Shown: positions 1 to 64,000 of the stretch, one piece after another
Numbering within the stretch: position 1 is the stretch's first letter
Layout of the letters: every line of letters begins with the position of its first letter
NCBI GenBank assembly: GCA_004322045.1
Contig: SCRN01000009.1
Location: 35,949-99,948 of the forward strand
Length of the DNA: 64,000 nt
DNA from: Paraburkholderia sp.
GTDB lineage: Bacteria; Pseudomonadota; Gammaproteobacteria; Burkholderiales; Burkholderiaceae
Direction: 5' to 3'
Position numbers and translations under genes: made by a program
Notes under the pieces: model-generated
The model's input: the letters and a program-made list of their open reading frames with translations, nothing else
Databases searched by the model: none
Told to the model about the DNA's origin: nothing

Positions 1-148
1 CGATTCACTTTACTCAATACACCCATCAGGGCAGCCACTTAACCTTAAATGACAGGCTTGTCGCCTTTTCGTCAGAACATCGGTAGTCCTTTGCAATTTA
101 AGGCATCGCTCGATTGATCATCGAGGTCCTCATTGAAAAACATCATCC

Positions 149-1894
149 ATGATCGATCGAATTTCAACGTTCCTGACGAATTTAGCCGACTGCCTTGCCC
201 TCATGAGGCGAGCCGCACCGCGCGCGTTCTATCTGACGATAGCGACAAACATACTTGCCGGCCTCGTCCCGTCAGTCCTCGTCTACATCGGCGCACAGCT
301 TATTGCGCATATGACAGGGGGCAACATGCTCGCAACAGTCGGCGGCATGATCGCGGCTTACGTCGCTCTCAGCGGATTCCAAGATTGCCTAACCACCACA
401 TCGAGTTTTGTGGTCGATACGCTGCGTGACGCCGTGCGCATGTCCGTCAAATCCGACGTCAACCGCGCCATTTCAACGTTTTCCGATCTCAGCATTCACG
501 AAGAGAAGGCGCTGCGCGAAACGGCCGTCCTTTGCGAGAGCACCGGCGATTCGATTGGCGACCTGATCAGCCATCTGTACGCAGTCAGCTTGGGCTGCGT
601 AATGGTCGTCCCCGTCACGTTGTTGACGGGTTCGATCGCTTGGTGGATACCATGCGTGATGCTGGCCGGCATGACCCCGCTCATGATCGTGCGCGCTCGG
701 GGAGAAAGGGCAAGCTGGGACGTACAGGAGCAATATGCATCGACGTTCAACGAATTGCGCATCCTAGATCGAGTTTTGACCCAGCCTGAGTTCGCTAAGG
801 ACTTGCGCACTTATTGCATGCAACCGCGCTTGCTCGATCGCTGGCGCACCCTCTACCGCGCATACTTGCAAACCGCCACAAGCGTCCGCAAGCGTAATGC
901 ACTGAAGCTCAGCGGCGCCTCGCTTTTCGCGAGCCTATGCCTGGCCGCACCGATCTACGCGATCGCCGCCGGCTTTCAAGATGAAAAGTTCGCCGTGGCC
1001 CATCTGGCCGTGTTTCTTGGCGCGCTCGTTCAAATGCGCGACGCACTTGCGGCCATCACGTACAATTTCGGCGATCTGCTTGGCGTTTCATTCGCCGTCC
1101 GGCCCTATAGAAAACTATTGAGCGAACATGCCGCCCAGGCGAGGAAAAACCACCGCGAGCCACCAGCGCAGCTTCCCGTAGCTTGCGCCGGGCTAGACCT
1201 TAGGGCGGTCTCGTTCAGATATCGCAACGCGAGCCACTTTGCGCTTCAGTCAATTGATTTATGCGTACCGCAAGGCAGCGCGATTGCGATCGTCGGTGAT
1301 AACGGCGCCGGCAAATCAAGCCTGATGAAGATACTCGTTGGCTTTTACCATCCCAATTCGGGAACGATTGAGCATGCGATATCGAGCACAACGGCGGAAG
1401 TGGCCGGCGTCTTCCAAGATTTCGCGAAGTTTCCGCTAAGCGTGCGCGACAATCTGGCTGCATACGATTTAGACGATTGCTCATTGATAGACACGCTGCG
1501 TGCTGTCGGTCTCGACGATTTGGCAAATCACATCGATATACCCCTTACGACAGAGATCGAAGGTGGATTCGATCTTTCCGGCGGCCAGTGGCAACGGCTT
1601 GCGATCGCCCGAGCGATCCTCCACGCCGACCGCTCGAGCTTGCTCGTCTTCGACGAACCCACTTCGGCACTGGATCCAGAATCGGAAGCGGAGATCATGC
1701 AGTTGATCTTGCGAGCGGCAACCGGCAAGACGACCTTTATCGTCAGTCATCGGCTCGCGCTCACGCGCTTCGTCGATCGCATCGTCGTACTTGAGCAGGG
1801 ACGCATCGTGGAGCAAGGCTCACATGCGGCACTTCTCGAAGCGAACGGCAAATACGCACGAATGTTTCATGCACAAGCTCAGTTTTATCGATGA
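149..1894 (+). CDS. ABC transporter, fused permease/ATP-binding protein
   Basis: 581-aa ORF. The hydrophobic N-terminal half is followed by Walker A GDNGAGKSS, ABC signature LSGGQWQR and Walker B LLVFDEPTSALD. Confidence 0.85.
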   Translation: MIDRISTFLTNLADCLALMRRAAPRAFYLTIATNILAGLVPSVLVYIGAQLIAHMTGGNMLATVGGMIAAYVALSGFQDCLTTTSSFVVDTLRDAVRMSVKSDVNRAISTFSDLSIHEEKALRETAVLCESTGDSIGDLISHLYAVSLGCVMVVPVTLLTGSIAWWIPCVMLAGMTPLMIVRARGERASWDVQEQYASTFNELRILDRVLTQPEFAKDLRTYCMQPRLLDRWRTLYRAYLQTATSVRKRNALKLSGASLFASLCLAAPIYAIAAGFQDEKFAVAHLAVFLGALVQMRDALAAITYNFGDLLGVSFAVRPYRKLLSEHAAQARKNHREPPAQLPVACAGLDLRAVSFRYRNASHFALQSIDLCVPQGSAIAIVGDNGAGKSSLMKILVGFYHPNSGTIEHAISSTTAEVAGVFQDFAKFPLSVRDNLAAYDLDDCSLIDTLRAVGLDDLANHIDIPLTTEIEGGFDLSGGQWQRLAIARAILHADRSSLLVFDEPTSALDPESEAEIMQLILRAATGKTTFIVSHRLALTRFVDRIVVLEQGRIVEQGSHAALLEANGKYARMFHAQAQFYR

Positions 1895-1940
1895 CAGCGC
1901 ACTGGCAACGATTGGCAACGAACGCGCATTTGGGTTCCTT

Positions 1941-2933
1941 CTACGGCGTGTGCCGCCCCCGCACCGTCAGCCGCACAGACACTTCATCGACGAGCCCACG
2001 CAACCACGCCACGTCGTGCGGTCGATCCGGCTGCGGATGCCAAAGGAGATAGCACTTGATCCGCGGAAACGGAATCGGCGCATCGCGCACGGCGAGCGGC
2101 AACACGCGCGCATAGTGCGTCGCGAAACGCCGCGTCGTCGTGAAGATCAGGTCCGAACGCAGCAACACCTGCGGCACGAGGCCGAAGTATGGCAGCGTCG
2201 TCACCACCCGGCGTGCGGCGCCCGCGCGCGCCAACCCGATCTCGATCGCATTGCGCCGGGCGCCGCTATAAGGCGTCGGCGCGAGATGCGCGGCCGCGAA
2301 ATACGCATCGGGCGTGAGCGGTGCCTGCGCGAGCGGATGGTCGGCGCGCATCAGACAAACAACCGTATCGCTGAACAAATCGCTGCGCGCGAAGCGAGCA
2401 TCGGGCTTGGGCCAATTGCCGAGCACGAGATCGAGCTCGCCGGCGTCAAGCGCCGCGGAATGATCGAGCGTGGGATTGAGCGAATCGATTTCGAGCCGTG
2501 CATGCGGCGCCGCTTCGCGAAACCGGGCAATCAACGTCGGCATGAAGAAGTCGTTCAGATAATCGGGCGCCGCGATCCTGAACGTACGGCGCGTGAGCGC
2601 CGGATCGAAGTTGCCATGCGGCGTGGCGACGAAATCCACTTCGCGCAGCGTCCGCTGCACAGGCCCGAGCAGCGACTCGCCGAATTCAGTCGGCACCATG
2701 CCGGTCTTGCCGCGCACGAGAATCGGATCGCCGAGCGCTTCGCGCAACTTGCGCAACGCCGTACTGATCGCGGGCTGCGTTTGGTTCAGGCGTAACGCGG
2801 CCTGCGTGACGCTGCGCTCGGTCAGCAGCGTGCGCAGGACGCGCAGCAGCCAGATGTCGAGCGCATCCGCGGCACGCTCGGCATTCGAAGGCGCTTCTAA
2901 ACGGCCGGCATCGCGGCGCGTCGGCAGCGTCAC
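1941..2933 (-). CDS. LysR-family transcriptional regulator
   Basis: HTH segment SVTQAALRLNQTQPAISTALRKLR plus a LysR substrate-binding-like C-terminus. The track ORF runs to 3041, but a GTG at 2933 overlaps the upstream gene stop (GTGA) and is the more plausible start. The start remains uncertain. Confidence 0.75.
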   Translation of the reverse strand: MTLPTRRDAGRLEAPSNAERAADALDIWLLRVLRTLLTERSVTQAALRLNQTQPAISTALRKLREALGDPILVRGKTGMVPTEFGESLLGPVQRTLREVDFVATPHGNFDPALTRRTFRIAAPDYLNDFFMPTLIARFREAAPHARLEIDSLNPTLDHSAALDAGELDLVLGNWPKPDARFARSDLFSDTVVCLMRADHPLAQAPLTPDAYFAAAHLAPTPYSGARRNAIEIGLARAGAARRVVTTLPYFGLVPQVLLRSDLIFTTTRRFATHYARVLPLAVRDAPIPFPRIKCYLLWHPQPDRPHDVAWLRGLVDEVSVRLTVRGRHTP

Positions 2934-3571
2934 AGCGTCGCCCCGCTCGGGAGCTCGCCGATACGCTTGACCTCGGGCGATTCGAGCCAACCGGGCGAAC
3001 GCGCACAGTACAGCACCATCGGCAAGGCGTCTTCGCCCCAAAACAACTGCCGATGCAGCCGGAACGTCGGCACACCGAATACGCCCAGCGCCACCGCATC
3101 GTCGAAATTGCGTTGCAGGCGCGCCTTCGTATCGGGATGCTCGATTAGCCGCTCACCGTGCGGCAAGTTCAGCAGTTGGCACAGATCGGCGAAACCATCG
3201 GGTGTCGACGGGTCGCGCCCGTCGCGCCAAATGAAGCGAAAGATCGTGCAGACCGTGGGCAAGTCGGCCTCGATCGCGGCGGCCAAGAGCAGCACCTTCG
3301 TCGAGTCGAACGGGTGGACAGGCGGCATTCGGAACGGAATGCCGAGTTGCTCCGCGCGAAACAGCGCGTGCCGATAGACGAACAGCCGCTTTTGCGGCAC
3401 TTCGTTCGCGGGGCGCTGCCCCCAATGCCGATACAGCGCATAGACGGACACGGGCACCAGCGAAAACGGCATGCTGGGCCACTTGTCGTGCTGCTCGAGC
3501 AGCAGGTACGAAAACGGCGACACGAAATCGTAGAACCAGAGCGGCGACGCCGCGTCGATCGGTTGAGTCAT
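2930..3571 (-). CDS. 2-hydroxychromene-2-carboxylate isomerase / DsbA-like thioredoxin-fold protein
   Basis: 213-aa ORF whose N-terminal FYDFVSPFSYL motif is typical of the HCCA isomerase/DsbA-like family. Confidence 0.7.
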   Translation of the reverse strand: MTQPIDAASPLWFYDFVSPFSYLLLEQHDKWPSMPFSLVPVSVYALYRHWGQRPANEVPQKRLFVYRHALFRAEQLGIPFRMPPVHPFDSTKVLLLAAAIEADLPTVCTIFRFIWRDGRDPSTPDGFADLCQLLNLPHGERLIEHPDTKARLQRNFDDAVALGVFGVPTFRLHRQLFWGEDALPMVLYCARSPGWLESPEVKRIGELPSGATL

Positions 3572-3648
3572 GAAGGTCTCCGGTGGGTCCGGTCGCGGCT
3601 CGCCGCGTCAAGCGGCGGCCGCCCCGGCCGCCCCTCTTCTGAAACATC

Positions 3649-5250
3649 TTACGCGCCGCCCGCCTCCGTGTGGGTGTGCTCGTCATACGCTTGGGCGAGC
3701 CGCGCACGCACGAAGCCGATATGTTCGCGCAGCACGTAGAACTGGTCGGCATACGCAAGCGGCATCTTCAGCCGGTTCACGGCGCCCTCGATCTCGCTCA
3801 GCTTGGCGCGCGAGGCGGCGCGCTCTTCCTCGGTCGCATTCTCGTCCAGCGCCGAGCGCTCGATCGCGATCAGCGCGCCATACCAGCGGTAAATGCGCGA
3901 CTTCACACGCCAGGCATAGAGCGATGGGATGAGCCGCACGCCCGGAATCAGCACGACGACGATCGGCACGATCAGCACGATGAGCCGGTCGGCCAGGCTC
4001 GCGAGCCAGAACGGCAGCACCCGGTACAAGAAGCTCTTACCCGATTTGTAGTAGCGCGCGGCGTCGCTGCTGATGGGGAAATCGTGCATGACCGGCGATG
4101 GAAACTCGCCCGCGCTCTGCAAGAGATTGGCACGGCCGTGGACCTCCTTCGCCGCTTCGACGAGCAGGTCCGAAAGCGCCGGATGCAACGAGTCGCGAGC
4201 AACGAGTTCGGCCGTGGGCGCGACGGTATGCACCGACTCGGGCGGCAGGTTCTTGCCGAGGTCGAATGCGCCCATCGGCAACTCGATATCGGTCAAGTAC
4301 GGGAAGCGGCGAGCGTAGGCGCGCGCCTGTTTGAACGAGAACAGCCGCACGCCCGGCGTGCGCAGGAGCCGCGCCATGACGGGAGGCTGCGCCGAATCGC
4401 CGGCCAAGAAAGCCGCGTCGATCTCGTGCGTCGTCAGCGCATGGGCTGCCGCTTCCCCCGTCAGCGGCAACAACGTCGTATCGCCCCCGGGCTCGATCCC
4501 GTTCGCCTTGAGCAGCGCGAGCGCCAACGCGCGCGTGCCGCTGCCCTCGGGGCCGATCGCGACGCGCTTGCCGGCGAACGCCGACAAGCGCAGCCGCTTG
4601 GGCCCTTCGTAGAAGATGACGAGTGGCACGTAGGCGACGCTGCCGAGCGAGACGAGGTGCTCGGCGTCATGGCTGCCGCCCGCCGGTTGCGACGCGCCGG
4701 ACGGTGACGAACCGCCTTGCGGCGCCGGCGCAGCGGATGTCGAGGCCTGGGCCGCCTCGGCCGACGCCGCGCTGACACCCTGTGCGGCGTTGGCCGCATG
4801 AGCGGCGCCCGAGCTCGCAGACGAAGGCGAAGGCGCCAGCGCCGCGAGCGTCACCCCGCTTTGCACGAACCCCACATCGACGGATGCGTTGGGATCGGAC
4901 AGCCGCTCGAGGTTCTGCATCGATCCGGCCGAGGGCAGTACCTTCAGCGTGACGCCATTGCGCGCGAGGATGGCTTTGTAGCGCTCGGCCGCATTCCAGA
5001 ACGAACTGCCGGGCGGTCCCGCCGTAATCGTCAGCATATTGGGCGGCGCGGGCTGGATCAAACGAATCGCGAGCCAGATCGCCGCGGCCGAAATGGCGAC
5101 GATCGGCCCCATCGTCACGATGAGATCGCGCCAGGAAACGGCAATGACGCGCGCGACGAAACGTGACGGGCGCGGCGGGCGCAGCATGCGCGACATGCTG
5201 GGCATGCGCGGCAGCCGCGGCTTGCGAGAGGGGCGGTGAGGATCGGACAT
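3649..5250 (-). CDS. TAXI-family TRAP transporter solute-binding protein, membrane-anchored
   Basis: N-terminal TM, a TAXI-like core (LTITAGPPGSSFW, RVAIGPEGSGT), C-terminal TM segments and a coiled tail. Start moved to MSDPHRP (ATG at 5250) so it does not overlap the upstream gene. Confidence 0.6.
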   Translation of the reverse strand: MSDPHRPSRKPRLPRMPSMSRMLRPPRPSRFVARVIAVSWRDLIVTMGPIVAISAAAIWLAIRLIQPAPPNMLTITAGPPGSSFWNAAERYKAILARNGVTLKVLPSAGSMQNLERLSDPNASVDVGFVQSGVTLAALAPSPSSASSGAAHAANAAQGVSAASAEAAQASTSAAPAPQGGSSPSGASQPAGGSHDAEHLVSLGSVAYVPLVIFYEGPKRLRLSAFAGKRVAIGPEGSGTRALALALLKANGIEPGGDTTLLPLTGEAAAHALTTHEIDAAFLAGDSAQPPVMARLLRTPGVRLFSFKQARAYARRFPYLTDIELPMGAFDLGKNLPPESVHTVAPTAELVARDSLHPALSDLLVEAAKEVHGRANLLQSAGEFPSPVMHDFPISSDAARYYKSGKSFLYRVLPFWLASLADRLIVLIVPIVVVLIPGVRLIPSLYAWRVKSRIYRWYGALIAIERSALDENATEEERAASRAKLSEIEGAVNRLKMPLAYADQFYVLREHIGFVRARLAQAYDEHTHTEAGGA

Positions 5251-5252
5251 CG

Positions 5253-6368
5253 TCAACGCTGGCCGAATCCCGCGCCGAGGAATAGATCCTTGTACTCGCG
5301 CGGCTGCGAGCGCCAATACTGTTTTGGCGCATGCACCTGCGCGCCGAGCCTAGCCGCCGCATGCCAAGGCCAGCGCGGATCGTAAAGCATCGCCCGCGCA
5401 AGCGACACGGCATCCGCTTCCCCTGCCTCGATGATCGCTTCGGCTTGCTCGGGATCGGTGATGAGGCCCACTGCGATCGTCGGAAGACCCACCTCGGCCT
5501 TCACGCGCTGCGCATAGGGCACTTGATAGCCCGGGCCGAGCTTGATCGCTTGCTCGGGCGAAACGCCGCCCGTGGTCACATGAATGGCCGTGCAGCCACG
5601 CGCTTTCAGCGCCGTGGCCAGCGCGACGGTACCGTCGATGTCCCATCCGCCCGGCACCCAGTCCGTCGCCGATATGCGCGCCCAGACGGGGCGCTCGGCA
5701 GGAAACGCAGCGCGCACCGCTTCGAAGACTTCGATCGGAAAGCGCATGCGGTTTTCGAGGCTGCCGCCATACTCGTCATCGCGGCGATTGGCGATCGGCG
5801 ACAAAAATTGATGCAGCAGATAGCCATGAGCCGCGTGAATCTCGATACCGTCGATCCCAAGCCGCGCCGCACGCCGGGCAGCGGCCACGAAATCGTCGCG
5901 GACCTTGTCGAGCCCCGCCCGGTCGAGCATGGCGGGCGCCTCTTCGTCCTTGGCATGCGGCACGGGCGACGGTGCAACCGTCTTCCAGCCGAGCGGCTCG
6001 CTCGAGCGAATCTGCGCGCCGCCGTCCCATGGCGCGCTGCTCGATCCCTTGCGGCCCGCGTGGCCGAGTTGCACGGCGAGCACGATGGGCGAGTACTTGC
6101 GCACGGTCGCAAGCACACGCGCCAGCGCAGTTTCGTTTTCGTCGGAATAAAGCCCAAGGTCGCCGGCCGAAATGCGGCCCTCGGGCGAGACGGCCGTCGC
6201 CTCCAAGATCAAGAGGCCCGCGCCCGATAGCGCGAGATGGCCGAGGTGAATCATGTGCCAATCGGTCGCCGAACCGCCTTCAGCCGAGTACTGGCACATC
6301 GGGGCGATGACGATGCGGTTGGCTAGCGCAAGGTTGCCGATGGACATCGGCTCGAATAAACGGCTCAT
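5253..6368 (-). CDS. NADH:flavin oxidoreductase, Old Yellow Enzyme family
   Basis: MSRLFEPMSIGNLALANRIVIAPMCQY and HAAHGYLLHQFLSP motifs. The track ORF (to 6647) carries a 93-aa Arg-rich extension, so the internal ATG at 6368 was chosen. Confidence 0.85.
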   Translation of the reverse strand: MSRLFEPMSIGNLALANRIVIAPMCQYSAEGGSATDWHMIHLGHLALSGAGLLILEATAVSPEGRISAGDLGLYSDENETALARVLATVRKYSPIVLAVQLGHAGRKGSSSAPWDGGAQIRSSEPLGWKTVAPSPVPHAKDEEAPAMLDRAGLDKVRDDFVAAARRAARLGIDGIEIHAAHGYLLHQFLSPIANRRDDEYGGSLENRMRFPIEVFEAVRAAFPAERPVWARISATDWVPGGWDIDGTVALATALKARGCTAIHVTTGGVSPEQAIKLGPGYQVPYAQRVKAEVGLPTIAVGLITDPEQAEAIIEAGEADAVSLARAMLYDPRWPWHAAARLGAQVHAPKQYWRSQPREYKDLFLGAGFGQR

Positions 6369-6571
6369 GGCGGGTTCCTCGATCGGTGGACGCCCGCGAC
6401 AGGCACGGGCTGGGCCGGTCGCGCACGATACGGCCGTGCGCGCGGCGCATGCGCGAGCGAGCCGAGCCCGCCAGCGCACTGCATCGCCGTGCAGCATAAG
6501 GGATACCGCCGGAAATTGCTGCTTTCGAGCGCCGGTTGCCGCCGACGAGCGGCGCCATGTCGAGATAAGAA

Positions 6572-7105
6572 CTAGGCGGATGCCGCTACCGTGCGGGCGG
6601 CCGATGCGCTCGCCACGCGCGTGCGCACCTGCATCAATTGCGCACAAACGGCGACGGCGATCGACGCCGGCGCCTTATCGGCGATGCCGGGCACGCCGAT
6701 CGGGCAGATCATCCGCTGCAGCCGTTCGGGTTCGACGCCGCGTTCGGTCAAGCGCCGCTCGAACTTCACGCGCTTGGTCTTCGAGCCGATCATGCCGAAA
6801 TAGGCGAAGTCGCGCCGGCGCATGATCCGCTCGGCCAGCGCGAGGTCGAGCGCATGATTGTGCGTCATGACGAGGAAACAACTGCCGGGGGGCGCAGCGT
6901 CGATGACGGCTTCGGGCGTGTCGGTGGCTTCGACCTGGACGTTCGCAGGCACTTCTTCGGGGAAGCATTCGTCGCGCGCATCGATCCATTGAACGACGCA
7001 CGGCAGCGCGCCGAGCAGTGCGACGAGCGCATGGCCCACGTGCCCGGCGCCGAACAACACGATATGCAGCGGCGGCGTACGAGCGGCCGGCGGGCGCGCA
7101 TTCAT
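6572..7105 (-). CDS. xdhC: XdhC-like xanthine dehydrogenase accessory protein (C-terminal Rossmann-like domain only)
   Basis: Lies directly downstream of xdhB with a 4-nt overlap. Carries the LFGAGHVGHAL nucleotide-binding-like motif and the MTHNHALD motif of the XdhC C-terminal domain. Confidence 0.65.
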   Translation of the reverse strand: MNARPPAARTPPLHIVLFGAGHVGHALVALLGALPCVVQWIDARDECFPEEVPANVQVEATDTPEAVIDAAPPGSCFLVMTHNHALDLALAERIMRRRDFAYFGMIGSKTKRVKFERRLTERGVEPERLQRMICPIGVPGIADKAPASIAVAVCAQLMQVRTRVASASAARTVAASA

Positions 7106-9549
7106 TTGGCGGCCCCTACCCCTGCCGCGAGGGCCGACGCGTTGTCCGCACGCGGTGCGAGATCCCCGCGCGCCGCGCGCACGGCTGCCACGGCCTTCAG
7201 GATGGCTTCGCCCGTCGCCGGAGCGTTCAATGGCGGGTTGATCTGATAGTCCGCCACGCTTGCCACCGCATCGCGGATCGCGAAGAACACGGAAAAAGGC
7301 AACAGCAGCGGCGGCTCGCCCACCGCCTTCGAGCGATGAATGCTCTCCTCCGCGTTACAGTTGTCGAAGAGCCGAACGCGCAGATCCGGCGGGCAATCGT
7401 TGACCGTGGGGATCTTGTAAGTCGAGGGGGCATGCGTCATCAGCTTGCCCTCCCCATTCCACCAGAGTTCCTCGGTCGTCAGCCAGCCCATGCCCTGGAT
7501 GAAAGCGCCTTCGACTTGGCCGATGTCGATCGCCGGATTGAGCGAGGCCCCGACATCGTGCAGCACATCCGCGCGCAACACGCGCATCTCACCCGTCAAC
7601 GTATCGATGACCACTTCGGACACGGCCGCCCCATACGCGAAGTAGTAGAACGGGCGGCCCTGCAGCTTCTGTTGATCCCAATAGAGCTTGGGCGTCGCAT
7701 AGAAACCGTCGGACCACAACTGCACGCGCGCCAGATACGCCTGGGCGACGATCTCTTCGAACGCGATCGCGCGCTCGCCGACATGAACCGTGTCGTTCTC
7801 GAACACGACCTCGCTCGCTTCGATGCCGTCCGCGCCGAACCGCTGCGCCGCGAACGTCGCGAGGCGCTCGCGCAATTGGCGCGCGGCATCCTGTGCGGCC
7901 TTGCCGTTCAGATCCGAGCCCGTCGAGGCCGCCGTGGCCGACGTATTGGCCACTTTGCTCGTATCGGTCGCCGTCACGCGCACGCGTGCGAAGGCGATGC
8001 CCAGTTCGTGCGCGACGACCTGCGCCACCTTCGTGTTGAGCCCCTGGCCCATTTCGGTCCCGCCATGATTGACGAGCACGGAGCCATCCGTATAGATGTG
8101 CACGAGCGCGCCGGCTTGATTGAGGTGCGTCACGTTGAACGCGATACCGAACTTGACCGGCGTCAGTGCAATCCCCTTCTTGAGCACCGCATTGCGCGCA
8201 TTGAACTCGCGCACTTGCTCGCGCCGGCGGCGATAGTCGCTCGACGTTTCGAGCTCGTCGATGAGCTCGTGGATCACATTGTCCTCGACCGTCTGCCCGT
8301 ACGGCGTCACGTTGCGCTCGGTCTTACCGTATAGGTTGCGCCGCCGCACATCGAGCGGATCGAGTTTCAGCGAACGGGCGATGTTGTCGATGATGTATTC
8401 GATCGCAAACGCACCCTGCGGCCCGCCGAAGCCGCGGAACGCCGTGTTCGACTGCGTATTCGTTTTGCCGCAGAAGCCTTCGATGGCGACATCGGGCAAC
8501 CAATAGGCGTTGTCGAAGTGGCAGACCGCGCGCGTCATGACCGGGCCCGACAAGTCGGCCGAGAACCCGCAACGCGATGTCATATCGACCGAGACGCCTT
8601 CGATCGCGCCGTCGTCGCCATATCCCACTTCGTACCGGTAGTGGAAATCGTGGCGCTTGCCCGTGATCAGCATGTCGTCGTCTCGGTCCGGGCGCAGCTT
8701 GACCGGACACATCAGCTTCCATGCAGCCAGCGCCGCGCAGCAAGCGAATAGCGCCGATTGCGATTCCTTGCCGCCGAAGCCGCCGCCCATGCGCCGGCAT
8801 TCGATGACGACCTGATGCGAGGCAAGCCCAAGCACTTGCGCGACGTGGTGTTGCATCTCAGAGGGGTGCTGGGTCGAGCACCAGACATGCATTCCGTCAT
8901 CGTCCTTCGGCACCGCATACGCAATCTGGCCTTCCAGATAAAACTGCTCCTGGCCGCCCAGCCGCAGTTCGCCCGCGTCACGATGCGGCGAACGGGCGAT
9001 CTTCGTCGCAGGCTCGCCTCGGGCGAGCTTCATCGGCGGCAGCACGGACTGATTGGCCGCGCGCGCCGCTTGCGCCGTCAGCACCGCCGGCAAATCCTCG
9101 TATTGAACCTTGGCACGGCGGGCGGCCAGGCGCGCGCCATCGTGCGAAGTCGCCACGACGAGGAACATCGGCTGTCCGACGTATTGCACGACACCATCGG
9201 CAAGAATCGGATCGTCATGCAAGATCGGCCCGCAATCGTTGGCGCCGGGGATATCTTCTGCCGTGAAAACGGCCACGACGCCAGGCGTCGCCCGCACGGC
9301 GTCCAGATCGAGCGATACGATCTTCGCGTGGGGCTTGGCCGATAAGCCGAGCGCGGCGTGCAGCGTGCCCGCCACGAGCGGTATGTCGTCCGTGTACGTG
9401 GCGCGGCCGCTCACATGCAAGTGCGCAGATTCGTGCGGCCGCGAATCGTGCACTTGGCGCAGCGCAGCGCCTTTGCGTTGGCGTTGGCGTTCGCCTTCGT
9501 GTTTGCCTGGGGCCAACTCGGTCATAAACGGTTCGGCTTGCTGATTCAT
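7102..9549 (-). CDS. xdhB: xanthine dehydrogenase molybdopterin-binding large subunit
   Basis: 815 aa with aldehyde oxidase/xanthine dehydrogenase a/b-hammerhead and MoCo-binding motifs (GGGFGGKE, GTEMGQGL, AVGEPP). Sits downstream of xdhA. Confidence 0.9.
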   Translation of the reverse strand: MNQQAEPFMTELAPGKHEGERQRQRKGAALRQVHDSRPHESAHLHVSGRATYTDDIPLVAGTLHAALGLSAKPHAKIVSLDLDAVRATPGVVAVFTAEDIPGANDCGPILHDDPILADGVVQYVGQPMFLVVATSHDGARLAARRAKVQYEDLPAVLTAQAARAANQSVLPPMKLARGEPATKIARSPHRDAGELRLGGQEQFYLEGQIAYAVPKDDDGMHVWCSTQHPSEMQHHVAQVLGLASHQVVIECRRMGGGFGGKESQSALFACCAALAAWKLMCPVKLRPDRDDDMLITGKRHDFHYRYEVGYGDDGAIEGVSVDMTSRCGFSADLSGPVMTRAVCHFDNAYWLPDVAIEGFCGKTNTQSNTAFRGFGGPQGAFAIEYIIDNIARSLKLDPLDVRRRNLYGKTERNVTPYGQTVEDNVIHELIDELETSSDYRRRREQVREFNARNAVLKKGIALTPVKFGIAFNVTHLNQAGALVHIYTDGSVLVNHGGTEMGQGLNTKVAQVVAHELGIAFARVRVTATDTSKVANTSATAASTGSDLNGKAAQDAARQLRERLATFAAQRFGADGIEASEVVFENDTVHVGERAIAFEEIVAQAYLARVQLWSDGFYATPKLYWDQQKLQGRPFYYFAYGAAVSEVVIDTLTGEMRVLRADVLHDVGASLNPAIDIGQVEGAFIQGMGWLTTEELWWNGEGKLMTHAPSTYKIPTVNDCPPDLRVRLFDNCNAEESIHRSKAVGEPPLLLPFSVFFAIRDAVASVADYQINPPLNAPATGEAILKAVAAVRAARGDLAPRADNASALAAGVGAAK

Positions 9550-9685
9550 CGCTCGTCTCGATCTATCTTGTCTCGATCTATCTATCTCGTTCTCGCTTCG
9601 CTTCCGTACAGGTCGCTCGGTGCTTCGATCGACGCTTCCTGGGTTCGAAGCTGGGCGCTCGCCCGTTGCCGGGCGCCGTCGCTTC

Positions 9686-11239
9686 CTATGCCGGCGTCGG
9701 AAGATCTACCATCCGCACATTCAACGCTTCGGGCGGCAGCGGATCGTGCGGCCGCGTCTCGAGCCAGAAGCGATAGAGCAGGTTCTGCGCGCTTTGCAGC
9801 CGGTATTCGTCGGTGGCGCGCATATCGGTGAGCGGGCCGTAGTCGCGCGCGAGCGCTTGCATGGCGGCCTGCGCCGTCGCTTCGTGCCAGGCCGCATCGG
9901 CCAACGCGCTTTCGGCATGAGCGGCCCGCTTGGGCGTTGCCGCCATGCCGCCGAAGGCGATGCGCGGCGAGCGGATCGTATCGCCGTCCGCGATGAACGA
10001 AAACGCGGCGCAGACGGCCGAGATATCCGAATCGAAGCGCTTGGAGATCTTGTACGTGCGAAACTGCAGCGCCGCGCGCGCGCCGGTGCGCGCCGGCACT
10101 TTCAGCGCGAGGACGAATTCGTGCTCGGCCATGTCCTTCTTTTGATAACCGAGGTAGAGGTCCTCTAGCGGCAGTTCGCGCTCGGTCTCGCCACCGCGCA
10201 GCACGACGCGCGCGCCCAGTGCGATCAGGCCCGGCATCGAATCGCCGATCGGCGACCCGTTCGCGACATTGCCGCCCAAGGTACCCGCATTGCGGATCGG
10301 CAGCGATGCGAAGCGCTTCCACATCTCCGTGAGTTCCGGATAGTGGCGGGCCAGCTCCGCGTAGGCGCGCTCGACGCTAACGCCCGCGCCGATTTCGATC
10401 CAGTCGTCCGACACCGAGATCCGCTGCAACTCGGCGATGCGGCCCACGTAGACGATGTCGCCGAGCGCGCGCATCTGCTTGGTGACCCACAAGCCAATGT
10501 CGGTGCTGCCGGCGAGCACCCTCGCCGCCGGTCGTTCGGCCTTGAGCGCGGCGAGCGCATCGACCGTGCGCGGCGCGTCGAATGCGGCGCCGTCGTGCTT
10601 GTAGTGGAAGGTGTCGTCGCGCTCTAGCGCGGCCAACGCTCGCTCCACCGCGGCGACATCGATCGGCGTGCGGGGCGCCGGCAATTCGAACATCCGTTCG
10701 GCGGCATCGACGATGGGCCGGTAGCCGGTGCAGCGGCACAGGTTGCCCGTCAGCGCATCGGCGATATCGTCACGCGAGGGCGCGCGGCAAGCGGTTGTCG
10801 TTTCGGTTGTCGTTCCGGTTGCCGCCCACTTCGCCGCGCCGTCTTCCGCGCCATGGTTCCGATAAAGGGCCCACATCGACATGACGAAGCCAGGCGTGCA
10901 AAAACCGCATTGCGAGCCGTGGCAGTCCACCATTGCTTGCTGGACCGGATGCAGCGAGCCGTCGCTCTGGCGCAGATCTTCCACCGTGAACAACGCTTTG
11001 CCGTCGAGCGTCGGCAGAAATTGGATGCAGGCATTCACAGCCGAAAACCGCATGCCGCCAGCCTCGTCACGCTCCGCGACGACGACCGTGCATGCGCCGC
11101 AATCGCCTTCGGCGCAGCCCTCCTTCGTCCCGGTGCAGTGCGCGTCCTCGCGCAGGTATTGCAGGACCGTGCGTGTCACGGCGACATCGCCGACTTCGCG
11201 AATCGCATTGCGGTGATAGAAACGGATCGGTTGGGTCAT
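9686..11239 (-). CDS. xdhA: xanthine dehydrogenase small subunit (2Fe-2S and FAD-binding)
   Basis: Carries CAEGDCGACTV and CGFCTPG iron-sulfur motifs plus an FAD-binding domain. Start set at MTQPIRFYH (ATG at 11239) rather than the 63-aa longer track ORF. Confidence 0.9.
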   Translation of the reverse strand: MTQPIRFYHRNAIREVGDVAVTRTVLQYLREDAHCTGTKEGCAEGDCGACTVVVAERDEAGGMRFSAVNACIQFLPTLDGKALFTVEDLRQSDGSLHPVQQAMVDCHGSQCGFCTPGFVMSMWALYRNHGAEDGAAKWAATGTTTETTTACRAPSRDDIADALTGNLCRCTGYRPIVDAAERMFELPAPRTPIDVAAVERALAALERDDTFHYKHDGAAFDAPRTVDALAALKAERPAARVLAGSTDIGLWVTKQMRALGDIVYVGRIAELQRISVSDDWIEIGAGVSVERAYAELARHYPELTEMWKRFASLPIRNAGTLGGNVANGSPIGDSMPGLIALGARVVLRGGETERELPLEDLYLGYQKKDMAEHEFVLALKVPARTGARAALQFRTYKISKRFDSDISAVCAAFSFIADGDTIRSPRIAFGGMAATPKRAAHAESALADAAWHEATAQAAMQALARDYGPLTDMRATDEYRLQSAQNLLYRFWLETRPHDPLPPEALNVRMVDLPTPA

Positions 11240-11506
11240 GGTTTTAGGTGGAAAAATCGAAAATCGCGCGGTTTCATCGTTCGATCCAAAGCTATCACCG
11301 CCAATATAGCCAACCCATAGGCGGCCTGACATGCCGCTCATATACTTGCGCCGATATGCCGATCGCCTCAGCGACCGGGCACGGCTTTGCGGCACTGCGC
11401 GGAAACCGGTTCCATGAGACAATCCCAAGCTATTTCACATAGTCAGCCGCACTTCAACTGGCGTTTTCCCTGGTGTAGTGTTCGGTCATTGCCTGCCTGA
11501 AGCCCC

Positions 11507-12733
11507 ATGTCTGCCGCCTCGCCCGCCCTATCCGATCGCGCCGCCACGGCTCAAATCGTTCCCGTCGTATTTTTCACCTTCGTCTGCTACCTGATCATCG
11601 GGTTGCCGCTGCCCGTGCTGCCCGGCTTCGTGCAAAGCCAGCTCGGCCTCGGCTCGGTGCTGGCCGGCGCGGCGGTCAGCGTACAGTATGCGGCGACGCT
11701 GTTCTCGCGCGCGCACGCGGGCCGCTTCTCGGACACGCTCGGCCCCAAACGCACGGTCGGGATCGGGCTCCTAGCCTGCGGTGTCAGCGGCGCGTTGCTC
11801 GCCGCAGCCGTCGCCTGCCACGCCTGGCCCGCGGTGAGCCTGTGCGTGTTGGTTGCGAGCCGCCTCGCACTCGGTTTCGGCGAGAGCTGCGTCGGCACGG
11901 GGGCCATCTTGTGGGGCATCGGCCGCGTTGGGGCCACGCACAACGCGCGCGTCATTTCCTGGAACGGCATCGCCACCTATGGCGCGCTGGCGATCGGCGC
12001 CCCCGTGGGCGCAACGCTCGCCCATTCGCTCGGGCCTTGGGCGCTTGGCGCCACGACCATCGCGCTTGCCGCCCTCGGCTATTGGCTCGCGCGCCGGCTC
12101 GATGCCGTGCCGCTCGTTCACGGCGAACGCATGGGCTATGCGAGCGTGTTCGTGCGCGTGCTGCCACACGGCGTCGGCCTGGCGCTCGGCACGGCCGGAT
12201 TCGGTTCCATCGCGACCTTCATCGCGCTGTATTACGCGGCGCGCGGCTGGTCGCATGCTGCGCTGGCGCTCACGCTGTTCGGCAGCTTCTTCGTCGGCGC
12301 GCGGCTGCTGTTCGCCAATGCTATCCGCAGCTACGGCGGCTTTCGCGTCGCGCTTGTCTCGTTCATGTTCGAATGCGCGGGCCTTCTGACGCTCTGGCTC
12401 GCGCCCACGCCGGCCGCCGCGCTCGTGGGCGCGGCCGTGACAGGGTTCGGCTTCGCGCTCGTTTTTCCGTCGCTCGGCGTCGAAGCGGTCGAACTCGTGC
12501 CCCCAGCCAGCCGCGGCGCGGCGCTCGCCGCGTACTCGGTGTTCTTCGATCTATCGCTCGGCATCATGGGGCCGCTAGCGGGCTATGTCGCCGGTGAGTT
12601 CGGCTATCCCTCGGTGTTCTTGGTCGCGGCGATCGCGGCTGCCTCCGCGGCGTTGTTGTCGGTCAGCCTGTACCTGCGCCAGACGCGCAGCCGGCGGCCG
12701 CTCGCGCGGCGTGGGGCGCTCGATGCGGGGTGA
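11507..12733 (+). CDS. MFS transporter
   Basis: 408-aa ORF that is hydrophobic throughout (about 12 segments), with an MFS-type loop [10 protein letters not shown]. Confidence 0.8.
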
Positions 12734-12876
12734 GTCGCGCCGCCTGGCAAGGTCAAGGCGGGGCAACCACATGACATTTCTTTCGGAAAGCTTAGCAAAA
12801 GGCGTCCAGCAGAAACCAGCGGCAATCGGATCCGAGATTCGAGCGAAATCCGGAACGGGTCGGCCGATTGCTTACG

Positions 12877-13266
12877 TTATTTTTGTGCTGGAGCAACACC
12901 GATTCCATTTGGCGTTAGTCGATTCGTCCTCACCCATCCGACAATCGGCTTCTCGCGCTTATCACTAAGATAAACAACAGACGTAAATTTCCTATATTCC
13001 GTGTAGGCATTTACCGTTTGCCCTTTTATCACGAAAACACCACGCATCACGCAAGAATAATCTGGTGCCGAATAGAACTGCAGACGTCCCTTTCCGATTA
13101 CCGTGCGCCCCGCGTCATCTCGAGGGACAAATATCCCATCTCTTGACGCAAGATCGCTCAGTTTTTGGCAGTCTACTGCGTTGCTCACCCCTTGGCATGC
13201 AAGCAGAGAAAGGGCGACCCCAATTCGAATGTACAGCATCGGCACTGACGCATAACGTCCTGTCAT
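12877..13266 (-). CDS. small lipoprotein, function unknown (candidate orphan immunity protein)
   Basis: 129 aa with a signal peptide and lipobox-like LSLLAC. AT-rich island context. Confidence 0.45.
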   Translation of the reverse strand: MTGRYASVPMLYIRIGVALSLLACQGVSNAVDCQKLSDLASRDGIFVPRDDAGRTVIGKGRLQFYSAPDYSCVMRGVFVIKGQTVNAYTEYRKFTSVVYLSDKREKPIVGWVRTNRLTPNGIGVAPAQK

Positions 13267-13380
13267 TTTATCCTCTCACTGCAAATCGTACCGAGCTAAA
13301 TTGGGTGGCCTTTCTTTGCCACAGGTATTCTCCAGCGCGCCCTTAACCTGATCACCTCATCGCCAGCCACTATCTGGTTC

Positions 13381-14148
13381 TCATGGCCCGTCACCGACAA
13401 CTACAACGGGCTTGCCTTGGGTACGTTCCAACCGCTTGGCCAAATGAATCATTACGATGTATTGTCGAATCCCAATTCCTGCGATCCATTGCGAAACGGG
13501 AAACAGAATCAGAGCACTTAGTAGAATGGGACCGTGCGCGCCAAAAGCAGGAGTCAGAACCCGCCCGATCACGAGTGACAGGGGTGCAATCAACAGCACC
13601 AGGCACATGTGCAGCTTCCCGGAGGGACTGCGGGGACTCAGGACCGCCTCCAGCTTCGCGATATTTTGCAGTCGATACTGCAAGACGCTGCCCATATCCT
13701 CAAATGCGTCGCGCACGAAGCCCGAGGTTGCTAGCGCCTTATTGACATCCCGGGCTGTAAATATCATCCAGTGCCCAGTCGTTACAATACCGAGCGCAAG
13801 CGCCCCGGCATGTACGTATGGAGGCATCGGCGCAAACAAAAAGTAGAAAAAGAAGGGAACGACGCCGCAAAAGAAATAAAACGCCGTTATCATGAACAGA
13901 TTGGCGAGTCCGAGGGCGGCAAGGCGCGATTGCCCGCCATCGATCAAAACGATGATACATGGCCCTAGAACAGCCAGTATCGACATGCCCGTTGCCAGCC
14001 AAAAAGGCAGCAGCGATACATGAAATACCATGCGATAGAAACCATAAGCAATAGCCATCGAAACGACGTTAACGAATAGCGTCAATGGAACCGTCTTCCT
14101 CACCACATCCCTAAGACAATTTTTTGAACGGCTCATGATTGTAGTCAC
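13381..14148 (-). CDS. polytopic membrane protein, divergent third paralog of the putative effector immunity protein
   Basis: 255 aa with multiple TM segments. Shares the aromatic-rich helix (FYFFCGVVPFFFYFLFAP) and tail architecture with ORFs 18369..19172 and 23290..24051, and is preceded by an effector C-terminal remnant. Confidence 0.6.
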   Translation of the reverse strand: MTTIMSRSKNCLRDVVRKTVPLTLFVNVVSMAIAYGFYRMVFHVSLLPFWLATGMSILAVLGPCIIVLIDGGQSRLAALGLANLFMITAFYFFCGVVPFFFYFLFAPMPPYVHAGALALGIVTTGHWMIFTARDVNKALATSGFVRDAFEDMGSVLQYRLQNIAKLEAVLSPRSPSGKLHMCLVLLIAPLSLVIGRVLTPAFGAHGPILLSALILFPVSQWIAGIGIRQYIVMIHLAKRLERTQGKPVVVVGDGP

Positions 14149-14226
14149 GATGGCATGAATATCAAAGGATACGAACTGTACTCTTTCGAGTGATGTTTTT
14201 CGAGAACTTTCGCTGCTTCCCGCAGG

Positions 14227-14440
14227 TCATCCGTTACATCGCTTGGTGATGTGGAATTCATTGTCTGTCATGTTAATCAGATATCCGACCGCCACGGCTG
14301 CGCCGAACACTAGAGCAGCAACTGCCCATACGGGCGCACTGGCAATCAACCCTGCAGCCAGCAACCCTGTGGTTAATGCACCTACCACCGCAGTCGAAGC
14401 CGCAGCGGCAATTCTGGAGGCCGCGAGATCGACGCCAAAT
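14227..14440 (-). pseudogene. C-terminal remnant of the VgrG-linked effector family
   Basis: Manual minus-strand translation gives FGVDLAASRIAAAASTAVVGALTTGLLAAGLIASAPVWAVAALVFGAAVAVGYLINMTDNEFHITKRCNG-stop. This aligns with the glycine-zipper C-terminus of ORFs 24090..25505 and 19162..19938. No start codon is present. Confidence 0.6.
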
Positions 14441-14715
14441 CAGATAGGGCAAAATAGCGACATTCGGTTCCGCAGCTATGGATACCGACATGGCACTTTC
14501 CCGCAAAGCTAATTGCAGACAGGGCCACTTCCTTTCCGATATCATCCCGCCAGATATCTCCGAATTTTACATAATAGTTCGGATTTATCCATCTTCCATT
14601 GCAAATCGATACCGAGTAATCAAAAAAAATACGACCTCTTTCGACTACCAACTGCCACGGACGGAAAGCTACATAGCACGCCGAGAAAGAACACACCAAC
14701 AAATTCGCTTTTCAT
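14441..14715 (-). pseudogene. frameshifted, 3'-truncated paralog of the exported 177-aa protein (20315..20848)
   Basis: The ATG at 14715 opens a signal-peptide frame (MKSEFVGVFFLGVLCSF) that stops after a T8 run (A8 on the plus strand near 14622-14629). The next frame continues NYYVKFGDIWRDDIGKEV...HSCGTECRYFALSDL, matching 20315..20848, and homology ends at the junction with the effector remnant. Confidence 0.55.
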
Positions 14716-14922
14716 GCAGTTCCGTCGACGTTATTCAATCAAATATTCCAAGACATCATCACGAACCGCGGGTTGTTTGCCACCTCAACTTGCGCGGCAA
14801 GAGTTTTCAAATCCGCCCTACTCCATGTAGGGTGTATGGTGGCCGATGAATTTAGTGTCGTCAAATTCCCAGCAAAGCGATTGCTCCGTCGAAATCGAAA
14901 ATCCTCCGCGCCGCAATTACGC

Positions 14923-15501
14923 CTACTTGGGCCTATTTTCTTGGCACGCAATGAAGAAGATCTCTACGGTTGTCAGCATCACCCTATTTTTTCGTTTTAT
15001 AAAGATCAAAGCCATATTCTGTAGCTGCTGAGACATCACACACCGCGCACCTACCGCTCTGAACTCGACGTCTAGCACGCATTCATTCTTAGGAAAATGC
15101 GTCGACGTGTGTCCATTGTCGACGGACGGCTCCACGCCCTTTAGTTGTCCCTTGATATATGAGAAAATTGGATGATCGAATCCTGTCATATTTTCGAAGA
15201 GAACTTTATGATCTCCCAAAACGCTCATCAGCCAATCTATTTTTTCGGCTGCAGTCCTCCCAGCGCGCTGAAGTGCAACACCATCGACAACGTTCGTTTG
15301 CAACTCGAATCTAGACGGGTCGGCATAATTATTGAATGCAATCTTATCTGGAAATGAAGCAAAAAACCTCTGCTTGATCTCTGAAACACCACTAGCCGAC
15401 GAACAATCAGACACAAGAATAGCATATGCGTTGGCGTATCCGAAAATAGCAGCGGCGCTCAAGGCGAGTGATAGGATTTTATATAGCTTAGCGCGTGCCA
15501 T
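14923..15501 (-). CDS. exported protein, function unknown (candidate orphan immunity protein)
   Basis: 192 aa with an N-terminal signal peptide (LSLALSAAAIFGYANA). AT-rich island context. The C-terminal end is uncertain. Confidence 0.4.
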   Translation of the reverse strand: MARAKLYKILSLALSAAAIFGYANAYAILVSDCSSASGVSEIKQRFFASFPDKIAFNNYADPSRFELQTNVVDGVALQRAGRTAAEKIDWLMSVLGDHKVLFENMTGFDHPIFSYIKGQLKGVEPSVDNGHTSTHFPKNECVLDVEFRAVGARCVMSQQLQNMALIFIKRKNRVMLTTVEIFFIACQENRPK

Positions 15502-15777
15502 GCCCTTTCAGATCCTTAATTTGATGAGCCTTGTTCTAGTCGATTGCCGATGCTTCCTGTAGCGAGGCCCCTTTGGCGATCTCCTGTTGCGCGAAGGGCA
15601 AGTACGTCTTAGGCACGTAATAGCAATGTATCTCCGACGGCTTGAACTCCGCAAAATCGATCGTCTGTCCAGCGACAATTACTTTTGCCGGTGGCGACAA
15701 CTAGATTTGCCGGTTTCCGACGGCTGACCTGTTGAGGTTGCGGCCGTCGCTATCATGCGGCTCCTTCCGGAGCCGAC

Positions 15778-17262
15778 ATGAAAAAAGACGGAGAAATCAA
15801 ATTGTTGCGGGAAGAACGGCGGAAAGGAGCGAGCCAGAAGCTGGCGGCTGCGCGAACGGGTATGAGTGAGCGCACGGTCCGTAAGTACGAGCGCGCGGGT
15901 ACGTTGCCCAGTCAGATGAGGAAACCGCGCACGCATCGCACGCGGGAGAATCCGTTTAGCCTCGATTGGCCGTGGGTCGAGGAACATCTCAAGCGAGACG
16001 CGGCACTGCAGGCCAAGACCCTGTTCGCGCTGCTGTGCCAGGCGTTTCCGGGGCGATATCAGGAAGGCCAGCTGCGCACGTTGCAGCGGCACATTCAAGC
16101 GTGGCGAGTTCGTCACGGCCCGGAACAGGAAGTCATGTTTCCACAGGAGCATGTGCCCGGGCGCATGGCTCAATCCGATTTCACTTCGATGAATAGCCTG
16201 AGAGTAACGATCTCGGGTACGGCATTCCCGCACCTGGTCTATCACCTGGTGCTGACTTACTCGAATGTGGAGGCCATACGCATTTGCTTCTCGGAGAGCT
16301 TCGAGGCACTGGCAGAAGGGCTTGAAGCGTGCCTGTGGCAGATCGGCGGTGTTCCCGAATGGCACCGCACCGACAACCTGACTGCGGCCGTACGCGACCT
16401 CGATCGTGAAGGAATGCATGAGTTCACGCAGAACTATCAAGCATTGCTCGCCCATTACGGCATGCAGCCGTCGGCGAACACGGCCGGATGCGCTAACCAA
16501 AACGGTGACGTCGAGCAATCGCACTTCCGCTTCAAAGAGGCCGTGGATCAGGCGCTGCGGGTTCGCGGCACGCGAGACTTCGGAACGCGTAGCGACTACG
16601 AGCACTTCCTTTGCGAACTTGTTCGACAGCGCAATCTTACGCGCACGCAACGATTCGAGGCGGACCGAGCGGCGCTTAGGCCGCTGCCCGCGGCACCGTT
16701 GGACTTCACACGTGAGGTCTCGGTGCGCGTCTCTCGCTTCAGTTTGGTTCGGGTGCTCAACAATCACTACTCCGTGCCGTCGCGATTGATCGGTGCGACG
16801 CTGAAAGCACGCATCCGCTCGGAGCGCTTGGATCTTTACCATGGGGCGGCGCACGTTCTTACTCTGCCGCGTTTGACCGGCCGCAATCAGCGACGAATCG
16901 ACTATCGGCACCTAATCTGGTCGCTGGTTAGAAAGCCCGGGGCGTTCGCGGCCTACTGCTACAGAGACGAGCTGTTTCCGACGACCGCGTTCCGCCGGGC
17001 CTACGACGCATTGCTTGCCGCAACGCCGACGAAGGCGGACCGAGAATACCTACGCCTGTTGCATTTAGCCGCGAGCACATCCGAGGCGGAAATCGATGAA
17101 GCAATCGGCCGGGTGTTGCATGACGAGCGCGTACCGACGCTCGATGTTGTGCGCGAACTCGTCGCAAGCCCGACGCCGACAGCGGTACCGAAGATCGGCA
17201 AGGCCGCCATCAACTTGCGCGACTACGACGCCCTGATTCCGTCACGGAGTAACCATGCATAA
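15778..17262 (+). CDS. istA: IS21-family transposase IstA
   Basis: 494 aa with an N-terminal HTH and an integrase-core region typical of IstA. Overlaps the downstream istB. Confidence 0.9.
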   Translation: MKKDGEIKLLREERRKGASQKLAAARTGMSERTVRKYERAGTLPSQMRKPRTHRTRENPFSLDWPWVEEHLKRDAALQAKTLFALLCQAFPGRYQEGQLRTLQRHIQAWRVRHGPEQEVMFPQEHVPGRMAQSDFTSMNSLRVTISGTAFPHLVYHLVLTYSNVEAIRICFSESFEALAEGLEACLWQIGGVPEWHRTDNLTAAVRDLDREGMHEFTQNYQALLAHYGMQPSANTAGCANQNGDVEQSHFRFKEAVDQALRVRGTRDFGTRSDYEHFLCELVRQRNLTRTQRFEADRAALRPLPAAPLDFTREVSVRVSRFSLVRVLNNHYSVPSRLIGATLKARIRSERLDLYHGAAHVLTLPRLTGRNQRRIDYRHLIWSLVRKPGAFAAYCYRDELFPTTAFRRAYDALLAATPTKADREYLRLLHLAASTSEAEIDEAIGRVLHDERVPTLDVVRELVASPTPTAVPKIGKAAINLRDYDALIPSRSNHA

Positions 17263-18028
17263 CGCCCGTGATGAATTGCTGGTGTCGCTTCGTGCGCTCA
17301 ACCTCGGTGCCATGGCGGCCGCTGTGGAAGACACGGCACTACGAGCGGCAAAGGAAGGGCTGACCCATGAGGCGTTCCTTCTCGAACTGGCTCGTATCGA
17401 ACGCGCAGCGAAGGCGTCGCGCCGAATCGAACGGCTACTGAGGCAATCCGAACTGCTGCCCGAGAAGAACTTCCGGTCCCTAAAGCTGGAAAGATTCGAT
17501 CCAGCCACCCGCATGCAAATTGAGCGGCTGCGCAGCGGCAGCTTCCTCAAGGATGCCACCAATGTGGTCGCGGTCGGCCGACCTGGTGCGGGGAAAAGCC
17601 ATCTTGCCTGCGCATTGGGGCACGCGCTCGTCGAGCAAGGGTACCCGGTCCTGTTCACACCCACGGGGGCTTTGGTGCAACGGCTACTGGCAGCAAAGCG
17701 CGATCTGCGTTTGCCGCAGGAGCTGGCGAAGCTGGACCGCTTCGAGTGCCTCATTCTGGACGACATCGGCTACGTCCAGCATGACCGAGACGAAATGGAA
17801 GTGCTGTTCACGTTGCTCGCCGAGCGCTACGAGCGCAAGAGCATCGTCATCACGACGAACCTCGTGTTCTCCGAGTGGGAGCGCATCTTTAAGGACCCGA
17901 TGACCACGCTCGCGGCCATTGACCGCGTCGTCCATCACAGCGTCGTTCTCGATCTGATGAGTGTTGAAAGCTATCGGGCTAAAGCTGCCGGCGCCAAGCC
18001 GACGGCATCAGCCCCGGTGGCAGCATAG
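17255..18028 (+). CDS. istB: IS21-family helper ATPase IstB
   Basis: 257 aa with Walker A GRPGAGKSH and Walker B LILDDIGY, in DnaA/IstB-like AAA+ organisation. Confidence 0.9.
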   Translation: MHNARDELLVSLRALNLGAMAAAVEDTALRAAKEGLTHEAFLLELARIERAAKASRRIERLLRQSELLPEKNFRSLKLERFDPATRMQIERLRSGSFLKDATNVVAVGRPGAGKSHLACALGHALVEQGYPVLFTPTGALVQRLLAAKRDLRLPQELAKLDRFECLILDDIGYVQHDRDEMEVLFTLLAERYERKSIVITTNLVFSEWERIFKDPMTTLAAIDRVVHHSVVLDLMSVESYRAKAAGAKPTASAPVAA

Positions 18029-18368
18029 GGCGGCAATTTTAGTTGTCGTTGTCGTCGGCGGCGGTTGTAGTTGACGCCAGACAGATCGTCCCTCCGAAGG
18101 ACCCGCCACCGCCCTGGTTCCCACCCAATACCACAATGTTTTTTTGTTTTTTGGATTAACGCCGCACACGAACATAACGTGGTCCGATGAACAATTTCGC
18201 GCATTTTTCAATTTGGCTCAGACTTTCAATCTTCCCGACATGACGCTGCACCCCGGGCTCACCGACCTAGGCCTCGCAGTCGAATGAATGAGAACTAGGG
18301 GCGAATATCGCGACTAGCAATCGCGAGTCATCCATATTCACTTCGGCGAACCCTAACGGTCGCGCTCG

Positions 18369-19172
18369 TCATGCCATCGCGACAACGCGCTTATGTTTCT
18401 CCCTTTCGATTCTCACCGGAAGGGCCACCATCACAAAATATATGCGTACGAATAGGCTTGCAAGCCACAATGATACGGGCATACCCAGCGCAGCAGCGAA
18501 CACCAAGACCCCATCACCACCAAGACTGGAGGACAGAATTCTATTCATCACCAGACCGAAAGGCGCGATACCATACACAATATACATAAGCGCCCTTGGA
18601 AAGGGGGATTTTTGCTGACACAACACATCAAACGTCCGCATGCCGTCTTTCAAACGATAAACTATATTATCTTCGCTTTCGACGAACATTTTATTCACGA
18701 ACGACGTCGCCGCGATCGTCTGCTGCACGCTTCGGTATGCGCCCCAAACCCACCAGACCGAAAGCGCTCCACCACACACCAAGCCCATCCACCTGAAATA
18801 TGCGCTTATCGATGAAAATATAAAAAAATAGAAGTATGCAAATACACCAAAGAAATAGTAGATTGCAGAAACACTAATTGACAAAATGAGCCCACAAGCC
18901 AACAACGCATTGCTTCCACGGTATCTCACATAAACAAAGAAAAGCGAGAAGCAGCAAACAGCAGCTACCGCAAGGCCGATCTGCCATGATAATCCAGATG
19001 CCCCTTGCACGTCGGCATAAGCGAGATATGAAATTCCTGAGCCAAGAAGCGGAAACATCAAGCATACAGGAATTGCTTTTTTCACCATATCCGAAATCTG
19101 ATCCGTATTAAATCCCAATGCTGTGTGCACAACTCCCCCAGGCAAGCTTACCGAATTTAGGTTAATCCGCAA
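18369..19172 (-). CDS. polytopic membrane protein, second paralog of the putative effector immunity protein
   Basis: 267 aa. Aligns along its length with 23290..24051 (YYFFGVFAYFYFFIF, PFPRALMYIVYGIAPFGLVMNR, GMPVSLWLASLFVRIYFVMVALPVRIEREKHKRVV). Its start overlaps the stop of the upstream effector fragment. Confidence 0.65.
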   Translation of the reverse strand: MRINLNSVSLPGGVVHTALGFNTDQISDMVKKAIPVCLMFPLLGSGISYLAYADVQGASGLSWQIGLAVAAVCCFSLFFVYVRYRGSNALLACGLILSISVSAIYYFFGVFAYFYFFIFSSISAYFRWMGLVCGGALSVWWVWGAYRSVQQTIAATSFVNKMFVESEDNIVYRLKDGMRTFDVLCQQKSPFPRALMYIVYGIAPFGLVMNRILSSSLGGDGVLVFAAALGMPVSLWLASLFVRIYFVMVALPVRIEREKHKRVVAMA

Positions 19173-19938
19173 ACATTAGCGAATACGATTCGTAGTCTTT
19201 TTTCGCAGCTTTCTGCAAATATTCTGCCGAATGCTTCAACGATTCACCAATCGCTCTAACAAAAGCAATCCCGTGGGCGGTACCATCGACCTTCTTATCA
19301 AGCAAATCAATACCGTAACCTACAAGAGCTGCAACAACGAGTGTGCCAATTACGATAGCCGATACCGGCACCATGATTGACCCCGCCAATAGCGCAACCG
19401 CCTCTCCGACAACAGCTGACGCGATCGCTGCACTTATGCCCGCCTTTAGAAAATCAATTCCGAGCTTCCCTAGCAAATCGGCAAAATCTTTGCTCCGCTT
19501 CCCATCGGGTCCTATCTGTTCGTAATCGTGCAGCCACTCCGCCGCGTCGAGGGTCATAGTAAATATCAATGCGATTAACCCGGCCTTCTTTGCCACACCT
19601 CTGATTCCCTCCCACGCCGCGGCCGTACCCGACTCGACGCTACCGGCCCCACCGGCAATTGTCAGCACTTTTTGGTGCTTAACGCGATAGCGGGCGGCCG
19701 TTATCAATCTACGCGATCGCGGATTCCCTGTGAATACGACATACCAGCGCTCGCCAGCATTCTTGTGGACTATCTTCATCAAACGGAATCGTTCAGACCA
19801 CAGTTCTTTAATCCACGCCTTGTTGTCGTTGAGGAATGCTGCCGTACCCGCAAGCTGCCCGAGCAAGCAGTTTCGAGTTGCAATCTTGTTCGCATCAATC
19901 GCTGTCTCAACCTTGCTCCCGGCGGCAACCTGATCCAA
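19162..19938 (-). CDS. orphan 5'-truncated copy of the VgrG-linked effector (C-terminal module only)
   Basis: The 258-aa ORF aligns with residues about 215-471 of ORF 24090..25505. In an 89-residue stretch (ETAID...IAGGAG) I count 14 differences. Homology continues upstream of the ATG to about 19975, where an IS5-like fragment begins. Confidence 0.65.
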   Translation of the reverse strand: MDQVAAGSKVETAIDANKIATRNCLLGQLAGTAAFLNDNKAWIKELWSERFRLMKIVHKNAGERWYVVFTGNPRSRRLITAARYRVKHQKVLTIAGGAGSVESGTAAAWEGIRGVAKKAGLIALIFTMTLDAAEWLHDYEQIGPDGKRSKDFADLLGKLGIDFLKAGISAAIASAVVGEAVALLAGSIMVPVSAIVIGTLVVAALVGYGIDLLDKKVDGTAHGIAFVRAIGESLKHSAEYLQKAAKKDYESYSLMFAD

Positions 19939-19979
19939 GATTTCCTGAGGAATCGACTGTCTGTCAACCTCTACAATGT

Positions 19980-20174
19980 TGGCGTGTTGCGGGCTACGCC
20001 ATCAGCCAGCGCAAGCGCAAATGCATCGAGCAGGTGTTTGGCTGGGGCAAGACGATTGGCTGGATTCGGCAGGTCATGTGTCGCGGGCGCGAGCGAGTCG
20101 AACAATCGTTCCTGCTGACGCGGGCGGCCTACAACCGCACGCGCATGCGAACGCTCACAGCTAAAACGGCATAG
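19980..20174 (+). mobile_element. IS4/IS5-superfamily (DDE) transposase C-terminal remnant
   Basis: Translation ...AISQRKRKCIEQVFGWGKTIGWIRQVMCRGRERVEQSFLLTRAAYNRTRMRTL matches the conserved C-terminus of IS5-type DDE transposases. No N-terminal or catalytic part is present. Confidence 0.6.
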
Positions 20175-20314
20175 AGGCGAAAGTTGGCGAGGAAACGACA
20201 TCGAATCGGCCCGAATTAAGGAAATCCAGCATCAAATCGACACCCTCAAAATCGGCGTAGCGCCTCTTGGAAAAGCTATCGTCTCGCCATGAGGGAGGAT
20301 ACTTCAACAGTCTG

Positions 20315-20848
20315 CTAATGACTGTCGCACCCGCTTGTCGTTGCCGTGATAGGCTTGATCACGTCGTCATTCCGACTAAACAGAAATACGCGTTCGCGGC
20401 ATTCGGCTGAACGATCACCAGATGCGTCGATATGATACTGCGCCACTATCATCGCGCTAGTCGGACGAGTCACCAAGTCCGTTACATATGAACGGCCATC
20501 TTTCGTTCTAGTAGGCTTTTCACCGTCCGATGAAAACATATCCAGAGCTTTTGAATCACTCCCAGTGGGTAAATCAGATAATGTATAGTAACGACATTCG
20601 GTTCCACAACTGTGAAGGCCGACATGGTACTTCCCCGAAAAGTTAATTGTAGGTGGAGCCACCTCCTTCCCCATATCGTCCCGCCACGTATCTCCGGATT
20701 TTACGTAATACGACAGAATTAATGGTCTCCCGGTATAGGGCATCGCCGGATAATCTGAGAATTTTGGCTTTTGATGATTATCCTCTGCCAAGGCCGAAAA
20801 ACTAAATAGCACTCCGACAAAGAATATACAAATAAATCCTCTTTTCAT
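20315..20848 (-). CDS. exported protein, function unknown (candidate orphan immunity protein)
   Basis: 177 aa with signal peptide MKRGFICIFFVGVLFSFSALA. Conserved block YYVKSGDTWRDDMGKEV...HSCGTECRYYTLSDL is shared with the pseudogene at 14441..14715. Confidence 0.5.
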   Translation of the reverse strand: MKRGFICIFFVGVLFSFSALAEDNHQKPKFSDYPAMPYTGRPLILSYYVKSGDTWRDDMGKEVAPPTINFSGKYHVGLHSCGTECRYYTLSDLPTGSDSKALDMFSSDGEKPTRTKDGRSYVTDLVTRPTSAMIVAQYHIDASGDRSAECRERVFLFSRNDDVIKPITATTSGCDSH

Positions 20849-20989
20849 TGAAATATCTCCGCATCGTCCTAGCTCCGGCGAGATTCACACAATCATCTGA
20901 TGCGAGCCGTCATAACTAACTCAGATCGTGACGCTGCAGTAGCGCACCGCATCTCGTCACTGTTAGTGTGACTCGAGCCTCAATCCTTG

Positions 20990-21640
20990 TCATTGTTGCT
21001 TAGCCACCACATTGAACAAGGCCTCACATCCATCCTCTCTGGTAATATTTTTCCCTAAGTCCAAATCCCATACGCCAGGGTAAGCGCCTACCCTGCAATC
21101 CATCGAACCATCCGCGCTAACGTACCGGCCGTTCGGTGATATGCGACCCGGAGTCGATTCGAGATAGCCGAAAGCCTCCTCCTTCACTTTTTCGTCCCCC
21201 ATTTTTTCACTAAAAACCCCGGGGGCGCTTAAGATCGAACGGGTCTGCCCTAACTTTGCGACCGTTGCTGTAAATGCCATAGGTGAGACACTAACAAGAT
21301 CGAGCGCTAGATAGATCTTGCGCTTCGGATTAACATCAACGACAAACCCGACTTTGCGTGGAATATGCGATGGCTCAACACTACCGCCAGAGCAAGTGCG
21401 AACATCGCTCACATTCACGAAATCCACATCCGTCAAAATAATGACATTCTTATCCCAATTAAGTCGTGGCGCAACGTGCGTCAGCCGCTTAGCCAGTGAA
21501 CATCGCTTAACACCGACAGGTGCACCGTTAATCACGATCGCATTCGCCGATGCATCGAATCTAACAAAATCGACATCGTCGGCGAAGACATGAAATGCAA
21601 CAAACCACAAAGATACGCAGATATATTTCCCGATATTCAA
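20990..21640 (-). CDS. exported protein, putative periplasmic immunity protein for the adjacent GH19-like muramidase
   Basis: 216 aa with signal peptide MNIGKYICVSLWFVAFHVFA. Its start overlaps the stop of the upstream hydrolase gene by 4 nt. Confidence 0.5.
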   Translation of the reverse strand: MNIGKYICVSLWFVAFHVFADDVDFVRFDASANAIVINGAPVGVKRCSLAKRLTHVAPRLNWDKNVIILTDVDFVNVSDVRTCSGGSVEPSHIPRKVGFVVDVNPKRKIYLALDLVSVSPMAFTATVAKLGQTRSILSAPGVFSEKMGDEKVKEEAFGYLESTPGRISPNGRYVSADGSMDCRVGAYPGVWDLDLGKNITREDGCEALFNVVAKQQ

Positions 21641-22488
21641 TTTAGCACCTTTAGAGCATTCATCGTGGCGAGATATCTTCCGTCTTTTTCTATGTAGCCG
21701 CCATTAATAATATGGGTCACCGCCTCGGATATCTTTTTCTCGAGCTCCCTTTCTTCGTCCGTCGAAGGAACAATGCCACGACTCGTATCAATTTCTCGCT
21801 TCACGTCGTCATTTTTGATGGCAACAAAAAATCCTCCGCTATCGATGCAGTTGTAGGGGTCTCGAATGACCCTATCTGGTTCAGCGATCAAAGCTGGTCG
21901 CTTCTTCATCGTTGCAGCATTATGCTGCTTGTATGCGTGATCCAACCACCAACCGTCATCAAAGTCTTTGGTCTTTAACCATCCTCGGTACACCCAGTAT
22001 GCTGCGTAATTCGCACGCCCCGTCAGCTGTTTGAATCCTCGCCCTCTAAATTCCTGCGCATCGGCATCACCGACATTACCGTTTATCCAACTATACGATC
22101 CGGTTATTCTATGACCCTTGCTGTTAAATTTTTCAGAACTATAGTAGCCATCGAATTCTTCATCCTTCTTTCTATACCAATGCCCGAGCGCCGCCTCCGA
22201 CTCCACAGACGCCGGATTTATCCGATTATTAAGCATACTGGCTTCCTGCATATTTTGCAGACTACCTGACTCGATAGCCCCCTGACCGAGGAAGTGGGCC
22301 TGTCTTACAGCATCAATAAAGACGTATTTTTGCATTACTTTATTTAAGGCCACGCGATATTTTTCCCGAATACCCTCCGGCGTTCTCGAATAAATTCTTG
22401 ATAACGTCGACTTATCGATCCAACGACAAGAACTCATCCAGTCGATGAACTCGATCGGGTGAAAGTGCCAGAGTGTGGCTGGAAGTAG
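21637..22488 (-). pseudogene. 5'-truncated glycoside hydrolase family 19-like (lysozyme/chitinase-like) putative T6SS effector
   Basis: GH19-type motifs AHFLGQGAIESG (catalytic Glu context), FRGRGFKQLTGRANY and THIINGG, preceded by WHFHPIEFIDW. The track ORF continues to 22923, but that part is antisense to a transposase fragment. Confidence 0.6.
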
Positions 22489-22983
22489 CAAATGCGCATC
22501 AGCCCACCATTGAACCGCGAAGCGACGACGTTGCAGCAGGCCACCGAACTCATTGACTGGTACCGCGCGCGCTGGGAAATCGAGATTCTGTTCAATGTGT
22601 TGAAGAACGGATGCCGCGTCGAGGCCTTGCAGTTGGGCACGATCGAACGACTCGAACGCGCTCTGGCGTTGTTCCTGGTAGTGGCTTGGCGTATCGCTTA
22701 TCTGATGCGCATGGGCCGCAGCTGCCCGGCTCTGGACGCCGAACTGTTCTTCGATGTCGACGAGATCCGCGGCGCATACTTGCTCACCGAGGCCAAGCAG
22801 CCCGCCAAGCCCAAGCTCAATGAGGTGCTTCGCCTGATCGCACAATTGGGTGGCTTCCTGGGCCGCAAAGGAGATGGCGAACCCGGCGCGAAGGCCATCT
22901 GGCTTGGACTCAGAGAAGTTCATGTTGCGGCTAAGACTTTACGAGCATTACGTGGCCGCGGTAACGCCGACACTTCTGTATAA
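22489..22983 (+). mobile_element. IS4-family (Tn5/IS50-like) transposase C-terminal remnant
   Basis: Carries WYRARWEIEILFNVLKNGCRVEALQL and the C-terminal GGFLGRKGDGEPGAKAIWLGL motif characteristic of IS4/Tn5-type transposases. An in-frame stop lies just upstream at 22486-22488 and the N-terminal two-thirds are absent. Confidence 0.7.
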
Positions 22984-23289
22984 GCCGATGCCTTTTAGGG
23001 GCGGCACCACAAGATCTCGCAACTCTTGATTGCAGGCTGCCGACAAAGCCGTATGCCCTGCTTCGGAGAAAAATAGGAGCGAAATCGGGAGTAGTATCGT
23101 TTTGGAGAGTTTCATTTTTTGGCTCACAACATCGGTGGAACGAGTTGACAATACGAATTCGGTTCCATCCCGCCTTTATCGCACCACCTATACCCACCCG
23201 TATTGTGGGCCACCTCGAAATCTGGCCACTCACAGTGGTTATGCCGTTGGACGCTTTTTTTGGTTTCCCGTCCCGCAAACCACTTTGCG

Positions 23290-24051
23290 CTACTCGACCA
23301 CCACAACCCGCCTATGCCGCTCTCTTTCAATCTTCAGTGGCAGCACAATCATTACGAGACAGATTCGCACGAGCAAACCTGCGAACCACAGCGACACAGG
23401 CATTCCGAGAATTGCTAAAAACAGCAGCACACCTGTTTGGCCAAAATTCTCCGAAAAAAGTCTATTCAGTATCAAATAGAAAGGAGCAATTCCGTAGACC
23501 ACATACAAATAGATTTTCGGAAATGGCAGACGCTCCTTATTTAACCGCTCAAACGCCCGCATTCCGGTCTGGATTCGATAGGATATTACATCACCATCAT
23601 CAATAAACGCCGTTTCCACAAAAGACGTGCTTCGAATAGTGTGCCGAACACCGCGGCCTATCATAATCATCCAATATACCGTCAACGTCACTCCGCCAAA
23701 AAATCCAAGCCAACTTACTAAATGAGGCATTGGCGCGAACATGAAATAATAGAAATATGAAAATACACCAAAGAAATAGTAAACCGCAAATATACCAATT
23801 GCAGCAATAGCTCCACAGGCCCATAACGCGTTTGTTTGGCGAGCCTTGGTATAAATAATGAATGGAGCCAACAAACATGCCAATGTTACAAACAAGCCGA
23901 TCCTCCATGGCCATGCAGATGCTGCGAGGTCATCCGCGTACGCAGCATACGAGAGTCCGGCAGCGAGCCCCGGCAACAGTAAGCTCATCGAGGTAACTTT
24001 TTTCGCCGCGTTAAGAACAGCATCGGGCGGAAGCTTTGCGATTGATCCCAA
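23290..24051 (-). CDS. polytopic membrane protein, putative cognate immunity protein of the VgrG-linked effector
   Basis: 253 aa with about 6 hydrophobic segments and the aromatic-rich helix YYFFGVFSYFYYFMF. Begins 38 nt downstream of the effector, and two paralogs occur in the same island. Confidence 0.6.
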   Translation of the reverse strand: MGSIAKLPPDAVLNAAKKVTSMSLLLPGLAAGLSYAAYADDLAASAWPWRIGLFVTLACLLAPFIIYTKARQTNALWACGAIAAIGIFAVYYFFGVFSYFYYFMFAPMPHLVSWLGFFGGVTLTVYWMIMIGRGVRHTIRSTSFVETAFIDDGDVISYRIQTGMRAFERLNKERLPFPKIYLYVVYGIAPFYLILNRLFSENFGQTGVLLFLAILGMPVSLWFAGLLVRICLVMIVLPLKIERERHRRVVVVE

Positions 24052-24089
24052 GGGTATCGTCCAATTTCAATATGAGTTTATCTGACCTT

Positions 24090-25505
24090 TCACGGCATAT
24101 ACATTAGCGAGTACGCTTCATAATCCTTTGGCATTGATTTTTCTAGATATTCTGCCGAGGTCTTTAATTTCTCACCGACGGCACGAAACCATCCAATTAC
24201 ATGACCGGTTGCACCAGTCTCTTTATCGACCCAGTCGAGTCCGTAGCCCACGCCGATCGCAACTATTATTGTACCTACGACAATACCCACAACTGGCAAT
24301 GAAACACCGATCAGAATCGTCGCTCCCGCGACAATCGCGCCGACTAGCACTGATGCGATTACCGCGCTTAGACCCGCCTTTGCGAGATCGATGCCGATTT
24401 TTCCGAGCAAGTCTGCGAAATCCTTCTTAGGTTTTCCGTCTGGGCCTAATTCCTCGTAATCATGGAGCCATTCGGCCGTGTCTACCGAAACTGTAAAAAT
24501 TAGCGCAATGCTCCCCGCCTTCTTGAATGCCCCCTTAAGCCCTTCCAACGCGGCAGCTGCTCCCGATTTTACCGTCCCAGCACCACCCGCGATCGTCAAA
24601 ACCTTTTCATGCTTTACACCGTATCTCGCAGCCGTAATTAGGTTACGCAATCGTGGGTTTCCCGTAAACACAACGTACCATCGCTCGCCTGCTCTTTTAT
24701 GGACAATCTTCATCAACCTGAATCGTTCCGACCACAGCTCAGCAATCCATTTCCTATTGTCGCTGAGAAACGCCACCGAGCCCGCTAGCTGCCCGATCAG
24801 CCAGTTACGTGTCGCGATCTTGTTTGTGTCGATCGCTGTCTCATCTGCGCCACCTGCTGCAACCTGATCCAGCACCTCCTGAGGAATCGATCGCTTGTCA
24901 ACCTCCATGACGTGCGCCTCTTGTGGGGCTTCGATGGTCGTATCGGACGCCAGGTTGATAGGTAGGGGAAACCAGTGATGTGGTTGAAGTACCGCGGGAT
25001 CCGTTCTCCCCGGCGCGGGCGAATAACCCGATAAGGCAGGGGAGTCCGTGGCCCTCAACGCACTCGCCACCATCGTTTGAGGTCCGGCCGCGGTCGGGAA
25101 CGGGCCCGCAGGATTGAAGCCCATTGCGATGATGATGGGAGCAGGCTTGACCTTTGGGTCGGGACTGCTGCCTGTTGCCCCAAACTGGAGCATAGAATAG
25201 CGCTGCAGCAGCTTGCCGTTTTGCTTCAAAAGTAAGTAGCCTTTAAAATCTCGACTAATCCAAATGTGGAATAGCTGTCCGTCTGAGAACTGGCCTTGTT
25301 TGACGCGCTTCTTTTTAGCGACGTCGTAAATCCAATCGTCCGTTGCTTCAATGGTGTAGGTAGCACCCTTTTTCAGGTCAATATCAAAAATCACGTCGCG
25401 ATGCTTACGAAGAAGGACAGTAACGTCGGTTTCCGCCCAACACTCGACTGGCTCTCCGGGCAGATCGATGCATACTTGATGCCCCATCATGGCGCGGCCG
25501 CTCAT
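24090..25505 (-). CDS. putative T6SS effector of uncharacterised family, with a predicted membrane-inserting C-terminal domain
   Basis: 471 aa. Its ATG overlaps the vgrG stop (TAATG). It has a Pro/Ala-rich linker and a C-terminal Gly/Ala/Val/Ile-rich stretch, GLSAVIASVLVGAIVAGATILIGVSLPVVGIVVGTIIVAIGVGYG. I recognise no enzymatic motif. Confidence 0.6.
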   Translation of the reverse strand: MSGRAMMGHQVCIDLPGEPVECWAETDVTVLLRKHRDVIFDIDLKKGATYTIEATDDWIYDVAKKKRVKQGQFSDGQLFHIWISRDFKGYLLLKQNGKLLQRYSMLQFGATGSSPDPKVKPAPIIIAMGFNPAGPFPTAAGPQTMVASALRATDSPALSGYSPAPGRTDPAVLQPHHWFPLPINLASDTTIEAPQEAHVMEVDKRSIPQEVLDQVAAGGADETAIDTNKIATRNWLIGQLAGSVAFLSDNRKWIAELWSERFRLMKIVHKRAGERWYVVFTGNPRLRNLITAARYGVKHEKVLTIAGGAGTVKSGAAAALEGLKGAFKKAGSIALIFTVSVDTAEWLHDYEELGPDGKPKKDFADLLGKIGIDLAKAGLSAVIASVLVGAIVAGATILIGVSLPVVGIVVGTIIVAIGVGYGLDWVDKETGATGHVIGWFRAVGEKLKTSAEYLEKSMPKDYEAYSLMYMP

Positions 25506-28168
25506 TATTGTTCTCCAATCCGTTTGACCTGGTGTGCAACAAAACGCCCGAAGTCGACGTTCTTCAATTCTCCAATTCCTTTGTCATCAAGCGTGACATG
25601 ATGGGTCGCTCCATCTTCCGATACTAGCTTGATTGGTTCGCCTTCTGGTACGTTACCGTCCGCGTCGACGTAACGGACGCGCAAATTCGCCTTCTTCCCT
25701 TCTGACTTGTACCGTTCATAGAGACTCGTCGGCCCCGCAAACACCCGCTTCGCCCCCTTCACGTCGACCGTCCCCGGCGCGTGGATCTCGATGTTGCCGT
25801 CCTTGATGCGGACATAGGCGCCGCCCGATGTCAGCAGAATCTCGCGCTTGCCCGCCATCTCGATGACATCGGTGATCGAGATTACCTTCACGCCTTTATG
25901 CGCCGTCAGTTCGATCCCATCGGAATGCGCCTGCACCTCGACCTTGCCCTTCGCCGCAAACAGCTTCATCCCCGCGTTCTGCACGAACAGGCTCAGCTTC
26001 TCGCCAATCGAAGCGATCAACGATTTGCCGCTCGCGATATGCGTACTCGCACCGCTAACGATGTTCACATGCTTGTCCGCGGCGATCTGCGTCGATTGCT
26101 GTGTCGATAGCGCGATCCCCGATGGGCTCGCCATCAGCATGATCGGCTCCGCGAAGCCATTGGCGTTACCGGTGCCGCCGCCCGCCGTGCGCCCCGCCCC
26201 CGACGCATCACCCGCCACGCTCCTTTGCGTCGCATCGGTGAAAGCCTTCAGCGAGTCGTAGCCGTCTTTCAAGCTTTCCGCTTGATGCGTCGCACTCGCG
26301 TCCGATAGGGCTTCGATCACACTCTCAGCGTTTACGAGCTGACTGCTCGCTTGCCGCACATCCATCGGTTGCTGGACCGACGCCGGGTGACTCGACACAT
26401 ACAGCCCTTGCTCGGCGCGAATCGCACCATACGCGTTCGACTTCAAATCGAAGCCGCTGCCCAGATATCCGCCACGCGTATTGCCGGTGTGATCGACCAA
26501 GTACCCAAGATGAAGGTGCGAATCGGCACTCGTCGAATACAGGTGAACGCGGTTCTGCCCCGTCGAGTCATCCATGACGAGTTGATTAAAACCACTCCCG
26601 CCGTATTCCTTGGACCGATACCCCGAGAGCAATCCATTCGTGTGCCACACCGGTGGCGTCGGCCCACCGTGCATGCGGCCCAAAATCACAGGTCGATCGC
26701 AATCGCCGCCCATGAAACCCACGATCACTTCATCGCCTTTGCGCAGCGGGAAATGTCCCCCTCGCTTCGAGCCCGCATCGGGAAACGAAGCCCGCACCCA
26801 GACCGATGCACGCTCATCGCCCTCATTGCGGCGATTCCAGGGAAACAGCACCTTCACGCGATTGAGCGCATCGGTGTAAATCTCCTCGCTATCCGGCCCC
26901 GCGATGATCGCAGTCTGCAGTTCCATCACTGGCTTGCGGTGCTCGAGCGGGCTACGGAACGGCGTGCGCCGCCGTTGCGCTTCGATCTCGACTTGGAAGT
27001 ACCCCTCGCTGCCGTCGGCATGCCGAACTTTGACACCGCCCGCATTCGCCCGCGCCGCCGCCAATACATCCGACTGCAAGCTTTCCGCGAAGTCCGCCAC
27101 CTCATCCATGCCGGGCAAGTTGTTGCGGATCGTCCACGTCGTCTCGATGATCGCGAACTCGCGATCATCCGGACGCTCTTTATCGTGGACAGGATGCCCC
27201 TCCAATACGAACCAATACCCGGGCATGGCCGAACGCAGGCTGCCAATGCCATGAAACCGCTTCATCTGCGATTCCCATGCTTCGACGCGCACGGCATTTC
27301 GATGCTCGCCGCTATCGCGCACGCCCCACGAATACGCCCCGGTGTAGTCGTACACCTCGCCCTGTGCCGGAATATCGTCGCGCGGGCTGATCGCGCTGCG
27401 GACCTCCTTAGGCAAATCCGGCCGCTTGTAATCGAACGTGCGCGTCGTCAGCTTCGCGCTCTGAATCTGTTGCTGCTCTTTCCATTGCGTGAAGCCTTCC
27501 ACCTCTTCACGTAAGCCCGTGCGGACGAAGCGCACCGTCTTCTGCTCGAGCTGCGGCACGAAATACACATCGTCCATCAGCACGAGCGTGTGCGACTTGC
27601 CATCCTCCGCCTGCTCGAAGCGGCCGAACACCCCCACTTCCTCCAAGCTGCGATGCACGAAGTTCCAATCGTCGTCCCATTGCACCCGGTTCGAATACCG
27701 AGGCATTGCCTGCCGCAAATCGAACCGATAAGCGCCCTGCGCTTGCGGATGCTCGTCGAACACGTCGGCCACGATCTGCTCGCCCGTCTGCTCCTGCCAA
27801 TCGCGCATATCGCGACGCAACGGCAAAAAGCACATCCACGAGGAAAATCGCAATTGGTAAAACGTGAGATATCCGTCGCTGCCTAATCGGGAAAACGTTT
27901 TCACATAGCCGTGATGCGGCAGATACGAGCCATCCGCTTGCTGCAACCACAGCGTCACCGGCTGCGCAATCAACGCCTTCAACTCAATTCGATCGCCGTG
28001 CGACGAAGCGACATCGACAACGAACTCGTAATCGCGCCCAAGCCGCGATGTGCCCTTTGCCTGCAGCGGCACGAGCCAATCGTCCCCCAGAGGCGTCTCG
28101 AGCTTAATTAAACGATTGTGTTGCGCATTCCCATAGAAAAGCGCGTCGAAAAGCGCACCGAACGCCAT
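25505..28168 (-). CDS. vgrG: type VI secretion system spike protein VgrG
   Basis: 887 aa. N-terminus NRLIKLETPLGDDWL...GRDYEFVVDV and gp27/gp5-like regions (FPLRKGDEVIVGFMGGDCDRPVILG) are followed by a DUF2345-like repeat region and a roughly 90-aa C-terminal extension. Confidence 0.92.
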   Translation of the reverse strand: MAFGALFDALFYGNAQHNRLIKLETPLGDDWLVPLQAKGTSRLGRDYEFVVDVASSHGDRIELKALIAQPVTLWLQQADGSYLPHHGYVKTFSRLGSDGYLTFYQLRFSSWMCFLPLRRDMRDWQEQTGEQIVADVFDEHPQAQGAYRFDLRQAMPRYSNRVQWDDDWNFVHRSLEEVGVFGRFEQAEDGKSHTLVLMDDVYFVPQLEQKTVRFVRTGLREEVEGFTQWKEQQQIQSAKLTTRTFDYKRPDLPKEVRSAISPRDDIPAQGEVYDYTGAYSWGVRDSGEHRNAVRVEAWESQMKRFHGIGSLRSAMPGYWFVLEGHPVHDKERPDDREFAIIETTWTIRNNLPGMDEVADFAESLQSDVLAAARANAGGVKVRHADGSEGYFQVEIEAQRRRTPFRSPLEHRKPVMELQTAIIAGPDSEEIYTDALNRVKVLFPWNRRNEGDERASVWVRASFPDAGSKRGGHFPLRKGDEVIVGFMGGDCDRPVILGRMHGGPTPPVWHTNGLLSGYRSKEYGGSGFNQLVMDDSTGQNRVHLYSTSADSHLHLGYLVDHTGNTRGGYLGSGFDLKSNAYGAIRAEQGLYVSSHPASVQQPMDVRQASSQLVNAESVIEALSDASATHQAESLKDGYDSLKAFTDATQRSVAGDASGAGRTAGGGTGNANGFAEPIMLMASPSGIALSTQQSTQIAADKHVNIVSGASTHIASGKSLIASIGEKLSLFVQNAGMKLFAAKGKVEVQAHSDGIELTAHKGVKVISITDVIEMAGKREILLTSGGAYVRIKDGNIEIHAPGTVDVKGAKRVFAGPTSLYERYKSEGKKANLRVRYVDADGNVPEGEPIKLVSEDGATHHVTLDDKGIGELKNVDFGRFVAHQVKRIGEQ

Positions 28169-28672
28169 GCCGCACCCCTTATTTGTCCGCAGGCTGCAAG
28201 ATTTCTAGAAGAACGAAATTCTAATTGAGACCGAAGAAGAAATCGACAAAGATGCCGGTGATTTGGGGATAGTCTCAAACTATACCTTTCTGTATATAGG
28301 AAATATTTTCCAGTTCCAGCGGCGACGACAACGACATGTCTCCATTTTTTCCGATTTGCACGCGAGGCCTGGCGTTAGCGCCTATCGTCAGTCTCGTCAC
28401 TCTTCTTTTTACCGGGAAACCCACAGCCGATTCAAGCGTGGGGGACCCATCGTAGCGAAGCCCCAGGGCCACATGACGGCAGCCGCCCGAGGGACAAACG
28501 GGGCCTTACGCTCGCCCTGTTTCAGCATGCTGTTTTTAAATAACAACCCACAGAGTTGATAGGGGTATCGCGCAAAAAATAACCTACCGATTTCTTTTAT
28601 TCTTATTCCATTTTGTTTCTTGCAGTTTTGCAGGATCGACTCCTACGATAACCGCCTTACCCCATTCACGAG

Positions 28673-30082
28673 ATGAGGAAGCGGCCCATGTCGTCCTGGA
28701 AACCCGATCCGACGTTCTACCCTTCCGCGCGCCTTGCCGCACAAGCGCCCAAGGAAACCTTGGCCTATGTCGCGAGCTTCGATCCGACACGCCGCGTCCC
28801 CGACGAGCTCGGCGTCGTCGATCTCGACCCCGGTTCGCCCGATTACGGCAAGCTCGTGGAGCGTGTCGCCATGCCCAATACCGGCGACGAATTACACCAT
28901 TTCGGTTGGAACGCCTGTAGTTCCCATCTTTGTCCAAACGCGCCCCACCCGCATTCGGAGCGGCGTTATTTGATCGTCCCCGGTTTGCGCAGTTCTCGCC
29001 TTCACGTACTCGATACCAAACCCGATCCGCGCCGTCCCCGCATCGTTCGCGTGCTCGAGCCGGATGAAGTCCTGCGCAAGTCCGGCTATTCGCGCCCTCA
29101 TACGATCCACTGCGGCCCGCAGGGCATCTTCGTCGTGTCGCTCGCGAATGCCGAAGGCGACGCGCCGGGCGGCATTTTCGTGATGGATCACGACACGTTC
29201 GACATTCGCGGGCAATGGGAAATCGACCGCGGCCCGCAACAGTTGGCCTACGACGCTTGGTGGCATCTGGGCTACGACACACTGGTATCGAGCGAATGGG
29301 GCTTGCCCGCCACCTTCGAAAACGGGCTCGTGCCCGAAGTGCTGCTCGGCGGCAAGTACGGACACCGGCTGCACTTTTGGGATTTGAATACGCGCAAGCA
29401 CAAACAGACGATCGATTTCGGCGAGGAGAACCAACTCGTGTTCGAGTTGCGTCCGGCGCACAATCCCACCCGGGCGCATGGCTTCGTCAACTCGGTCATC
29501 AGCCTGAAAGACCTTTCCGCGTCGATCTGGACCTGGTATCGCGAAGGCGATCGCTGGGCCGCACGCAAAGTCATCGAGATTCCGGCCGAGCCAGCCGATC
29601 CCGCCCGCTTGCCGCCGATGCTCAAGCGCTTCGGCGCCGTCCCGCCGCTCGTGACCGACATTGCGTTGTCGCTCGACGATAGATATTTGTACGTCGCGTG
29701 CTGGGGAACGGGCGAGATGCGCCGCTACGACGTCAGCGATCCCCATCATCCGGAGCTCGTGGGTTCGGTGCGTATCGGCGGCATCGTCGAGCGCGCCAGC
29801 CATCCAAGCGCCGGCAACCAGCCGTTGAACGGCGGCCCGCAGATGGTCGAAGTGAGCCGCGACGGCCATCGCGTCTATTTCACGAATTCGCTCTACGGCG
29901 CGATCGACGAGCAGTTCTACCCCGATGGCATCGATGGCTGGATGGTCAAGCTCGATGCGCCCGACGGCGGCGGCTTGTCGTTCGACCGGGAGTTCTATTT
30001 GGAGTGGCCGAAGACGCATCGGCCGCATCAGATTCGGCTCGAGGGCGGCGATGCGTCGTCGGATTCCTATTGCTACCCGTGA
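28673..30082 (+). CDS. selenium-binding protein (SBP56) family / methanethiol oxidase-like
   Basis: Carries WKPDPTFYPS, ELHHFGWNAC and the conserved SBP56 beta-propeller sequence throughout. The start may instead be the internal Met at 28688. Confidence 0.85.
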   Translation: MRKRPMSSWKPDPTFYPSARLAAQAPKETLAYVASFDPTRRVPDELGVVDLDPGSPDYGKLVERVAMPNTGDELHHFGWNACSSHLCPNAPHPHSERRYLIVPGLRSSRLHVLDTKPDPRRPRIVRVLEPDEVLRKSGYSRPHTIHCGPQGIFVVSLANAEGDAPGGIFVMDHDTFDIRGQWEIDRGPQQLAYDAWWHLGYDTLVSSEWGLPATFENGLVPEVLLGGKYGHRLHFWDLNTRKHKQTIDFGEENQLVFELRPAHNPTRAHGFVNSVISLKDLSASIWTWYREGDRWAARKVIEIPAEPADPARLPPMLKRFGAVPPLVTDIALSLDDRYLYVACWGTGEMRRYDVSDPHHPELVGSVRIGGIVERASHPSAGNQPLNGGPQMVEVSRDGHRVYFTNSLYGAIDEQFYPDGIDGWMVKLDAPDGGGLSFDREFYLEWPKTHRPHQIRLEGGDASSDSYCYP

Positions 30083-30738
30083 CTGCGCTAGTCAGTTCTA
30101 CGACGAACGTCGACACGCACACCGCAGCGCTTTGGCTCGCCGTGCTGGGCAGCGGCGTGTTCCACGGCTTCAATCCTGCGATGGGTTGGCTCTTTGCGAC
30201 GGCGCTCGGATTGCAGCGCGGCACGCGCACCGCGCTGGCCGCGGCGCTGCCGCCCCTTGCACTGGGTCATGCCGCGTCGATCTTCCTCGTGACTTCCTCG
30301 GCGCTCGTGCTTGGGCTCGCCGTGCATGCGGCCTCGCTGCGGCTCGTGACGGGCATGTTCTTGCTCGGATGGGCCGGCTATCACTTGCTGTACGGCCATC
30401 GGCACCACCTGCGCGTCGGCATGACGGCCGGCTTTCTCGGCCTCGCGCTGTGGTCGGCTGCGACGGCCACCGTCCATGGCGCGGGGCTCATGCTCGTTCC
30501 CGCGTTGATGCCGATCTGCGGTGCGGCCGGTCAAGCGAGCTTATCGGGGGCGCTCGGCCCCGCGGCGCTCGTCACGCTCGTTCATACGCTCGTCGCCTCG
30601 GCGACGAGCGCAGCGATCGCGTTCGCCGCGTATGAGTACTTGGGCCTGGCCATGCTGCGACGCGGCTGGATCAACTTCGATTGGATCTGGTCGGCCGCGC
30701 TTTTCGTCACCGGCGCGGCGGTGCTAGTCATCGCTTGA
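30079..30738 (+). CDS. His-rich integral membrane protein, function unknown
   Basis: Its GTG start overlaps the SBP56 stop (GTGA). About 6 hydrophobic segments carry conserved-looking His residues (HGFNPAMGW, LGHAAS, YGHRHH, VHGAG). The upstream part of track ORF 29698..30738 overlaps SBP56 out of frame. Confidence 0.5.
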   Translation: MTALVSSTTNVDTHTAALWLAVLGSGVFHGFNPAMGWLFATALGLQRGTRTALAAALPPLALGHAASIFLVTSSALVLGLAVHAASLRLVTGMFLLGWAGYHLLYGHRHHLRVGMTAGFLGLALWSAATATVHGAGLMLVPALMPICGAAGQASLSGALGPAALVTLVHTLVASATSAAIAFAAYEYLGLAMLRRGWINFDWIWSAALFVTGAAVLVIA

Positions 30739-30740
30739 AG

Positions 30741-30800
30741 CGCCGTAACGCCCTAACGCCCTAACGCCCTAAGGCCCTAGCGCCCTGAGGCCCTAGCGCC
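30741..30800. repeat. imperfect 8-bp tandem repeat (CGCCCTAA-like, about 7 units)
   Basis: Direct reading gives cgccctaa cgccctaa cgccctaa ggccctag cgccctga ggccctag. It lies between convergent gene ends and runs into the 3' end of the aminotransferase gene. Confidence 0.85.
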
Positions 30801-32010
30801 CGCGCGCGTTCTCCGACAACGACTTCTCGAGCGCGGCGACGCCCGCCGGCAGATCGACGCGCGCGCCGAGTTCGAGCATCGTGCGGCCGAGTGCATGAAC
30901 CGTGCGAAACAGATTGTGCTCGCGGCACTGCTCGCCCATTTGGCCGATACGGACGATCGGCAAGCCGAACGAGCCCGAGATTTCGACTTGATGGTGACGC
31001 GAGATGTGGCCGCAGACATCGGCGGGACTCAGCCCCGCAGGCGTCGAAATGCCGACGACCGAGTTGAGCCGGCACGGCTCGGGAGCGAATAGCGGGAGGC
31101 CCATCGCCGACACCCCGGCTTGCAGGGCGAGCGAGCATTTGAGGTGGCGCGCGAAACGCTTTTCGAGCGTCTCGGCGCAGACGAGGCGCAGCGCCTCGTG
31201 TAGCGCCAGCACACCCGACACGGGCGCGGTGTAGTGATAACCGGCGTTGTGCCAGAAGTTCTCCGCCAACGACGCATCGAGGCACCAATGCGCGTTCGCT
31301 TGATCGCGCGCCTTGAGCCTTTGCCAAGCGGCATCCGAGAATGCGACCAGCGAGACGCCTGGGATCGACGACAGGCCTTTTTGCCCGCCCGTGATGACGG
31401 CGTCGATGCCCCAAGCGTCCATTTCGAGCGGCATCGTGCTCAGCGTGCAGACCGCATCGACGATGACGAGCGCGCCTGCCGCCTTCGCCAGCGCCGCAAT
31501 CTGCCGCAGCTCATGGTTCCACACTGTATTGGAGGTCTCGCCTTGCACGATGGTGACGACCTCGGGCCGCTCGCGCGCCAGCGCGGCTTCGATGTCGGCC
31601 AACGCAGCGACTTCGCCGTCCGGTACGTCGAGCATCGCGACCTGCGCGCCGCAGCGCTTGGCCATCTCCGCCATGCGCGCGCTGAAGAAGCCGTTCTTGA
31701 TCGACAGGACACGCGTGCCGGACCACGCCAGGTTCGAGATCGCCATTTCCATGGCCGCCGAGCCGGGGCCGGCCACGCCGAGGACCCACTTCGAACGCGT
31801 CTGGAAGACATAGCGCGCCATGTCCTTCACTTGCCCGATGACCTTCGACATCGTCGCGCCGAGGTGATTGATGACGATCGCGTTCGCCTTGGCGACGGCG
31901 GCCGGAATCGGCACGGGGCCGGCGCCCATCATCAACAACGGTTCTTCGGGAAGGATCGCGTCGAGCGAGACGACGTCGGGGCAAGGGATGGATGGCGCTG
32001 TGCTGGACAT
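30793..32010 (-). CDS. class V aminotransferase (alanine-glyoxylate / serine-pyruvate aminotransferase family)
   Basis: 405 aa with a PLP-fold class V pattern, including the GGQKGLSSIPG lysine motif. Confidence 0.8.
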   Translation of the reverse strand: MSSTAPSIPCPDVVSLDAILPEEPLLMMGAGPVPIPAAVAKANAIVINHLGATMSKVIGQVKDMARYVFQTRSKWVLGVAGPGSAAMEMAISNLAWSGTRVLSIKNGFFSARMAEMAKRCGAQVAMLDVPDGEVAALADIEAALARERPEVVTIVQGETSNTVWNHELRQIAALAKAAGALVIVDAVCTLSTMPLEMDAWGIDAVITGGQKGLSSIPGVSLVAFSDAAWQRLKARDQANAHWCLDASLAENFWHNAGYHYTAPVSGVLALHEALRLVCAETLEKRFARHLKCSLALQAGVSAMGLPLFAPEPCRLNSVVGISTPAGLSPADVCGHISRHHQVEISGSFGLPIVRIGQMGEQCREHNLFRTVHALGRTMLELGARVDLPAGVAALEKSLSENARGR

Positions 32011-32193
32011 GGGGCTTGGGCGGCGATGAGTTCGAGAAAGAATGCGGCGCCCGCCGCGAACGCAGAGCAGCGCTGCGGTTCGAAGAAATGGTGCGGTGCG
32101 GCGACGGGAAACCCGATCATTGCCCCATTTACAGGCGGGTGCAAGCGTTTTCGACCGAAGGCGGCGTCGGGCGCACGTGGCGCGCGCGCTCCG

Positions 32194-32745
32194 CTACTCG
32201 GTCGACGCACCCGGCGCGCGGGACGGCAATTCGTCGGCGATCGCATCGGCTATGCCGTCGTAACCGCACAGCGCCGCAAGCAATGCCGCCTCGCGCTCAT
32301 GCACTTCGACGGGAAACGCCACCGCGCCGGCATCCGCCAAATAGCGCGCTCGGTGCTGTCCGTTGCGGAAGCCGACGACGCCCTCATGCTGCATCCGCAG
32401 CCAACCCAGCAGCCCGCGCACGCGCCGCTTTTGCACCGTGACGTATGGCATGGCGGGAATGCGCTCATTGGCGGGATCGAGAAACTCGCGAATGCCTTTC
32501 ACCTTGCCGCTGTGCCAGTTGCCCACCGGCGGCAGAACGTAGTCGGTGTCGTCGCGATTTGCGCATTCGAGCAGCTTGCGTGCATCGACGACCACGACGC
32601 GATGGCGGCTTTGGTCGTCCTCGAAGACGCGTTTAAGACGCACGTGATCGTAGTAGGGATGGTGGTCGAGCGGCACGTGCCACACCGGGCCGGGCTCGAC
32701 CGAGGGCGCGAGAGCAACCGCATGAGCAGATGCGGACGTAAGCAT
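32194..32745 (-). CDS. hypothetical protein
   Basis: 183-aa ORF with reasonable composition and no overlap with stronger genes. It has a possible ParB/sulfiredoxin-like GFRNGQHRARYL segment, which is weak evidence. Confidence 0.4.
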   Translation of the reverse strand: MLTSASAHAVALAPSVEPGPVWHVPLDHHPYYDHVRLKRVFEDDQSRHRVVVVDARKLLECANRDDTDYVLPPVGNWHSGKVKGIREFLDPANERIPAMPYVTVQKRRVRGLLGWLRMQHEGVVGFRNGQHRARYLADAGAVAFPVEVHEREAALLAALCGYDGIADAIADELPSRAPGASTE

Positions 32746-32900
32746 GACGAACGTATGATTGTTGGACAGCGTGGCGCCTCTGCGCCCGCCCCTCGGCAGT
32801 CGTTTCGCCGAGGAAGTCGCGCAGACTATCGTCCAATCATGACAAATTCGTGACGAATATGACAGTTTCGTCTGAATAACTAGCTAACTAGCCGTCCGCT

Positions 32901-34220
32901 TCACCCGCGCGCCGGGAGGATCTTGCCCGCGCACAGGCCGAAGCCGACGCGATAGCCGTCGCCTTGGCACCAACCGGCCAGCGTCAGCTCGTCGCCGTCC
33001 ACGATGAACGTGCGCTTCTCGCCCCCTTCCAGCGCGAGCGGACGCGCCCCGTTCCACGTGAGCTCGAGCAACGAGCCGAACGAATCGGGCGTCGGCCCGC
33101 TGATCGTGCCCGAGCCCATCAGATCGCCCACGCGCGTGTTGCATCCGGACACGGTGTGGTGCGCGAGTTGCTGCGCCATCGTCCAATACATCGTCTTGAA
33201 GTTCGTGCGCGCGATGGTCGTCGCCGTATCGGCGCCTTCCGGCCGCAGCCGAACTTCGAGCCCGATGTCGAACGCGTGCTTGCCCGCGTGCCGCAAGTAA
33301 GGCAACGGTTCGGGGCTCTGCTGCGGCTGCTCCGCGCGAAACGGCTCGAGCGCATCGAGCGTCACGATCCAAGGCGAGATCGTCGTCGCGAACGTCTTGG
33401 CATTGAACGGGCCGAGCGGCACGTATTCCCACTGCTGGATATCGCGTGCGCTCCAATCGTTGAGCAACACCATGCCGAAGATATGCGCCTCGGCCTCGCC
33501 GCATGCAATCGGCTCGCCCAGGGCATTGCCGCGTCCGATGATGAAACCCGTCTCCAGTTCGATGTCGAGCTTGCGGCAAGCGCCATAGACCGGGCGCTCC
33601 TGATCGGGCAGCTTCAGTTGCCCCATCGGCCGGCGTACCGGCGTGCCGCTGACGACGACCGACGATGCGCGGCCGTTGTAGCCGATCGGCATTTCGGTCC
33701 AGTTCGGCAGCAGCGCGTTCTTCGGATCGCGAAACATCGCGCCGACGTTCGTCGCATGCTCTTTGGACGAGTAGAAATCGGTGTAGCCGGGTATCTCAAC
33801 CGGCAAATGCATCGTCGCATCAGCCATCGGCACGAGCACGCGCTCACGCAGCGCCACATCGTCGCGCAACGTCGAACACCGTGCATCGAGCAACTGCGAC
33901 AACTGCACGCGAACGCTGCGCCAGGCATCACGGCCAAGGGCAATGAACGCATTCAGCGCCGGCCGAGCAAACACATCCGCCGGTCCCGAATCGAGCGGCG
34001 CTAGTCGCAACAGCCCCGCGGCCTGCAACGCGGCGAGATCGACGATGGCATCGCCGATCGCCACACCGGCGCGCGGCGCACCGTTGCGCGCATCGCTGAA
34101 AATGCCAAACGGCAAGTTTTGAATCGAAAAATCGCAGGCCGGGTCGTTGGCCGCTTCGAGCCAGCTACGTTTGCCCGCATCGAGCGTCGCGGCGAGGTCA
34201 TTCGAAAGATCACGCGTCAT
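32901..34220 (-). CDS. fahA: fumarylacetoacetase
   Basis: Sequence from MTRDLSNDL...IQNLPFGIF to the C-terminus matches the fumarylacetoacetate hydrolase pattern. It lies directly downstream of hmgA. The track ORF (to 34934) is an out-of-frame overlap extension. Confidence 0.9.
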   Translation of the reverse strand: MTRDLSNDLAATLDAGKRSWLEAANDPACDFSIQNLPFGIFSDARNGAPRAGVAIGDAIVDLAALQAAGLLRLAPLDSGPADVFARPALNAFIALGRDAWRSVRVQLSQLLDARCSTLRDDVALRERVLVPMADATMHLPVEIPGYTDFYSSKEHATNVGAMFRDPKNALLPNWTEMPIGYNGRASSVVVSGTPVRRPMGQLKLPDQERPVYGACRKLDIELETGFIIGRGNALGEPIACGEAEAHIFGMVLLNDWSARDIQQWEYVPLGPFNAKTFATTISPWIVTLDALEPFRAEQPQQSPEPLPYLRHAGKHAFDIGLEVRLRPEGADTATTIARTNFKTMYWTMAQQLAHHTVSGCNTRVGDLMGSGTISGPTPDSFGSLLELTWNGARPLALEGGEKRTFIVDGDELTLAGWCQGDGYRVGFGLCAGKILPARG

Positions 34221-34222
34221 GC

Positions 34223-35578
34223 TTATCGCCGCTCCGGGTTGAAATGTTTCGCAAGGCCCTGCCAGCATTCGAAGTAATCGGCCTGCAACTGCGCGCTGTC
34301 GAGCGCATAGTGCGTCGGCTTGAGCAGGGTGCGCGTTTCGAACATGAACGCCAGCGTGTCGGCCACCTTCTGCGGCTTGGACGTATCGATGGCGGAAGCC
34401 TTCTCGAACGTCTCGGCGTCGGGGCCATGCCCCGACATGCAGTTGTGCAGGCTCGCGCCGCCCGGCAGGAAGCCTTCTGCCTTCGCATCGTAGACGCCAT
34501 GCACGAGGCCCATGAACTCGCTCGCGACATTGCGGTGAAACCAGGGCGGGCGGAACGTGTCTTCGCCGGCGAGCCAGCGTGGAGGGAAGATCACGAAATC
34601 GATCGCGTCGACGCCCGGCGTGTCGCTTTGCGATTGCAGGACGAGGAAGATCGACGGATCGGGATGATCGAAGCTGATCGAGCCGATCGTATTGAAGCGG
34701 CGCAGGTCGTACTTGTACGGGGCATAGTTGCCGTGCCACGCGACGACGTCCAGCGGCGAATGGCCGATGTCGGCGCGCCACAGGCGTCCGTTGAGTTTGG
34801 CCACCAGCTCGAAGGCGCCCTCGCGGTCCTCGTAGGCCGCGTGCGGCGTCAGGAAATCGCGCGGATTGGCAAGGCCGTTCGAGCCGATGGGGCCGAGATC
34901 GGGCAGGCGCAGCAACGCGCCGAAGTTCTCGCACACATAGCCGCGCGCTTGGCCATCAACGAGCGCGACGGCAAAGCGCACGCCACGCGGCACGACGGCG
35001 ATCTCGCACGGCTCGACCTCCAGCACGCCCATTTCCGTCGCTATCCGCAAACGTCCTTCCTGCGGCACGATCAACAGTTCGCCGTCCGCGTTGTAGAAGA
35101 AGCGATCCTGCATGGACCGGTTCGCCGCGTAGAGATGGATGGCGCAGCCCGCCATCGCCTCGGCCGCGCCGTTGCCGGCCATGGTGACGAGGCCCTCGAC
35201 GAAATCGGTCGGGGCGGCAGGCATCGGCAGCGGGTCCCAGCGCAATTGATTCGGGGGCGTCGGCGGGGTATCGGCGAAGTTGGCAACGAGTCGCGGATGC
35301 GCCGCGGCCTCATCGCCATGCGGCGCAGACCGCACGAACGGTACGAACGGCTGATGCACGGCCGCCGGGCGGATGCGGTACAGCCACGTGCGCCGGTTAT
35401 GTGCGCGCGGCGCAGTGAAGGCGCTGCCCGAGAGTTGCTCGGCGTACAGCCCGTAAGGTGCGCGCTGGGGGGAATTGCGGCCTACGGGCAGCGCCCCGGG
35501 CAGCGCCTCGGTGGCCCATTCGTTCGCGAAACCCGACTGATAGCCGGGTGCCGCGTCGCGGCGAGAGAGGTCCTGCAT
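34223..35578 (-). CDS. hmgA: homogentisate 1,2-dioxygenase
   Basis: Carries [47 protein letters not shown]. Start assigned to MQDLS (ATG at 35578), which has GGAG about 9 nt upstream. The track ORF extends through an in-frame 9-bp repeat. Confidence 0.9.
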
Positions 35579-35600
35579 GATTGAGTTCTCCATTTCCAAG

Positions 35601-35663
35601 AGATCCAACAGATCCAACAGATCCAACAGATCCAACAGATCCAACAGATCCAAGAGATCCGAT
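35601..35663. repeat. 9-bp tandem repeat (AGATCCAAC, 5 perfect plus 2 imperfect units)
   Basis: Direct reading of the sequence. The repeat starts 23 nt upstream of the proposed hmgA start and is in frame with it, encoding (LLD)n on the minus strand. Confidence 0.9.
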
Positions 35664-35692
35664 AAAGCAACGAACCGAGAAAGCGCGCCGTC

Positions 35693-35938
35693 CTACGCGC
35701 CGGCCGGCGCGTCTTGCCGCGCCAACGCCATCGCTTCGCGCAAGACGGCGATGTCGCCGATATGGTTGGCGAGCAAGAGAATGAGCCTGGCGTTCACGAT
35801 CGCACTCGTTTCGTCCGATAAATCCCGGTGCATCTCGATCAGTGCTTCATAGAACGCGTCGGGATCGATAAGCCGGGCGTCGGTGCGCAAATGGGCGCAA
35901 ACCGGGGGTGAGGTCATGGACGAAGCCTCCGTGGGCAA
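35693..35938 (-). CDS. DUF2783-like small protein
   Basis: 81 aa with PDAFYEALIEMHRDLSDETSAIVNARLILLLANHIGD. This family is typically encoded next to hmgA. Confidence 0.6.
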   Translation of the reverse strand: MPTEASSMTSPPVCAHLRTDARLIDPDAFYEALIEMHRDLSDETSAIVNARLILLLANHIGDIAVLREAMALARQDAPAGA

Positions 35939-36067
35939 GATGTGATGTGCCGCGCGGCGATCGGTACACCGCGAGATTTACGAATAGTAAAACGGATTAC
36001 GTATTGTTAAATCAACGTAAACCCCGATGGATGACACCGCGCAACTGTCGATATAAGTATTTGGCTG

Positions 36068-36937
36068 ATGCCGATGTCGCGCAGCCTGCTACTATCGTTG
36101 CTGCGTGCCCTTTCTTTCCCGATGATTTCGCCGACCATTCCCGCGCTCGTCGCCCGAGCCGCCGATCACCCCTCCCTGCGCGAATACGTCTCGTTCGACG
36201 AACGCGAGGGGACCGCTTATGCGTGCTTTCGGGGCGTGCGGATCGAGAGCGCTTATCAGCCGATATTCGACGTCAGCATGAACGGGATCCAAACGTTGTG
36301 GACCTCGCCCGAGCGCGCGGACCGCTTCGGCGACGAGCTCGGGTTCCAGGCGCTGACCGAGCGCGCGGACGGCGCCGCCTTCGACCCGTTCGACACCGTG
36401 GCCGACGATCGCGAACTCGTTACGCTCGACCGGCTCGCGCGTACGCTGCACGGCATCAATTTCTTCGGGGCGCAGCGTCACGGCATGCTGTTCTTGCGCG
36501 TTCACGAGCGCTTGCTCAAGAGTGTCAAATACGACCACGGGCAGCACTTCTCATCGGTGCTGCTCGGCTTCGGGCTCAATCCCTCGCGCGTCGTGATCGA
36601 ATTGCCGAGCGCGGCCGTCGCGCACCGCACGTTCCTGGGCTACCTGGTCAACAATTACCAGCGCTACGGCTTCAAGGTGGCGGGCAATCTGCCCAATGCG
36701 GGGCACATCTTGTCGGTGTCCGACATGGCGCGCCTGGACTTCATCAAGATCGACGGCGGCGCAGTGCTGCGCGACGCAATGGCCAAACCGCTGCTCAGTT
36801 ATGCGAACCGGCTCGGCATTCCTCTGATTTTCGACCGCGTCTCCAACGAGATGCAGTTCGACTCGCTGCAGCAGTTCGGCGCCCGCTTCGTTCAAGGCCC
36901 GCTGTTCGAGCCCAAGAAAGCCTGCGCCGAAGGCTGA
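36068..36937 (+). CDS. stand-alone EAL-domain protein (apparently degenerate)
   Basis: Has the EAL-domain landmarks YQPIFDV, DFIKIDG and FVQGPLF. Several canonical metal-binding positions appear substituted. Confidence 0.65.
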   Translation: MPMSRSLLLSLLRALSFPMISPTIPALVARAADHPSLREYVSFDEREGTAYACFRGVRIESAYQPIFDVSMNGIQTLWTSPERADRFGDELGFQALTERADGAAFDPFDTVADDRELVTLDRLARTLHGINFFGAQRHGMLFLRVHERLLKSVKYDHGQHFSSVLLGFGLNPSRVVIELPSAAVAHRTFLGYLVNNYQRYGFKVAGNLPNAGHILSVSDMARLDFIKIDGGAVLRDAMAKPLLSYANRLGIPLIFDRVSNEMQFDSLQQFGARFVQGPLFEPKKACAEG

Positions 36938-36959
36938 GCGTTCGAGTCTCCCATCGCCG

Positions 36960-37793
36960 TCAGCGCGCGTGCCCGAGCCGGCGCGCCAGCGCGCGCAGAC
37001 GCGGCGCCACGCGCTCGCGAAACACATCCTCTCCCATCGACGACGCTGGCCCGCTGCAGCTGAACACGAGCCAGCGTCCGTCGCGCGGATCGCGAAACGG
37101 CACGGCCACGGCGTTGACGTCCTCATGCCAGTCGCGAAACGAAAAGCAGCACCCTTGTTGCGCGAACGCTGCGATTTCACGCCGCGCGGCGTCGGCCAGC
37201 GCCGCACCGCTCGCCCCACCGCCCGCCGCGAGCGCCAGCTCCTTGAGCAGCGCCTCGCGTTCCTCGCCACCGATGACGGCGAGATAGGCGCGTCCCATCG
37301 AACTCGTCAGCATGGACAGCCGCGAGCCCGACGCAAGCCCCAGCGTCAGCGCCGTCTCGCTGCGTATCGTCTCGAGATAAATCATGTCGAGCCCGTCACG
37401 ACAGCCGAGCGACACCGCGGCGCCAACCTCGCGCGCCAGCTCGCGCATGTGCGGGCGCGCGAGTTCGAGCGTGTCGGTGCCTGCCAGGAGCCCAAACCCG
37501 AGCGAGAGCACGCCGGCGTCGAGCGCATATTTGCCCAGCGCTTCGTCGAAACGCAAATACCCGAGCACCGTCAGCGTATAGGCCAGCCGATTGACGGTCG
37601 CCTTGGGCAAGCCCGTGCGCGCGACGAAGTCGCGATTGCCCAGCAGCGTGTCTCCGGGCCGGAACGCGCGCAGCAACTCGAGCCCGCGTGCGAGCGCAAC
37701 GACGAACTTGCGCTCATCGACGCCCTCTGGCAGCGCCGATGCTTCCGAGGAAGAAGCGGTTACAGAAACAGAAACGACAGTGGATGCAGCCAT
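36960..37793 (-). CDS. IclR-family transcriptional regulator
   Basis: 277 aa with an N-terminal wHTH (GLPKATVNRLAYTLTVLGYL) and an IclR effector-binding-like C-terminus. Divergent from gcdH. Confidence 0.85.
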   Translation of the reverse strand: MAASTVVSVSVTASSSEASALPEGVDERKFVVALARGLELLRAFRPGDTLLGNRDFVARTGLPKATVNRLAYTLTVLGYLRFDEALGKYALDAGVLSLGFGLLAGTDTLELARPHMRELAREVGAAVSLGCRDGLDMIYLETIRSETALTLGLASGSRLSMLTSSMGRAYLAVIGGEEREALLKELALAAGGGASGAALADAARREIAAFAQQGCCFSFRDWHEDVNAVAVPFRDPRDGRWLVFSCSGPASSMGEDVFRERVAPRLRALARRLGHAR

Positions 37794-37900
37794 CGGTGGG
37801 TGATAAACTCAGCAGTGATTTGCAAAACAGTGTTTCGCACAGCGGAACTTAAGTCAAGCATTTGATCGAGCATCTAATCAAGCATCGAAAGGAGATGACG

Positions 37901-39091
<1,191 letters not shown>

Positions 39092-39343
39092 CCCAACCCG
39101 TGAAACCGGAGCCGCTCGCTGCGAGCGGCTTCAGGCTCGCTGTCTTCCTACCCCGCCATCGGGGCCGCCGCCGCTTTGCAAATTCGCTAGCGCTGCGCCG
39201 CCCCTCCGACGTTTTGACCCAGGTCATCCCCTCACGCGATAGGACGCGCATGCTAATCCTGCGTGCGTCGGGAACGGTTCATGCGGGACGCGAGCCATAG
39301 CGCGGCGCGCCGCCAAGTGACCTATCTTTGATACGATGCATGC

Positions 39344-39667
39344 GTGGAACAAAAGGGAGCTCTAATGTCAGAAGTCAACAAGGAGAGATTGATGTCCGAT
39401 ATCAGAACCGTCCTCTCGGACGCCGAGGATCTGTTGAAACAGGCCGCTAACGCGACGGGCGAGCGCGCCTCCGAGCTGCGCGAAACGGCATTGAGCCGTT
39501 TGAAGCAAGCGAAGGAAAAAGCGGCAGACGTGCAAGTCGTCGTTGTAGAAAAAGGTAAGAAGGCGGCGCGCGCCACCGACGACTACGTCCACGAACATCC
39601 TTGGACCGCGATCGGTGTCGCGGCGGGCATCGGCGTGGTCGTCGGCTTGCTCATCAACCGCAAGTAA
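39344..39667 (+). CDS. DUF883 (ElaB/YqjD-like) membrane-anchored protein
   Basis: Helical N-terminus and a conserved C-terminal HPWTAIGVAAGIGVVVGLLI anchor. The start may instead be MSEV at 39365. Confidence 0.75.
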   Translation: MEQKGALMSEVNKERLMSDIRTVLSDAEDLLKQAANATGERASELRETALSRLKQAKEKAADVQVVVVEKGKKAARATDDYVHEHPWTAIGVAAGIGVVVGLLINRK

Positions 39668-39809
39668 GCGCGTTCACGCGAAGGGCGGCTCGCGTCGTCC
39701 TTTATTCCCGCGAGCTTTCGCCGGACAGGGCCGGCGTCGAGCGCGTGTTCGCGCTTGGCGCCGTTGTTGCCGCTGCCGGCTGTCGCATTGCATGCTTTCT
39801 CGCCAATCC

Positions 39810-40196
39810 ATGCCAAACGATACCCATTCGTCGCATCCCAGCCAGGGACCGCTGCGCCGCATGATCTCATCGGTGTTCGCTCTTCTGCACACTCGGCTCG
39901 AGTTGATCGGCATCGAGCTTGCCGAGGAGCGCGAACGCATCGTTGCCGTCATCTTCTTGGGGCTCATCGCCGTGACGTTCGCGATGTTGGCGCTGATCAG
40001 CCTCACCGCCCTGATCGCGGTCGCCTTCTGGGACAGCTACCGTTGGCAGGTACTGGCCGGCATTACCGCCGTTTATGGGCTCGGCGCAGTGATCTGCGCC
40101 TTGCGCGCTCGGGCGGGACTGCATGCCGCGCCGATCGTCTTCGAAGCCACGCTGCGCGAGTTCGAGAAGGATCGCGACATGTTCCGTGAGCCTTGA
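39810..40196 (+). CDS. YqjE-like (phage holin family / DUF1469) membrane protein
   Basis: Carries LLHTRLELIGIELAEERERI followed by two TM segments. Conserved position after the DUF883 gene. Start set at ATG 39810. Confidence 0.6.
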   Translation: MPNDTHSSHPSQGPLRRMISSVFALLHTRLELIGIELAEERERIVAVIFLGLIAVTFAMLALISLTALIAVAFWDSYRWQVLAGITAVYGLGAVICALRARAGLHAAPIVFEATLREFEKDRDMFREP

Positions 40197-40232
40197 GCAC
40201 AACCGCCGGCCTTTTGGACGCCCCATTGCCCC

Positions 40233-40718
40233 ATGAGCCAAACCCCATCGCCTAGCTCGACGCAGCGCCGCAGCACGCCGGTGCACGATTCGAGCACCTT
40301 GCAGATGCGCGCGGTCCGCAAAGAGTTGTTGCTGCTGCGTGCCGAGGTGGAACGCTCCGAATTCGTGAAGGCGCGCTTGGAGCTAAACCGCAAGTTCGCC
40401 AATCTGAGTTGGCTCAGGATGCTCGTGCCCGGCTTCGGGCCCGGCCGCGCACGCGCCAAGGCCACGGGCCGCGGCGTGAATGCAACGCTGACCGACTTGG
40501 TGCTCAATCATCCGCTCGTCAGTTCGCTCGCGTCCGTCATCTTGGCCAAACCCCTGCGCGCCACCGTGGCAGCCGGCGCAAAGCCCCTGCTAAAGTGGGG
40601 GGCGCTCGGCGCGGCCGGCTGGGCCGGACTGCGCCTGTTGAGCCACTTGTCCGCGCGTAAACAGCAGGCGCAGGAACAGGAACAGGAAGCGGCGGATGGC
40701 CCGAGAGATGAGTCGTAG
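40233..40718 (+). CDS. YqjK-like protein
   Basis: 161 aa, the third gene of the yqjD-yqjE-yqjK-type arrangement. It has a coiled segment RKELLLLRAEVERSEF. Confidence 0.45.
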   Translation: MSQTPSPSSTQRRSTPVHDSSTLQMRAVRKELLLLRAEVERSEFVKARLELNRKFANLSWLRMLVPGFGPGRARAKATGRGVNATLTDLVLNHPLVSSLASVILAKPLRATVAAGAKPLLKWGALGAAGWAGLRLLSHLSARKQQAQEQEQEAADGPRDES

Positions 40719-40801
40719 CGGGAGTCCCGCGGGCGGGCACGCGCTCTGAGCGACAAGCAACGCCTCTTAAGGAGCGCAAGCTCTCTGGCGCGGTTGCCTG
40801 C

Positions 40802-41263
40802 CTACGCCCCACGACCGGCCCAGCACGCCTGCGCATCGACGTCCGCACCCCGTGCATCGCGATTCGAGCGCATACCGAACCCGTCGAGCACAAAAGTCCC
40901 GCACGCGTCGCCGTGCATCGGGCCGCCATCGACCGGCTTTGCCCAGATTTCATAGCCGGTGCGACCATCCGCGCCCTGCACCCACTCGATGCGATAGACG
41001 ATGCGGCCATGTTCCGGCGCCCGATCGAGGCCAGCCGGCAACGAAGGCTCGGAATCGATGTCGCCATCGGCCATCCGGACAACGACATACTGCGCGGCCC
41101 GATGCAGTGCGACTACCGCCTCGATGCGATGGCCACGAGCCGCATAGGCGACGTATGCCGGCATTCCATAGCCAACCACCACCGCCAGCATAGCGAGTGC
41201 AATGACGAGTTCCAGCATCGAAAAGCCAAGGCGCGGCGCTCGCCGGGTGAACGGTCGCATCAT
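40802..41263 (-). CDS. type IV pilin-like protein (PilE-like)
   Basis: Prepilin-type N-terminus GFSMLELVIALAMLAVVVGYGMP. Start set at the MM at 41263. Confidence 0.7.
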   Translation of the reverse strand: MMRPFTRRAPRLGFSMLELVIALAMLAVVVGYGMPAYVAYAARGHRIEAVVALHRAAQYVVVRMADGDIDSEPSLPAGLDRAPEHGRIVYRIEWVQGADGRTGYEIWAKPVDGGPMHGDACGTFVLDGFGMRSNRDARGADVDAQACWAGRGA

Positions 41264-41922
41264 CGCCCGGCTCCATCGGCAAGGATGCGCCTCCACGCGC
41301 GTCGCTCGCGCCCGCCTTCCCGCCTGATCACAAGTTGCAGCACCGCTCGCGCCGCCACGCTCGCACCGAAGCCGCGGGCGGTGATCCAATACCCGTGTGC
41401 GTCGGGATTTCCTTCGAAGCGCGCCTCTTCGATCAGGCATTGCGGCGGCCGCGCCGATCCCGGCCAGGAAGGAACAGGCTCATACGCGGCGAGACGATCG
41501 AACGCTTCGGCCGTCGTCCAATGCGGGGGCGGCCCGTTCGCCGCTGGCATCACGGGCGCGACCCCGGCGCGTAACGCCTCGTCGCATAGGGTCAATGCGC
41601 TCAGCGCGGCCTGGCTCGCGCGCAAGTGCGCATGGACATCCGCCGCGTGGCGAGTTTGTGCAATCGACGCTTCCAGCCAAGCCGCCGATGTGGTCAGCAT
41701 CATCGCGGCGAGTATGAGCGCGCTCGGCAGCGCAACGCCACGATGCACAGCCGGCCCGCATTCACGCAATGTGCGCCCCGGCTTGCGCACACGCATGGCC
41801 GCCTTGGCGCACGCAGCGCAATCGACGCTACGGGGGCGTTCGCGCGGCTCACACGGCTCACACGGCTCACACGGCTTGCACCGCTTGCACCGCTCGTAGA
41901 AACGGCCTCGTGCAACAGTCAT
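41260..41922 (-). CDS. PilX-like type IV pilus minor pilin/assembly protein
   Basis: Hydrophobic segment GVALPSALILAAMMLTTSAAW in the PilX position of the operon. The ATG at 41922 overlaps the pilW stop (ATGA). An alternative start at 41796 would remove the Cys-rich leader. Confidence 0.5.
   Translation of the reverse strand: MTVARGRFYERCKRCKPCEPCEPCEPRERPRSVDCAACAKAAMRVRKPGRTLRECGPAVHRGVALPSALILAAMMLTTSAAWLEASIAQTRHAADVHAHLRASQAALSALTLCDEALRAGVAPVMPAANGPPPHWTTAEAFDRLAAYEPVPSWPGSARPPQCLIEEARFEGNPDAHGYWITARGFGASVAARAVLQLVIRREGGRERRAWRRILADGAGR
41843..41898. repeat. imperfect 9-bp tandem repeat (CGGCTCACA x3, then CGGCTTGCA-like units)
   Basis: Direct reading of the sequence. It is in frame within the 5' part of the PilX-like ORF and encodes CEPCEPCEP. 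Confidence 0.85.
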
Positions 41923-42752
41923 AGCACCGCCTCATGATTGCGCACGATGACGTGGCGCGATAGCGATAGCCTGTCCCGGCCGTCCTTGCTCTGCGCGCGC
42001 CGGCCGTCGCAATCGACGAACGACGCGCCTGCCGCGGCCCGCCGCCCTCGGACGACGACGCATAGATCGACCGCGACGACGTCAACCCATTGCGCGGGCG
42101 CAATCGAACGGGCGCCGATCGGTTCGGCCGCCCCGCGCAGCCAATAGCGCAGCGACAAGCGCTCGATGCCCTCGACGAGCGGCTGCGGCGTTCTCGCGTG
42201 ACCATTGCCGAAGCAGTAGAGCTCGGGCTGCTCCCGCCCGGCCGGCAGGGAGACATAAAACCGGTTGACGATTACGGCGTATTCCCCCTGGCGTTCGACG
42301 CCTTGCCCAAGGCAATCGGTGGGTTCGCCCAACGTGCTGGCCCAGGTCGCTATCGCATTGTCGGCGTAGCGCACGACGAGCCCATCCGAGTCCGGCGGGT
42401 GGGACGGATGAAGCACGCAGCCAAAGTCGTCGGCTTGTCCGCCCGAAACGGGCCGCATGCCTTGGCAACCGAAGACCCCCGGCATCACCTCCAAACGCAG
42501 CGCCGGCTGATCCACAGGCGCAAACCCTGCCAACTGAATGTGCTGGCCGACGATCGTCAGCGCCGCCGCGCCAGCCTCTCGCATCCATGCGGCATCGGCC
42601 GACCGCATGAAGGTGTCGCGCTGCGATCGATACAGCGCCAACGCACCGGCGAGCACGACGAGCCCCAGCGCCGCTGCAATGAGCCATTCGAGCAGCGTGT
42701 GTCCCGCTTGCCGCCGCTGCGAGCGCCGAGGCGCGATCTCGGCCGCCGTCAT
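41919..42752 (-). CDS. pilW: type IV pilus assembly protein PilW
   Basis: Prepilin-like N-terminus GHTLLEWLIAAALGLVVLAGALALY, with size and operon position typical of PilW. Confidence 0.7.
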   Translation of the reverse strand: MTAAEIAPRRSQRRQAGHTLLEWLIAAALGLVVLAGALALYRSQRDTFMRSADAAWMREAGAAALTIVGQHIQLAGFAPVDQPALRLEVMPGVFGCQGMRPVSGGQADDFGCVLHPSHPPDSDGLVVRYADNAIATWASTLGEPTDCLGQGVERQGEYAVIVNRFYVSLPAGREQPELYCFGNGHARTPQPLVEGIERLSLRYWLRGAAEPIGARSIAPAQWVDVVAVDLCVVVRGRRAAAGASFVDCDGRRAQSKDGRDRLSLSRHVIVRNHEAVL

Positions 42753-43183
42753 GGGCGGCTCGCAAACGGCAGTGCGATGCAGCGCGAGGCGGCGCTGTTA
42801 TCCAGAGATGAACACGAGCCTTGTCGAGGCGCTCGGCCCTGCTCGGGCAAATCCACCTCGCGCGGCCAATGCACGACGACCGCACCGAGGCCACCCGCTT
42901 CGTCGACGATCGCTACTCGCGCACCCGGGAGGACGGCACCGACGCGCTCGCGCATATGAGCCAAGCGGAACGAAAGTCCCTGCCCGGCGGCCATTGTCTC
43001 GGCAACCGATGCCGCAATCCACGCCGCCTGCTCGCGATGCGCCGCCGAGCTGGCGCCGCGCAGCGCCGCGAGTTGCGCAGCCGCCGCCCCCAAGATCGCA
43101 CTTGCCACAAGCGACAGCGCGATGAGCACTTCGAGCAAGGACGCACCGGTGCTGCAACGCGCAGGCGAAAAGCGGCCTCTCAT
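42749..43183 (-). CDS. pilV: type IV pilus modification protein PilV
   Basis: N-terminus GASLLEVLIALSLVASAILG. Start set at ATG 43183. The track ORF extension is out-of-frame overlap with fimT. Confidence 0.65.
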   Translation of the reverse strand: MRGRFSPARCSTGASLLEVLIALSLVASAILGAAAAQLAALRGASSAAHREQAAWIAASVAETMAAGQGLSFRLAHMRERVGAVLPGARVAIVDEAGGLGAVVVHWPREVDLPEQGRAPRQGSCSSLDNSAASRCIALPFASRP

Positions 43184-43767
43184 GCTCGTGCCCGCCCGCT
43201 GCAGCCGCCGCGCTCCAGCCGCGCTCTCCCGCCCGCTGCAATGCGGATGCAGCGGTTCCAGGCGCCGCTCTGTCCGACCACCGCGCGGCCCGCAGCCGCG
43301 AACTCGAATTTCCGAAAGCCGCCAATCACTTGCCCGACCGGCGGAGTGAATTCCACTGCGCCCGCAGCGGCCACGATCGAAACGCCTGCAGGATGCCGAT
43401 AGACACGTAGCACTTGGGCGACACGATCGGGATCGACAACCACCATCCAGCCACAAGACCAGGCATGCGTCCCGCCAACGCAACGATGCCCCTTCGGCAA
43501 ACACTGCGCTCGCCCATCGGCGGGACAGACGACGACACGCGTGCCGCGCGCAATCGCCTCGCCGCGCGCAAGCGTCAGACCGGCGAGCAAGGCCCTAGCC
43601 GCGGCGTCGATCCGGTCCCGCGCGTGCCAAGCAGAGAAGACCGGCGTCGCGATCAGGGCGCTCGATGCCACGAGCACAGTGACGACCAGCAGTTCGACCA
43701 GCGAAAAACCACCGCGCCGCGACCGACCCCGCCGCGCAATACGCCTGCATTCGAATACGCCCCGCAT
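43180..43767 (-). CDS. fimT: GspH/FimT-family minor pilin
   Basis: N-terminus GGFSLVELLVVTVLVASSALIATP and the FimT-like DRIDAAARALLAGLTLARGEAI. Confidence 0.7.
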   Translation of the reverse strand: MRGVFECRRIARRGRSRRGGFSLVELLVVTVLVASSALIATPVFSAWHARDRIDAAARALLAGLTLARGEAIARGTRVVVCPADGRAQCLPKGHRCVGGTHAWSCGWMVVVDPDRVAQVLRVYRHPAGVSIVAAAGAVEFTPPVGQVIGGFRKFEFAAAGRAVVGQSGAWNRCIRIAAGGRARLERGGCSGRARA

Positions 43768-43932
43768 GTCCCCGCCCTCACGTCATCGGCAAGAGGCCAA
43801 TCTATCGCGTGTAGGCATGCGCAACCATATGCCGTTCGGCCGAATGGCGCGCGCGTGCGCCGCGAGCCGACAATGGCGCGTCGTATCGATTGAGGATAGC
43901 GGGGGAACAGCAGGATGAAGCGAAGAGGGAAA

Positions 43933-44412
43933 TCAGCGCTTGCGGGTGGGCTTTTCAGGTTTCGGCCGGCGAAACTCCTCGATCACGTCCTCGAAATCGG
44001 ACACGTCTTCGAAGCGCCGGTAGACGGAAGCGAAACGCACATAGGCGATCTTGTCCAACTGCAGCAGTTCGTTCATGACGAGTTCGCCGAGCCGCTCGCT
44101 GCGCACTTCGCGCTCGCCGCTGCCGAGCAGTTGATACTCGATGCGCGCCACAGCCGCGTCGATCGCCTCGGCGGAAACTGGGCGCTTACGCAACGCGAGC
44201 TGCATGCTCGCCGCAATCTTGCGGCGGTCGAACTCACTGCGGCTGCCGTCCTTCTTGACGACCGCCGGCAGCGTGAGCTCAACCCGCTCGTACGTCGTGA
44301 AACGCTTATCGCAGGCTGGGCAGCGGCGGCGCCGCCGGATCGCGGCGCCGTCCTCCGATACGCGCGAGTCGACCACTTGCGTATCTTCGTGCCGGCAGAA
44401 GGGGCAGCGCAT
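43933..44412 (-). CDS. nrdR: transcriptional repressor NrdR
   Basis: [42 protein letters not shown] zinc ribbon plus an ATP-cone. Confidence 0.92.
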
Positions 44413-44418
44413 GGCCGA

Positions 44419-45666
44419 TCAACGATAGACCGGGAACCGCTTCGTCAGCTCGGCCACCTGGGCGCGCACGCGTTCGATCGTTGCGGCGTCTTCCGGATTG
44501 TCGAGCACATCGGCGATCAGGTGGCCTACCTGCTCGGCCTCCTTCGTGCCGAAGCCGCGCGTGGTCATGGCGGGCGAGCCAAGACGAATCCCGCTCGTCA
44601 CGAACGGCTTTTCCGGATCGTTCGGAATCGCGTTCTTGTTGACGGTGATGTGCGCTGCACCGAGCACCGCCTCGGCCGCCTTGCCGGTGATCTTCTTCGC
44701 CCGCAGATCGACGAGCATCACGTGGCTTTCCGTGCGGCCCGATACGATGCGCAGGCCGCGCTTGACGAGCGTTTCCGCCAATACGCGCGCGTTTTCCACA
44801 ACTTGCTGCTGGTAGACCTTGAACTCGGGCGACAGCGCTTCCTTGAACGCGACAGCCTTGCCGGCGATCACGTGCATGAGCGGGCCGCCTTGAATGCCCG
44901 GGAAGATCGCCGAGTTGATCTGCTTCTCGTACTCGGCCTTCATGAGGATCACCCCGCCGCGCGGGCCGCGCAGGCTCTTGTGCGTGGTCGTCGTGACGAA
45001 ATCGGCGTGCGGCACCGGGTTCGGATACACGCCTGCCGCGATCAAGCCGGCATAGTGGGCCATGTCGACCATCAGGTACGCACCCACCGACTTCGCGATC
45101 TTCGCCAGACGCTCGAAGTCGATGCGCAGCGCGAATGCCGATGCACCCCCGACGATCAGCTTCGGCTTGTGCTCCTGCGCGAGCTTCTCGGCGGCGTCGT
45201 AATCGATGTCTTCCGCTTCGTTCAGCCCGTAGCTGACGACGTTGAACCACTTGCCCGACATGTTCACGGGCGAGCCGTGCGTCAAGTGACCGCCTTCGGC
45301 CAGGCTCATGCCCATGATCGTGTCGCCGGGCTTGAGCATCGCGAAAAACACGCCCTGGTTCGCCTGCGAGCCCGAGTTCGGCTGCACGTTCGCCGCTTGC
45401 GCGCCGAACAGCGCCTTCACGCGGTCGATCGCAAGCTGCTCCACCACGTCGACGTACTCGCAGCCGCCGTAGTAGCGCTTGCCGGGATAGCCCTCGGCGT
45501 ATTTGTTGGTGAGCTGCGAGCCCTGCGCGGCCATGACGGCCGGGCTCGTGTAGTTTTCCGACGCGATGAGCTCGATGTGCTCTTCTTGGCGGTGATTTTC
45601 CTGCTGGATGGCGTTCCAGATCTCGGGATCGACGTTGGCGATCGTGCTTTGGGCTCTGTCAAACAT
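44419..45666 (-). CDS. glyA: serine hydroxymethyltransferase
   Basis: Carries [39 protein letters not shown] and [14 protein letters not shown]. Start set at ATG 45666. Confidence 0.95.
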
Positions 45667-45827
45667 ACGCGTTCCGTTAAGGGTGTACAGGTTGGCCGAG
45701 TCGCGCGCGGGACACGTACCGGTCGTACGCTCGCGCTGCTGGCGGTAAGCCAGCCCTGGCGTGGCGGAAGGTTCCGTTACGCGGGCAAGGCAACCGCTGG
45801 CGGCGCAAACGACGGCGCGCAATATTC

Positions 45828-45922
45828 GGCTGCCCAGGCGAACGGCAAAACGGCACCCTGCGCTTCACGGTGGGTTGCTCCACCTTGACCCCGAGGGTCT
45901 TATCGCCAGTCACGCAGGGATG
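45828..45922 (-). promoter_or_regulatory. ZTP (pfl-motif) riboswitch aptamer in the glyA leader
   Basis: Minus-strand RNA reads CCCUGCGUGACUGGCGAUAAG...GGUGGAGCAACCCACCGUGAAGCGCAGGG, a linker, then CGCCUGGGCA. This carries the hallmark GACUGGCG and CGCCUGGGCA elements with a P1 pairing CCCUGCG/CGCAGGG. Confidence 0.75.
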
Positions 45923-46018
45923 AGCGCGATAGTGTATTGGAAGCGCCACCAATAGGCAATTGGGGAAGTTTTACGCAATTTCGAGACCGGCGCGCGCGAT
46001 CCGGTAAAATGTCGGGCC

Positions 46019-46489
46019 ATGAACCAGCCTACCAGCCGTGGCGGCTTGCAATTTACCTTCGACTGGCCGCTGCGCGTCTACTACGAAGATACCGACGCAG
46101 GCGGCATTGTCTTTTTCGCCAACTACCTGAAGTTTTTCGAGCGTGCCCGCACCGAGTGGCTTCGTGCGTGCGGCATCGATCAACGCAAGCTGGCCGAGCA
46201 GTGCGGCATCGTCTTCGTCGTCAGCGACACGTCGGTGCAATATCGCTCGCCCGCGCGCCTGGACGACATGCTGACGATCGCGAGCCGCATCGAGCGGCTC
46301 GGCAAAGCGAGCGTCGAGTTCGTCCAGGAAGCGTGGCGCGGCGATGCTGTCCTCGCCATCGGCAAGGTGCGCGTCGGCTGCGTCGATCATGTCGCGCTCA
46401 AACCCGTCGCCTTGCCGGATTGGGTATCGACGGCATTACGCAGCGCCCCGCTCGCATTTGCGGCCGGTATGTCAACGGCAAGCGCTTGA
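46019..46489 (+). CDS. ybgC: tol-pal-associated acyl-CoA thioesterase YbgC
   Basis: Hotdog-fold motif VYYEDTDAGGIVFFANYLKFFERARTEWLR, positioned upstream of tolQ. Confidence 0.85.
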   Translation: MNQPTSRGGLQFTFDWPLRVYYEDTDAGGIVFFANYLKFFERARTEWLRACGIDQRKLAEQCGIVFVVSDTSVQYRSPARLDDMLTIASRIERLGKASVEFVQEAWRGDAVLAIGKVRVGCVDHVALKPVALPDWVSTALRSAPLAFAAGMSTASA

Positions 46490-46643
46490 TTTCCGTTGAG
46501 TCTACGTCCATGAACTTGTATCGTGCCGGTCGATACCAAGCGGGGTGCGGCGTTGAAGCGGCGGCGCTTTCGATTGCCCGACAAAAACCCTATTCGCGCC
46601 TTGCAGCGAGCCCTGCCCGTTCCGACGCATAAGCCTATCCTTT

Positions 46644-47321
46644 ATGACCAACGCACAAGACTTATCGATCGTTTCTCTAGTCCTCAATGCGAGCTTGCTC
46701 GCGCAAGCGGTGATGGGGCTTTTGCTCTTGCTGTCGCTGATGTCGTGGACGTTCATCTTCCGCAAGTGGTTTGCCATCCGGCGCGCGCGGGGGCAAACTG
46801 AGCAATTCGAACGCGACTTCTGGTCGGGCGGCGACTTGCAGGCGCTGTACCAAAGCGCGGCGAACAATCGCCACACGATCGGCGGGCTCGAGCGGATCTT
46901 CGAGTCGGGCATGCGCGAGTTCTTGAAAGGAAAAGAAAGGCGGATCAACGATCCCGGCGCGATCCTCGACGGCGCGCGCCGTGCGATGCGCGCCGCGTTC
47001 CAACGCGAAATGGATGTGCTCGAAGCGAACCTCGCTTTTCTCGCCTCGGTCGGTTCCGTGAGCCCGTACATCGGTTTGTTCGGCACGGTTTGGGGCATCA
47101 TGAACGCGTTCCGGGGTCTCGCCAACGTGCAGCAGGCGACGCTCGCCAATGTTGCGCCGGGTATCGCGGAAGCGCTGACGGCCACGGCCATCGGCCTGTT
47201 TGCGGCGATCCCGGCTGTCGTCGCCTACAACCGCTACGCGCACGACATCGATCGCCTCGCGATCCGCTTCGAAACGTTCATCGAAGAATTCTCGAACATC
47301 TTGCAGCGCCAGGCGCATTAA
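46644..47321 (+). CDS. tolQ: Tol-Pal system protein TolQ
   Basis: 225 aa with the MotA/TolQ/ExbB pattern (GSVSPYIGLFGTVWGIMNAF, APGIAEALTATAIGLFAAIPAVVAYN). Confidence 0.9.
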   Translation: MTNAQDLSIVSLVLNASLLAQAVMGLLLLLSLMSWTFIFRKWFAIRRARGQTEQFERDFWSGGDLQALYQSAANNRHTIGGLERIFESGMREFLKGKERRINDPGAILDGARRAMRAAFQREMDVLEANLAFLASVGSVSPYIGLFGTVWGIMNAFRGLANVQQATLANVAPGIAEALTATAIGLFAAIPAVVAYNRYAHDIDRLAIRFETFIEEFSNILQRQAH

Positions 47322-47331
47322 GGAGTACGCG

Positions 47332-47781
47332 ATGGCCGGCTCCACCAACCGTTCCAGCATGCGCGGCGGCCGTTCCCGCCGGGCGATGGCCGACATCAAC
47401 GTCGTGCCGTATATCGACGTCATGCTGGTGCTGCTCGTCATCTTCATGGTGACAGCGCCGCTCGTCGCGCCTTCGATCGTGAACCTGCCCACGGTCGGCG
47501 GCGCCGCGCCTCAGCAGCAGACACCGCCCGTCGTCGTCAACGTCCGCGCCGACGGGAAGCTGACCGTTCGCTACAAAGACGACGCCGGCGGCTCGCAAGA
47601 GGAACAGATGACGCGCGCCGATCTGGCCGCCTTCGTCACCGAACGCGAGGCCTCGCACCCTGACCAACCGGTCGTGATCGCCGCCGATAAGACCGTGCAG
47701 TACGAAGCGGTCATGAACGTGATGTCCGACTTGAAGGCGCGCGGCGTCAAGCGCGTGGGCCTGCTCGTCAAATCGCAATGA
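47332..47781 (+). CDS. tolR: Tol-Pal system protein TolR
   Basis: ADINVVPYIDVMLVLLVIFMVTAP, an ExbD/TolR motif. Start at the ATG after AGGAG. Confidence 0.9.
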   Translation: MAGSTNRSSMRGGRSRRAMADINVVPYIDVMLVLLVIFMVTAPLVAPSIVNLPTVGGAAPQQQTPPVVVNVRADGKLTVRYKDDAGGSQEEQMTRADLAAFVTEREASHPDQPVVIAADKTVQYEAVMNVMSDLKARGVKRVGLLVKSQ

Positions 47782-48815
47782 ACCCCAAGCAGTCCGTCTA
47801 CCCGCTGCAACCGCCTCGCGAACGCGGCACTTGGCGCGCGTTCGCGCTTGCGCTCGTGATGCACGTGTTGCTGGGCCTGTTCCTCTATCACGGCATCCAT
47901 TGGCAGAACAGCACGCCTGCCGGTGCGGAAGCCGAGATCTGGACGGAAATTCCGCCCACGCCCACGCCTAGGCAGCCGCCTGCCCCCCCTGCTCCGCCCG
48001 TGCGAGTGCAGCCCGCGCCGCCCGTCGATCAAGAGCAGGCGGACATCGCGCTGCAGGAGAAGAAACGCAAGGAGCAGGAAGCTGCGCAGCGCGCGGCGCA
48101 GCTCGCAGAGCAACAGCGTCAGAAGGCGCTGCAGGAGCAGCAGGAGCAGCAACAGCAGGCCCTGCGCCAGGAAGCGCAAGCGCGCGAGCAAGCGGCGCGT
48201 CTCGCCGCACAAAAGGCCGCAGCGGATAAGCTCAAGCAGCAGCAGGCGCAAGCTCAGAAGCAGCGCGAGCAGCAACAGGCCGAACAGCAAAAGCAAGCGC
48301 AGTTGAAGCAACAGCAGCTCGAAGCCCAACAAAAGGCCGAAGCGGAAAAGAAGGCCGAAGCCGAAAAAGCCGCCGAGGAAAAGGCCGCCAAGGCGAAGGC
48401 GCTGGCGCAGCAGCAAGCCAAGCAGAAGCAGCAGCTGGAGCAAGAGCGGCGCGCGCGGCTTTCGCAATTGCAAGGCATGGCGGGCCAAAGCGAAGGCGGC
48501 AATGGTCTCGCAAAAAGCGGCACCGGCAGCGGCTCCGGCGGCACGTCGGCCTCGCCCGGCTACGCCGATAAGGTACGCAGGCGCGTCAAGCCCAATATCA
48601 TTTGGGCCGGTGCGACCGAAGGGCTCGAAACGGTCGTGTCCGTGCATTGCGCGCCCGATGGCCAATTGCTGTCCGTTTCAATCAAAAAGAGCAGCGGCAA
48701 TCCTCAGTGGGATACGGCGGCGGCAAACGCGGTGAACGCATCGAATCCGATGCCCCTCGACCTCAATGGGAAAGCGCCGGCGTCGTTCTTGATCACACTG
48801 CGGCCGGCCGGCTAG
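47778..48815 (+). CDS. tolA: Tol-Pal system protein TolA
   Basis: N-terminal TM, a long Ala/Lys/Glu/Gln-rich helical domain II and a C-terminal TolA domain. Operon position supports the call. Confidence 0.85.
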   Translation: MNPKQSVYPLQPPRERGTWRAFALALVMHVLLGLFLYHGIHWQNSTPAGAEAEIWTEIPPTPTPRQPPAPPAPPVRVQPAPPVDQEQADIALQEKKRKEQEAAQRAAQLAEQQRQKALQEQQEQQQQALRQEAQAREQAARLAAQKAAADKLKQQQAQAQKQREQQQAEQQKQAQLKQQQLEAQQKAEAEKKAEAEKAAEEKAAKAKALAQQQAKQKQQLEQERRARLSQLQGMAGQSEGGNGLAKSGTGSGSGGTSASPGYADKVRRRVKPNIIWAGATEGLETVVSVHCAPDGQLLSVSIKKSSGNPQWDTAAANAVNASNPMPLDLNGKAPASFLITLRPAG

Positions 48816-48929
48816 AGCTGACGAGGGAAACATGCGAGACGCGACGCATTGCGCATCGACAGGAACGATTCCTGCATCCCGTAGTCTCTTTGCTGTCGTG
48901 CCATTTTTTCGCTTTATGGGATTTTCAGC

Positions 48930-50222
48930 ATGAGTTTGATGACGAAACTAGGCTTGAGGACATTGCTGGCGTCGTGCCTGATTGCGTCGGCCGGTGCCGC
49001 GCATGCGCAGTTGAACGTGCTCGTAACGGGCGTTGGCTCCACGCAGTACCCCATCGCCACGGCCAATTTCGCAGGGGAAACGAGCGCTCCGCAATCGATC
49101 AGCGAGATCGTTCGCCAGGACTTGCAGCGCAGCGGCAAATTCACCAACATCGACGCGGGCTCCACCCCCGTCTCGGAAAACGACTCGGTCGATCTGGGCG
49201 CATGGAAAGCGAAAGGCGCCAACGCGTTCGTCTCCGGCAGCGTGACGCGCGCCGCGAACGGCCAGTACGATGTTCGATTCCGCCTTTACGACACGGTGAA
49301 GGGGCAAAGCCTGGGTGGCTTGTCGTTTACGACGCCTCAAGACAGCTTGCGCCTCACGGCTCACAAGATCTCCGACTACATCTATCAAAAGCTGCTCGGC
49401 AGCCGTGGCGTATTCGCGACGCGGCTATCGTACGTGATCAAAGTCGGTAGCCGGTATCAACTGCAAATTTCCGATTCGGACGGCCAAGACGCGCATGTCG
49501 CTCTATCTAGCCCGGAGCCGATCATCTCGCCCGCCTGGTCGCCCGACGGCACGAAGGTGGCCTACGTCTCGTTCGAGAAACGCAAGCCGATCGTCTACAT
49601 TCACGACTTGCCCACGGGCCGCCGTGTGATCATCTCCGATCAGAAAGGCAACAATAGCGCGCCCGCATGGTCGCCCGATGGGCACACCGTCGCCGTTGCG
49701 CTCTCGCGCACGGGCAATACGCAGATTTGGGCCGTCAACGCCAACGGCGGCGGCCTGCGCCGCCTGTCGCACAGCACGTCGATCGATACGGAGCCGTTCT
49801 ACTCTCCCGACGGCCAGTGGATCTACTTCACGAGCGATCGAGGCGGCCAACCGCAGATCTACAAGATGCCGGCGGCGGGCGAAAGCGCGGGCGCCGCGCA
49901 GCGCGTGACGTTCACCGGCAGCTACAACACGAGTCCGCGCGTGAGCCCGGACGGCAAGGAACTCGCCTATATCTCGCGCGTCGGCGGAGCGTTCAAGCTT
50001 TATGTCCAGGACCTCCAAACCGGCGTCGCGACGGCCCTGACAGACACCGCACATGACGAATCGCCGAGCTTTGCGGCGAACGGTCAGTACATTCTTTACG
50101 CCACTCAAGTGAACGGCCGTGGCGTGTTGGCTGCGGTTTCGACCGATGGTCGGACCCGGCAAATTCTGTCCGTTCAGGGCGGCAGCGTGCGCGAGCCGTC
50201 TTGGGGTCCTTTTATGCAATGA
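48930..50222 (+). CDS. tolB: Tol-Pal system beta-propeller protein TolB
   Basis: Signal peptide and repeated SP(A)WSPDG propeller motifs. Confidence 0.92.
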
Positions 50223-50241
50223 CACACAAGGAGAGTAAAAA

Positions 50242-50745
50242 ATGATGTCCAAACTTCGTATTGCGTTTGCGGTGATGCTGGTCGGCGCGTTGGCGGCCTG
50301 CCATTCGGGCACGAAGCTCAACGAGAATCCGACACAGGGTGCGGTCGGCACGCAACCGAATCCGAACGCAGTCGCGCCGGTGACCGTTGACGAGCTGAAC
50401 AATCCGAACAGCCCGTTGGCTAAGCGCAGTGTGTATTTCGACTTCGACAGCTACTCGGTCAAGCCGGAATATCAATCGCTGCTGCAAGCGCACGCGACCT
50501 ACCTGAAGAGCCATCCGCAACGCCACGTTCTGATCCAAGGCAATACCGACGAGCGCGGCACGAGCGAGTACAACCTCGCCCTGGGCCAAAAGCGTGCGGA
50601 AGCGGTCAAGCAAGGCCTGGAGACGCTGGGCGTGCAGGATTCGCAAATCGAAGCCGTTAGCCTGGGCAAGGAAAAGCCCCTGGCGACGGGTCACGACGAA
50701 GCCTCGTGGGCGCAAAACCGCCGCGCGGACATCGTCTATCAGTAA
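50242..50745 (+). CDS. pal: peptidoglycan-associated lipoprotein Pal
   Basis: Lipobox LAAC and OmpA-like domain VYFDFDSYSVKPEY...GNTDERGTSEYNLALGQKRA. Confidence 0.92.
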   Translation: MMSKLRIAFAVMLVGALAACHSGTKLNENPTQGAVGTQPNPNAVAPVTVDELNNPNSPLAKRSVYFDFDSYSVKPEYQSLLQAHATYLKSHPQRHVLIQGNTDERGTSEYNLALGQKRAEAVKQGLETLGVQDSQIEAVSLGKEKPLATGHDEASWAQNRRADIVYQ

Positions 50746-50755
50746 TTCGTAACGG

Positions 50756-51517
50756 GTGACAACGCGTATGACGCACCGTTTCTCCTGGCTGCGAGGCACC
50801 GCAGCCGTATGCGTGGCCGCCTCGGCGCTTGTCGCCGGGCCGGCGCACGCGGGCCTGTTCGACGACGACCAGGCGCGCCAAGCCATTCTCGACTTGCGCG
50901 CGAAGACCGACAACCTCACGAGCCAACTGGCGGCCGCGCAGCGCACACTGCTCGATCAGCAGGGGCGCATCGATCAGCTAAACCAGCAGATCGCGACGGT
51001 GCGCGGGCAGAACGAGGATTTGACGAACCAGGTCACCACGCTGCAGAAGCAACAGAAGGACTACTACACCGATCTGGATACGCGGCTCAAGAAGTTCGAG
51101 CCGCAGCAACAGACGGTGGACGGCGTCCAAGGCTCGGTGCAGCCTGGTGAAACGGAGGCGTTCAACGCGGCGTCGCAGCAGTTTCGCAGCGGCGATTACA
51201 AGGGCGCCGCGGCGGCATTTCGCGATTTCGTCGCCAAGTACCCGCAGAGCCCCTACCAGCCGACGGCGCAATACTGGCTCGGCAACGCGCTGTACGCCCT
51301 GCGTGACTACAAGGGATCGACAGCGGTTTGGCAGGGCATCGTGAAGAACTACCCGCAGCACCCGCGCGCCCCCGAAGCGCTGCTCGCGATCGCGAACAAC
51401 CAATTGGAGCAAGGCCAGAAGGCGGCGGCTCGCAAGACGTTGCAGCAGATCGTTTCGCAGTACGCGGGGTCGGACGTGGTGCAAAGCGCGCAGCAAAAGC
51501 TCGCGCAGATTAAGTAA
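50756..51517 (+). CDS. cpoB: cell division coordinator CpoB (YbgF)
   Basis: Signal peptide, coiled-coil and C-terminal TPR region (YQPTAQYWLGNALYALRDY). It is the last gene of the tol-pal cluster. Confidence 0.85.
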   Translation: MTTRMTHRFSWLRGTAAVCVAASALVAGPAHAGLFDDDQARQAILDLRAKTDNLTSQLAAAQRTLLDQQGRIDQLNQQIATVRGQNEDLTNQVTTLQKQQKDYYTDLDTRLKKFEPQQQTVDGVQGSVQPGETEAFNAASQQFRSGDYKGAAAAFRDFVAKYPQSPYQPTAQYWLGNALYALRDYKGSTAVWQGIVKNYPQHPRAPEALLAIANNQLEQGQKAAARKTLQQIVSQYAGSDVVQSAQQKLAQIK

Positions 51518-51548
51518 GCAGGCGAGCGAAGCGCGGGCGTGCATGGTG

Positions 51549-51577
51549 TTGACGATGCCTGACGCCCAAGCTACAAT
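51549..51577 (+). promoter_or_regulatory. sigma-70-type promoter for tRNA-Lys
   Basis: TTGACG (51549-51554), a 17-nt spacer, then TACAAT (51572-51577), about 11 nt upstream of the tRNA 5' end. Confidence 0.5.
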
Positions 51578-51588
51578 CTCGCCTCTTC

Positions 51589-51664
51589 GGGTCGTTAGCT
51601 CAGCTGGTAGAGCAGCGGACTTTTAATCCGTTGGTCACTGGTTCGAATCCAGTACGGCCTACCA
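51589..51664 (+). tRNA. tRNA-Lys (anticodon UUU)
   Basis: 76 nt, GGGTCGTTAGCTCAGCTGGTAGAGCAGCGGACTTTTAATCCGTTGGTCACTGGTTCGAATCCAGTACGGCCTACCA. It folds as a cloverleaf by hand, with anticodon loop CTTTTAA and encoded CCA. Confidence 0.95.
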
Positions 51665-51672
51665 AGAAATTC

Positions 51673-51716
51673 AAGGGCTTACACGCGCGAGCGTCGTAAG
51701 CCCTTTGTCTTTTGTG
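51673..51716 (+). terminator. Rho-independent terminator after tRNA-Lys
   Basis: 10-bp stem AAGGGCTTAC/GTAAGCCCTT followed by TGTCTTTTGTG. Confidence 0.65.
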
Positions 51717-51719
51717 TAA

Positions 51720-51964
51720 TTCCTGTGGAATCGTGCCGGGAAAAGCCCGGCTGCGACCACTGCCTTGATGAAGGGTTTGCGGATGTCTCCGGTATGGCGG
51801 GATTTCGCCGCCGCCGAGGGAAAGAGCCAAGGCGTACCCGGAGCCAGTGCCTCGACGTAGGCCTTCAAGGACGTCGTATCAATAGGAGTCTTGATCCAGC
51901 CTCGACGAATGGGCCTTCTACGCAAAACACCTGCGTGTAAAGAACATCGCCGCATGGACGGCAC
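51720..51964 (-). pseudogene. tyrosine recombinase (phage-type integrase) internal fragment
   Basis: Translation ...TPWLFPSAAAKSRHTGDIRKPFIKAVVAAGL resembles the segment preceding the HxxR catalytic box of integrases. The remaining C-terminus is missing and the ORF tail reads through the tRNA terminator. Confidence 0.4.
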
Positions 51965-52042
51965 GTGAATGCGGTCACTAACGCGCGGAATAGGCCCGTT
52001 GCGATCCGAGCTGAGCTCGCACTCAAGAGAACGATCGCTCGT

Positions 52043-52768
52043 TCAGATGTCCGAGTAGCGCGGCAGCAAGTCCTGATCGACGAGCCGTATCTCGATTCGA
52101 TTGGCGATCTCGACATGCTCTGGATTGTCCGCCGAAAACACGGCATCCGTAACGCTGACGATGATCGTTCCCGTCTGCTTCCGGCCGGCTTCCGGCACTG
52201 GTATTAGCGCGCCCGCCTCGGGCACCTGCTGCGCGGTTACGACCTTGGGCAGGTAAAGCATCCAGCCGACGCCAGGCTTGTCGTCAAATACCTGCTTTTC
52301 AAAGTAGCGTTTCGGCGAGGCCGCGATGACGGACGGGCTGAACGTTGCAACGACCGCGCTGATTACGTCGGCGAGATCGTTGACCGTTCCGTAGCACGCC
52401 GGTGAGCCTATTCGTAGGGAGAGCGTGTCCGGCAAAATCTTCGCATCCGACACGTGGCACGACATCGAAGCGCCTTCATGAGGGTCAGTCTTGCCGTTCC
52501 ATATCGCAGCATGCGAGACCTTGGACTTTTTCCGCCTGTATTCCTCGGTGAGGACGGCAATTGCAGCGGTCGAAGGCGACCCATCGTCGTCGAAAGCTCG
52601 ATAGAGCATCACTTCTTCTAGCGTATCGCCCTTCAAGTACCAGTTCACACGCTCCATGAGGGGGCTTTTGACAGCGAGGATATCCACAATCGCCGACTCG
52701 CCGGAGAGCATTGCCGAAAAATCTCGGGACAGCAGCGACTTATCCCGAAACATTGCGTTAAGTTCCAT
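52043..52768 (-). CDS. hypothetical protein, possible polymorphic-toxin immunity protein (Imm52-like?)
   Basis: 241-aa ORF in an AT-richer segment next to a T6SS gene remnant. The family assignment is recollection-based and weak. Confidence 0.4.
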   Translation of the reverse strand: MELNAMFRDKSLLSRDFSAMLSGESAIVDILAVKSPLMERVNWYLKGDTLEEVMLYRAFDDDGSPSTAAIAVLTEEYRRKKSKVSHAAIWNGKTDPHEGASMSCHVSDAKILPDTLSLRIGSPACYGTVNDLADVISAVVATFSPSVIAASPKRYFEKQVFDDKPGVGWMLYLPKVVTAQQVPEAGALIPVPEAGRKQTGTIIVSVTDAVFSADNPEHVEIANRIEIRLVDQDLLPRYSDI

Positions 52769-52988
52769 GGCTGATTACGGTTGATAGATGGACACGATCC
52801 CCATGCGGGCAAGCAACGGGGCCATTTTGCGTTATCGCTTGAATCGACTGGTCGATGGACGGGTCGTCGACATACCCACCTGCAGGGAGGAGTCGCCCCG
52901 CGATCTTCGGATAGCGCCGTGCGAAGTCCTCGGAATAGCGACGCAAATACGCTAGTTCCCGTTCGTAGTACGGTAGCAAGTCTTCCAT
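52758..52988 (-). pseudogene. tssF: 5' remnant of T6SS baseplate gene tssF
   Basis: MEDLLPYYERELAYLRRYSEDFARRYPKIAGRL...DDP matches the conserved TssF (ImpG/VasA) N-terminus for about 42 residues. It then diverges and stops at 76 aa, whereas full TssF is about 600 aa. Confidence 0.6.
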
Positions 52989-53163
52989 CTATCTCTCAGG
53001 TTCTTTATTGTTTCGTAGACTGCATGCGTCCTAGCAGTGGGGCGCATTATAGGAGTCAGCAGCCTCGGCCCGATTCCCTTGGCCAATAATCAGACGCTTT
53101 TACTCAAGGAACCCTGACGCCTCTAAGCGTCGTCGATACGCGCGTCGCGGGCGGCACGCCGAT

Positions 53164-54072
53164 TCAAACGTCGGCCGTCACCGCATGCTCTTCGGTTTCC
53201 TCCAACGCCCGCAGGAAATGCCGCACGCCCGCCGTCTGCGCGTGTGCGCGCCACAGGACGTGAATCTCGACGACGAGCGGCAACCAGTCCATTGGCTTGA
53301 AGACCACGCCAGGCGGGCTCATGCGCCGCATGCTCGACTGCATGATGGCCAGGCCGAGACCGGCGCTCACGAGCCCGAGCGTCGTCGATACGTGCGCGAC
53401 TTCAAAGCGGATGTCCGGCGCGAAACCGCACGCTGCGCACGCCGCCAAAAATCGCTCGCGCGCCGCCGGGTTGATCGACTTGGGCAGCGCAATCCAAGGC
53501 ATCCCGTCGAGATCGCTCGGCGCGATCGTCTTGCGCGCGGCAAGCGGGTGATCATCCGCCAGCGCCAGGACGAACGGTTCGCTCGTCAACAAGCGGCTCT
53601 GTAGGGATTCGCTGGGCTTGGGCAGGTTGTAGACCAACGCGACGTCGATCAACGAGCGCTCGATCGCATCGATCTGCTCACCCGAGCGCATCGCCGATAA
53701 CTTCAGCGTGACCCGCGGGTGTGCCGAACGAAACCGGCGCAGCGCCGCAGGCAAGCGGCCGTTGTGGATGACGCCTTCGCAATAGCCGATCGAAACCGAA
53801 CACGCCTCGCCCTTGCCTACCTGCCGCGCCCGCTCCTCGATACGCTCGGCCTGGCTCAACAGATCGCGCGCCTGCTCGAGAAAATCGCGCCCGGCCGGCG
53901 TCAGGCGCACGCGCTGTTTGATCCGCTCGAACAACTGAAGGCCTAGTTGATCTTCGAGTTGCCGAATCTGGCGCGAAAGCGGCGACTGCGAGATGTGCAG
54001 GCGCTCCGCCGCCCGCGCCACATGCTCGGTTTCCGCCACGGCCACGAAGTACCGAAGTTGCTGCAGCTCCAT
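53164..54072 (-). CDS. LysR-family transcriptional regulator
   Basis: MELQQLRYFVAVAETEHVARAAERLHISQSPLSRQIRQLE HTH. Divergent from the MFS gene. Confidence 0.85.
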   Translation of the reverse strand: MELQQLRYFVAVAETEHVARAAERLHISQSPLSRQIRQLEDQLGLQLFERIKQRVRLTPAGRDFLEQARDLLSQAERIEERARQVGKGEACSVSIGYCEGVIHNGRLPAALRRFRSAHPRVTLKLSAMRSGEQIDAIERSLIDVALVYNLPKPSESLQSRLLTSEPFVLALADDHPLAARKTIAPSDLDGMPWIALPKSINPAARERFLAACAACGFAPDIRFEVAHVSTTLGLVSAGLGLAIMQSSMRRMSPPGVVFKPMDWLPLVVEIHVLWRAHAQTAGVRHFLRALEETEEHAVTADV

Positions 54073-54243
54073 CGTTATGTCCTTTTGAGCAACATCTCTG
54101 ATCAATTAAGTCTTGGACGGCATTATATCCGGCCGCTAAGCTTTCGCCTGACATCGTCGCATCCGGTCCCGGCATGGCGGCTGAACGAGGCGCTTAGGGC
54201 TCGCCGGTCGCGCTGTGGACCGCAACAAAAGGATTTCATCGAC

Positions 54244-55479
54244 ATGAACCAACCACGCTTTGCCATTCCGCATGGCGTCCTGCTCGTGACGCTCGTCTTG
54301 CTCAGCGCGAGCGGGCTGCTCGCATCCGACATCAACCTCCCCGGCATGCCGCTCGCCGCGCAAGCGTTCGGCACACCCATTTCGGCGCTACAGCGTACGT
54401 TCAGCGTCTACGTCGTCGGACTCGCGCTTGCACAAGCGGTGTACGGCCCGCTGTCCGACGCCTATGGCCGGCGCCGCCTAGTGATCGGCGGGATGGTTCT
54501 CTATACGGTCGCCTCGGTCGCCTGCTCGCTCGCACCGAACGTGACGGCGTTCGGCCTCGCCCGCATCGTCCAGGCATTCGGCGCAGGCGCCGGGATGGTC
54601 ATCGGGCGAGCGATCGTCAGCGACATCTTCGACGCGAAGACGGCCGCGCGCACGTTCACGACCATCATGCCGATCGTCGGTGCTTCGCCCGCGCTCTCCC
54701 CGCTCGTCGGCGGCTATATCACGACCTACGTTTCGTGGCGTGCGCCGTTCTTGTTCACGGCCGCACTAGGCTTGCTCGCCGTCGTGCTGTTGGCCGTCTA
54801 TATCCCCGAGACGGTGCCCAAGTCCAATCGCCACAACGATGTCACGCGCACATTCCGCAGCTATCCAATGTTGCTCGGCCAGCCGCGCTTTTGGTCGTAT
54901 GCGCTCAATTTGTGCGTCGGCTACGCGGCCTATCTCGGCTACCTCGCGGCCTCGCCCGTCATCCTCGTCAGCATGGGCCTGTCGACAAAGGCCATCAGCT
55001 ACTGTTACCTGACGCTGTCGGTCACCTATATTTTCGGGAATCTGACTTCGCGTCATTTCGCCAAAACCCACGGCATCGATCGCTTGCTCGGCGTCGGCTT
55101 CGCCATCCTCGCCGTCGGTGCGGCGTGCTTGCTCGCAGCCGGCCGCCTTGGCGGCATGACGCCCCTGCCGATGATTCTCGCGATATCGGTCGTGACGCTC
55201 GCCAATGGATTCATCGTGCCCCTGTCGTTCGCAGGCGGCGTCACGAGCTTTCCCGACAACGCCGGCGCCGCCTCGGGCCTCATGGGCGCGATGCACCTGA
55301 TGGCGGGTTCGCTCGCAATCTATCTGATCGCCGAGATGCCGGGTACCGTGTCGGCGCTCGCCGGGTTCGTCACCGCCGTTGCCGCGATCGGCTGCGTGGC
55401 GTTCCCCCTGCTCCTGCGCTGGTCCAAGCTGCCGCGCACCGCCGCATCGGTCGCGCGTGCGCCCAAGCAAACCGCGTGA
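54244..55479 (+). CDS. MFS transporter, Bcr/CflA drug-resistance subfamily
   Basis: 12-TM pattern with GPLSDAYGRRR motif A. Start set at ATG 54244. Confidence 0.8.
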   Translation: MNQPRFAIPHGVLLVTLVLLSASGLLASDINLPGMPLAAQAFGTPISALQRTFSVYVVGLALAQAVYGPLSDAYGRRRLVIGGMVLYTVASVACSLAPNVTAFGLARIVQAFGAGAGMVIGRAIVSDIFDAKTAARTFTTIMPIVGASPALSPLVGGYITTYVSWRAPFLFTAALGLLAVVLLAVYIPETVPKSNRHNDVTRTFRSYPMLLGQPRFWSYALNLCVGYAAYLGYLAASPVILVSMGLSTKAISYCYLTLSVTYIFGNLTSRHFAKTHGIDRLLGVGFAILAVGAACLLAAGRLGGMTPLPMILAISVVTLANGFIVPLSFAGGVTSFPDNAGAASGLMGAMHLMAGSLAIYLIAEMPGTVSALAGFVTAVAAIGCVAFPLLLRWSKLPRTAASVARAPKQTA

Positions 55480-55634
55480 GCGTCGCGCTTGGCTTGCGTG
55501 GCTTCGCTTGCAGGTGCCCGGCCTCGTTGGCTGGGCATCTTCATCTAACCAATCGACAGCGGCCTTGCCCGAGATCTGAGCCGTGGTTGGACCAATCTCC
55601 CTGTAAACGGCAGGCGTTGCGTGGGCCTCTCACG

Positions 55635-56336
55635 TCATTTCTTGCTGCGCACGAAGTCGATATGCGTTTGCATCGCCGTGCGCGCTTCTTCCGGCCGGCG
55701 GGCGCAAATCGCCTCGCACAGCATGCGATGTTGCTGCAGCAACATCTCGGATGCACTCTCTTCTTGTTCGCGCAGCCCCGTGCCGTTGGCCGTGATGTGC
55801 TCGCGCAGCACGCCGAGGACGCCCGCATGAAGATGCAAAAACATCGCGTTGTGCGACGCCTTCGCAATCGCTTCGTGCAGTTTGGCGTCGGCCTGGGCCT
55901 CGGCCGCCTTGTCGTCGTCGCGCCGCGCCTGCTCGAGCGTGCGCATCAGCGCGGTGATGGTTCTGATTTCTTCTTTCGTCGCCCGCATCGCGGCAAAGTA
56001 AGCCGTCGCGCCTTCAAGCACGCGGCGAAATTCGAGGATGTCTTCGCGCAGGGCCGGATGGTCGCTGACGAGTTCGCCCCAGGGCGAAGCCACGCTCGTG
56101 CGTAACCGGTCCGTCACGTAAACCCCCGCCCCGCGCCGGCTTTGCAGCAGGTCTCGCGCCGCCAGACGTTGGATCGCTTCGCGGATGGTATTGCGGGAAA
56201 CCGCAAAGCGTTCGGCAAGCGCGCGCTCGGCCGGCAGGCGCGTCCCCGCCGGCCAGGTCCCGTCGAGCAAAGCCGTTTCGAGCCTGCGCATCGTCGCTTC
56301 CACGCGTGAAGCACGCGCGGCTCCGATCTCTCCCAT
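55635..56336 (-). CDS. GntR/FadR-family regulator (LldR/PdhR-like)
   Basis: wHTH LPAERALAERFAVSRNTIREAIQRL plus an FCD-like C-terminus. Divergent from the lut genes. Confidence 0.8.
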   Translation of the reverse strand: MGEIGAARASRVEATMRRLETALLDGTWPAGTRLPAERALAERFAVSRNTIREAIQRLAARDLLQSRRGAGVYVTDRLRTSVASPWGELVSDHPALREDILEFRRVLEGATAYFAAMRATKEEIRTITALMRTLEQARRDDDKAAEAQADAKLHEAIAKASHNAMFLHLHAGVLGVLREHITANGTGLREQEESASEMLLQQHRMLCEAICARRPEEARTAMQTHIDFVRSKK

Positions 56337-56478
56337 CTTCGTCCTCACATCATCGATCTGCCATAGCGGCGCCCGCCGATTGGTCCAACCAATTTGCGCC
56401 CGCTTGCGATTGCGGCAATTATGCGCCGAGACCGCCATCGCCGCGTCCGCCGCACTTCGAATGGCCCAGGAGAGAGAC

Positions 56479-57372
56479 ATGCAGCAACGGCATTACCCCA
56501 CGCGCCGGCCCACCGACGTCTACCTTTTCGCCACCTGTTTGGTCGATCTGTTCGTGCCGCAAGCCGGACTCGATGCGGTGCGCCTGCTCGAGCGCGAAGG
56601 GCTCGTCGTTCATTTTCCGCGGGCGCAAAGCTGCTGCGGCCAACCCGCGTACAGCAGCGGCAATCCCGATCAAGCGCGCGCCGTCGCACGAGCGCAATTG
56701 GACATGTTCAGCGAGCCGTGGCCGATCGTCGTGCCGTCGGGGTCGTGCGCGGGCATGATGCGCCATCATTGGGCGCCCTTGTTCGTCGAGCATCCGGCCG
56801 AAGAGGCGAAGGCCCTGCAATTGGCCGAGCGCGTTTTCGAACTCACCGAATTTCTCGTTCATGTGCTCGAAGTCGACTTCGGCAACGAAGCCACGCCCAC
56901 CCCGCTTGGCGACGAACGCGTGGTCTTGCACACGTCGTGCGCGGCGCGCCGGGAAATGGGCACGCGTGCGCATGGTGTGGCGCTCGTCGATAGCTTGCCG
57001 GGCGTGACGCGCGTCGAGCATGAACGCGAGTCGGAATGCTGCGGCTTCGGCGGCACGTTCTCGCTCAAGCATCCGGATATTTCGGGCGCCATGGTGCGCG
57101 ACAAGGTCGCCTCCGCCTGCGCGACAGGATGCGATCGGCTCGTGTCGGCAGACTGCGGCTGCCTGCTCAACATCGGCCACGCGGCCGAACACGAAGGCGC
57201 GCCGCTCGCCGTCGAGCATTTGGCGAGTTTTCTATGGCGGCGCACCGGCGGCAACGCTCGGGCAGTACGCAGCCCCGATGCCGAGCGTCGGACCGCCCGT
57301 TCCCGCACCGAGCAAACGCCGCCGGCGACGCCGTCGGGTGAGGCCCTGCGCAAGCTGGAGCGTCAATCATGA
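56479..57372 (+). CDS. lutA: (Fe-S)-binding lactate utilization protein LutA
   Basis: Cysteine-rich CCG domains (VYLFATCLVDLF, AQSCCGQPAYSSG, ECCGFGGTF). Confidence 0.8.
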   Translation: MQQRHYPTRRPTDVYLFATCLVDLFVPQAGLDAVRLLEREGLVVHFPRAQSCCGQPAYSSGNPDQARAVARAQLDMFSEPWPIVVPSGSCAGMMRHHWAPLFVEHPAEEAKALQLAERVFELTEFLVHVLEVDFGNEATPTPLGDERVVLHTSCAARREMGTRAHGVALVDSLPGVTRVEHERESECCGFGGTFSLKHPDISGAMVRDKVASACATGCDRLVSADCGCLLNIGHAAEHEGAPLAVEHLASFLWRRTGGNARAVRSPDAERRTARSRTEQTPPATPSGEALRKLERQS

Positions 57373-58088
57373 TCGGCGCACGCGAGCGTATTCTCGGACG
57401 CCTTCGCGCGGCCCAGCCGACGCAGCCGAGCGTTAGCGAAACGCAGTTGGATGGCAGCATCGACGCGCACTACGGCCAATGGGGCGCGTTGCGCGAAGCT
57501 ACGAGTGCCGAGCGCATCGATGCCTTCGAAGCCGCCCTCACGGCTGCGCACGCCGAAGTATGGCGTGCGAGCTCGGCGACCTGGCACGCGCATCTCGCAG
57601 AGCGCATCGCGCAAGCGGGCGTACGGCGCTTGCTGCTGGATGCGGAGCGGCCCGAGGGCGCGGCGCTCGCCGCCGCGTTGCCCGCGACTGTCGAACCGCT
57701 TCCGTTCGCGCAGCCACTCGAACAGTGGAAAGCCGAACTCTTCGATACCGTCGAAGCGGGCTTCACGGTCGCGCGTTCGGGCATCGCCGCAACGGGGACG
57801 CTCGTCCTTTGCCCGGACCGCGGCTCGCCTCGCACGATGTCCCTCGCCCCGCCGCTGCACATCGCCCTCGTCTACGCCGACACGCTGCACCGCGACTTGC
57901 ATGAAGCCGCGCAATCGGAACGCTGGCGTGAAGGTATGCCGACGAACCTCGTGCTCGTCTCCGGCCCGTCGAAAACCTCGGACATTCAACAAACGCTCGC
58001 TTACGGCGCACACGGCCCCCGCATGCTATGGGTCGTCATCGTCACCGACGACGAGGGCGCGGGCCACGCACAAGGAGACGATCGATGA
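57369..58088 (+). CDS. lutC: lactate utilization protein LutC (LUD domain)
   Basis: GIAATGTLVL and VSGPSKTSDIQQTLAYGAHGP motifs. Overlaps lutA by 4 nt. Confidence 0.7.
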   Translation: MIGARERILGRLRAAQPTQPSVSETQLDGSIDAHYGQWGALREATSAERIDAFEAALTAAHAEVWRASSATWHAHLAERIAQAGVRRLLLDAERPEGAALAAALPATVEPLPFAQPLEQWKAELFDTVEAGFTVARSGIAATGTLVLCPDRGSPRTMSLAPPLHIALVYADTLHRDLHEAAQSERWREGMPTNLVLVSGPSKTSDIQQTLAYGAHGPRMLWVVIVTDDEGAGHAQGDDR

Positions 58089-59530
58089 GCACTCAAGCGC
58101 TTCATTTCGTGCCGCCCAGCGACTTCAAGGCACGCGCGCGCGCAGCGCTCGACGATCCGCAGTTGCGCGCCAGCTTTCGCGGCGCGATGGATTTCTTGCA
58201 AGCGAAACGCGCCGTTCAGTTTCCCGATGCCGACGAACTCGAGGCGCTGCGCGATCTGGGCGAAGCCATTCGCCAACATGCGCTCGCACGCCTGCCCGAG
58301 TTGCTGCAGACGCTCGAGACCGCGCTCGTCGCTCGCGGAGTGCGCGTGCATTGGGCCGAGACGCCGGCCGAGGCGAACGCGATCATCCTCGACATCGCAC
58401 GGGCTCATCGCGCCAAACGCATCATCAAAGGCAAATCGATGGCGAGCGAGGAGATCGAACTCAACGATCACCTCGCCGAACACGGCGTGACCTGCACCGA
58501 GTCCGATCTCGGCGAATTCATCGTCCAGTTGGCCGACGAGAAGCCATCGCACATCGTCATGCCCGCGATTCACAAAACCAAGGCCGATATCGCTCACCTG
58601 TTCGAGGCGAAGATCGCCGATGCGGCCTACACCGAGGACGTCGATGCCTTGCTGCAGACGGGCCGGCGCGCGCTGCGCCATGCCTTCGTCGATGCCGACA
58701 TCGGCCTGTCGGGCGTGAACTTCGCGGCAGCCGATACGGGAACGCTCTGGCTCGTCGAGAACGAAGGCAACGGGCGGCTATCGACCACCGTGCCCGACGT
58801 GCATATCGCGCTCATGGGCATCGAGAAAGTCGTGTCCAAGCTCGAACACATCGTGCCGCTCTCGAGCCTGCTCACACGCTCGGCGACGGGCCAGGCCATC
58901 ACCACCTACTTCAACCTGATCTCGGGGCCGCGCCGCGAAGGCGAACGCGACGGGCCGCGTGAGATGCATGTCGTCCTGCTCGACAACGGCCGCACCCAAG
59001 CCTATGCCGACGAGCAATTGCGTGCGACGTTGCAATGCATCCGCTGCGGCGCGTGCATGAACCACTGCCCGGTCTATACGCGCATCGGCGGACACGCTTA
59101 CGGCACGACCTATCCCGGCCCGATCGGCAAGATCATCTCGCCGCATTTGCTCGGGCTCGAGGCGACGGCGGATTTGCCGACCGCATCGTCGCTGTGCGGC
59201 GCCTGCGGCGAAGTCTGCCCCGTGCGCATTCCGATTCCGAAGTTGCTGATTCGGCTGCGCACCGAAGCCAATCGCGCCCCAACCGAAGCCGTGGCGCACC
59301 CGCTGCGCGGGCAAGGCGCGAACTACAGCCAACGCGAGCAAATCGTCTGGCGTTTCTGGCGCGGCGCGTTCGCGCATCCGCGCGTTTATCGATTGTTCCG
59401 CTGGGCGGCAACGCGTCTGTCGGCCTTCACGCCGCGACGGCAGATGGGATGGACGCAGCACCGTACGCCGCTCAAACCCGCGCCGCGCAGCCTCGCCGAT
59501 TTGCTGCGCAGCCGCGGCCAACCCGAATAA
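58085..59530 (+). CDS. lutB: iron-sulfur lactate utilization protein LutB
   Basis: LUD domain plus 4Fe-4S motifs [12 protein letters not shown] and CGACGEVCP. Start set at ATG 58085. Confidence 0.85.
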
Positions 59531-59655
59531 CGCGACCGACGCGAACGCGCCCGGCATCCCCGTTCAACGCTCGACGCGTGTCGTCGAACAGGGGCTTGCC
59601 TGTGCGCTCGCCGACGGCGCTCCCGCTTTTTTGTGCATCTTCGGAGGAGACCGAC

Positions 59656-61365
59656 ATGCAGGCTTGGAGTCAAACGTATATGCCGCTCGGCAGCTTAGGG
59701 TTATCCGCCCTCGCGGCCGGCATCCCCGTCTTGTTTTATTTCGTCGCGCTGGCGGGCCTAAAGCTCAAGGGGCACGTCGCGGCCGCGATCACGCTCGCGC
59801 TTTCCCTTGCGGTGGCGATCGCCGCTTATCACATGCCGGCCGCGCAAGCCTTCGCCGCCGCGGGCTACGGCTTTGCGTACGGCCTATGGCCGATCGCATG
59901 GATCATCGTGACGGCCGTGTTCCTCTATAAGATCGTCGTCAAAGCCGGGCAATTCGACATCATTCGCGCCTCGGTGCTGTCGATCACCGACGATCGCCGC
60001 TTGCAGATGCTGCTGGTCGGGTTTTCCTTCGGCGCATTTCTCGAAGGCGCCGCAGGCTTCGGCGCGCCCGTGGCCATCACGGCCGCACTGCTCGTCGGCC
60101 TCGGCTTCAATCCGCTCTACGCCGCTGGCCTGTGCCTCATGGCCAATACCGCGCCCGTCGCGTTCGGCGCGATGGGCATTCCCATCATCGTCGCCGGCCA
60201 AGTGACGGGCCTCGATCCGTTTCACATCGGCGCGATGGCTGGCCGGCAGTTGCCGCTGCTTTCGCTCTTCGTACCGTTCTGGCTCGTGTTCGTCATGGAC
60301 GGCTTGCGCGGCGTCAGACAGACGTGGCCCGCGGCGCTCGTCGCCGGCGGCAGCTTCGCAATTACGCAGTACTTCACGTCCAATCACATCGGGCCGGAGC
60401 TGCCGGACATCACCTCCGCGCTCGTGAGCCTCGTTTCGCTCACGACGTTCCTCAAGATCTGGCAGCCGCGCACGGCATCGCAAGCGGCCATGGGCGTCAC
60501 GGGCGGGGGCGCCGCGACGCTATCCGGTTTCGGCTCAGGCGGCAATGCCGCGCCGATCGCGGGCCGCAGCCGCCAAGCCTCGCCGTATACCACCGTGCAA
60601 ACGCTGCGTGCCTGGACACCGTTCGTACTCCTAACGATCATCGTCACGATCTGGAGCTTGCCTGCGTTCAAAGCGCTGTTCGCGGCGCACGGCGCGTTGG
60701 CCGGTACGGTCTTGTCGGTGCACGTTCCCGGGCTCGATCGGCTGGTGCTCAAAACCGCGCCGATCGTCGCCACGCCGAAGGCCTACGATGCTGTCTTCAA
60801 GCTCGACCTCGTCTCGGCGGTCGGCACGGCCATTCTGCTCACGGCGCTGATCTCCGCCGCCCTGCTGCGCATCAAGCCGCGCGAAGCCGTCGCCACGCTC
60901 GTGGAAACGATCGGCGAGCTGCGCCGCCCGGTGTTGTCGATCGGCCTCGTGCTCGCGTTCGCTTTCGTCGAAAACTACTCGGGCATGTCCTCCACCCTCG
61001 CTCTGTTGCTCGCGGGCACCGGCGCGGCGTTCCCGTTCTTTTCGCCGCTGCTCGGGTGGCTCGGCGTGTTTCTGACGGGCTCGGACACTTCGTCGAACGC
61101 CCTCTTCTGCTCGCTGCAACATACGACCGCGCATCAGATCGGCGTATCGGACACGTTGCTCGTCGCGGCCAACACGACAGGCGGCGTGACCGGCAAGATG
61201 ATCTCGCCGCAATCGATCGCCGTGGCGTGCGCGGCCACGGGCCTCGCGGGGCAGGAGGCGTCGCTGTTTCGCTTCACGCTGCGTCACAGCCTGTTCTTCG
61301 CGTTCATCGTCTGCGTGATGACGGTGGTGCAGGCCTATTGGCTGACGGGGATGCTCGTCCACTGA
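59656..61365 (+). CDS. lldP: L-lactate permease
   Basis: 569 aa with LctP-family sequence ([19 protein letters not shown]..., [20 protein letters not shown]). GGAGGAG lies upstream of ATG 59656. Confidence 0.9.
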
Positions 61366-61393
61366 CGGCCTGCGCCGCGTGGCGCGCCGGCGG

Positions 61394-62482
61394 TCAGCCC
61401 CAGGCGCGCTCCCCCTCGGCTGCGACGACCGTGCATTGCAAGCCCTGCGCTGCGCCGGCACGGTCGATCGCGGCTTCCAACTGTGCGAACGGGAAAGCCG
61501 CCACGTCAACGGCATCGAGGGAGAGCTGCCCCGAGGCCACGAGCGAAACCAGCGTCAGGTAATCGGCTCGCGTGTACATGAAGTTGCCGATCAACTCCCA
61601 ATTGTTGAGCAGCATCTCGCCGTAGGGGATCGGCAGTTCTACCTGCATGCTGCCCATCAACACGAGCCGGCCGTTGCGGCGCAGGCTTCGCAGCGCGGCG
61701 AGAGTCGCGCCGGCATCGGTGGCATGGCCAACCATGTCGAAGGCGAGATCCACCCCGCCGCCCGCGGCTTCGCGAATCGATGCGACGTCGCGCGCGCCAT
61801 CGCCCGTGAGCACGACCGGGTGCACGCGCCCCGCGCCGAGTTCGACGAGCTTGGCTAGCGCTTGGGCACGGCGGCCCAATGCGATGACGCGGCTCGCCCC
61901 TAGCGCCAGCGCAGCCAGCACCGCAGCCGAGCCGAAATAACCCGTGGCGCCGTTGACGGCGACCACTTCACCCGCGGCCAATCGCCCGCGCCGCAATCCG
62001 CCGAAGGGGACCGAGAACTTGCCGAGCGCAGCGAGGCGCGAAGACGGAATCGCATCGAGACCGTCCAAGCCAATGACCGTCGAGGCCGGGAACTCGGCCA
62101 ATTCCCGCAGCGTGCCGTGGCGGAAATCGTCGAGCAGCGGTGCGCTCGCGGCACTGATCCCGGTCAGCCCGATCAGCACTTGCTCCGGCTCCGCAACGGT
62201 TTCGTCGGCGCGCCAATAGGGATTGACGGCAACGCGCTGGCCAGGGCGAAAGCCGAATACCCCCTCTCCCACCGCTTCGATGCGGCCAACTCCGTTCGTG
62301 CCCGGCGAGAACGGCCCAGGCGGAAAGGCGTACGGCAGCTTGCCTTCCACATAGGCACGCGTGTAACTGAGCAGCGGCACGGCTTCCATACGCAGCAGCA
62401 CGGCGCCGCGCCGCGGTTGCGGTGTAGGCTCTTCGCGCAGGTCCAGGGGCTTGCCAGGTTCGTCGAGCATCCAGGCCTTCAT
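61394..62482 (-). CDS. zinc-type alcohol dehydrogenase / quinone oxidoreductase-like (MDR family)
   Basis: MKAWMLDEPGKPL N-terminus, a GroES-like domain and the Rossmann motif VNGATGYFGSAAV. Confidence 0.75.
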   Translation of the reverse strand: MKAWMLDEPGKPLDLREEPTPQPRRGAVLLRMEAVPLLSYTRAYVEGKLPYAFPPGPFSPGTNGVGRIEAVGEGVFGFRPGQRVAVNPYWRADETVAEPEQVLIGLTGISAASAPLLDDFRHGTLRELAEFPASTVIGLDGLDAIPSSRLAALGKFSVPFGGLRRGRLAAGEVVAVNGATGYFGSAAVLAALALGASRVIALGRRAQALAKLVELGAGRVHPVVLTGDGARDVASIREAAGGGVDLAFDMVGHATDAGATLAALRSLRRNGRLVLMGSMQVELPIPYGEMLLNNWELIGNFMYTRADYLTLVSLVASGQLSLDAVDVAAFPFAQLEAAIDRAGAAQGLQCTVVAAEGERAWG

Positions 62483-62565
62483 CGTCGTTTCCTCCGGTGT
62501 ATTCAAATTCATCAAGTAGGGAAATGAAATCGGACGATTGAACTCTAGACTTCGCCTAGGTATTC

Positions 62566-63510
62566 TTGAAATCAATTCTCGGCATTCGACCTATAAATGT
62601 GATTGATCTCAAAGGTGTCGACCTCAATCTGCTCGTTTCGCTCGATGCACTGCTCGAGGAATCGAATGTCACGCGCGCGGCCGCACGGTTGCATCTGACG
62701 CAGCCCGCCGTCTCGACGCAACTTGCGCGGTTGCGGCAGATGTTTGGCGATCCGCTGCTGATTCCTGCCCCGAGTGGCCGCGGCATGACGCGCAGCGCCC
62801 GCGGGACCGAGTTGATGGCGCCGCTCAAAGCCGCGCTGGCGCAAGTCGAAGCCGTCGTGCGTGGGCAACCGTCGTTCGATCCGTTCGTCGATGCGCGCCG
62901 GTTCGCGATCGCCGGAAGCGATCAGGCCGTGGCCGTGCTCGGGTTTCGTTTGATGCAGTCGTGGCCCGCCCATGCCGGGCCGAACGCGCAACTGGCGTTC
63001 GTCGCAGCGGAATCGGCCGTGAGCGTCGACCGCCTCGAGCGCGGCGAGATCGATGTCCTGATCGGCTCCGAGCGAATGGTTCCGCCGTGGGCTAAGGCGC
63101 GCAAGCTCTATGACGAGCGCTTCGTCTGCGTGCAGCGCAAAGGGCACCCGCGAGGCATCGCACCGCTCAACCTCGATACGTACTGTGCGCTAGAGCATGT
63201 GCTCGTGTCGACGAGCGGCGGCAGTTTCTTTGGGTTCATGGACGAGCACTTGCAAGCGCTGGGGCGAGCGCGCCGGGTCGCCCTTTCAGTGCAGCACTTC
63301 ACCGTCGTGCCGGAACTCCTCGCACTGACCGATTACGTCTCGACGTTGCCTGCGCGCCTCGTCACGCGCTATCGCGAGACGCTCGACGTGTTCGAGCTGC
63401 CGTTCGAGGCACGCGGCTTTGCCATGTTCGCCGCCTGGCATCCGCGCAGCCATTTGGACCCGGCCAGCGTATGGCTGCGCGATCTCCTCGCGCAAGTGGC
63501 GCAAACGTAG
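62566..63510 (+). CDS. LysR-family transcriptional regulator
   Basis: VDLNLLVSLDALLEESNVTRAAARLHLTQPAVSTQLARLR HTH. Divergent from the MDR dehydrogenase. Confidence 0.85.
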   Translation: MKSILGIRPINVIDLKGVDLNLLVSLDALLEESNVTRAAARLHLTQPAVSTQLARLRQMFGDPLLIPAPSGRGMTRSARGTELMAPLKAALAQVEAVVRGQPSFDPFVDARRFAIAGSDQAVAVLGFRLMQSWPAHAGPNAQLAFVAAESAVSVDRLERGEIDVLIGSERMVPPWAKARKLYDERFVCVQRKGHPRGIAPLNLDTYCALEHVLVSTSGGSFFGFMDEHLQALGRARRVALSVQHFTVVPELLALTDYVSTLPARLVTRYRETLDVFELPFEARGFAMFAAWHPRSHLDPASVWLRDLLAQVAQT

Positions 63511-63773
63511 ATGAAATAGGCATTGAAACGTCTTGCGACGGAACGCCTCCTTTGCTCCATCGCGACCCGCCATAGTCGCCCTGCGCGCTAGCCTCTTTCG
63601 CGGCGAAGCAGCGCAACGGCGGCCAATTAAAATGACATTTAATTACGAGCAGTCTTTTGCAAATGTTCGTCTTTGAACGCAAACGTTTGTCGAGTAGGAG
63701 CGGATTAATAAATGACTGAGATCAGCGATCATGAACTCCTAGGCAAAACACGCCCAATCGCCTGGCGTCGCAG

Positions 63774-64000
63774 TCAGATCCGCATGCACTTGCGCGACCG
63801 ATTTGCCATCTCACGCAACACCGCGTCGAGTGACGCACGTGTCCCCCGTCCGCTCGTATCGATCACCAAATCGGGATTACGTGGAATTTCATAGACATCG
63901 TTAACACCCGTGAAATTGGCGATCTCCCCGGCCCGCGCCCTTTTGTACAATCCTTTGGGGTCGCGCGCCTCACAGACAGCAAGCGGTGTTGACAGATACA
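63774..64000 (-). CDS. cysC: adenylyl-sulfate kinase C-terminal part (gene runs off the window)
   Basis: Manual minus-strand translation gives ...[41 protein letters not shown]...-stop, the conserved APS kinase C-terminal motif. It is not in the track because no Met lies inside the window. Confidence 0.7.

Follow-up and report, generated by a model that had tools for sequence, protein, structure and literature searches.

A vgrG-headed island of Paraburkholderia with one candidate effector–immunity unit and two older modules, probably displaced, whose immunity genes were retained

In the stretch of Paraburkholderia DNA analysed here (64,000 nucleotides, referred to below as the window) there is an auxiliary T6SS island of about 16 kb, lying between a gene for an MFS transporter on one side and an SBP56 gene on the other, and having a G+C content of 48-55% as against about 65% for the genome. 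Read along the minus strand from its vgrG gene, the island contains a putative effector gene E1 and a putative immunity gene I1, then a truncated effector E2 with I2, then an effector remnant E3 with I3, an arrangement that probably represents one active unit, vgrG-E1-I1, together with two older modules that were displaced by horizontally acquired cassettes while their immunity genes were kept.

That the gene upstream of E1 is a bona fide vgrG is confirmed by profile searches. Lying at the head of the island (25505..28168, minus strand), it encodes a T6SS spike protein of 887 aa whose matches include the Pfam families Phage_GPD (3.9e-82), DUF2345 (4.9e-54) and T6SS_Vgr (6.8e-31) and the NCBIfam model TIGR03361 (2.4e-92). 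Its stop codon overlaps the start of E1 by 1 nt, and the vgrG-E1-I1 unit contains no adaptor gene. As the initial annotation had it, each I gene lies immediately downstream of its effector copy, with a 38-nt gap in module 1, a 31-nt gap or an overlap in module 2 and a GTGA overlap in module 3. The three modules are, however, not adjacent to one another: three other genes (21637-22923, 20990-21640 and 20315-20848) lie between I1 and E2, and I2 is separated from the E3 remnant by an IS21 element (15695-18048) and two small genes. What is present is a composite island, which also carries an insertion sequence and further genes for putative effectors and immunity proteins, rather than a clean tandem of effector–immunity pairs.

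The intact effector gene E1 (24090..25505, minus strand) encodes 471 aa, and its description here draws on 145 homologues, an alignment, an AF2 model and hydropathy. A conserved N-terminal beta-sandwich domain (residues ~8-130, pLDDT >85) is followed by a disordered and variable linker (130-195) and then by a helical C-domain (195-471) modelled with a pLDDT of only 60-75, in which an amphipathic helix and a hydrophobic helix lie towards the end, at 370-415. All 145 homologues are annotated as “hypothetical” and none has a Pfam family; more generally, searches of E and I against Pfam, NCBIfam and PDB matched no family, in agreement with the view that the effector family is unassigned, the nearest approach being borderline matches to DUF6803 in 8 of 28 members of the I family (DUF1240 was unmatched). 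The hydrophobic helices at 370-415, together with the six transmembrane helices modelled for I1, suggest that E1 is a membrane-targeting toxin; “pore-forming” would be a label by analogy, because of the C-domain's low pLDDT and because neither a structural nor a profile match to it was found.

The second copy, E2 (19162..19993, minus strand), is an orphan C-domain, equivalent to the part of a full-length allele that spans residues ~194-470. Its open reading frame (19162-19938) is 69% identical to E1 over 259 aa (E=3e-115 to 4e-120), and nucleotide homology to the full-length allele of a related locus, L066, begins at 19993 (residue ~194 of 470), bearing out the earlier pairing of an intact with a 5'-truncated copy. 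Across 1614 nt, the E2 and I2 region and the vgrG-linked E-I pair of L066 are 79.6% identical. For the third copy (14148..14442, minus strand), the initial annotation was right that an effector remnant exists but not as to its extent or frame: the segment 14227-14440 (~70 codons) is only the first frame segment of a remnant spanning ~14151-14442, which preserves the final ~95 codons of an effector of the E3 type, covering its hydrophobic hairpin and tail, and is frameshifted once, near 14240. By tblastn it corresponds approximately to residues 381-475 of the effectors of L031, L048, L067 and L012 (52-67% identity, E~1e-22), the best identity, 67%, being to those of L031 and L048 (E=1e-22). The same remnant is present in L068, there without the frameshift.

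The three membrane proteins were taken from the outset to be paralogues, and they do align from end to end (I1/I2, 46% identical; I1/I3, 31% identical; E=9.7e-75 and 1.7e-33 respectively by tblastn against the window), at essentially the coordinates first given; both they and the effector copies are homologous far beyond chance. I1 (23290..24051, minus strand), the cognate immunity candidate, is a protein of 253 aa, modelled by AF2 as six long helices (pLDDT 81, pTM 0.79) and predicted to be an inner-membrane protein; it is 100% identical to EPN57_03370, a protein of an NCBI MAG of Paraburkholderia sp. Both orphan candidates are intact, and both are recognised by homology: I2 (18369..19172, minus strand) to I1 and to the I protein of L066, and I3 (13381..14148, minus strand; 255 aa) to I1 and to the I proteins of L031 and L048. 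In the case of I2 the true start is more probably GTG 19130, giving 253 aa, to judge from the L066 homologue. Of the shared motifs first proposed, PFP...YGIAPF and IERE(K/R)H(K/R)RVV are borne out in I1 and I2, but I3 matches them only loosely (PSG...LLIAPL, LERTQGKPVV).

Much of the argument for a toxin–immunity array comes from a comparison set of 65 related loci (designated by L numbers). By tblastn, 56 of these have E directly behind a vgrG, and L011 can be added by Pfam; an I homologue lies 3' of E in 36, and 15 carry extra, orphan I genes (2-3 I copies). Identity between E C-domains is correlated with that between the adjacent I proteins (r=0.915; Mantel 0/999), more closely than is identity between E N-domains (r=0.78). 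The E tail is hypervariable across the family, and there are mosaics in both senses: in L012 the N-domain of E is 73-90% identical but the tail only 17-33%, while the reverse is seen in L011 (N ~40%, C 70-90%), where E sits after a different, shorter VgrG. Scars of recombination are seen as well: between vgrG and E, L067 has a 70-aa chimera that joins E(1-20) to the final 50 residues of VgrG, and in L012, L049 and L036 orphan I genes have short E-tail remnants upstream of them. A gradient of G+C content is repeated in 23 loci (flank 0.64, vgrG 5' 0.62, vgrG 3' 0.58, E 0.55, I 0.52). As to alternative alleles at the vgrG-proximal position, for which a survey of related genomes had been suggested, E2-type (L066) and E3-type (L031, L048, L067) effectors are found full-length and vgrG-linked in other genomes, and L031, L048, L012 and L067 have the opposite order, with the E3/I3 type resident and the I1 type an orphan downstream. 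Together with the VgrG profiles, the synteny, the co-variation and the vgrG-linked counterparts uphold the original proposal of an orphan toxin-CT/immunity array behind vgrG.

On the reading favoured here, E1 would be a toxin carried on the spike, its beta-sandwich domain probably docking onto the VgrG tip and its C-domain, with the terminal hairpin of amphipathic and hydrophobic helices, probably targeting the inner membrane of the attacked cell; I1, a six-helix inner-membrane protein, would neutralise it. The distal modules would be older and of different allele classes, pushed distally as new vgrG-3'/E/I cassettes arrived horizontally, each joined on one side by homology in the conserved vgrG/E 5' region and on the other illegitimately, within the E gene already in place (a model termed “sequential displacement”, or homology-facilitated illegitimate recombination). 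At each such event the resident toxin would lose its delivery domain and start codon and the immunity gene would stay, so that I2 and I3 most likely guard against attack by neighbouring Burkholderiaceae in which toxins of the E2 and E3 types are still present. T6SS-dependent secretion of E1, its membrane target, the function and specificity of the immunity proteins and the exact route of recombination are what we infer.

The interleaved genes deserve description in their own right. Standing between modules 1 and 2, the gene 21637..22923 (minus strand; 428 aa, no signal peptide) is a second candidate cargo effector with a GH19/endolysin-like motif; its product gave no Pfam match but weak PDB sequence matches to phage endolysins over residues 275-311 (best E=3.7e-4). 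Its stop is overlapped by the start of 20990..21640 (minus strand; 216 aa), a candidate periplasmic immunity protein for it, with an N-terminus that is hydrophobic by eye and leader-like; a 19-residue hydropathy scan gave no above-threshold segment, and Pfam and NCBIfam gave no family. Directly upstream of the E2 orphan, 20315..20848 (minus strand; 177 aa) encodes a putative secreted protein with a signal-like N-terminus, from a Paraburkholderia/Trinickia family (67 homologues, all hypothetical). A decayed paralogue of it lies upstream of the E3 remnant: 14424..14715 (minus strand) is a frameshifted pseudogene that ends at about residue 97 and is fused directly to the remnant (tblastn residues 30-97, 60% identity, E=1.6e-23), and by blastn 14437-14715 is 71% identical to the 20315-20848 gene over 282 nt, start region included. 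That the same small-gene family precedes both orphans is not predicted by a simple model of one cassette at a time. Between modules 2 and 3 the IS21-family insertion sequence (15695..18048, plus strand) comprises istA (15778-17262) and istB (17255-18028), with Pfam matches to IstB_IS21 (3.6e-57) and Mu-transpos_C_2 and 18-nt terminal inverted repeats (15695-15712 and 18031-18048). Two further genes for proteins with signal-like N-termini, both predicted to be secreted, are immunity candidates: 14923..15501 (minus strand; 192 aa), possibly an orphan, has homologues 46-68% identical adjoining orphan I genes in the islands L067 and L068, and 12877..13266 (minus strand; 129 aa), at the distal end of the island, has homologues in the same position in L068 (91% identical) and after an orphan I in L067 (55%).

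It might be argued that the distal modules are simply decaying and functionless, and that I2 and I3 are intact merely through too little time having passed. An IS21 element did insert within the array, pseudogenes are present (14424-14715, and the E3 frameshift), and promoter-like sites across the island number 10 where 11.4 are expected by chance, i.e. there is no excess. Against this, both orphan modules pair a truncated or frameshifted toxin with a full-length immunity ORF, and 15 other loci show this asymmetry too, their orphan I genes being accompanied by no or minimal E remnants. I2 has a dN/dS of 0.18 and I3 one of 0.28 against its close relative L068 (flanking MFS gene 98% identical at the amino acid level), although both values also take in the period when the gene belonged to a cognate pair, and that for I3 is statistically weak, with few substitutions behind it; I3 is also 96% conserved in L068 despite replacement there of the region upstream of 14398. 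On balance we consider mere decay unlikely.

A different possibility is that the cell still makes use of truncated E2, whether as a silent reservoir for replacement of the E1 C-domain, as with Rhs and CDI orphans, or as an independently translated product. It has an uninterrupted frame of 258 codons over the whole C-domain, a dN/dS of 0.08 against the full-length L066 allele, and an intact I2 beside it. The low dN/dS would, however, derive mostly from the period as a full-length gene; E2 lacks the N-terminal domain present in all full-length members, and neither ATG nor GTG is available as a start; the first codon of start type, TTG 19938, is an internal Leu of the full-length protein with in-frame stops upstream of it. 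Moreover, E1 and E2 are only 66-71% identical at the nucleotide level, with a longest exact match of 14 nt, and RecA-dependent exchange normally requires exact identity far longer than this. It is therefore unlikely that the displaced CT could here be re-recruited through homologous recombination, as the initial annotation had envisaged, and continued use of E2 in either form seems quite improbable.

Simple local duplication is excluded, and tandem duplication within this genome followed by divergence, making the three modules local paralogues, is very improbable. It would fit the order and orientation common to all three modules, and the presence of one small-gene family before both orphans could mean a larger duplicated unit. 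Yet I2 is 74% identical to the I protein following the full-length E2-type effector in L066 as against 46% to I1, I3 is 75% identical to those beside full-length E3-type effectors in L031 and L048 and 96% to the L068 copy as against 31% to I1, and E2 shares 86% identity with the L066 effector as against 69-70% with E1. These pairwise identities point to separate clades with vgrG-proximal members from other species, dS between E1 and E2 is saturated, and the same allele classes stand in the opposite order in other genomes. The vgrG-linked counterparts elsewhere and the reversed order therefore argue for sequential displacement of acquired cassettes and not for local duplication. Finally, it is extremely unlikely that E and I are something other than toxin and antitoxin (I a membrane accessory for E export, say, or E a structural tip or adaptor): although no toxin domain is recognisable and family members are annotated only as hypothetical, an export accessory would not be expected to persist as partnerless orphan copies, a Pfam search of E gave no matches to the known adaptor domains DUF4123, DUF1795 and DUF2169, and the E C-domain/I co-variation, hypervariable E tail and multi-copy I arrays are hallmarks of an arms race.

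A close parallel to displacement with retention of immunity is in the T6SS clusters of Vibrio cholerae, in which effector–immunity modules displaced one after another leave behind arrays of orphan immunity genes (Kirchberger et al. 2017, PMC5361080). There too vgrG heads a cluster that has extra immunity genes arrayed at its 3' end, these genes resemble the cognate immunity genes of other strains' effectors, the proposed origin is that an acquired module replaces the old effector with the immunity gene being kept, and mosaic arrays subsequently move between strains. The present case differs in its Burkholderiaceae host, its effector and immunity families and its lack of an adaptor gene, in that orphan E2 retains the entire 277-codon C-domain, and in the interleaving with unrelated candidate effector/immunity genes and IS21. 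The orphan toxin-CT/immunity modules of Rhs and CDI (CdiA) systems (Jackson et al. 2009; Koskiniemi et al. 2014), as far as they are described in PMC5361080, share a constant 5' delivery part and a variable 3' toxin part, displaced 3' fragments without a start codon each followed by its own immunity gene, and greater decay in distal copies. Unlike them, E has no Pfam match to Rhs repeats or PAAR and no VENN/PxxxxDPxGL-type demarcation motif, and its variable part consists of diverged forms of a single toxin fold rather than of unrelated toxin domains; resident/orphan nucleotide identity is also too low here for the homologous re-recruitment that has been shown for Rhs orphans.

Within the same bacterial family, Ralstonia and other Burkholderiaceae have auxiliary clusters in which toxin and immunity genes are linked to vgrG and accompanied by arrays of orphan immunity genes (PMC11481896); there are 25 aux types in Ralstonia, and immunity arrays or orphan immunity genes were reported in 13 aux types. 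The clusters likewise lie away from the core T6SS genes, and decay by IS or frameshift is likewise commoner in toxins than in immunity genes; no Ralstonia loci were among our 65. As regards likely mode of action, a comparable group is that of T6SS effectors that depolarise membranes and are paired with polytopic membrane immunity proteins, namely Tme/Tmi (PMC7046647), VasX/TsiV2, Tse4 and Tke5/Tki5, the last being the BTH_I2691-family pair (PMC13133200). E1 matched neither NCBIfam NF041559 (BTH_I2691) nor Pfam VasX_N/MIX, but it resembles the group (Tme and Tse4 by description) in having a hydrophobic helix in the C-terminal toxin part and an immunity gene immediately downstream, the immunity proteins having 3-6 transmembrane helices and highly diverse sequences. 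One lead is B. cenocepacia BCAL2504, listed as a “Tse4 homologue” beside tssI BCAL2503 and the immunity gene BCAL2505 (Spiewak et al. 2019, PMC6612558), which may belong to the E family because its gene order (BCAL2503-BCAL2504-BCAL2505) is the same. Taken as a whole, the island shows the array pattern known from Vibrio, Rhs and CDI systems, here with an uncharacterised toxin family.

The genes of interest lie in a segment of lowered G+C content (0.48-0.55 from about 13000 to about 29000 of the window, against 0.64-0.66 in the flanks), bordered on one side by an MFS transporter gene (11507-12733) together with genes of the xanthine-dehydrogenase type, and on the other by an SBP56 gene (28673-30082). 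Because the long ORFs of the window include no visible T6SS core gene, the segment is regarded as an auxiliary vgrG island. All of its genes are on the minus strand, the sole exception being an IS element. Taken from the SBP56 side, they begin with vgrG (25505-28168), whose product carries Phage_GPD, T6SS_Vgr, DUF2345 and TIGR03361, and whose stop codon overlaps the start of E1 (24090-25505; 471 aa), the intact member of the three effector copies E1, E2 and E3. There follow I1 (23290-24051; 253 aa), the first of the membrane immunity proteins, which has a 100% identical counterpart in an NCBI MAG named Paraburkholderia sp.; an effector-like gene (21637-22923; 428 aa); two secreted-protein genes (20990-21640, 216 aa with a hydrophobic N-terminus, and 20315-20848, a member of a 177-aa family); the truncated E2 (19162-19993); and I2 (18369-19172, with a start more likely at 19130). 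Beyond these lie a complete IS21 element on the plus strand (15695-18048, with istA, istB and 18-nt terminal inverted repeats), a secreted-protein gene (14923-15501), a pseudogene of the 20315 family (14424-14715), the E3 remnant (about 14148-14442), I3 (13381-14148) and a last secreted-protein gene (12877-13266). Modules 1, 2 and 3 (E1-I1, E2-I2 and E3-I3) do not adjoin one another within the island, a point on which the initial annotation is silent. The IS21 element, between I2 and the next small gene, has a G+C content of about 0.61, above that of the island. A scan of the island for promoters and terminators gave counts at or below shuffled expectation.

The initial annotation held that three paralogous membrane proteins are each preceded by a progressively more decayed copy of one effector. 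Formal alignment was run and all the copies proved homologous: I1, I2 and I3 align end to end, with 46% identity for I1/I2 and 31% for I1/I3 (E=1e-74 and E=2e-33 respectively by tblastn within the window), and E1 and E2 are 69% identical across 259 residues (E=4e-120). The third effector copy was not picked up with E1 as a tblastn query; it is matched at E~1e-22 by the subclass effectors of four related loci in other genomes (L031, L048, L067 and L012), and corresponds to residues ~381-475 of E3-type effectors, that is about 95 codons with one frameshift near 14240. E2 corresponds to residues ~194-470 of the full-length allele found in L066. A tblastn indication that its homology reaches back to E1 residue 126 was rejected, since the nucleotide alignment with L066 begins only at 19993 and the intervening frame contains stops, stop codons being present upstream of the TTG at 19938. 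With small coordinate corrections, then, the proposed order of decay (intact, 5'-truncated, remnant) is borne out by alignments, tblastn and reading frames. The placing of the array behind vgrG likewise holds, the VgrG domains being confirmed and the downstream I2 and I3 standing as orphans, i.e. with no intact effector, their own ORFs intact beside the truncated E2 and the frameshifted E3 remnant.

Two origins for the extra modules may be considered, duplication in place or acquisition from outside, and pairwise identities decide between them. Module 2 DNA is 79.6% identical across 1614 nt to L066, a metagenomic contig on which a vgrG 3' end is accompanied by P0014, an effector of full length (470 aa), and its I; at the protein level E2 and I2 are 86% and 74% identical to that pair, as against 69-70% and 46% to E1 and I1. 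For module 3, comparison with the vgrG-proximal pair of L031 and L048 gives identities of 67% for the E3 tail and 75% for I3; with that of L067 the values are 60% and 68%. As identities to alleles of other genomes are thus the higher, duplication of the modules in situ is rejected, and the alignments indicate that E2/I2 and E3/I3 are alleles acquired from outside rather than local duplicates. The suggested survey for alternative alleles at the vgrG-proximal position found them, E2-type in L066 and E3-type in L031, L048 and L067. In L031, L048, L067 and L012 an orphan of the I1 type comes next (identity to I1, 56-59%), so that the order there is the reverse of that in the window. By sliding-window identity some effectors are mosaic: that of L012 is 73-90% identical to E1 in its N-domain and only 17-33% in its last 95 residues, with L011 showing the converse; these last ~95 residues, the very part kept as the E3 remnant, are the most variable of the effector.

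As to how such alleles came to lie in series, the most likely route is the sequential displacement put forward for V. cholerae (PMC5361080), a model that the data fit. Under that model an incoming cassette would pair with the conserved region formed by the 3' end of vgrG and the 5' end of E, its other end would join illegitimately further downstream, and the resident effector would lose its 5' part with its immunity gene being kept. Several features agree with this. In L012, L049 and L036 an orphan I gene has a tail remnant of E upstream of it, of 28, 74 and 31 aa respectively. In L067 (499-711) a 70-aa ORF situated between vgrG and E is chimeric: the opening 20 residues of an E-family protein run into the final 50 of a VgrG, and the two meet at a 'PGEP/DGNVP..EP' microhomology that they share; the ORF has the look of a scar left by recombination where cassettes would be expected to come in. 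Across 23 loci and the window the G+C content falls from ~0.64 in the flanks through a host-like 0.62 in the 5' part of vgrG and 0.58 in its 3' part to 0.55 in E and 0.52 in I. A close relative with the same island end (L068, whose MFS gene is 98% identical in protein) is 93.8% identical in DNA to the window from 14398 to 11000 and has the same E3 remnant, there lacking the frameshift; its I3 is 96% identical and its homologue of 12877 is 91% identical. Upstream of 14398 the similarity falls to 72-74%, and at 719-1291 of L068 an intact 20315-family copy, 86% identical to the module-2 copy of the window, abuts the E3 remnant. Module 3 is therefore old and common to both, while exchange has taken place in the sequence that lies upstream.

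It must be said that simple displacement of one pair at a time leaves some of the island unexplained, namely the 20315-family gene before both orphans and the other putative effector and immunity genes interleaved with the modules; what came in was probably not single E-I pairs but larger segments of composite make-up. A member of this 177-aa family directly precedes both orphan effector fragments, intact before E2, and frameshifted, truncated and fused to the remnant before E3. Among the interleaved genes, the 21637-22923 product has the motif 'GRGFKQLTGRANY', no signal peptide and weak sequence matches to GH19-type phage endolysins (best E=3.7e-4), and its stop codon is overlapped by the start of 20990-21640; the two are probably a second cargo effector (a cell-wall hydrolase) and its immunity protein. 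The N-terminal 140 residues of the same product recur in L067, on the opposite strand.

That immunity has been retained in the orphans is suggested on two grounds. One is the ratio dN/dS, which is 0.18 for I2 against L066 and 0.28 for I3 against L068. The value of 0.08 for E2 against the full-length L066 allele reflects mostly the past of E2 as a complete gene, and that of 0.44 for the E3 remnant is on 70 codons, too few to interpret. The stronger argument is the consistent asymmetry between toxin genes and I: here and in 15 other loci the toxin genes are cut or frameshifted while the I ORFs are full-length. Taking the intact ORFs and the dN/dS values of 0.18-0.28 as indirect evidence, I2 and I3 putatively protect against non-self effectors.

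The statement that the effector family is unassigned stands, E1 having no match in Pfam or NCBIfam at E<=0.1. A profile search of the PDB gave a single chance match (E=0.61), and a Foldseek comparison of the AF2 model with PDB structures had no match below E=0.07. Its homologues form about 145 clusters at 90% identity, from Paraburkholderia, Burkholderia, Trinickia, Caballeronia, Massilia and relatives; all named members bear the annotation 'hypothetical', and none has a Pfam domain. From the alignment and the AF2 model, E1 comprises a conserved N-domain (a beta-sandwich of ~120 residues, residues ~8-130, pLDDT >85), a disordered and hypervariable linker (residues 130-195), and a helical C-domain with an amphipathic helix and a strongly hydrophobic helix at 370-415 in its last part; the end of this domain is a hydrophobic, Gly/Ala-rich hairpin, and in the distant members that were read a similar hydrophobic hairpin is still found there. 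An exhaustive profile search (532 matches among 1.84 billion representatives) revealed that the C-domain occurs behind other N-terminal regions too; Pfam on 20 such proteins gave one LysM and no toxin or trafficking domain. Fusion of the N-domain to unrelated toxins, considered for L060-L064, was rejected, the E genes read there (L060 and L063) being disrupted.

Some further observations concern family members elsewhere. In Massilia, a transposase gene lies directly after the N-domain ORF in L060 (9959-11644), and the E ORF is interrupted, apparently by frameshifts, in L063 (9941-10961) and L062 (9959-10546), so that the E-family genes of these three loci are inactivated. The 90% identity cluster of P0029, a full-length effector of Burkholderia multivorans, also has annotated proteins of 172-179 aa, on up to 11 contigs; in this species truncated (orphan) copies of the effector may thus recur. 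In Limnobacter and related MAGs (L019, L020, L028 and L029) the E-family genes have no detectable adjoining VgrG upstream and no detectable I homologue downstream; in L019 the genes upstream of E encode a jacalin-domain protein and a secretin.

A scan with one genome taken per species yielded 65 loci. In 56 of these a VgrG detectable with the window's VgrG has its end <=400 nt upstream of E; in L011 the VgrG preceding E is a different and shorter one (647 aa, no DUF2345), and the effector there (8053-11434) is ~40-48% identical to E1 in the N-domain and 70-90% in the C-domain. Of the 65, 36 have an I homologue after E, and 15 loci have two or three copies of I. For the 36 E-I pairs, identity in the C-domain correlates with that in the adjacent I at r=0.915 (Mantel, 0/999 permutations), more tightly than does identity in the N-domain (r=0.78). 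Such co-variation is what one would expect between a toxin domain and the immunity protein cognate to it. In every pair compared I diverges faster than the C-domain, as for instance in L001, where the C-domain is 77% identical and I 52%. The AF2 model of I1 has six transmembrane helices (pLDDT 81, pTM 0.79) and no PDB match with Foldseek; in Pfam the I family gives borderline DUF6803 matches only, and among 28 members none matches DUF1240 even at E<=1.

As E1 has no signal peptide, its start overlaps the vgrG stop, its C-domain ends in a hydrophobic hairpin and I is modelled with six transmembrane helices, we infer from the models that E would be a toxin acting on the cytoplasmic membrane and blocked there by I. 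The N-domain is the obvious candidate for the part that docks on VgrG, because an adaptor gene is absent, because the orphans have lost exactly this domain, and because in L011 a divergent N-domain goes with another class of VgrG and a C-domain still 70% identical, a mosaic which points to a correspondence between N-domain and type of VgrG. A fuller reading can be offered tentatively, as one we hold to be quite possible and would stop just short of favouring: that E/I form a class of T6SS toxins not described before, carried by VgrG without need of an adaptor, directed at membranes and for the most part restricted to Burkholderiales, in which the ~120-residue N-terminal beta-sandwich pairs the effector with the VgrG type and the last ~95 residues (hydrophobic hairpin and tail) are the hypervariable determinant read by the six-helix I, the immunity-only copies of Paraburkholderia being both a record of alleles in the soil community and a defence against them.

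On the current view, which strains can coexist under contact-dependent killing depends on orphan immunity arrays; most analyses of these arrays concern Vibrio, Bacteroidales, Rhs/CDI loci and Ralstonia. To these the present locus adds a well-resolved case from a soil Paraburkholderia, for a toxin-immunity family devoid of any annotation. It provides a natural series of an intact toxin, a copy minus the delivery domain only and a tail-only remnant which, with the full-length counterparts elsewhere, makes the specificity of immunity, the part that the N-domain plays in loading on VgrG and the mode of action of the toxin directly testable; current understanding of how such arrays arise is unchanged by it.

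Among known systems, the predicted membrane mode of E/I resembles that of Tme/Tmi, VasX/TsiV2 and Tke5/Tki5 (PMC7046647, PMC13133200). E1, however, has no match at E<=0.1 to NCBIfam NF041559 or Pfam VasX_N (MIX), and at 471 aa is much shorter than the BTH_I2691/VasX/Tke5 members of ~1000 aa (PMC13133200). E falls outside the BTH_I2691/VasX family, as it does outside every family of Pfam and NCBIfam. The accessions of five E homologues are absent from the supplements of the Tme paper in what may be an incomplete form of them (PMC7046647). B. cenocepacia BCAL2504, listed as a Tse4 homologue, has the same vgrG-E-I order (PMC6612558) and may belong to the E family; for the B. cenocepacia homologue P0097 the cluster look-up gave 'hypothetical protein' only. 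The likeness to Rhs, CDI and Vibrio orphan arrays drawn in the initial annotation stands in part. Those features of displaced orphans that sequence can reveal are present. Rhs/CDI orphans, however, share with the resident gene a near-identical stretch through which homologous exchange can occur, whereas the best blastn segment of E1/E2 has 70.7% identity across 559 nt and the longest exact match between the two genes is 14 nt; nor does E have any Rhs, PAAR or MIX signature, E1 giving no Pfam or NCBIfam match of any kind, whether to Rhs/YD repeats, the CdiA haemagglutinin region or a demarcation motif. In Ralstonia, auxiliary clusters with immunity arrays occur in 13 types (PMC11481896). The displaced-orphan array as a phenomenon is thus already well known from V. 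cholerae, from Rhs/CDI and from these Ralstonia clusters; what is new here is the uncharacterised effector-immunity family and the unusually complete series of decay.

Follow-up and report, generated by a model that had tools for sequence, protein, structure and literature searches.

The window, by which we mean the whole stretch of 64,000 nucleotides of Paraburkholderia DNA that was analyzed, carries on its minus strand a cassette of three ORFs, namely vgrG (25505..28168), a 471-aa ORF (24090..25505) and a 253-aa ORF (23290..24051). The entire window forms a low-GC island, in which IS elements and a second candidate effector are also present. The three-gene cassette is an ordinary type VI secretion system (T6SS) weapon set, comprising a spike gene, a gene for a membrane-damaging toxin and a gene for a membrane-embedded antidote. 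The features discussed below, with the evidence for each in parentheses, are as follows.

25505..28168, minus strand: vgrG (tssI), 887 aa, T6SS spike protein (Pfam, TIGR03361 and PDB VgrG1 matches)
25508..25696, minus strand: module at the VgrG C-terminus, residues ~825-887, on which the effector N-domain is proposed to dock (co-occurrence across loci)
24090..25505, minus strand: effector gene, 471 aa, with N-terminal beta domain, disordered linker and C-terminal Tme-type domain
25116..25484, minus strand: effector N-terminal beta-sandwich, residues 8-130, proposed spike-loading domain (AlphaFold2, conservation)
24891..25115, minus strand: Pro/Ala/Gly-rich variable linker, residues ~131-205 (low pLDDT, alignment gaps)
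24138..24770, minus strand: Tme-type toxin domain, residues 246-456 (hhalign, HMM)
24378..24389, minus strand: DxxK motif D373-L-A-K376 of the Tme domain (aligned with Tme proteins)
24237..24377, minus strand: hydrophobic Gly/Ala/Val/Ile helical hairpin, residues 377-423, followed by D427 (hydropathy, AlphaFold2)
23290..24051, minus strand: tmi1, cognate immunity candidate, 253 aa, predicted inner-membrane protein of ~6 TM segments with a conserved aromatic helix
19171..20145, minus strand: orphan 5'-truncated toxin without N-domain, homologous to residues 126-469 (tblastn, 60% identity, E 5e-118)
19162..19938, minus strand: intact ORF in the orphan toxin, equivalent to residues 212-469 (BLASTP, 69% over 212-469)
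18369..19172, minus strand: tmi2, a 267-aa second paralogue of the immunity protein (E 7e-84 in comparison with tmi1, 48% identity across 241 aa)
14148..14472, minus strand: frameshifted third remnant of a toxin, covering the final ~105 residues of another Tme subtype (tblastn)
13381..14148, minus strand: tmi3, a 255-aa third paralogue of the immunity protein (E 3e-38 in comparison with tmi1, 31% identity across the full length)

The TAA stop codon of vgrG and the ATG of the effector gene have one base in common (TAATG, in minus-strand ...GGAGAACAATAATGAGC...), the ribosome-binding site of the effector gene is a GGAG 9 nt upstream, and a gap of 38 nt separates the effector gene from the 253-aa ORF, which starts with TTG. 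Both the shared nucleotide and the 38-nt gap were as described in the original prediction, which had also held that hcp, PAAR and adaptor genes are absent; in agreement with this, tblastn with ORFs from three T6SS loci detected no T6SS core, hcp or PAAR genes in the window, and domain searches of the neighboring ORFs found no adaptor domain. Given that the window is without T6SS core genes, the T6SS that fires this spike is assumed to be encoded elsewhere in the genome. The stretch itself is best explained as an island of the Paraburkholderia genome that carries an auxiliary ('orphan') vgrG. Every one of the 145 effector homologues found is annotated as 'hypothetical'. The effector gene lies directly behind a spike gene in 63 of 65 related Burkholderiales loci (vgrG in 58, PAAR in 5), stop/start codon overlap between the two genes is common among these loci, and a hydrophobic multi-TM ORF of ~250-280 aa follows the effector gene in nearly all of them; since this arrangement recurs in 65 independent loci, it is more than chance. 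In B. ambifaria and B. cenocepacia, the homologues are flanked by tssA-vgrG and tagF-tssM within the core T6SS-1 cluster, and distant relatives adjoin PAAR with tssEFG and hcp or form tandem units of vgrG, effector and membrane protein. The position behind vgrG or PAAR and the core T6SS-1 placement in the Burkholderia cepacia complex (Bcc) bear out the earlier view of the 471-aa product as VgrG cargo.

Pfam searches assigned to VgrG the domains Phage_GPD (41-350), Phage_base_V (432-499), T6SS_Vgr (520-624) and DUF2345 (665-813), and the protein matched TIGR03361 at 310 bits and VgrG1 in the PDB at E 3e-51. The assigned domains stop at residue 813, and the C-terminal extension, put at ~90 aa in the original prediction, is present but slightly shorter, at ~74 residues after DUF2345. 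The module that ends it has the consensus L.V.YVDADGN.P.GEPI...LD..G...L.....G.F.A.Q.KR. A profile search showed that this ~65-aa module terminates the upstream VgrG or PAAR protein in 60 of the 65 loci; the profile was built from part of these loci, and the module is also present in 40 of the 45 loci outside it. It was not found on other VgrGs of the same genomes, which are paired with other effectors, and 5 of the 65 loci are without the module, the effector N-domain being kept in them nevertheless. The matches of the module were only sub-threshold ones, to Big_1 or prealbumin-like domains, which do not establish a fold, whether transthyretin-like (TTR) or other.

The AlphaFold2 (AF2) model of the 471-aa protein consists of an all-beta N-domain, a disordered linker and a helical C-terminal part, the same three parts that had been proposed earlier; the N-terminal region is indeed distinct, with an AF2 extent of residues 8-130 in place of the ~110 residues first estimated. 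This N-terminal beta-sandwich (pLDDT 89, pTM 0.81) accounts for 23 of the 30 columns that are invariant in the effector family alignment, in the pattern IDLPG...LRKHRDV...F.DG..H.W..R.F...KP.P, and its fold had no PDB match at E<0.02. Going by the AF2 model, it is a new part of the system, confidently modeled and without a known relative. Linker residues 131-197 have pLDDT <50 and are gapped and unconserved in our alignment A1. The N-domain is the best conserved of all, with a mean pairwise identity of 52%; the C-domain has 39% and the immunity protein 28%. N-domain divergence follows VgrG divergence (partial r 0.54), C-domain divergence does not (-0.08), and immunity divergence tracks that of the toxin C-domain (partial r 0.48), these statistics being computed on non-independent pairs of related genomes. 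Co-occurrence of the N-domain with the ~65-aa module on the upstream VgrG or PAAR suggests that the two form an adaptor-free docking pair, in line with the original proposal of loading via the VgrG C-terminal extension.

A precedent is the loading of Tle1, likewise adaptor-free, on the TTR domain at the C-terminus of EAEC VgrG1 (Flaugnatti et al., cited in PMC11148199). As in that system, a short beta-rich extension follows DUF2345 (here also on PAAR), its specific cargo is encoded immediately downstream and there is no adaptor gene; in contrast to it, the module here has no fold match above threshold, docking is a prediction from the genes, and the putative docking domain of the cargo is a beta-sandwich of no known kinship. 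Effectors with MIX, FIX, RIX, PIX, WHIX or LysM domains (PMC10673891; PMC10435454; PMC12135965) likewise have a conserved N-domain before a variable C-terminal toxin and are VgrG-linked cargo, but the N-domain studied here matched no modeled domain in Pfam or NCBIfam and, among the sampled proteins, was combined with Tme-type C-termini only and not with several toxin classes. In P0322, one distant relative of the toxin domain, LysM stands in place of the N-domain.

The 471-aa protein had no Pfam or NCBIfam match, and single-sequence search of a set of 5.8 billion proteins gave no match between Tme and its family. Tme, the type VI membrane-disrupting effector, was described and tested by Fridman 2020 (PMC7046647), where the DxxK motif of the Tme domain was also defined. 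Comparison of alignment A1 with a Tme alignment of 9 sequences (A3) by hhalign gave a probability of 98.5% (E 2.8e-15) over 180 columns, equivalent to E. coli Tme residues 86-282, and comparison with one E. coli Tme protein from Supplementary Data 5 of the Tme paper gave a probability of 96% (E 4.3e-9). D373-L-A-K376 aligns with the invariant D209-V-A-K212 of E. coli-type Tme proteins, and D427, kept in at least 90% of effector sequences, corresponds in the alignment to D260, which is invariant among Tme proteins; D373 and K376 do vary within the Burkholderiales family as a whole. The family HMM scored 28.4 bits against a maximum of 15.8 among 1000 shuffles, and the Tme HMM matched the window protein at 25.5 bits and also most effector family members. 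The original prediction had assigned the toxin to an unrecognized family, which is not supported in view of the hhalign result and of HMM cross-matches far above shuffles. By these sequence comparisons, the C-terminal domain is a distant, divergent member of the described Tme family and not a new family.

It could be argued that the C-domain is an independent, truly new membrane-toxin family, still within a T6SS effector/immunity pair, whose likeness to Tme is convergent and reflects hairpin and composition. Identity to Tme proteins is only 17-19% and lies partly within the hydrophobic region, where similarity alone would be weak evidence; the best-scoring HMM stretch spans this region, the immunity protein is unrelated to YkfM/DUF1240, and Pfam, like NCBIfam, has no Tme model to arbitrate. 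We consider convergence improbable, given that ~100 of the 180 hhalign columns lie ahead of the hairpin, that the part preceding the TM hairpin reaches by itself 14.6-16 bits against divergent Tme members, compared with at most 8.9 in 1375 shuffles, that window-shuffled and reversed controls fail, and that the motif Y-[IV]-x-[IF]-x-G-x-x-G-L-R-x(4)-G-T-R-Y is common to the family, to P0359-P0362 and to intermediates such as P0329 and P0338, which reach 50-52 bits with the Tme HMM.

The main hydrophobic stretch of the Tme-type domain comprises residues 372-426 (mean Kyte-Doolittle hydropathy up to 2.68), with AF2 helices at 363-399 and 405-430 in a C-domain model of only moderate confidence (pLDDT ~65-73); a further helix, AGSIALIFTVSVDTAEWL, occupies residues 330-347. 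The C-terminal module had been said to end in this stretch, which is real but not quite at the protein end, since ~45 more residues come after it. Tme toxicity is periplasm-specific, with loss of membrane potential and propidium iodide uptake and no lysis; Tme1 and Tme2 exert their toxicity from the periplasm and depolarize cells with no need for the cytoplasm, and protection by Tmi proteins is cognate-specific (PMC7046647). By analogy with the Tme1/Tme2 experiments, the same site and mode of toxicity would apply here. The earlier reading of a membrane-targeting, non-enzymatic toxin is supported. As in Tme1 and Tme2, the toxin domain is C-terminal, its DxxK motif, its hydrophobic helix and the Asp that flanks it all align, the genes upstream and downstream code for a spike component of the T6SS and for a multi-TM protein, respectively, and the N-terminal part was, as in most Tme proteins, 'unknown'. 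The present family differs in its longer, two-helix hydrophobic hairpin, in its defined N-terminal beta-sandwich and in its immunity protein. A periplasmic, non-lytic, depolarizing action with inner-membrane immunity would be expected as for VasX, Tse4, Ssp6, Ssp4, Tse5-CT and TseMt, to none of which a sequence or fold relationship of the 471-aa protein was detected; Ssp4 differs in that its relatives are reported only in Gammaproteobacteria, and TseMt in its MIX-like domain and chaperone use.

For the 253-aa protein we found 78 homologues, in all of which trusted Pfam domains are absent, and it resembles neither E. coli YkfM nor DUF1240, the main Tmi type. Its hydrophobic segments fit the ~6 TM helices predicted earlier, and the unusual aromatic helix also noted then is real, with Y91, F93, F94, G95, F97 and Y99 invariant in 19 homologues. 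We infer that this candidate immunity protein protects against the 471-aa toxin. In every locus the immunity protein is integral to the membrane, indicating action there, and this bears on a second alternative, in which the hairpin would be a translocation device that delivers a soluble region of residues ~226-350 with enzymatic or target-binding activity to the cytoplasm, in the manner of glycine-zipper entry by Tde1. Such translocation is documented for another T6SS effector (PMC10240207), and a conserved polar cluster (R233, N234, W235, Q239, D249, N250, E345, W346 and D349) precedes the hairpin here. With no enzyme family matched in Pfam, NCBIfam, PDB sequences or PDB folds, and with Tme1 and Tme2 acting from the periplasm, we regard cytoplasmic action as very unlikely.

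The window contains three immunity paralogues, and a toxin C-terminus precedes each of them. The orphan toxin has in-frame stops upstream of 19938, and the third remnant aligns with P0053 residues 370-475 at 73 and 63% identity in two frames (tblastn). Both of these downstream toxin/immunity remnants, like the second candidate effector, the IS elements and the low GC content of the island, were absent from the original prediction, whose polytopic membrane immunity partner gains support from synteny, from divergence that tracks the C-domain and from the orphan toxin-immunity cassettes. Immunity-gene arrays are present in other genomes. Orphan toxin-immunity modules are carried by Rhs and CDI loci, which are polymorphic toxin systems (PMC3482391). 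As in those loci, 5'-truncated toxin C-termini, each followed by an immunity gene, lie downstream of a full-length gene and have main-gene sequence in common upstream of the variable part; unlike there, the carrier is a small cargo effector and not an Rhs or CdiA protein, and the retained homology is the linker/C-domain border and not the Rhs core or VENN motif. Fast, joint divergence of the C-domain and the downstream gene, toxin fragments without N-domain kept with their own membrane-protein genes, and extra membrane-protein gene arrays are hallmarks of a toxin/immunity system and not of a structural part and, together with homology to a tested toxin family and with the finding that most Bcc genomes do not have the gene in the T6SS-1 cluster (PMC6612558), they make it highly unlikely that the 471-aa protein is no toxin but a spike accessory or structural component (tip cap, tether or co-effector) with the 253-aa protein as its functional partner, in spite of its strict coupling to the spike gene, the better conservation of the N-domain than of the C-domain and the location of the gene inside the core T6SS-1 cluster in some Burkholderia.

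We therefore favor, with good confidence in the explanation as a whole, a Tme-type toxin docked adaptor-free on VgrG, accompanied by a ~6-TM immunity protein and orphan cassettes. The beta-sandwich at 8-130 would dock on the ~65-aa terminal module of VgrG with no separate adaptor, and the loaded spike would be fired by the T6SS encoded elsewhere. In the target periplasm, the Tme domain (246-456) would put the hairpin (377-423), framed by D373xxK376 and D427, into the inner membrane; membrane potential would collapse, the membrane would become leaky and growth would stop without lysis. The 253-aa protein would neutralize the toxin inside the inner membrane of the producer and of its kin, in a cognate-specific manner. 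The N-domain-less toxin and the third remnant, each with its immunity gene, would be orphan cassettes that guard against toxin variants of relatives, and they could swap the toxin/immunity end of the main gene by recombination in the common linker/C-domain sequence. While the Tme toxin type was already known, what is new here is the previously undescribed N-terminal domain, proposed to serve in docking, that carries the Tme domain.

The cassette consists of three genes, all of which are read from the minus strand:

25505-28168, minus strand: vgrG, encoding an 887-aa spike protein
24090-25505, minus strand: effector ORF of 471 aa, directly after vgrG
23290-24051, minus strand: tmi1, the immunity candidate, a 253-aa ORF with a TTG start

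The stop codon of vgrG and the ATG of the effector gene have one base in common (TAATG), a GGAG sequence lies 9 nt upstream of the effector start, and a gap of 38 nt separates the effector stop from tmi1. The window VgrG carries the full Pfam and TIGRFAM set of spike domains, the last of which, DUF2345, ends at residue 813 and is followed by ~74 residues without a domain assignment. No Pfam or NCBIfam model matched the effector or the 253-aa protein, and a promoter and terminator scan of 22900-28700 gave signals no better than those in shuffled sequence. Since the ORFs, the TAATG overlap, the 38-nt gap and the absence of domain matches all agreed with it, the gene order and spacing described in the original prediction were correct.

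A search of 5.8 billion proteins returned 145 relatives of the effector from Paraburkholderia, Burkholderia, Trinickia, Caballeronia and Massilia, every one annotated as ‘hypothetical’, and an exhaustive HMMER search extended the distant relatives to 524 proteins at E<1e-3. A plasmid collection held three homologs on P. caribensis megaplasmids, none of them annotated. In a 35-sequence alignment 23 of the 30 invariant columns fell within residues 1-125, with the invariant motifs IDLPG, LRKHRDV, F.DG..H.W..R.F and KP.P, and this region was followed by a gapped variable linker and a moderately conserved C-terminal half. The AlphaFold2 model likewise showed three parts, namely an all-beta N-domain (residues 8-130; pLDDT 89 and pTM 0.81 when modeled alone), a disordered stretch at 131-197, and a helical C-domain (pLDDT about 65-73) whose long helices span 363-399, 405-430 and 432-457 and in which residues 372-426 are strongly hydrophobic. 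Foldseek comparison of the full effector model and the N-domain model with the PDB gave nothing at E<0.02 (TM-scores ≤0.41), and sequence searches of the PDB with the single effector sequence and with the profile gave no significant match. The N-domain and six neighboring ORFs also showed no match in Pfam or NCBIfam to PAAR, DUF4150, LysM, MIX, FIX-like, DUF4123, DUF1795 or DUF2169.

The linkage of this family to type VI secretion was assessed in a locus scan of one genome per species, which yielded 65 loci, including loci from Oxalobacteraceae, Limnobacter, Aquabacterium and Iodobacter; the counts refer to 65 loci, among them the window, that are non-redundant and carry the effector ORF in full. 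A vgrG gene lay directly upstream of the effector gene in 58 of the 65, typically at gaps of -8 to +83 nt and often with a 4-nt ATGA or 1-nt overlap; a PAAR gene took this place in five, and two had no T6SS gene upstream. [quoted passage not shown] In B. ambifaria and B. cenocepacia the effector homolog is found within the main T6SS cluster, in the order tssF-tssG-clpV-tssA-vgrG-[effector]-[~250-aa protein]-...-tagF-tssM; a survey of Burkholderia cenocepacia effectors (PMC6612558) does not mention the family. One distant relative was located behind a PAAR gene adjoining tssE, tssF, tssG and hcp, and two others in tandem vgrG-effector-membrane protein units. With a spike gene adjacent, an immunity gene directly 3′ on the same strand and this arrangement conserved among loci, the 471-aa protein is, on the basis of sequence and synteny, a T6SS cargo effector. 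In Massilia consociata (locus L063, 7959-9644) the effector gene is broken by an IS5-like transposase, and the effector genes of loci L065 and L066 are frameshifted; some genomes of Massilia show the effector family in decay.

The original prediction held that the effector belonged to no recognized family, and this claim did not survive profile comparison. The Tme domain is C-terminal and combines a nearly invariant DxxK motif with a predicted TM helix flanked by an Asp, and most Tme members have uncharacterized N-termini (PMC7046647). In Supplementary Data 5 of that paper, residues 122-277 of E. coli SE11 WP_000908051.1 are given as a Tme domain. Alignment of our effector family with this protein by hhalign gave a probability of 96% (E 4.3e-9), and with a 9-member Tme alignment of WP_000908051.1 relatives of the E. 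coli, Salmonella and Rahnella type it gave 98.5% (E 2.8e-15, 180 columns), pairing effector residues 246-456 of 471 with Tme residues 86-282 and so placing the domain at the C-terminus. D373-L-A-K376 of the effector aligned with the invariant D209-V-A-K212 of Tme and D427 with the invariant D260, with the hydrophobic stretch 377-423 (the hairpin) between them; D373 and K376 are not invariant across all Burkholderiales subclades. The family C-domain HMM scored the E. coli Tme protein at 28.4 bits, against a maximum of 15.8 bits in 1000 window-shuffles and 7.2 bits on the reversed sequence, while the Tme HMM scored 25.5 bits on the window effector and 50-52 bits on two intermediate relatives, P0329 and P0338. 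The match is more than hydrophobic composition, because the pre-hairpin region alone gave 14.6-16 bits on four divergent members of the Tme family, compared with a maximum of 8.9 bits in 1375 shuffles. These scores indicated that the effector C-domain is a remote member of the Tme family, and not a new family. Tme has no Pfam model, and therefore neither the original prediction nor the domain databases saw anything. Among other membrane-targeting effectors, TseMt was rejected for its different architecture, which is MIX-like and chaperone-dependent, and Ssp4 was set apart by description, its relatives being reported in Gammaproteobacteria only, and was kept as a functional analog.

Tme1 and Tme2 are toxic from the periplasm only, where they dissipate the membrane potential and admit propidium iodide without lysis, and each is neutralized solely by its own Tmi (Tme immunity protein; PMC7046647). 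By analogy, the same mechanism most likely applies to the window effector, which would depolarize and permeabilize the membrane from the periplasm without lysing the cell. The functional model originally put forward, a T6SS-linked membrane-acting toxin with a polytopic immunity partner, was essentially right, the toxic activity itself being extrapolated from Tme1 and Tme2.

In nearly all loci a hydrophobic ORF of ~250-280 aa begins no more than a few bases from the end of the effector gene. Its layout is constant: four hydrophobic segments come first, then a polar loop of ~45 residues and two or three more segments. By crude hydropathy the 253-aa window protein has ~6 hydrophobic segments, within the 3-6 TM helices of Tmi proteins (PMC7046647), and the polytopic membrane immunity candidate of the original prediction was upheld by this count and by the recurrence of the multi-segment ORF. 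The protein has 78 relatives, of which the closest named homolog is from a Paraburkholderia MAG, and its aromatic helix is invariant in 19 homologs. The E. coli Tme is paired with the Tmi YkfM; DUF1240 and DUF1240-like proteins form the main, non-obligatory Tmi node, and ‘unlinked’ Tmi groups are also mentioned (PMC7046647). The 253-aa protein had no match in Pfam, DUF1240 included, and hhalign comparison of the immunity alignment with YkfM returned a probability of 0.2%, i.e., no relation. Because it is unrelated to YkfM and DUF1240, we place it in one of the ‘unlinked’ groups. Marginal scores of DUF6803 on two immunity homologs (26-29 bits at a cut-off of 27; E 0.21 for the window protein) were judged compositional. 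Across 48 loci the divergence of the immunity protein followed that of the toxin C-domain with a partial rank correlation of 0.48 when VgrG and the N-domain were controlled for, and that of the N-domain with 0.21, values taken as supporting evidence only because locus pairs are phylogenetically non-independent.

We also considered how the effector might be loaded. Mean pairwise identity was 52% for the N-domain, 44% for VgrG, 39% for the C-domain and 28% for the immunity protein, making the N-domain the most conserved of these modules, and its divergence tracked that of VgrG (partial r 0.54), which that of the C-domain did not (-0.08). The last ~65 residues of the window VgrG form a module with the pattern L.V.YVDADGN.P.GEPI...LD..G...L.....G.F.A.Q.KR, and this spike module ends the upstream VgrG or PAAR protein in 60/65 loci, among them 40 of the 45 loci outside the profile-building set. 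Other VgrGs of the same genomes, paired with other effectors, end differently. No adaptor gene was found when the ORFs neighboring the cassette were compared with Pfam and NCBIfam. The module follows the PAAR domain in some PAAR proteins of Limnobacter-type loci. In four such loci (L022, L023, L031 and L032, about 7375-7940) the effector stands after a PAAR gene, not vgrG. A YVDADG-type module like that of the VgrGs is present on the PAAR proteins from L023 and L032 and, as a partial copy that is cut short, on the one from L031; the one from L022 has none. Sub-threshold matches of the module were to Big_1 (4 of 20 members, best E 0.0048), to a SpaA prealbumin-like domain (1 of 20 members, E 0.085) and, in the PDB, to intimin and Bap Ig-like domains (E 0.04-0.4). 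A search of three longer relatives (P0296, P0302 and P0311) with the module profile for a fusion of module and N-domain gave no match.

The simplest reading of this co-occurrence is a direct interface, in which the N-domain would bind the spike module without an adaptor. Such an interface would be analogous to that of Tle1, for which the TTR domain of VgrG1 in EAEC is the loading site (cited in PMC11148199), although the module here has sub-threshold Ig-like and prealbumin-like matches only. In two Caballeronia loci (L014 and L054) the YVDADG module is missing from the upstream VgrG, which ends in a coiled-coil-like Ala/Gln-rich tail, and the effectors have a distinct form of the N-domain (YIDLPGEPPEGKLWPG...); this arrangement may be an alternative docking solution. 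The N-domain is also present in more distant Tme-type proteins, and all sampled partners were Tme-like; therefore it is not a demonstrated general polymorphic-toxin carrier. Some relatives of the toxin domain bear other N-termini, one of which is LysM, a domain that mediates VgrG binding in other effectors (PMC10673891). We tentatively propose, as a possibility that we hold to be somewhat short of even, that the N-domain (IDLPG...LRKHRDV...) and the YVDADG module constitute an undescribed, adaptor-free plug-and-socket pair, portable between VgrG and PAAR, which defines a widespread Tme-type class in Burkholderiales and beyond, including the effector that certain species of the Burkholderia cepacia complex carry in their core T6SS-1 cluster.

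The cassette is part of a low-GC island at ~13000-29000 (GC 0.48-0.56, compared with 0.63-0.68 in the flanks) with strongly negative GC skew, which has a selenium-binding-protein (SBP56) gene at one edge (28673-30082, plus strand) and holds IS21 and Tn5-like transposase sequences. The account in the original prediction stood as a description of the cassette; it overlooked two further toxin/immunity generations in the same island, which are included among these features:

12877-13266, minus strand: 129-aa ORF with a signal-peptide-like N-terminus, no family match
Directly after the third toxin remnant, minus strand: tmi3, third immunity paralog, 31% identity
14472-14148, minus strand: third toxin remnant, frameshifted, covering the C-terminal ~105 residues of another subtype
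14923-15501, minus strand: 192-aa ORF with a signal-peptide-like N-terminus, no family match
15778-18028, plus strand: IS21-type element, with an istA-like transposase (15778-17262) and an IstB ATPase (17255-18028; IstB_IS21 at E 4e-57)
Directly after the second toxin copy, minus strand: tmi2, second immunity paralog, 48% identity
20145-19171, minus strand: second toxin copy, homologous to effector residues 126-469 at 60% identity
20315-20848, minus strand: 177-aa ORF with a signal-peptide-like N-terminus
20990-21640, minus strand: 216-aa ORF with a signal-peptide-like N-terminus
21637-22923, minus strand: 428-aa ORF with weak similarity to GH19-like phage endolysins
22492-22983, plus strand: Tn5/IS4-type transposase fragment (Dimer_Tnp_Tn5 at E 1e-31 and the end of DDE_Tnp_1)

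No other T6SS core genes were found in the window, and this, the low GC and the transposases suggest that the island is an auxiliary vgrG module gained by horizontal transfer, whose T6SS would be encoded elsewhere in the genome. In the second toxin copy the ORF that starts at TTG 19938 is intact, with stops in frame ahead of it, and matches effector residues 212-469 at 69% identity; what the copy lacks is exactly the N-domain; the truncated orphan copies therefore put the boundary between toxin and carrier at about residue 126-212. The third remnant, 73% identical to the Trinickia relative P0053, is separated from the second cassette by the IS21-type element. Two or three immunity paralogs in a row were also found in several other genomes, and the toxin remnants with their immunity paralogs are, as read from sequence, the classic signature of polymorphic toxin/immunity loci. 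Directly upstream of the third remnant, a fragment at 14424-14627 (minus strand) shares 60% identity with the 177-aa ORF over residues 30-97 of the latter, so that a unit of 177-aa gene, toxin C-terminus and immunity gene has been duplicated and then partly deleted.

None of the 428-, 216- and 177-aa ORFs had a Pfam match. Residues ~200-310 of the 428-aa product match PDB entries 9ms7 (E 4e-4) and 9eoi and contain the motif FRGRGFKQLTGRANY; this product is probably another T6SS effector, one that degrades the cell wall, and the 216- and 177-aa products its putative periplasmic immunity proteins. The Tn5/IS4-type fragment overlaps the 428-aa ORF on the opposite strand along its first ~145 codons, and therefore the 5′ part of this ORF is doubtful, or the gene was truncated by insertion.

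Together, these comparisons indicated that the cassette is a predicted remote member of a known, experimentally characterized effector family with a typical immunity partner, and that its novelty lies in the undescribed N-terminal docking-domain candidate, the VgrG/PAAR module that partners it, and the type of immunity protein. Several hundred ‘hypothetical’ proteins of Paraburkholderia, Burkholderia, Caballeronia, Massilia, Duganella, Limnobacter and others now become readable as Tme-type membrane-disrupting T6SS effectors and their immunity proteins, an assignment currently beyond Pfam and NCBIfam; in certain strains of the cepacia complex it extends to genes within the core cluster of T6SS-1. 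The three-generation array shows in a small space how orphan cassettes evolve for a cargo effector that is not an Rhs protein. If the interface between N-domain and module is direct, it would supply a simple rule that matches one cargo class to VgrG or PAAR without an adaptor, and possibly a handle for loading foreign cargo.
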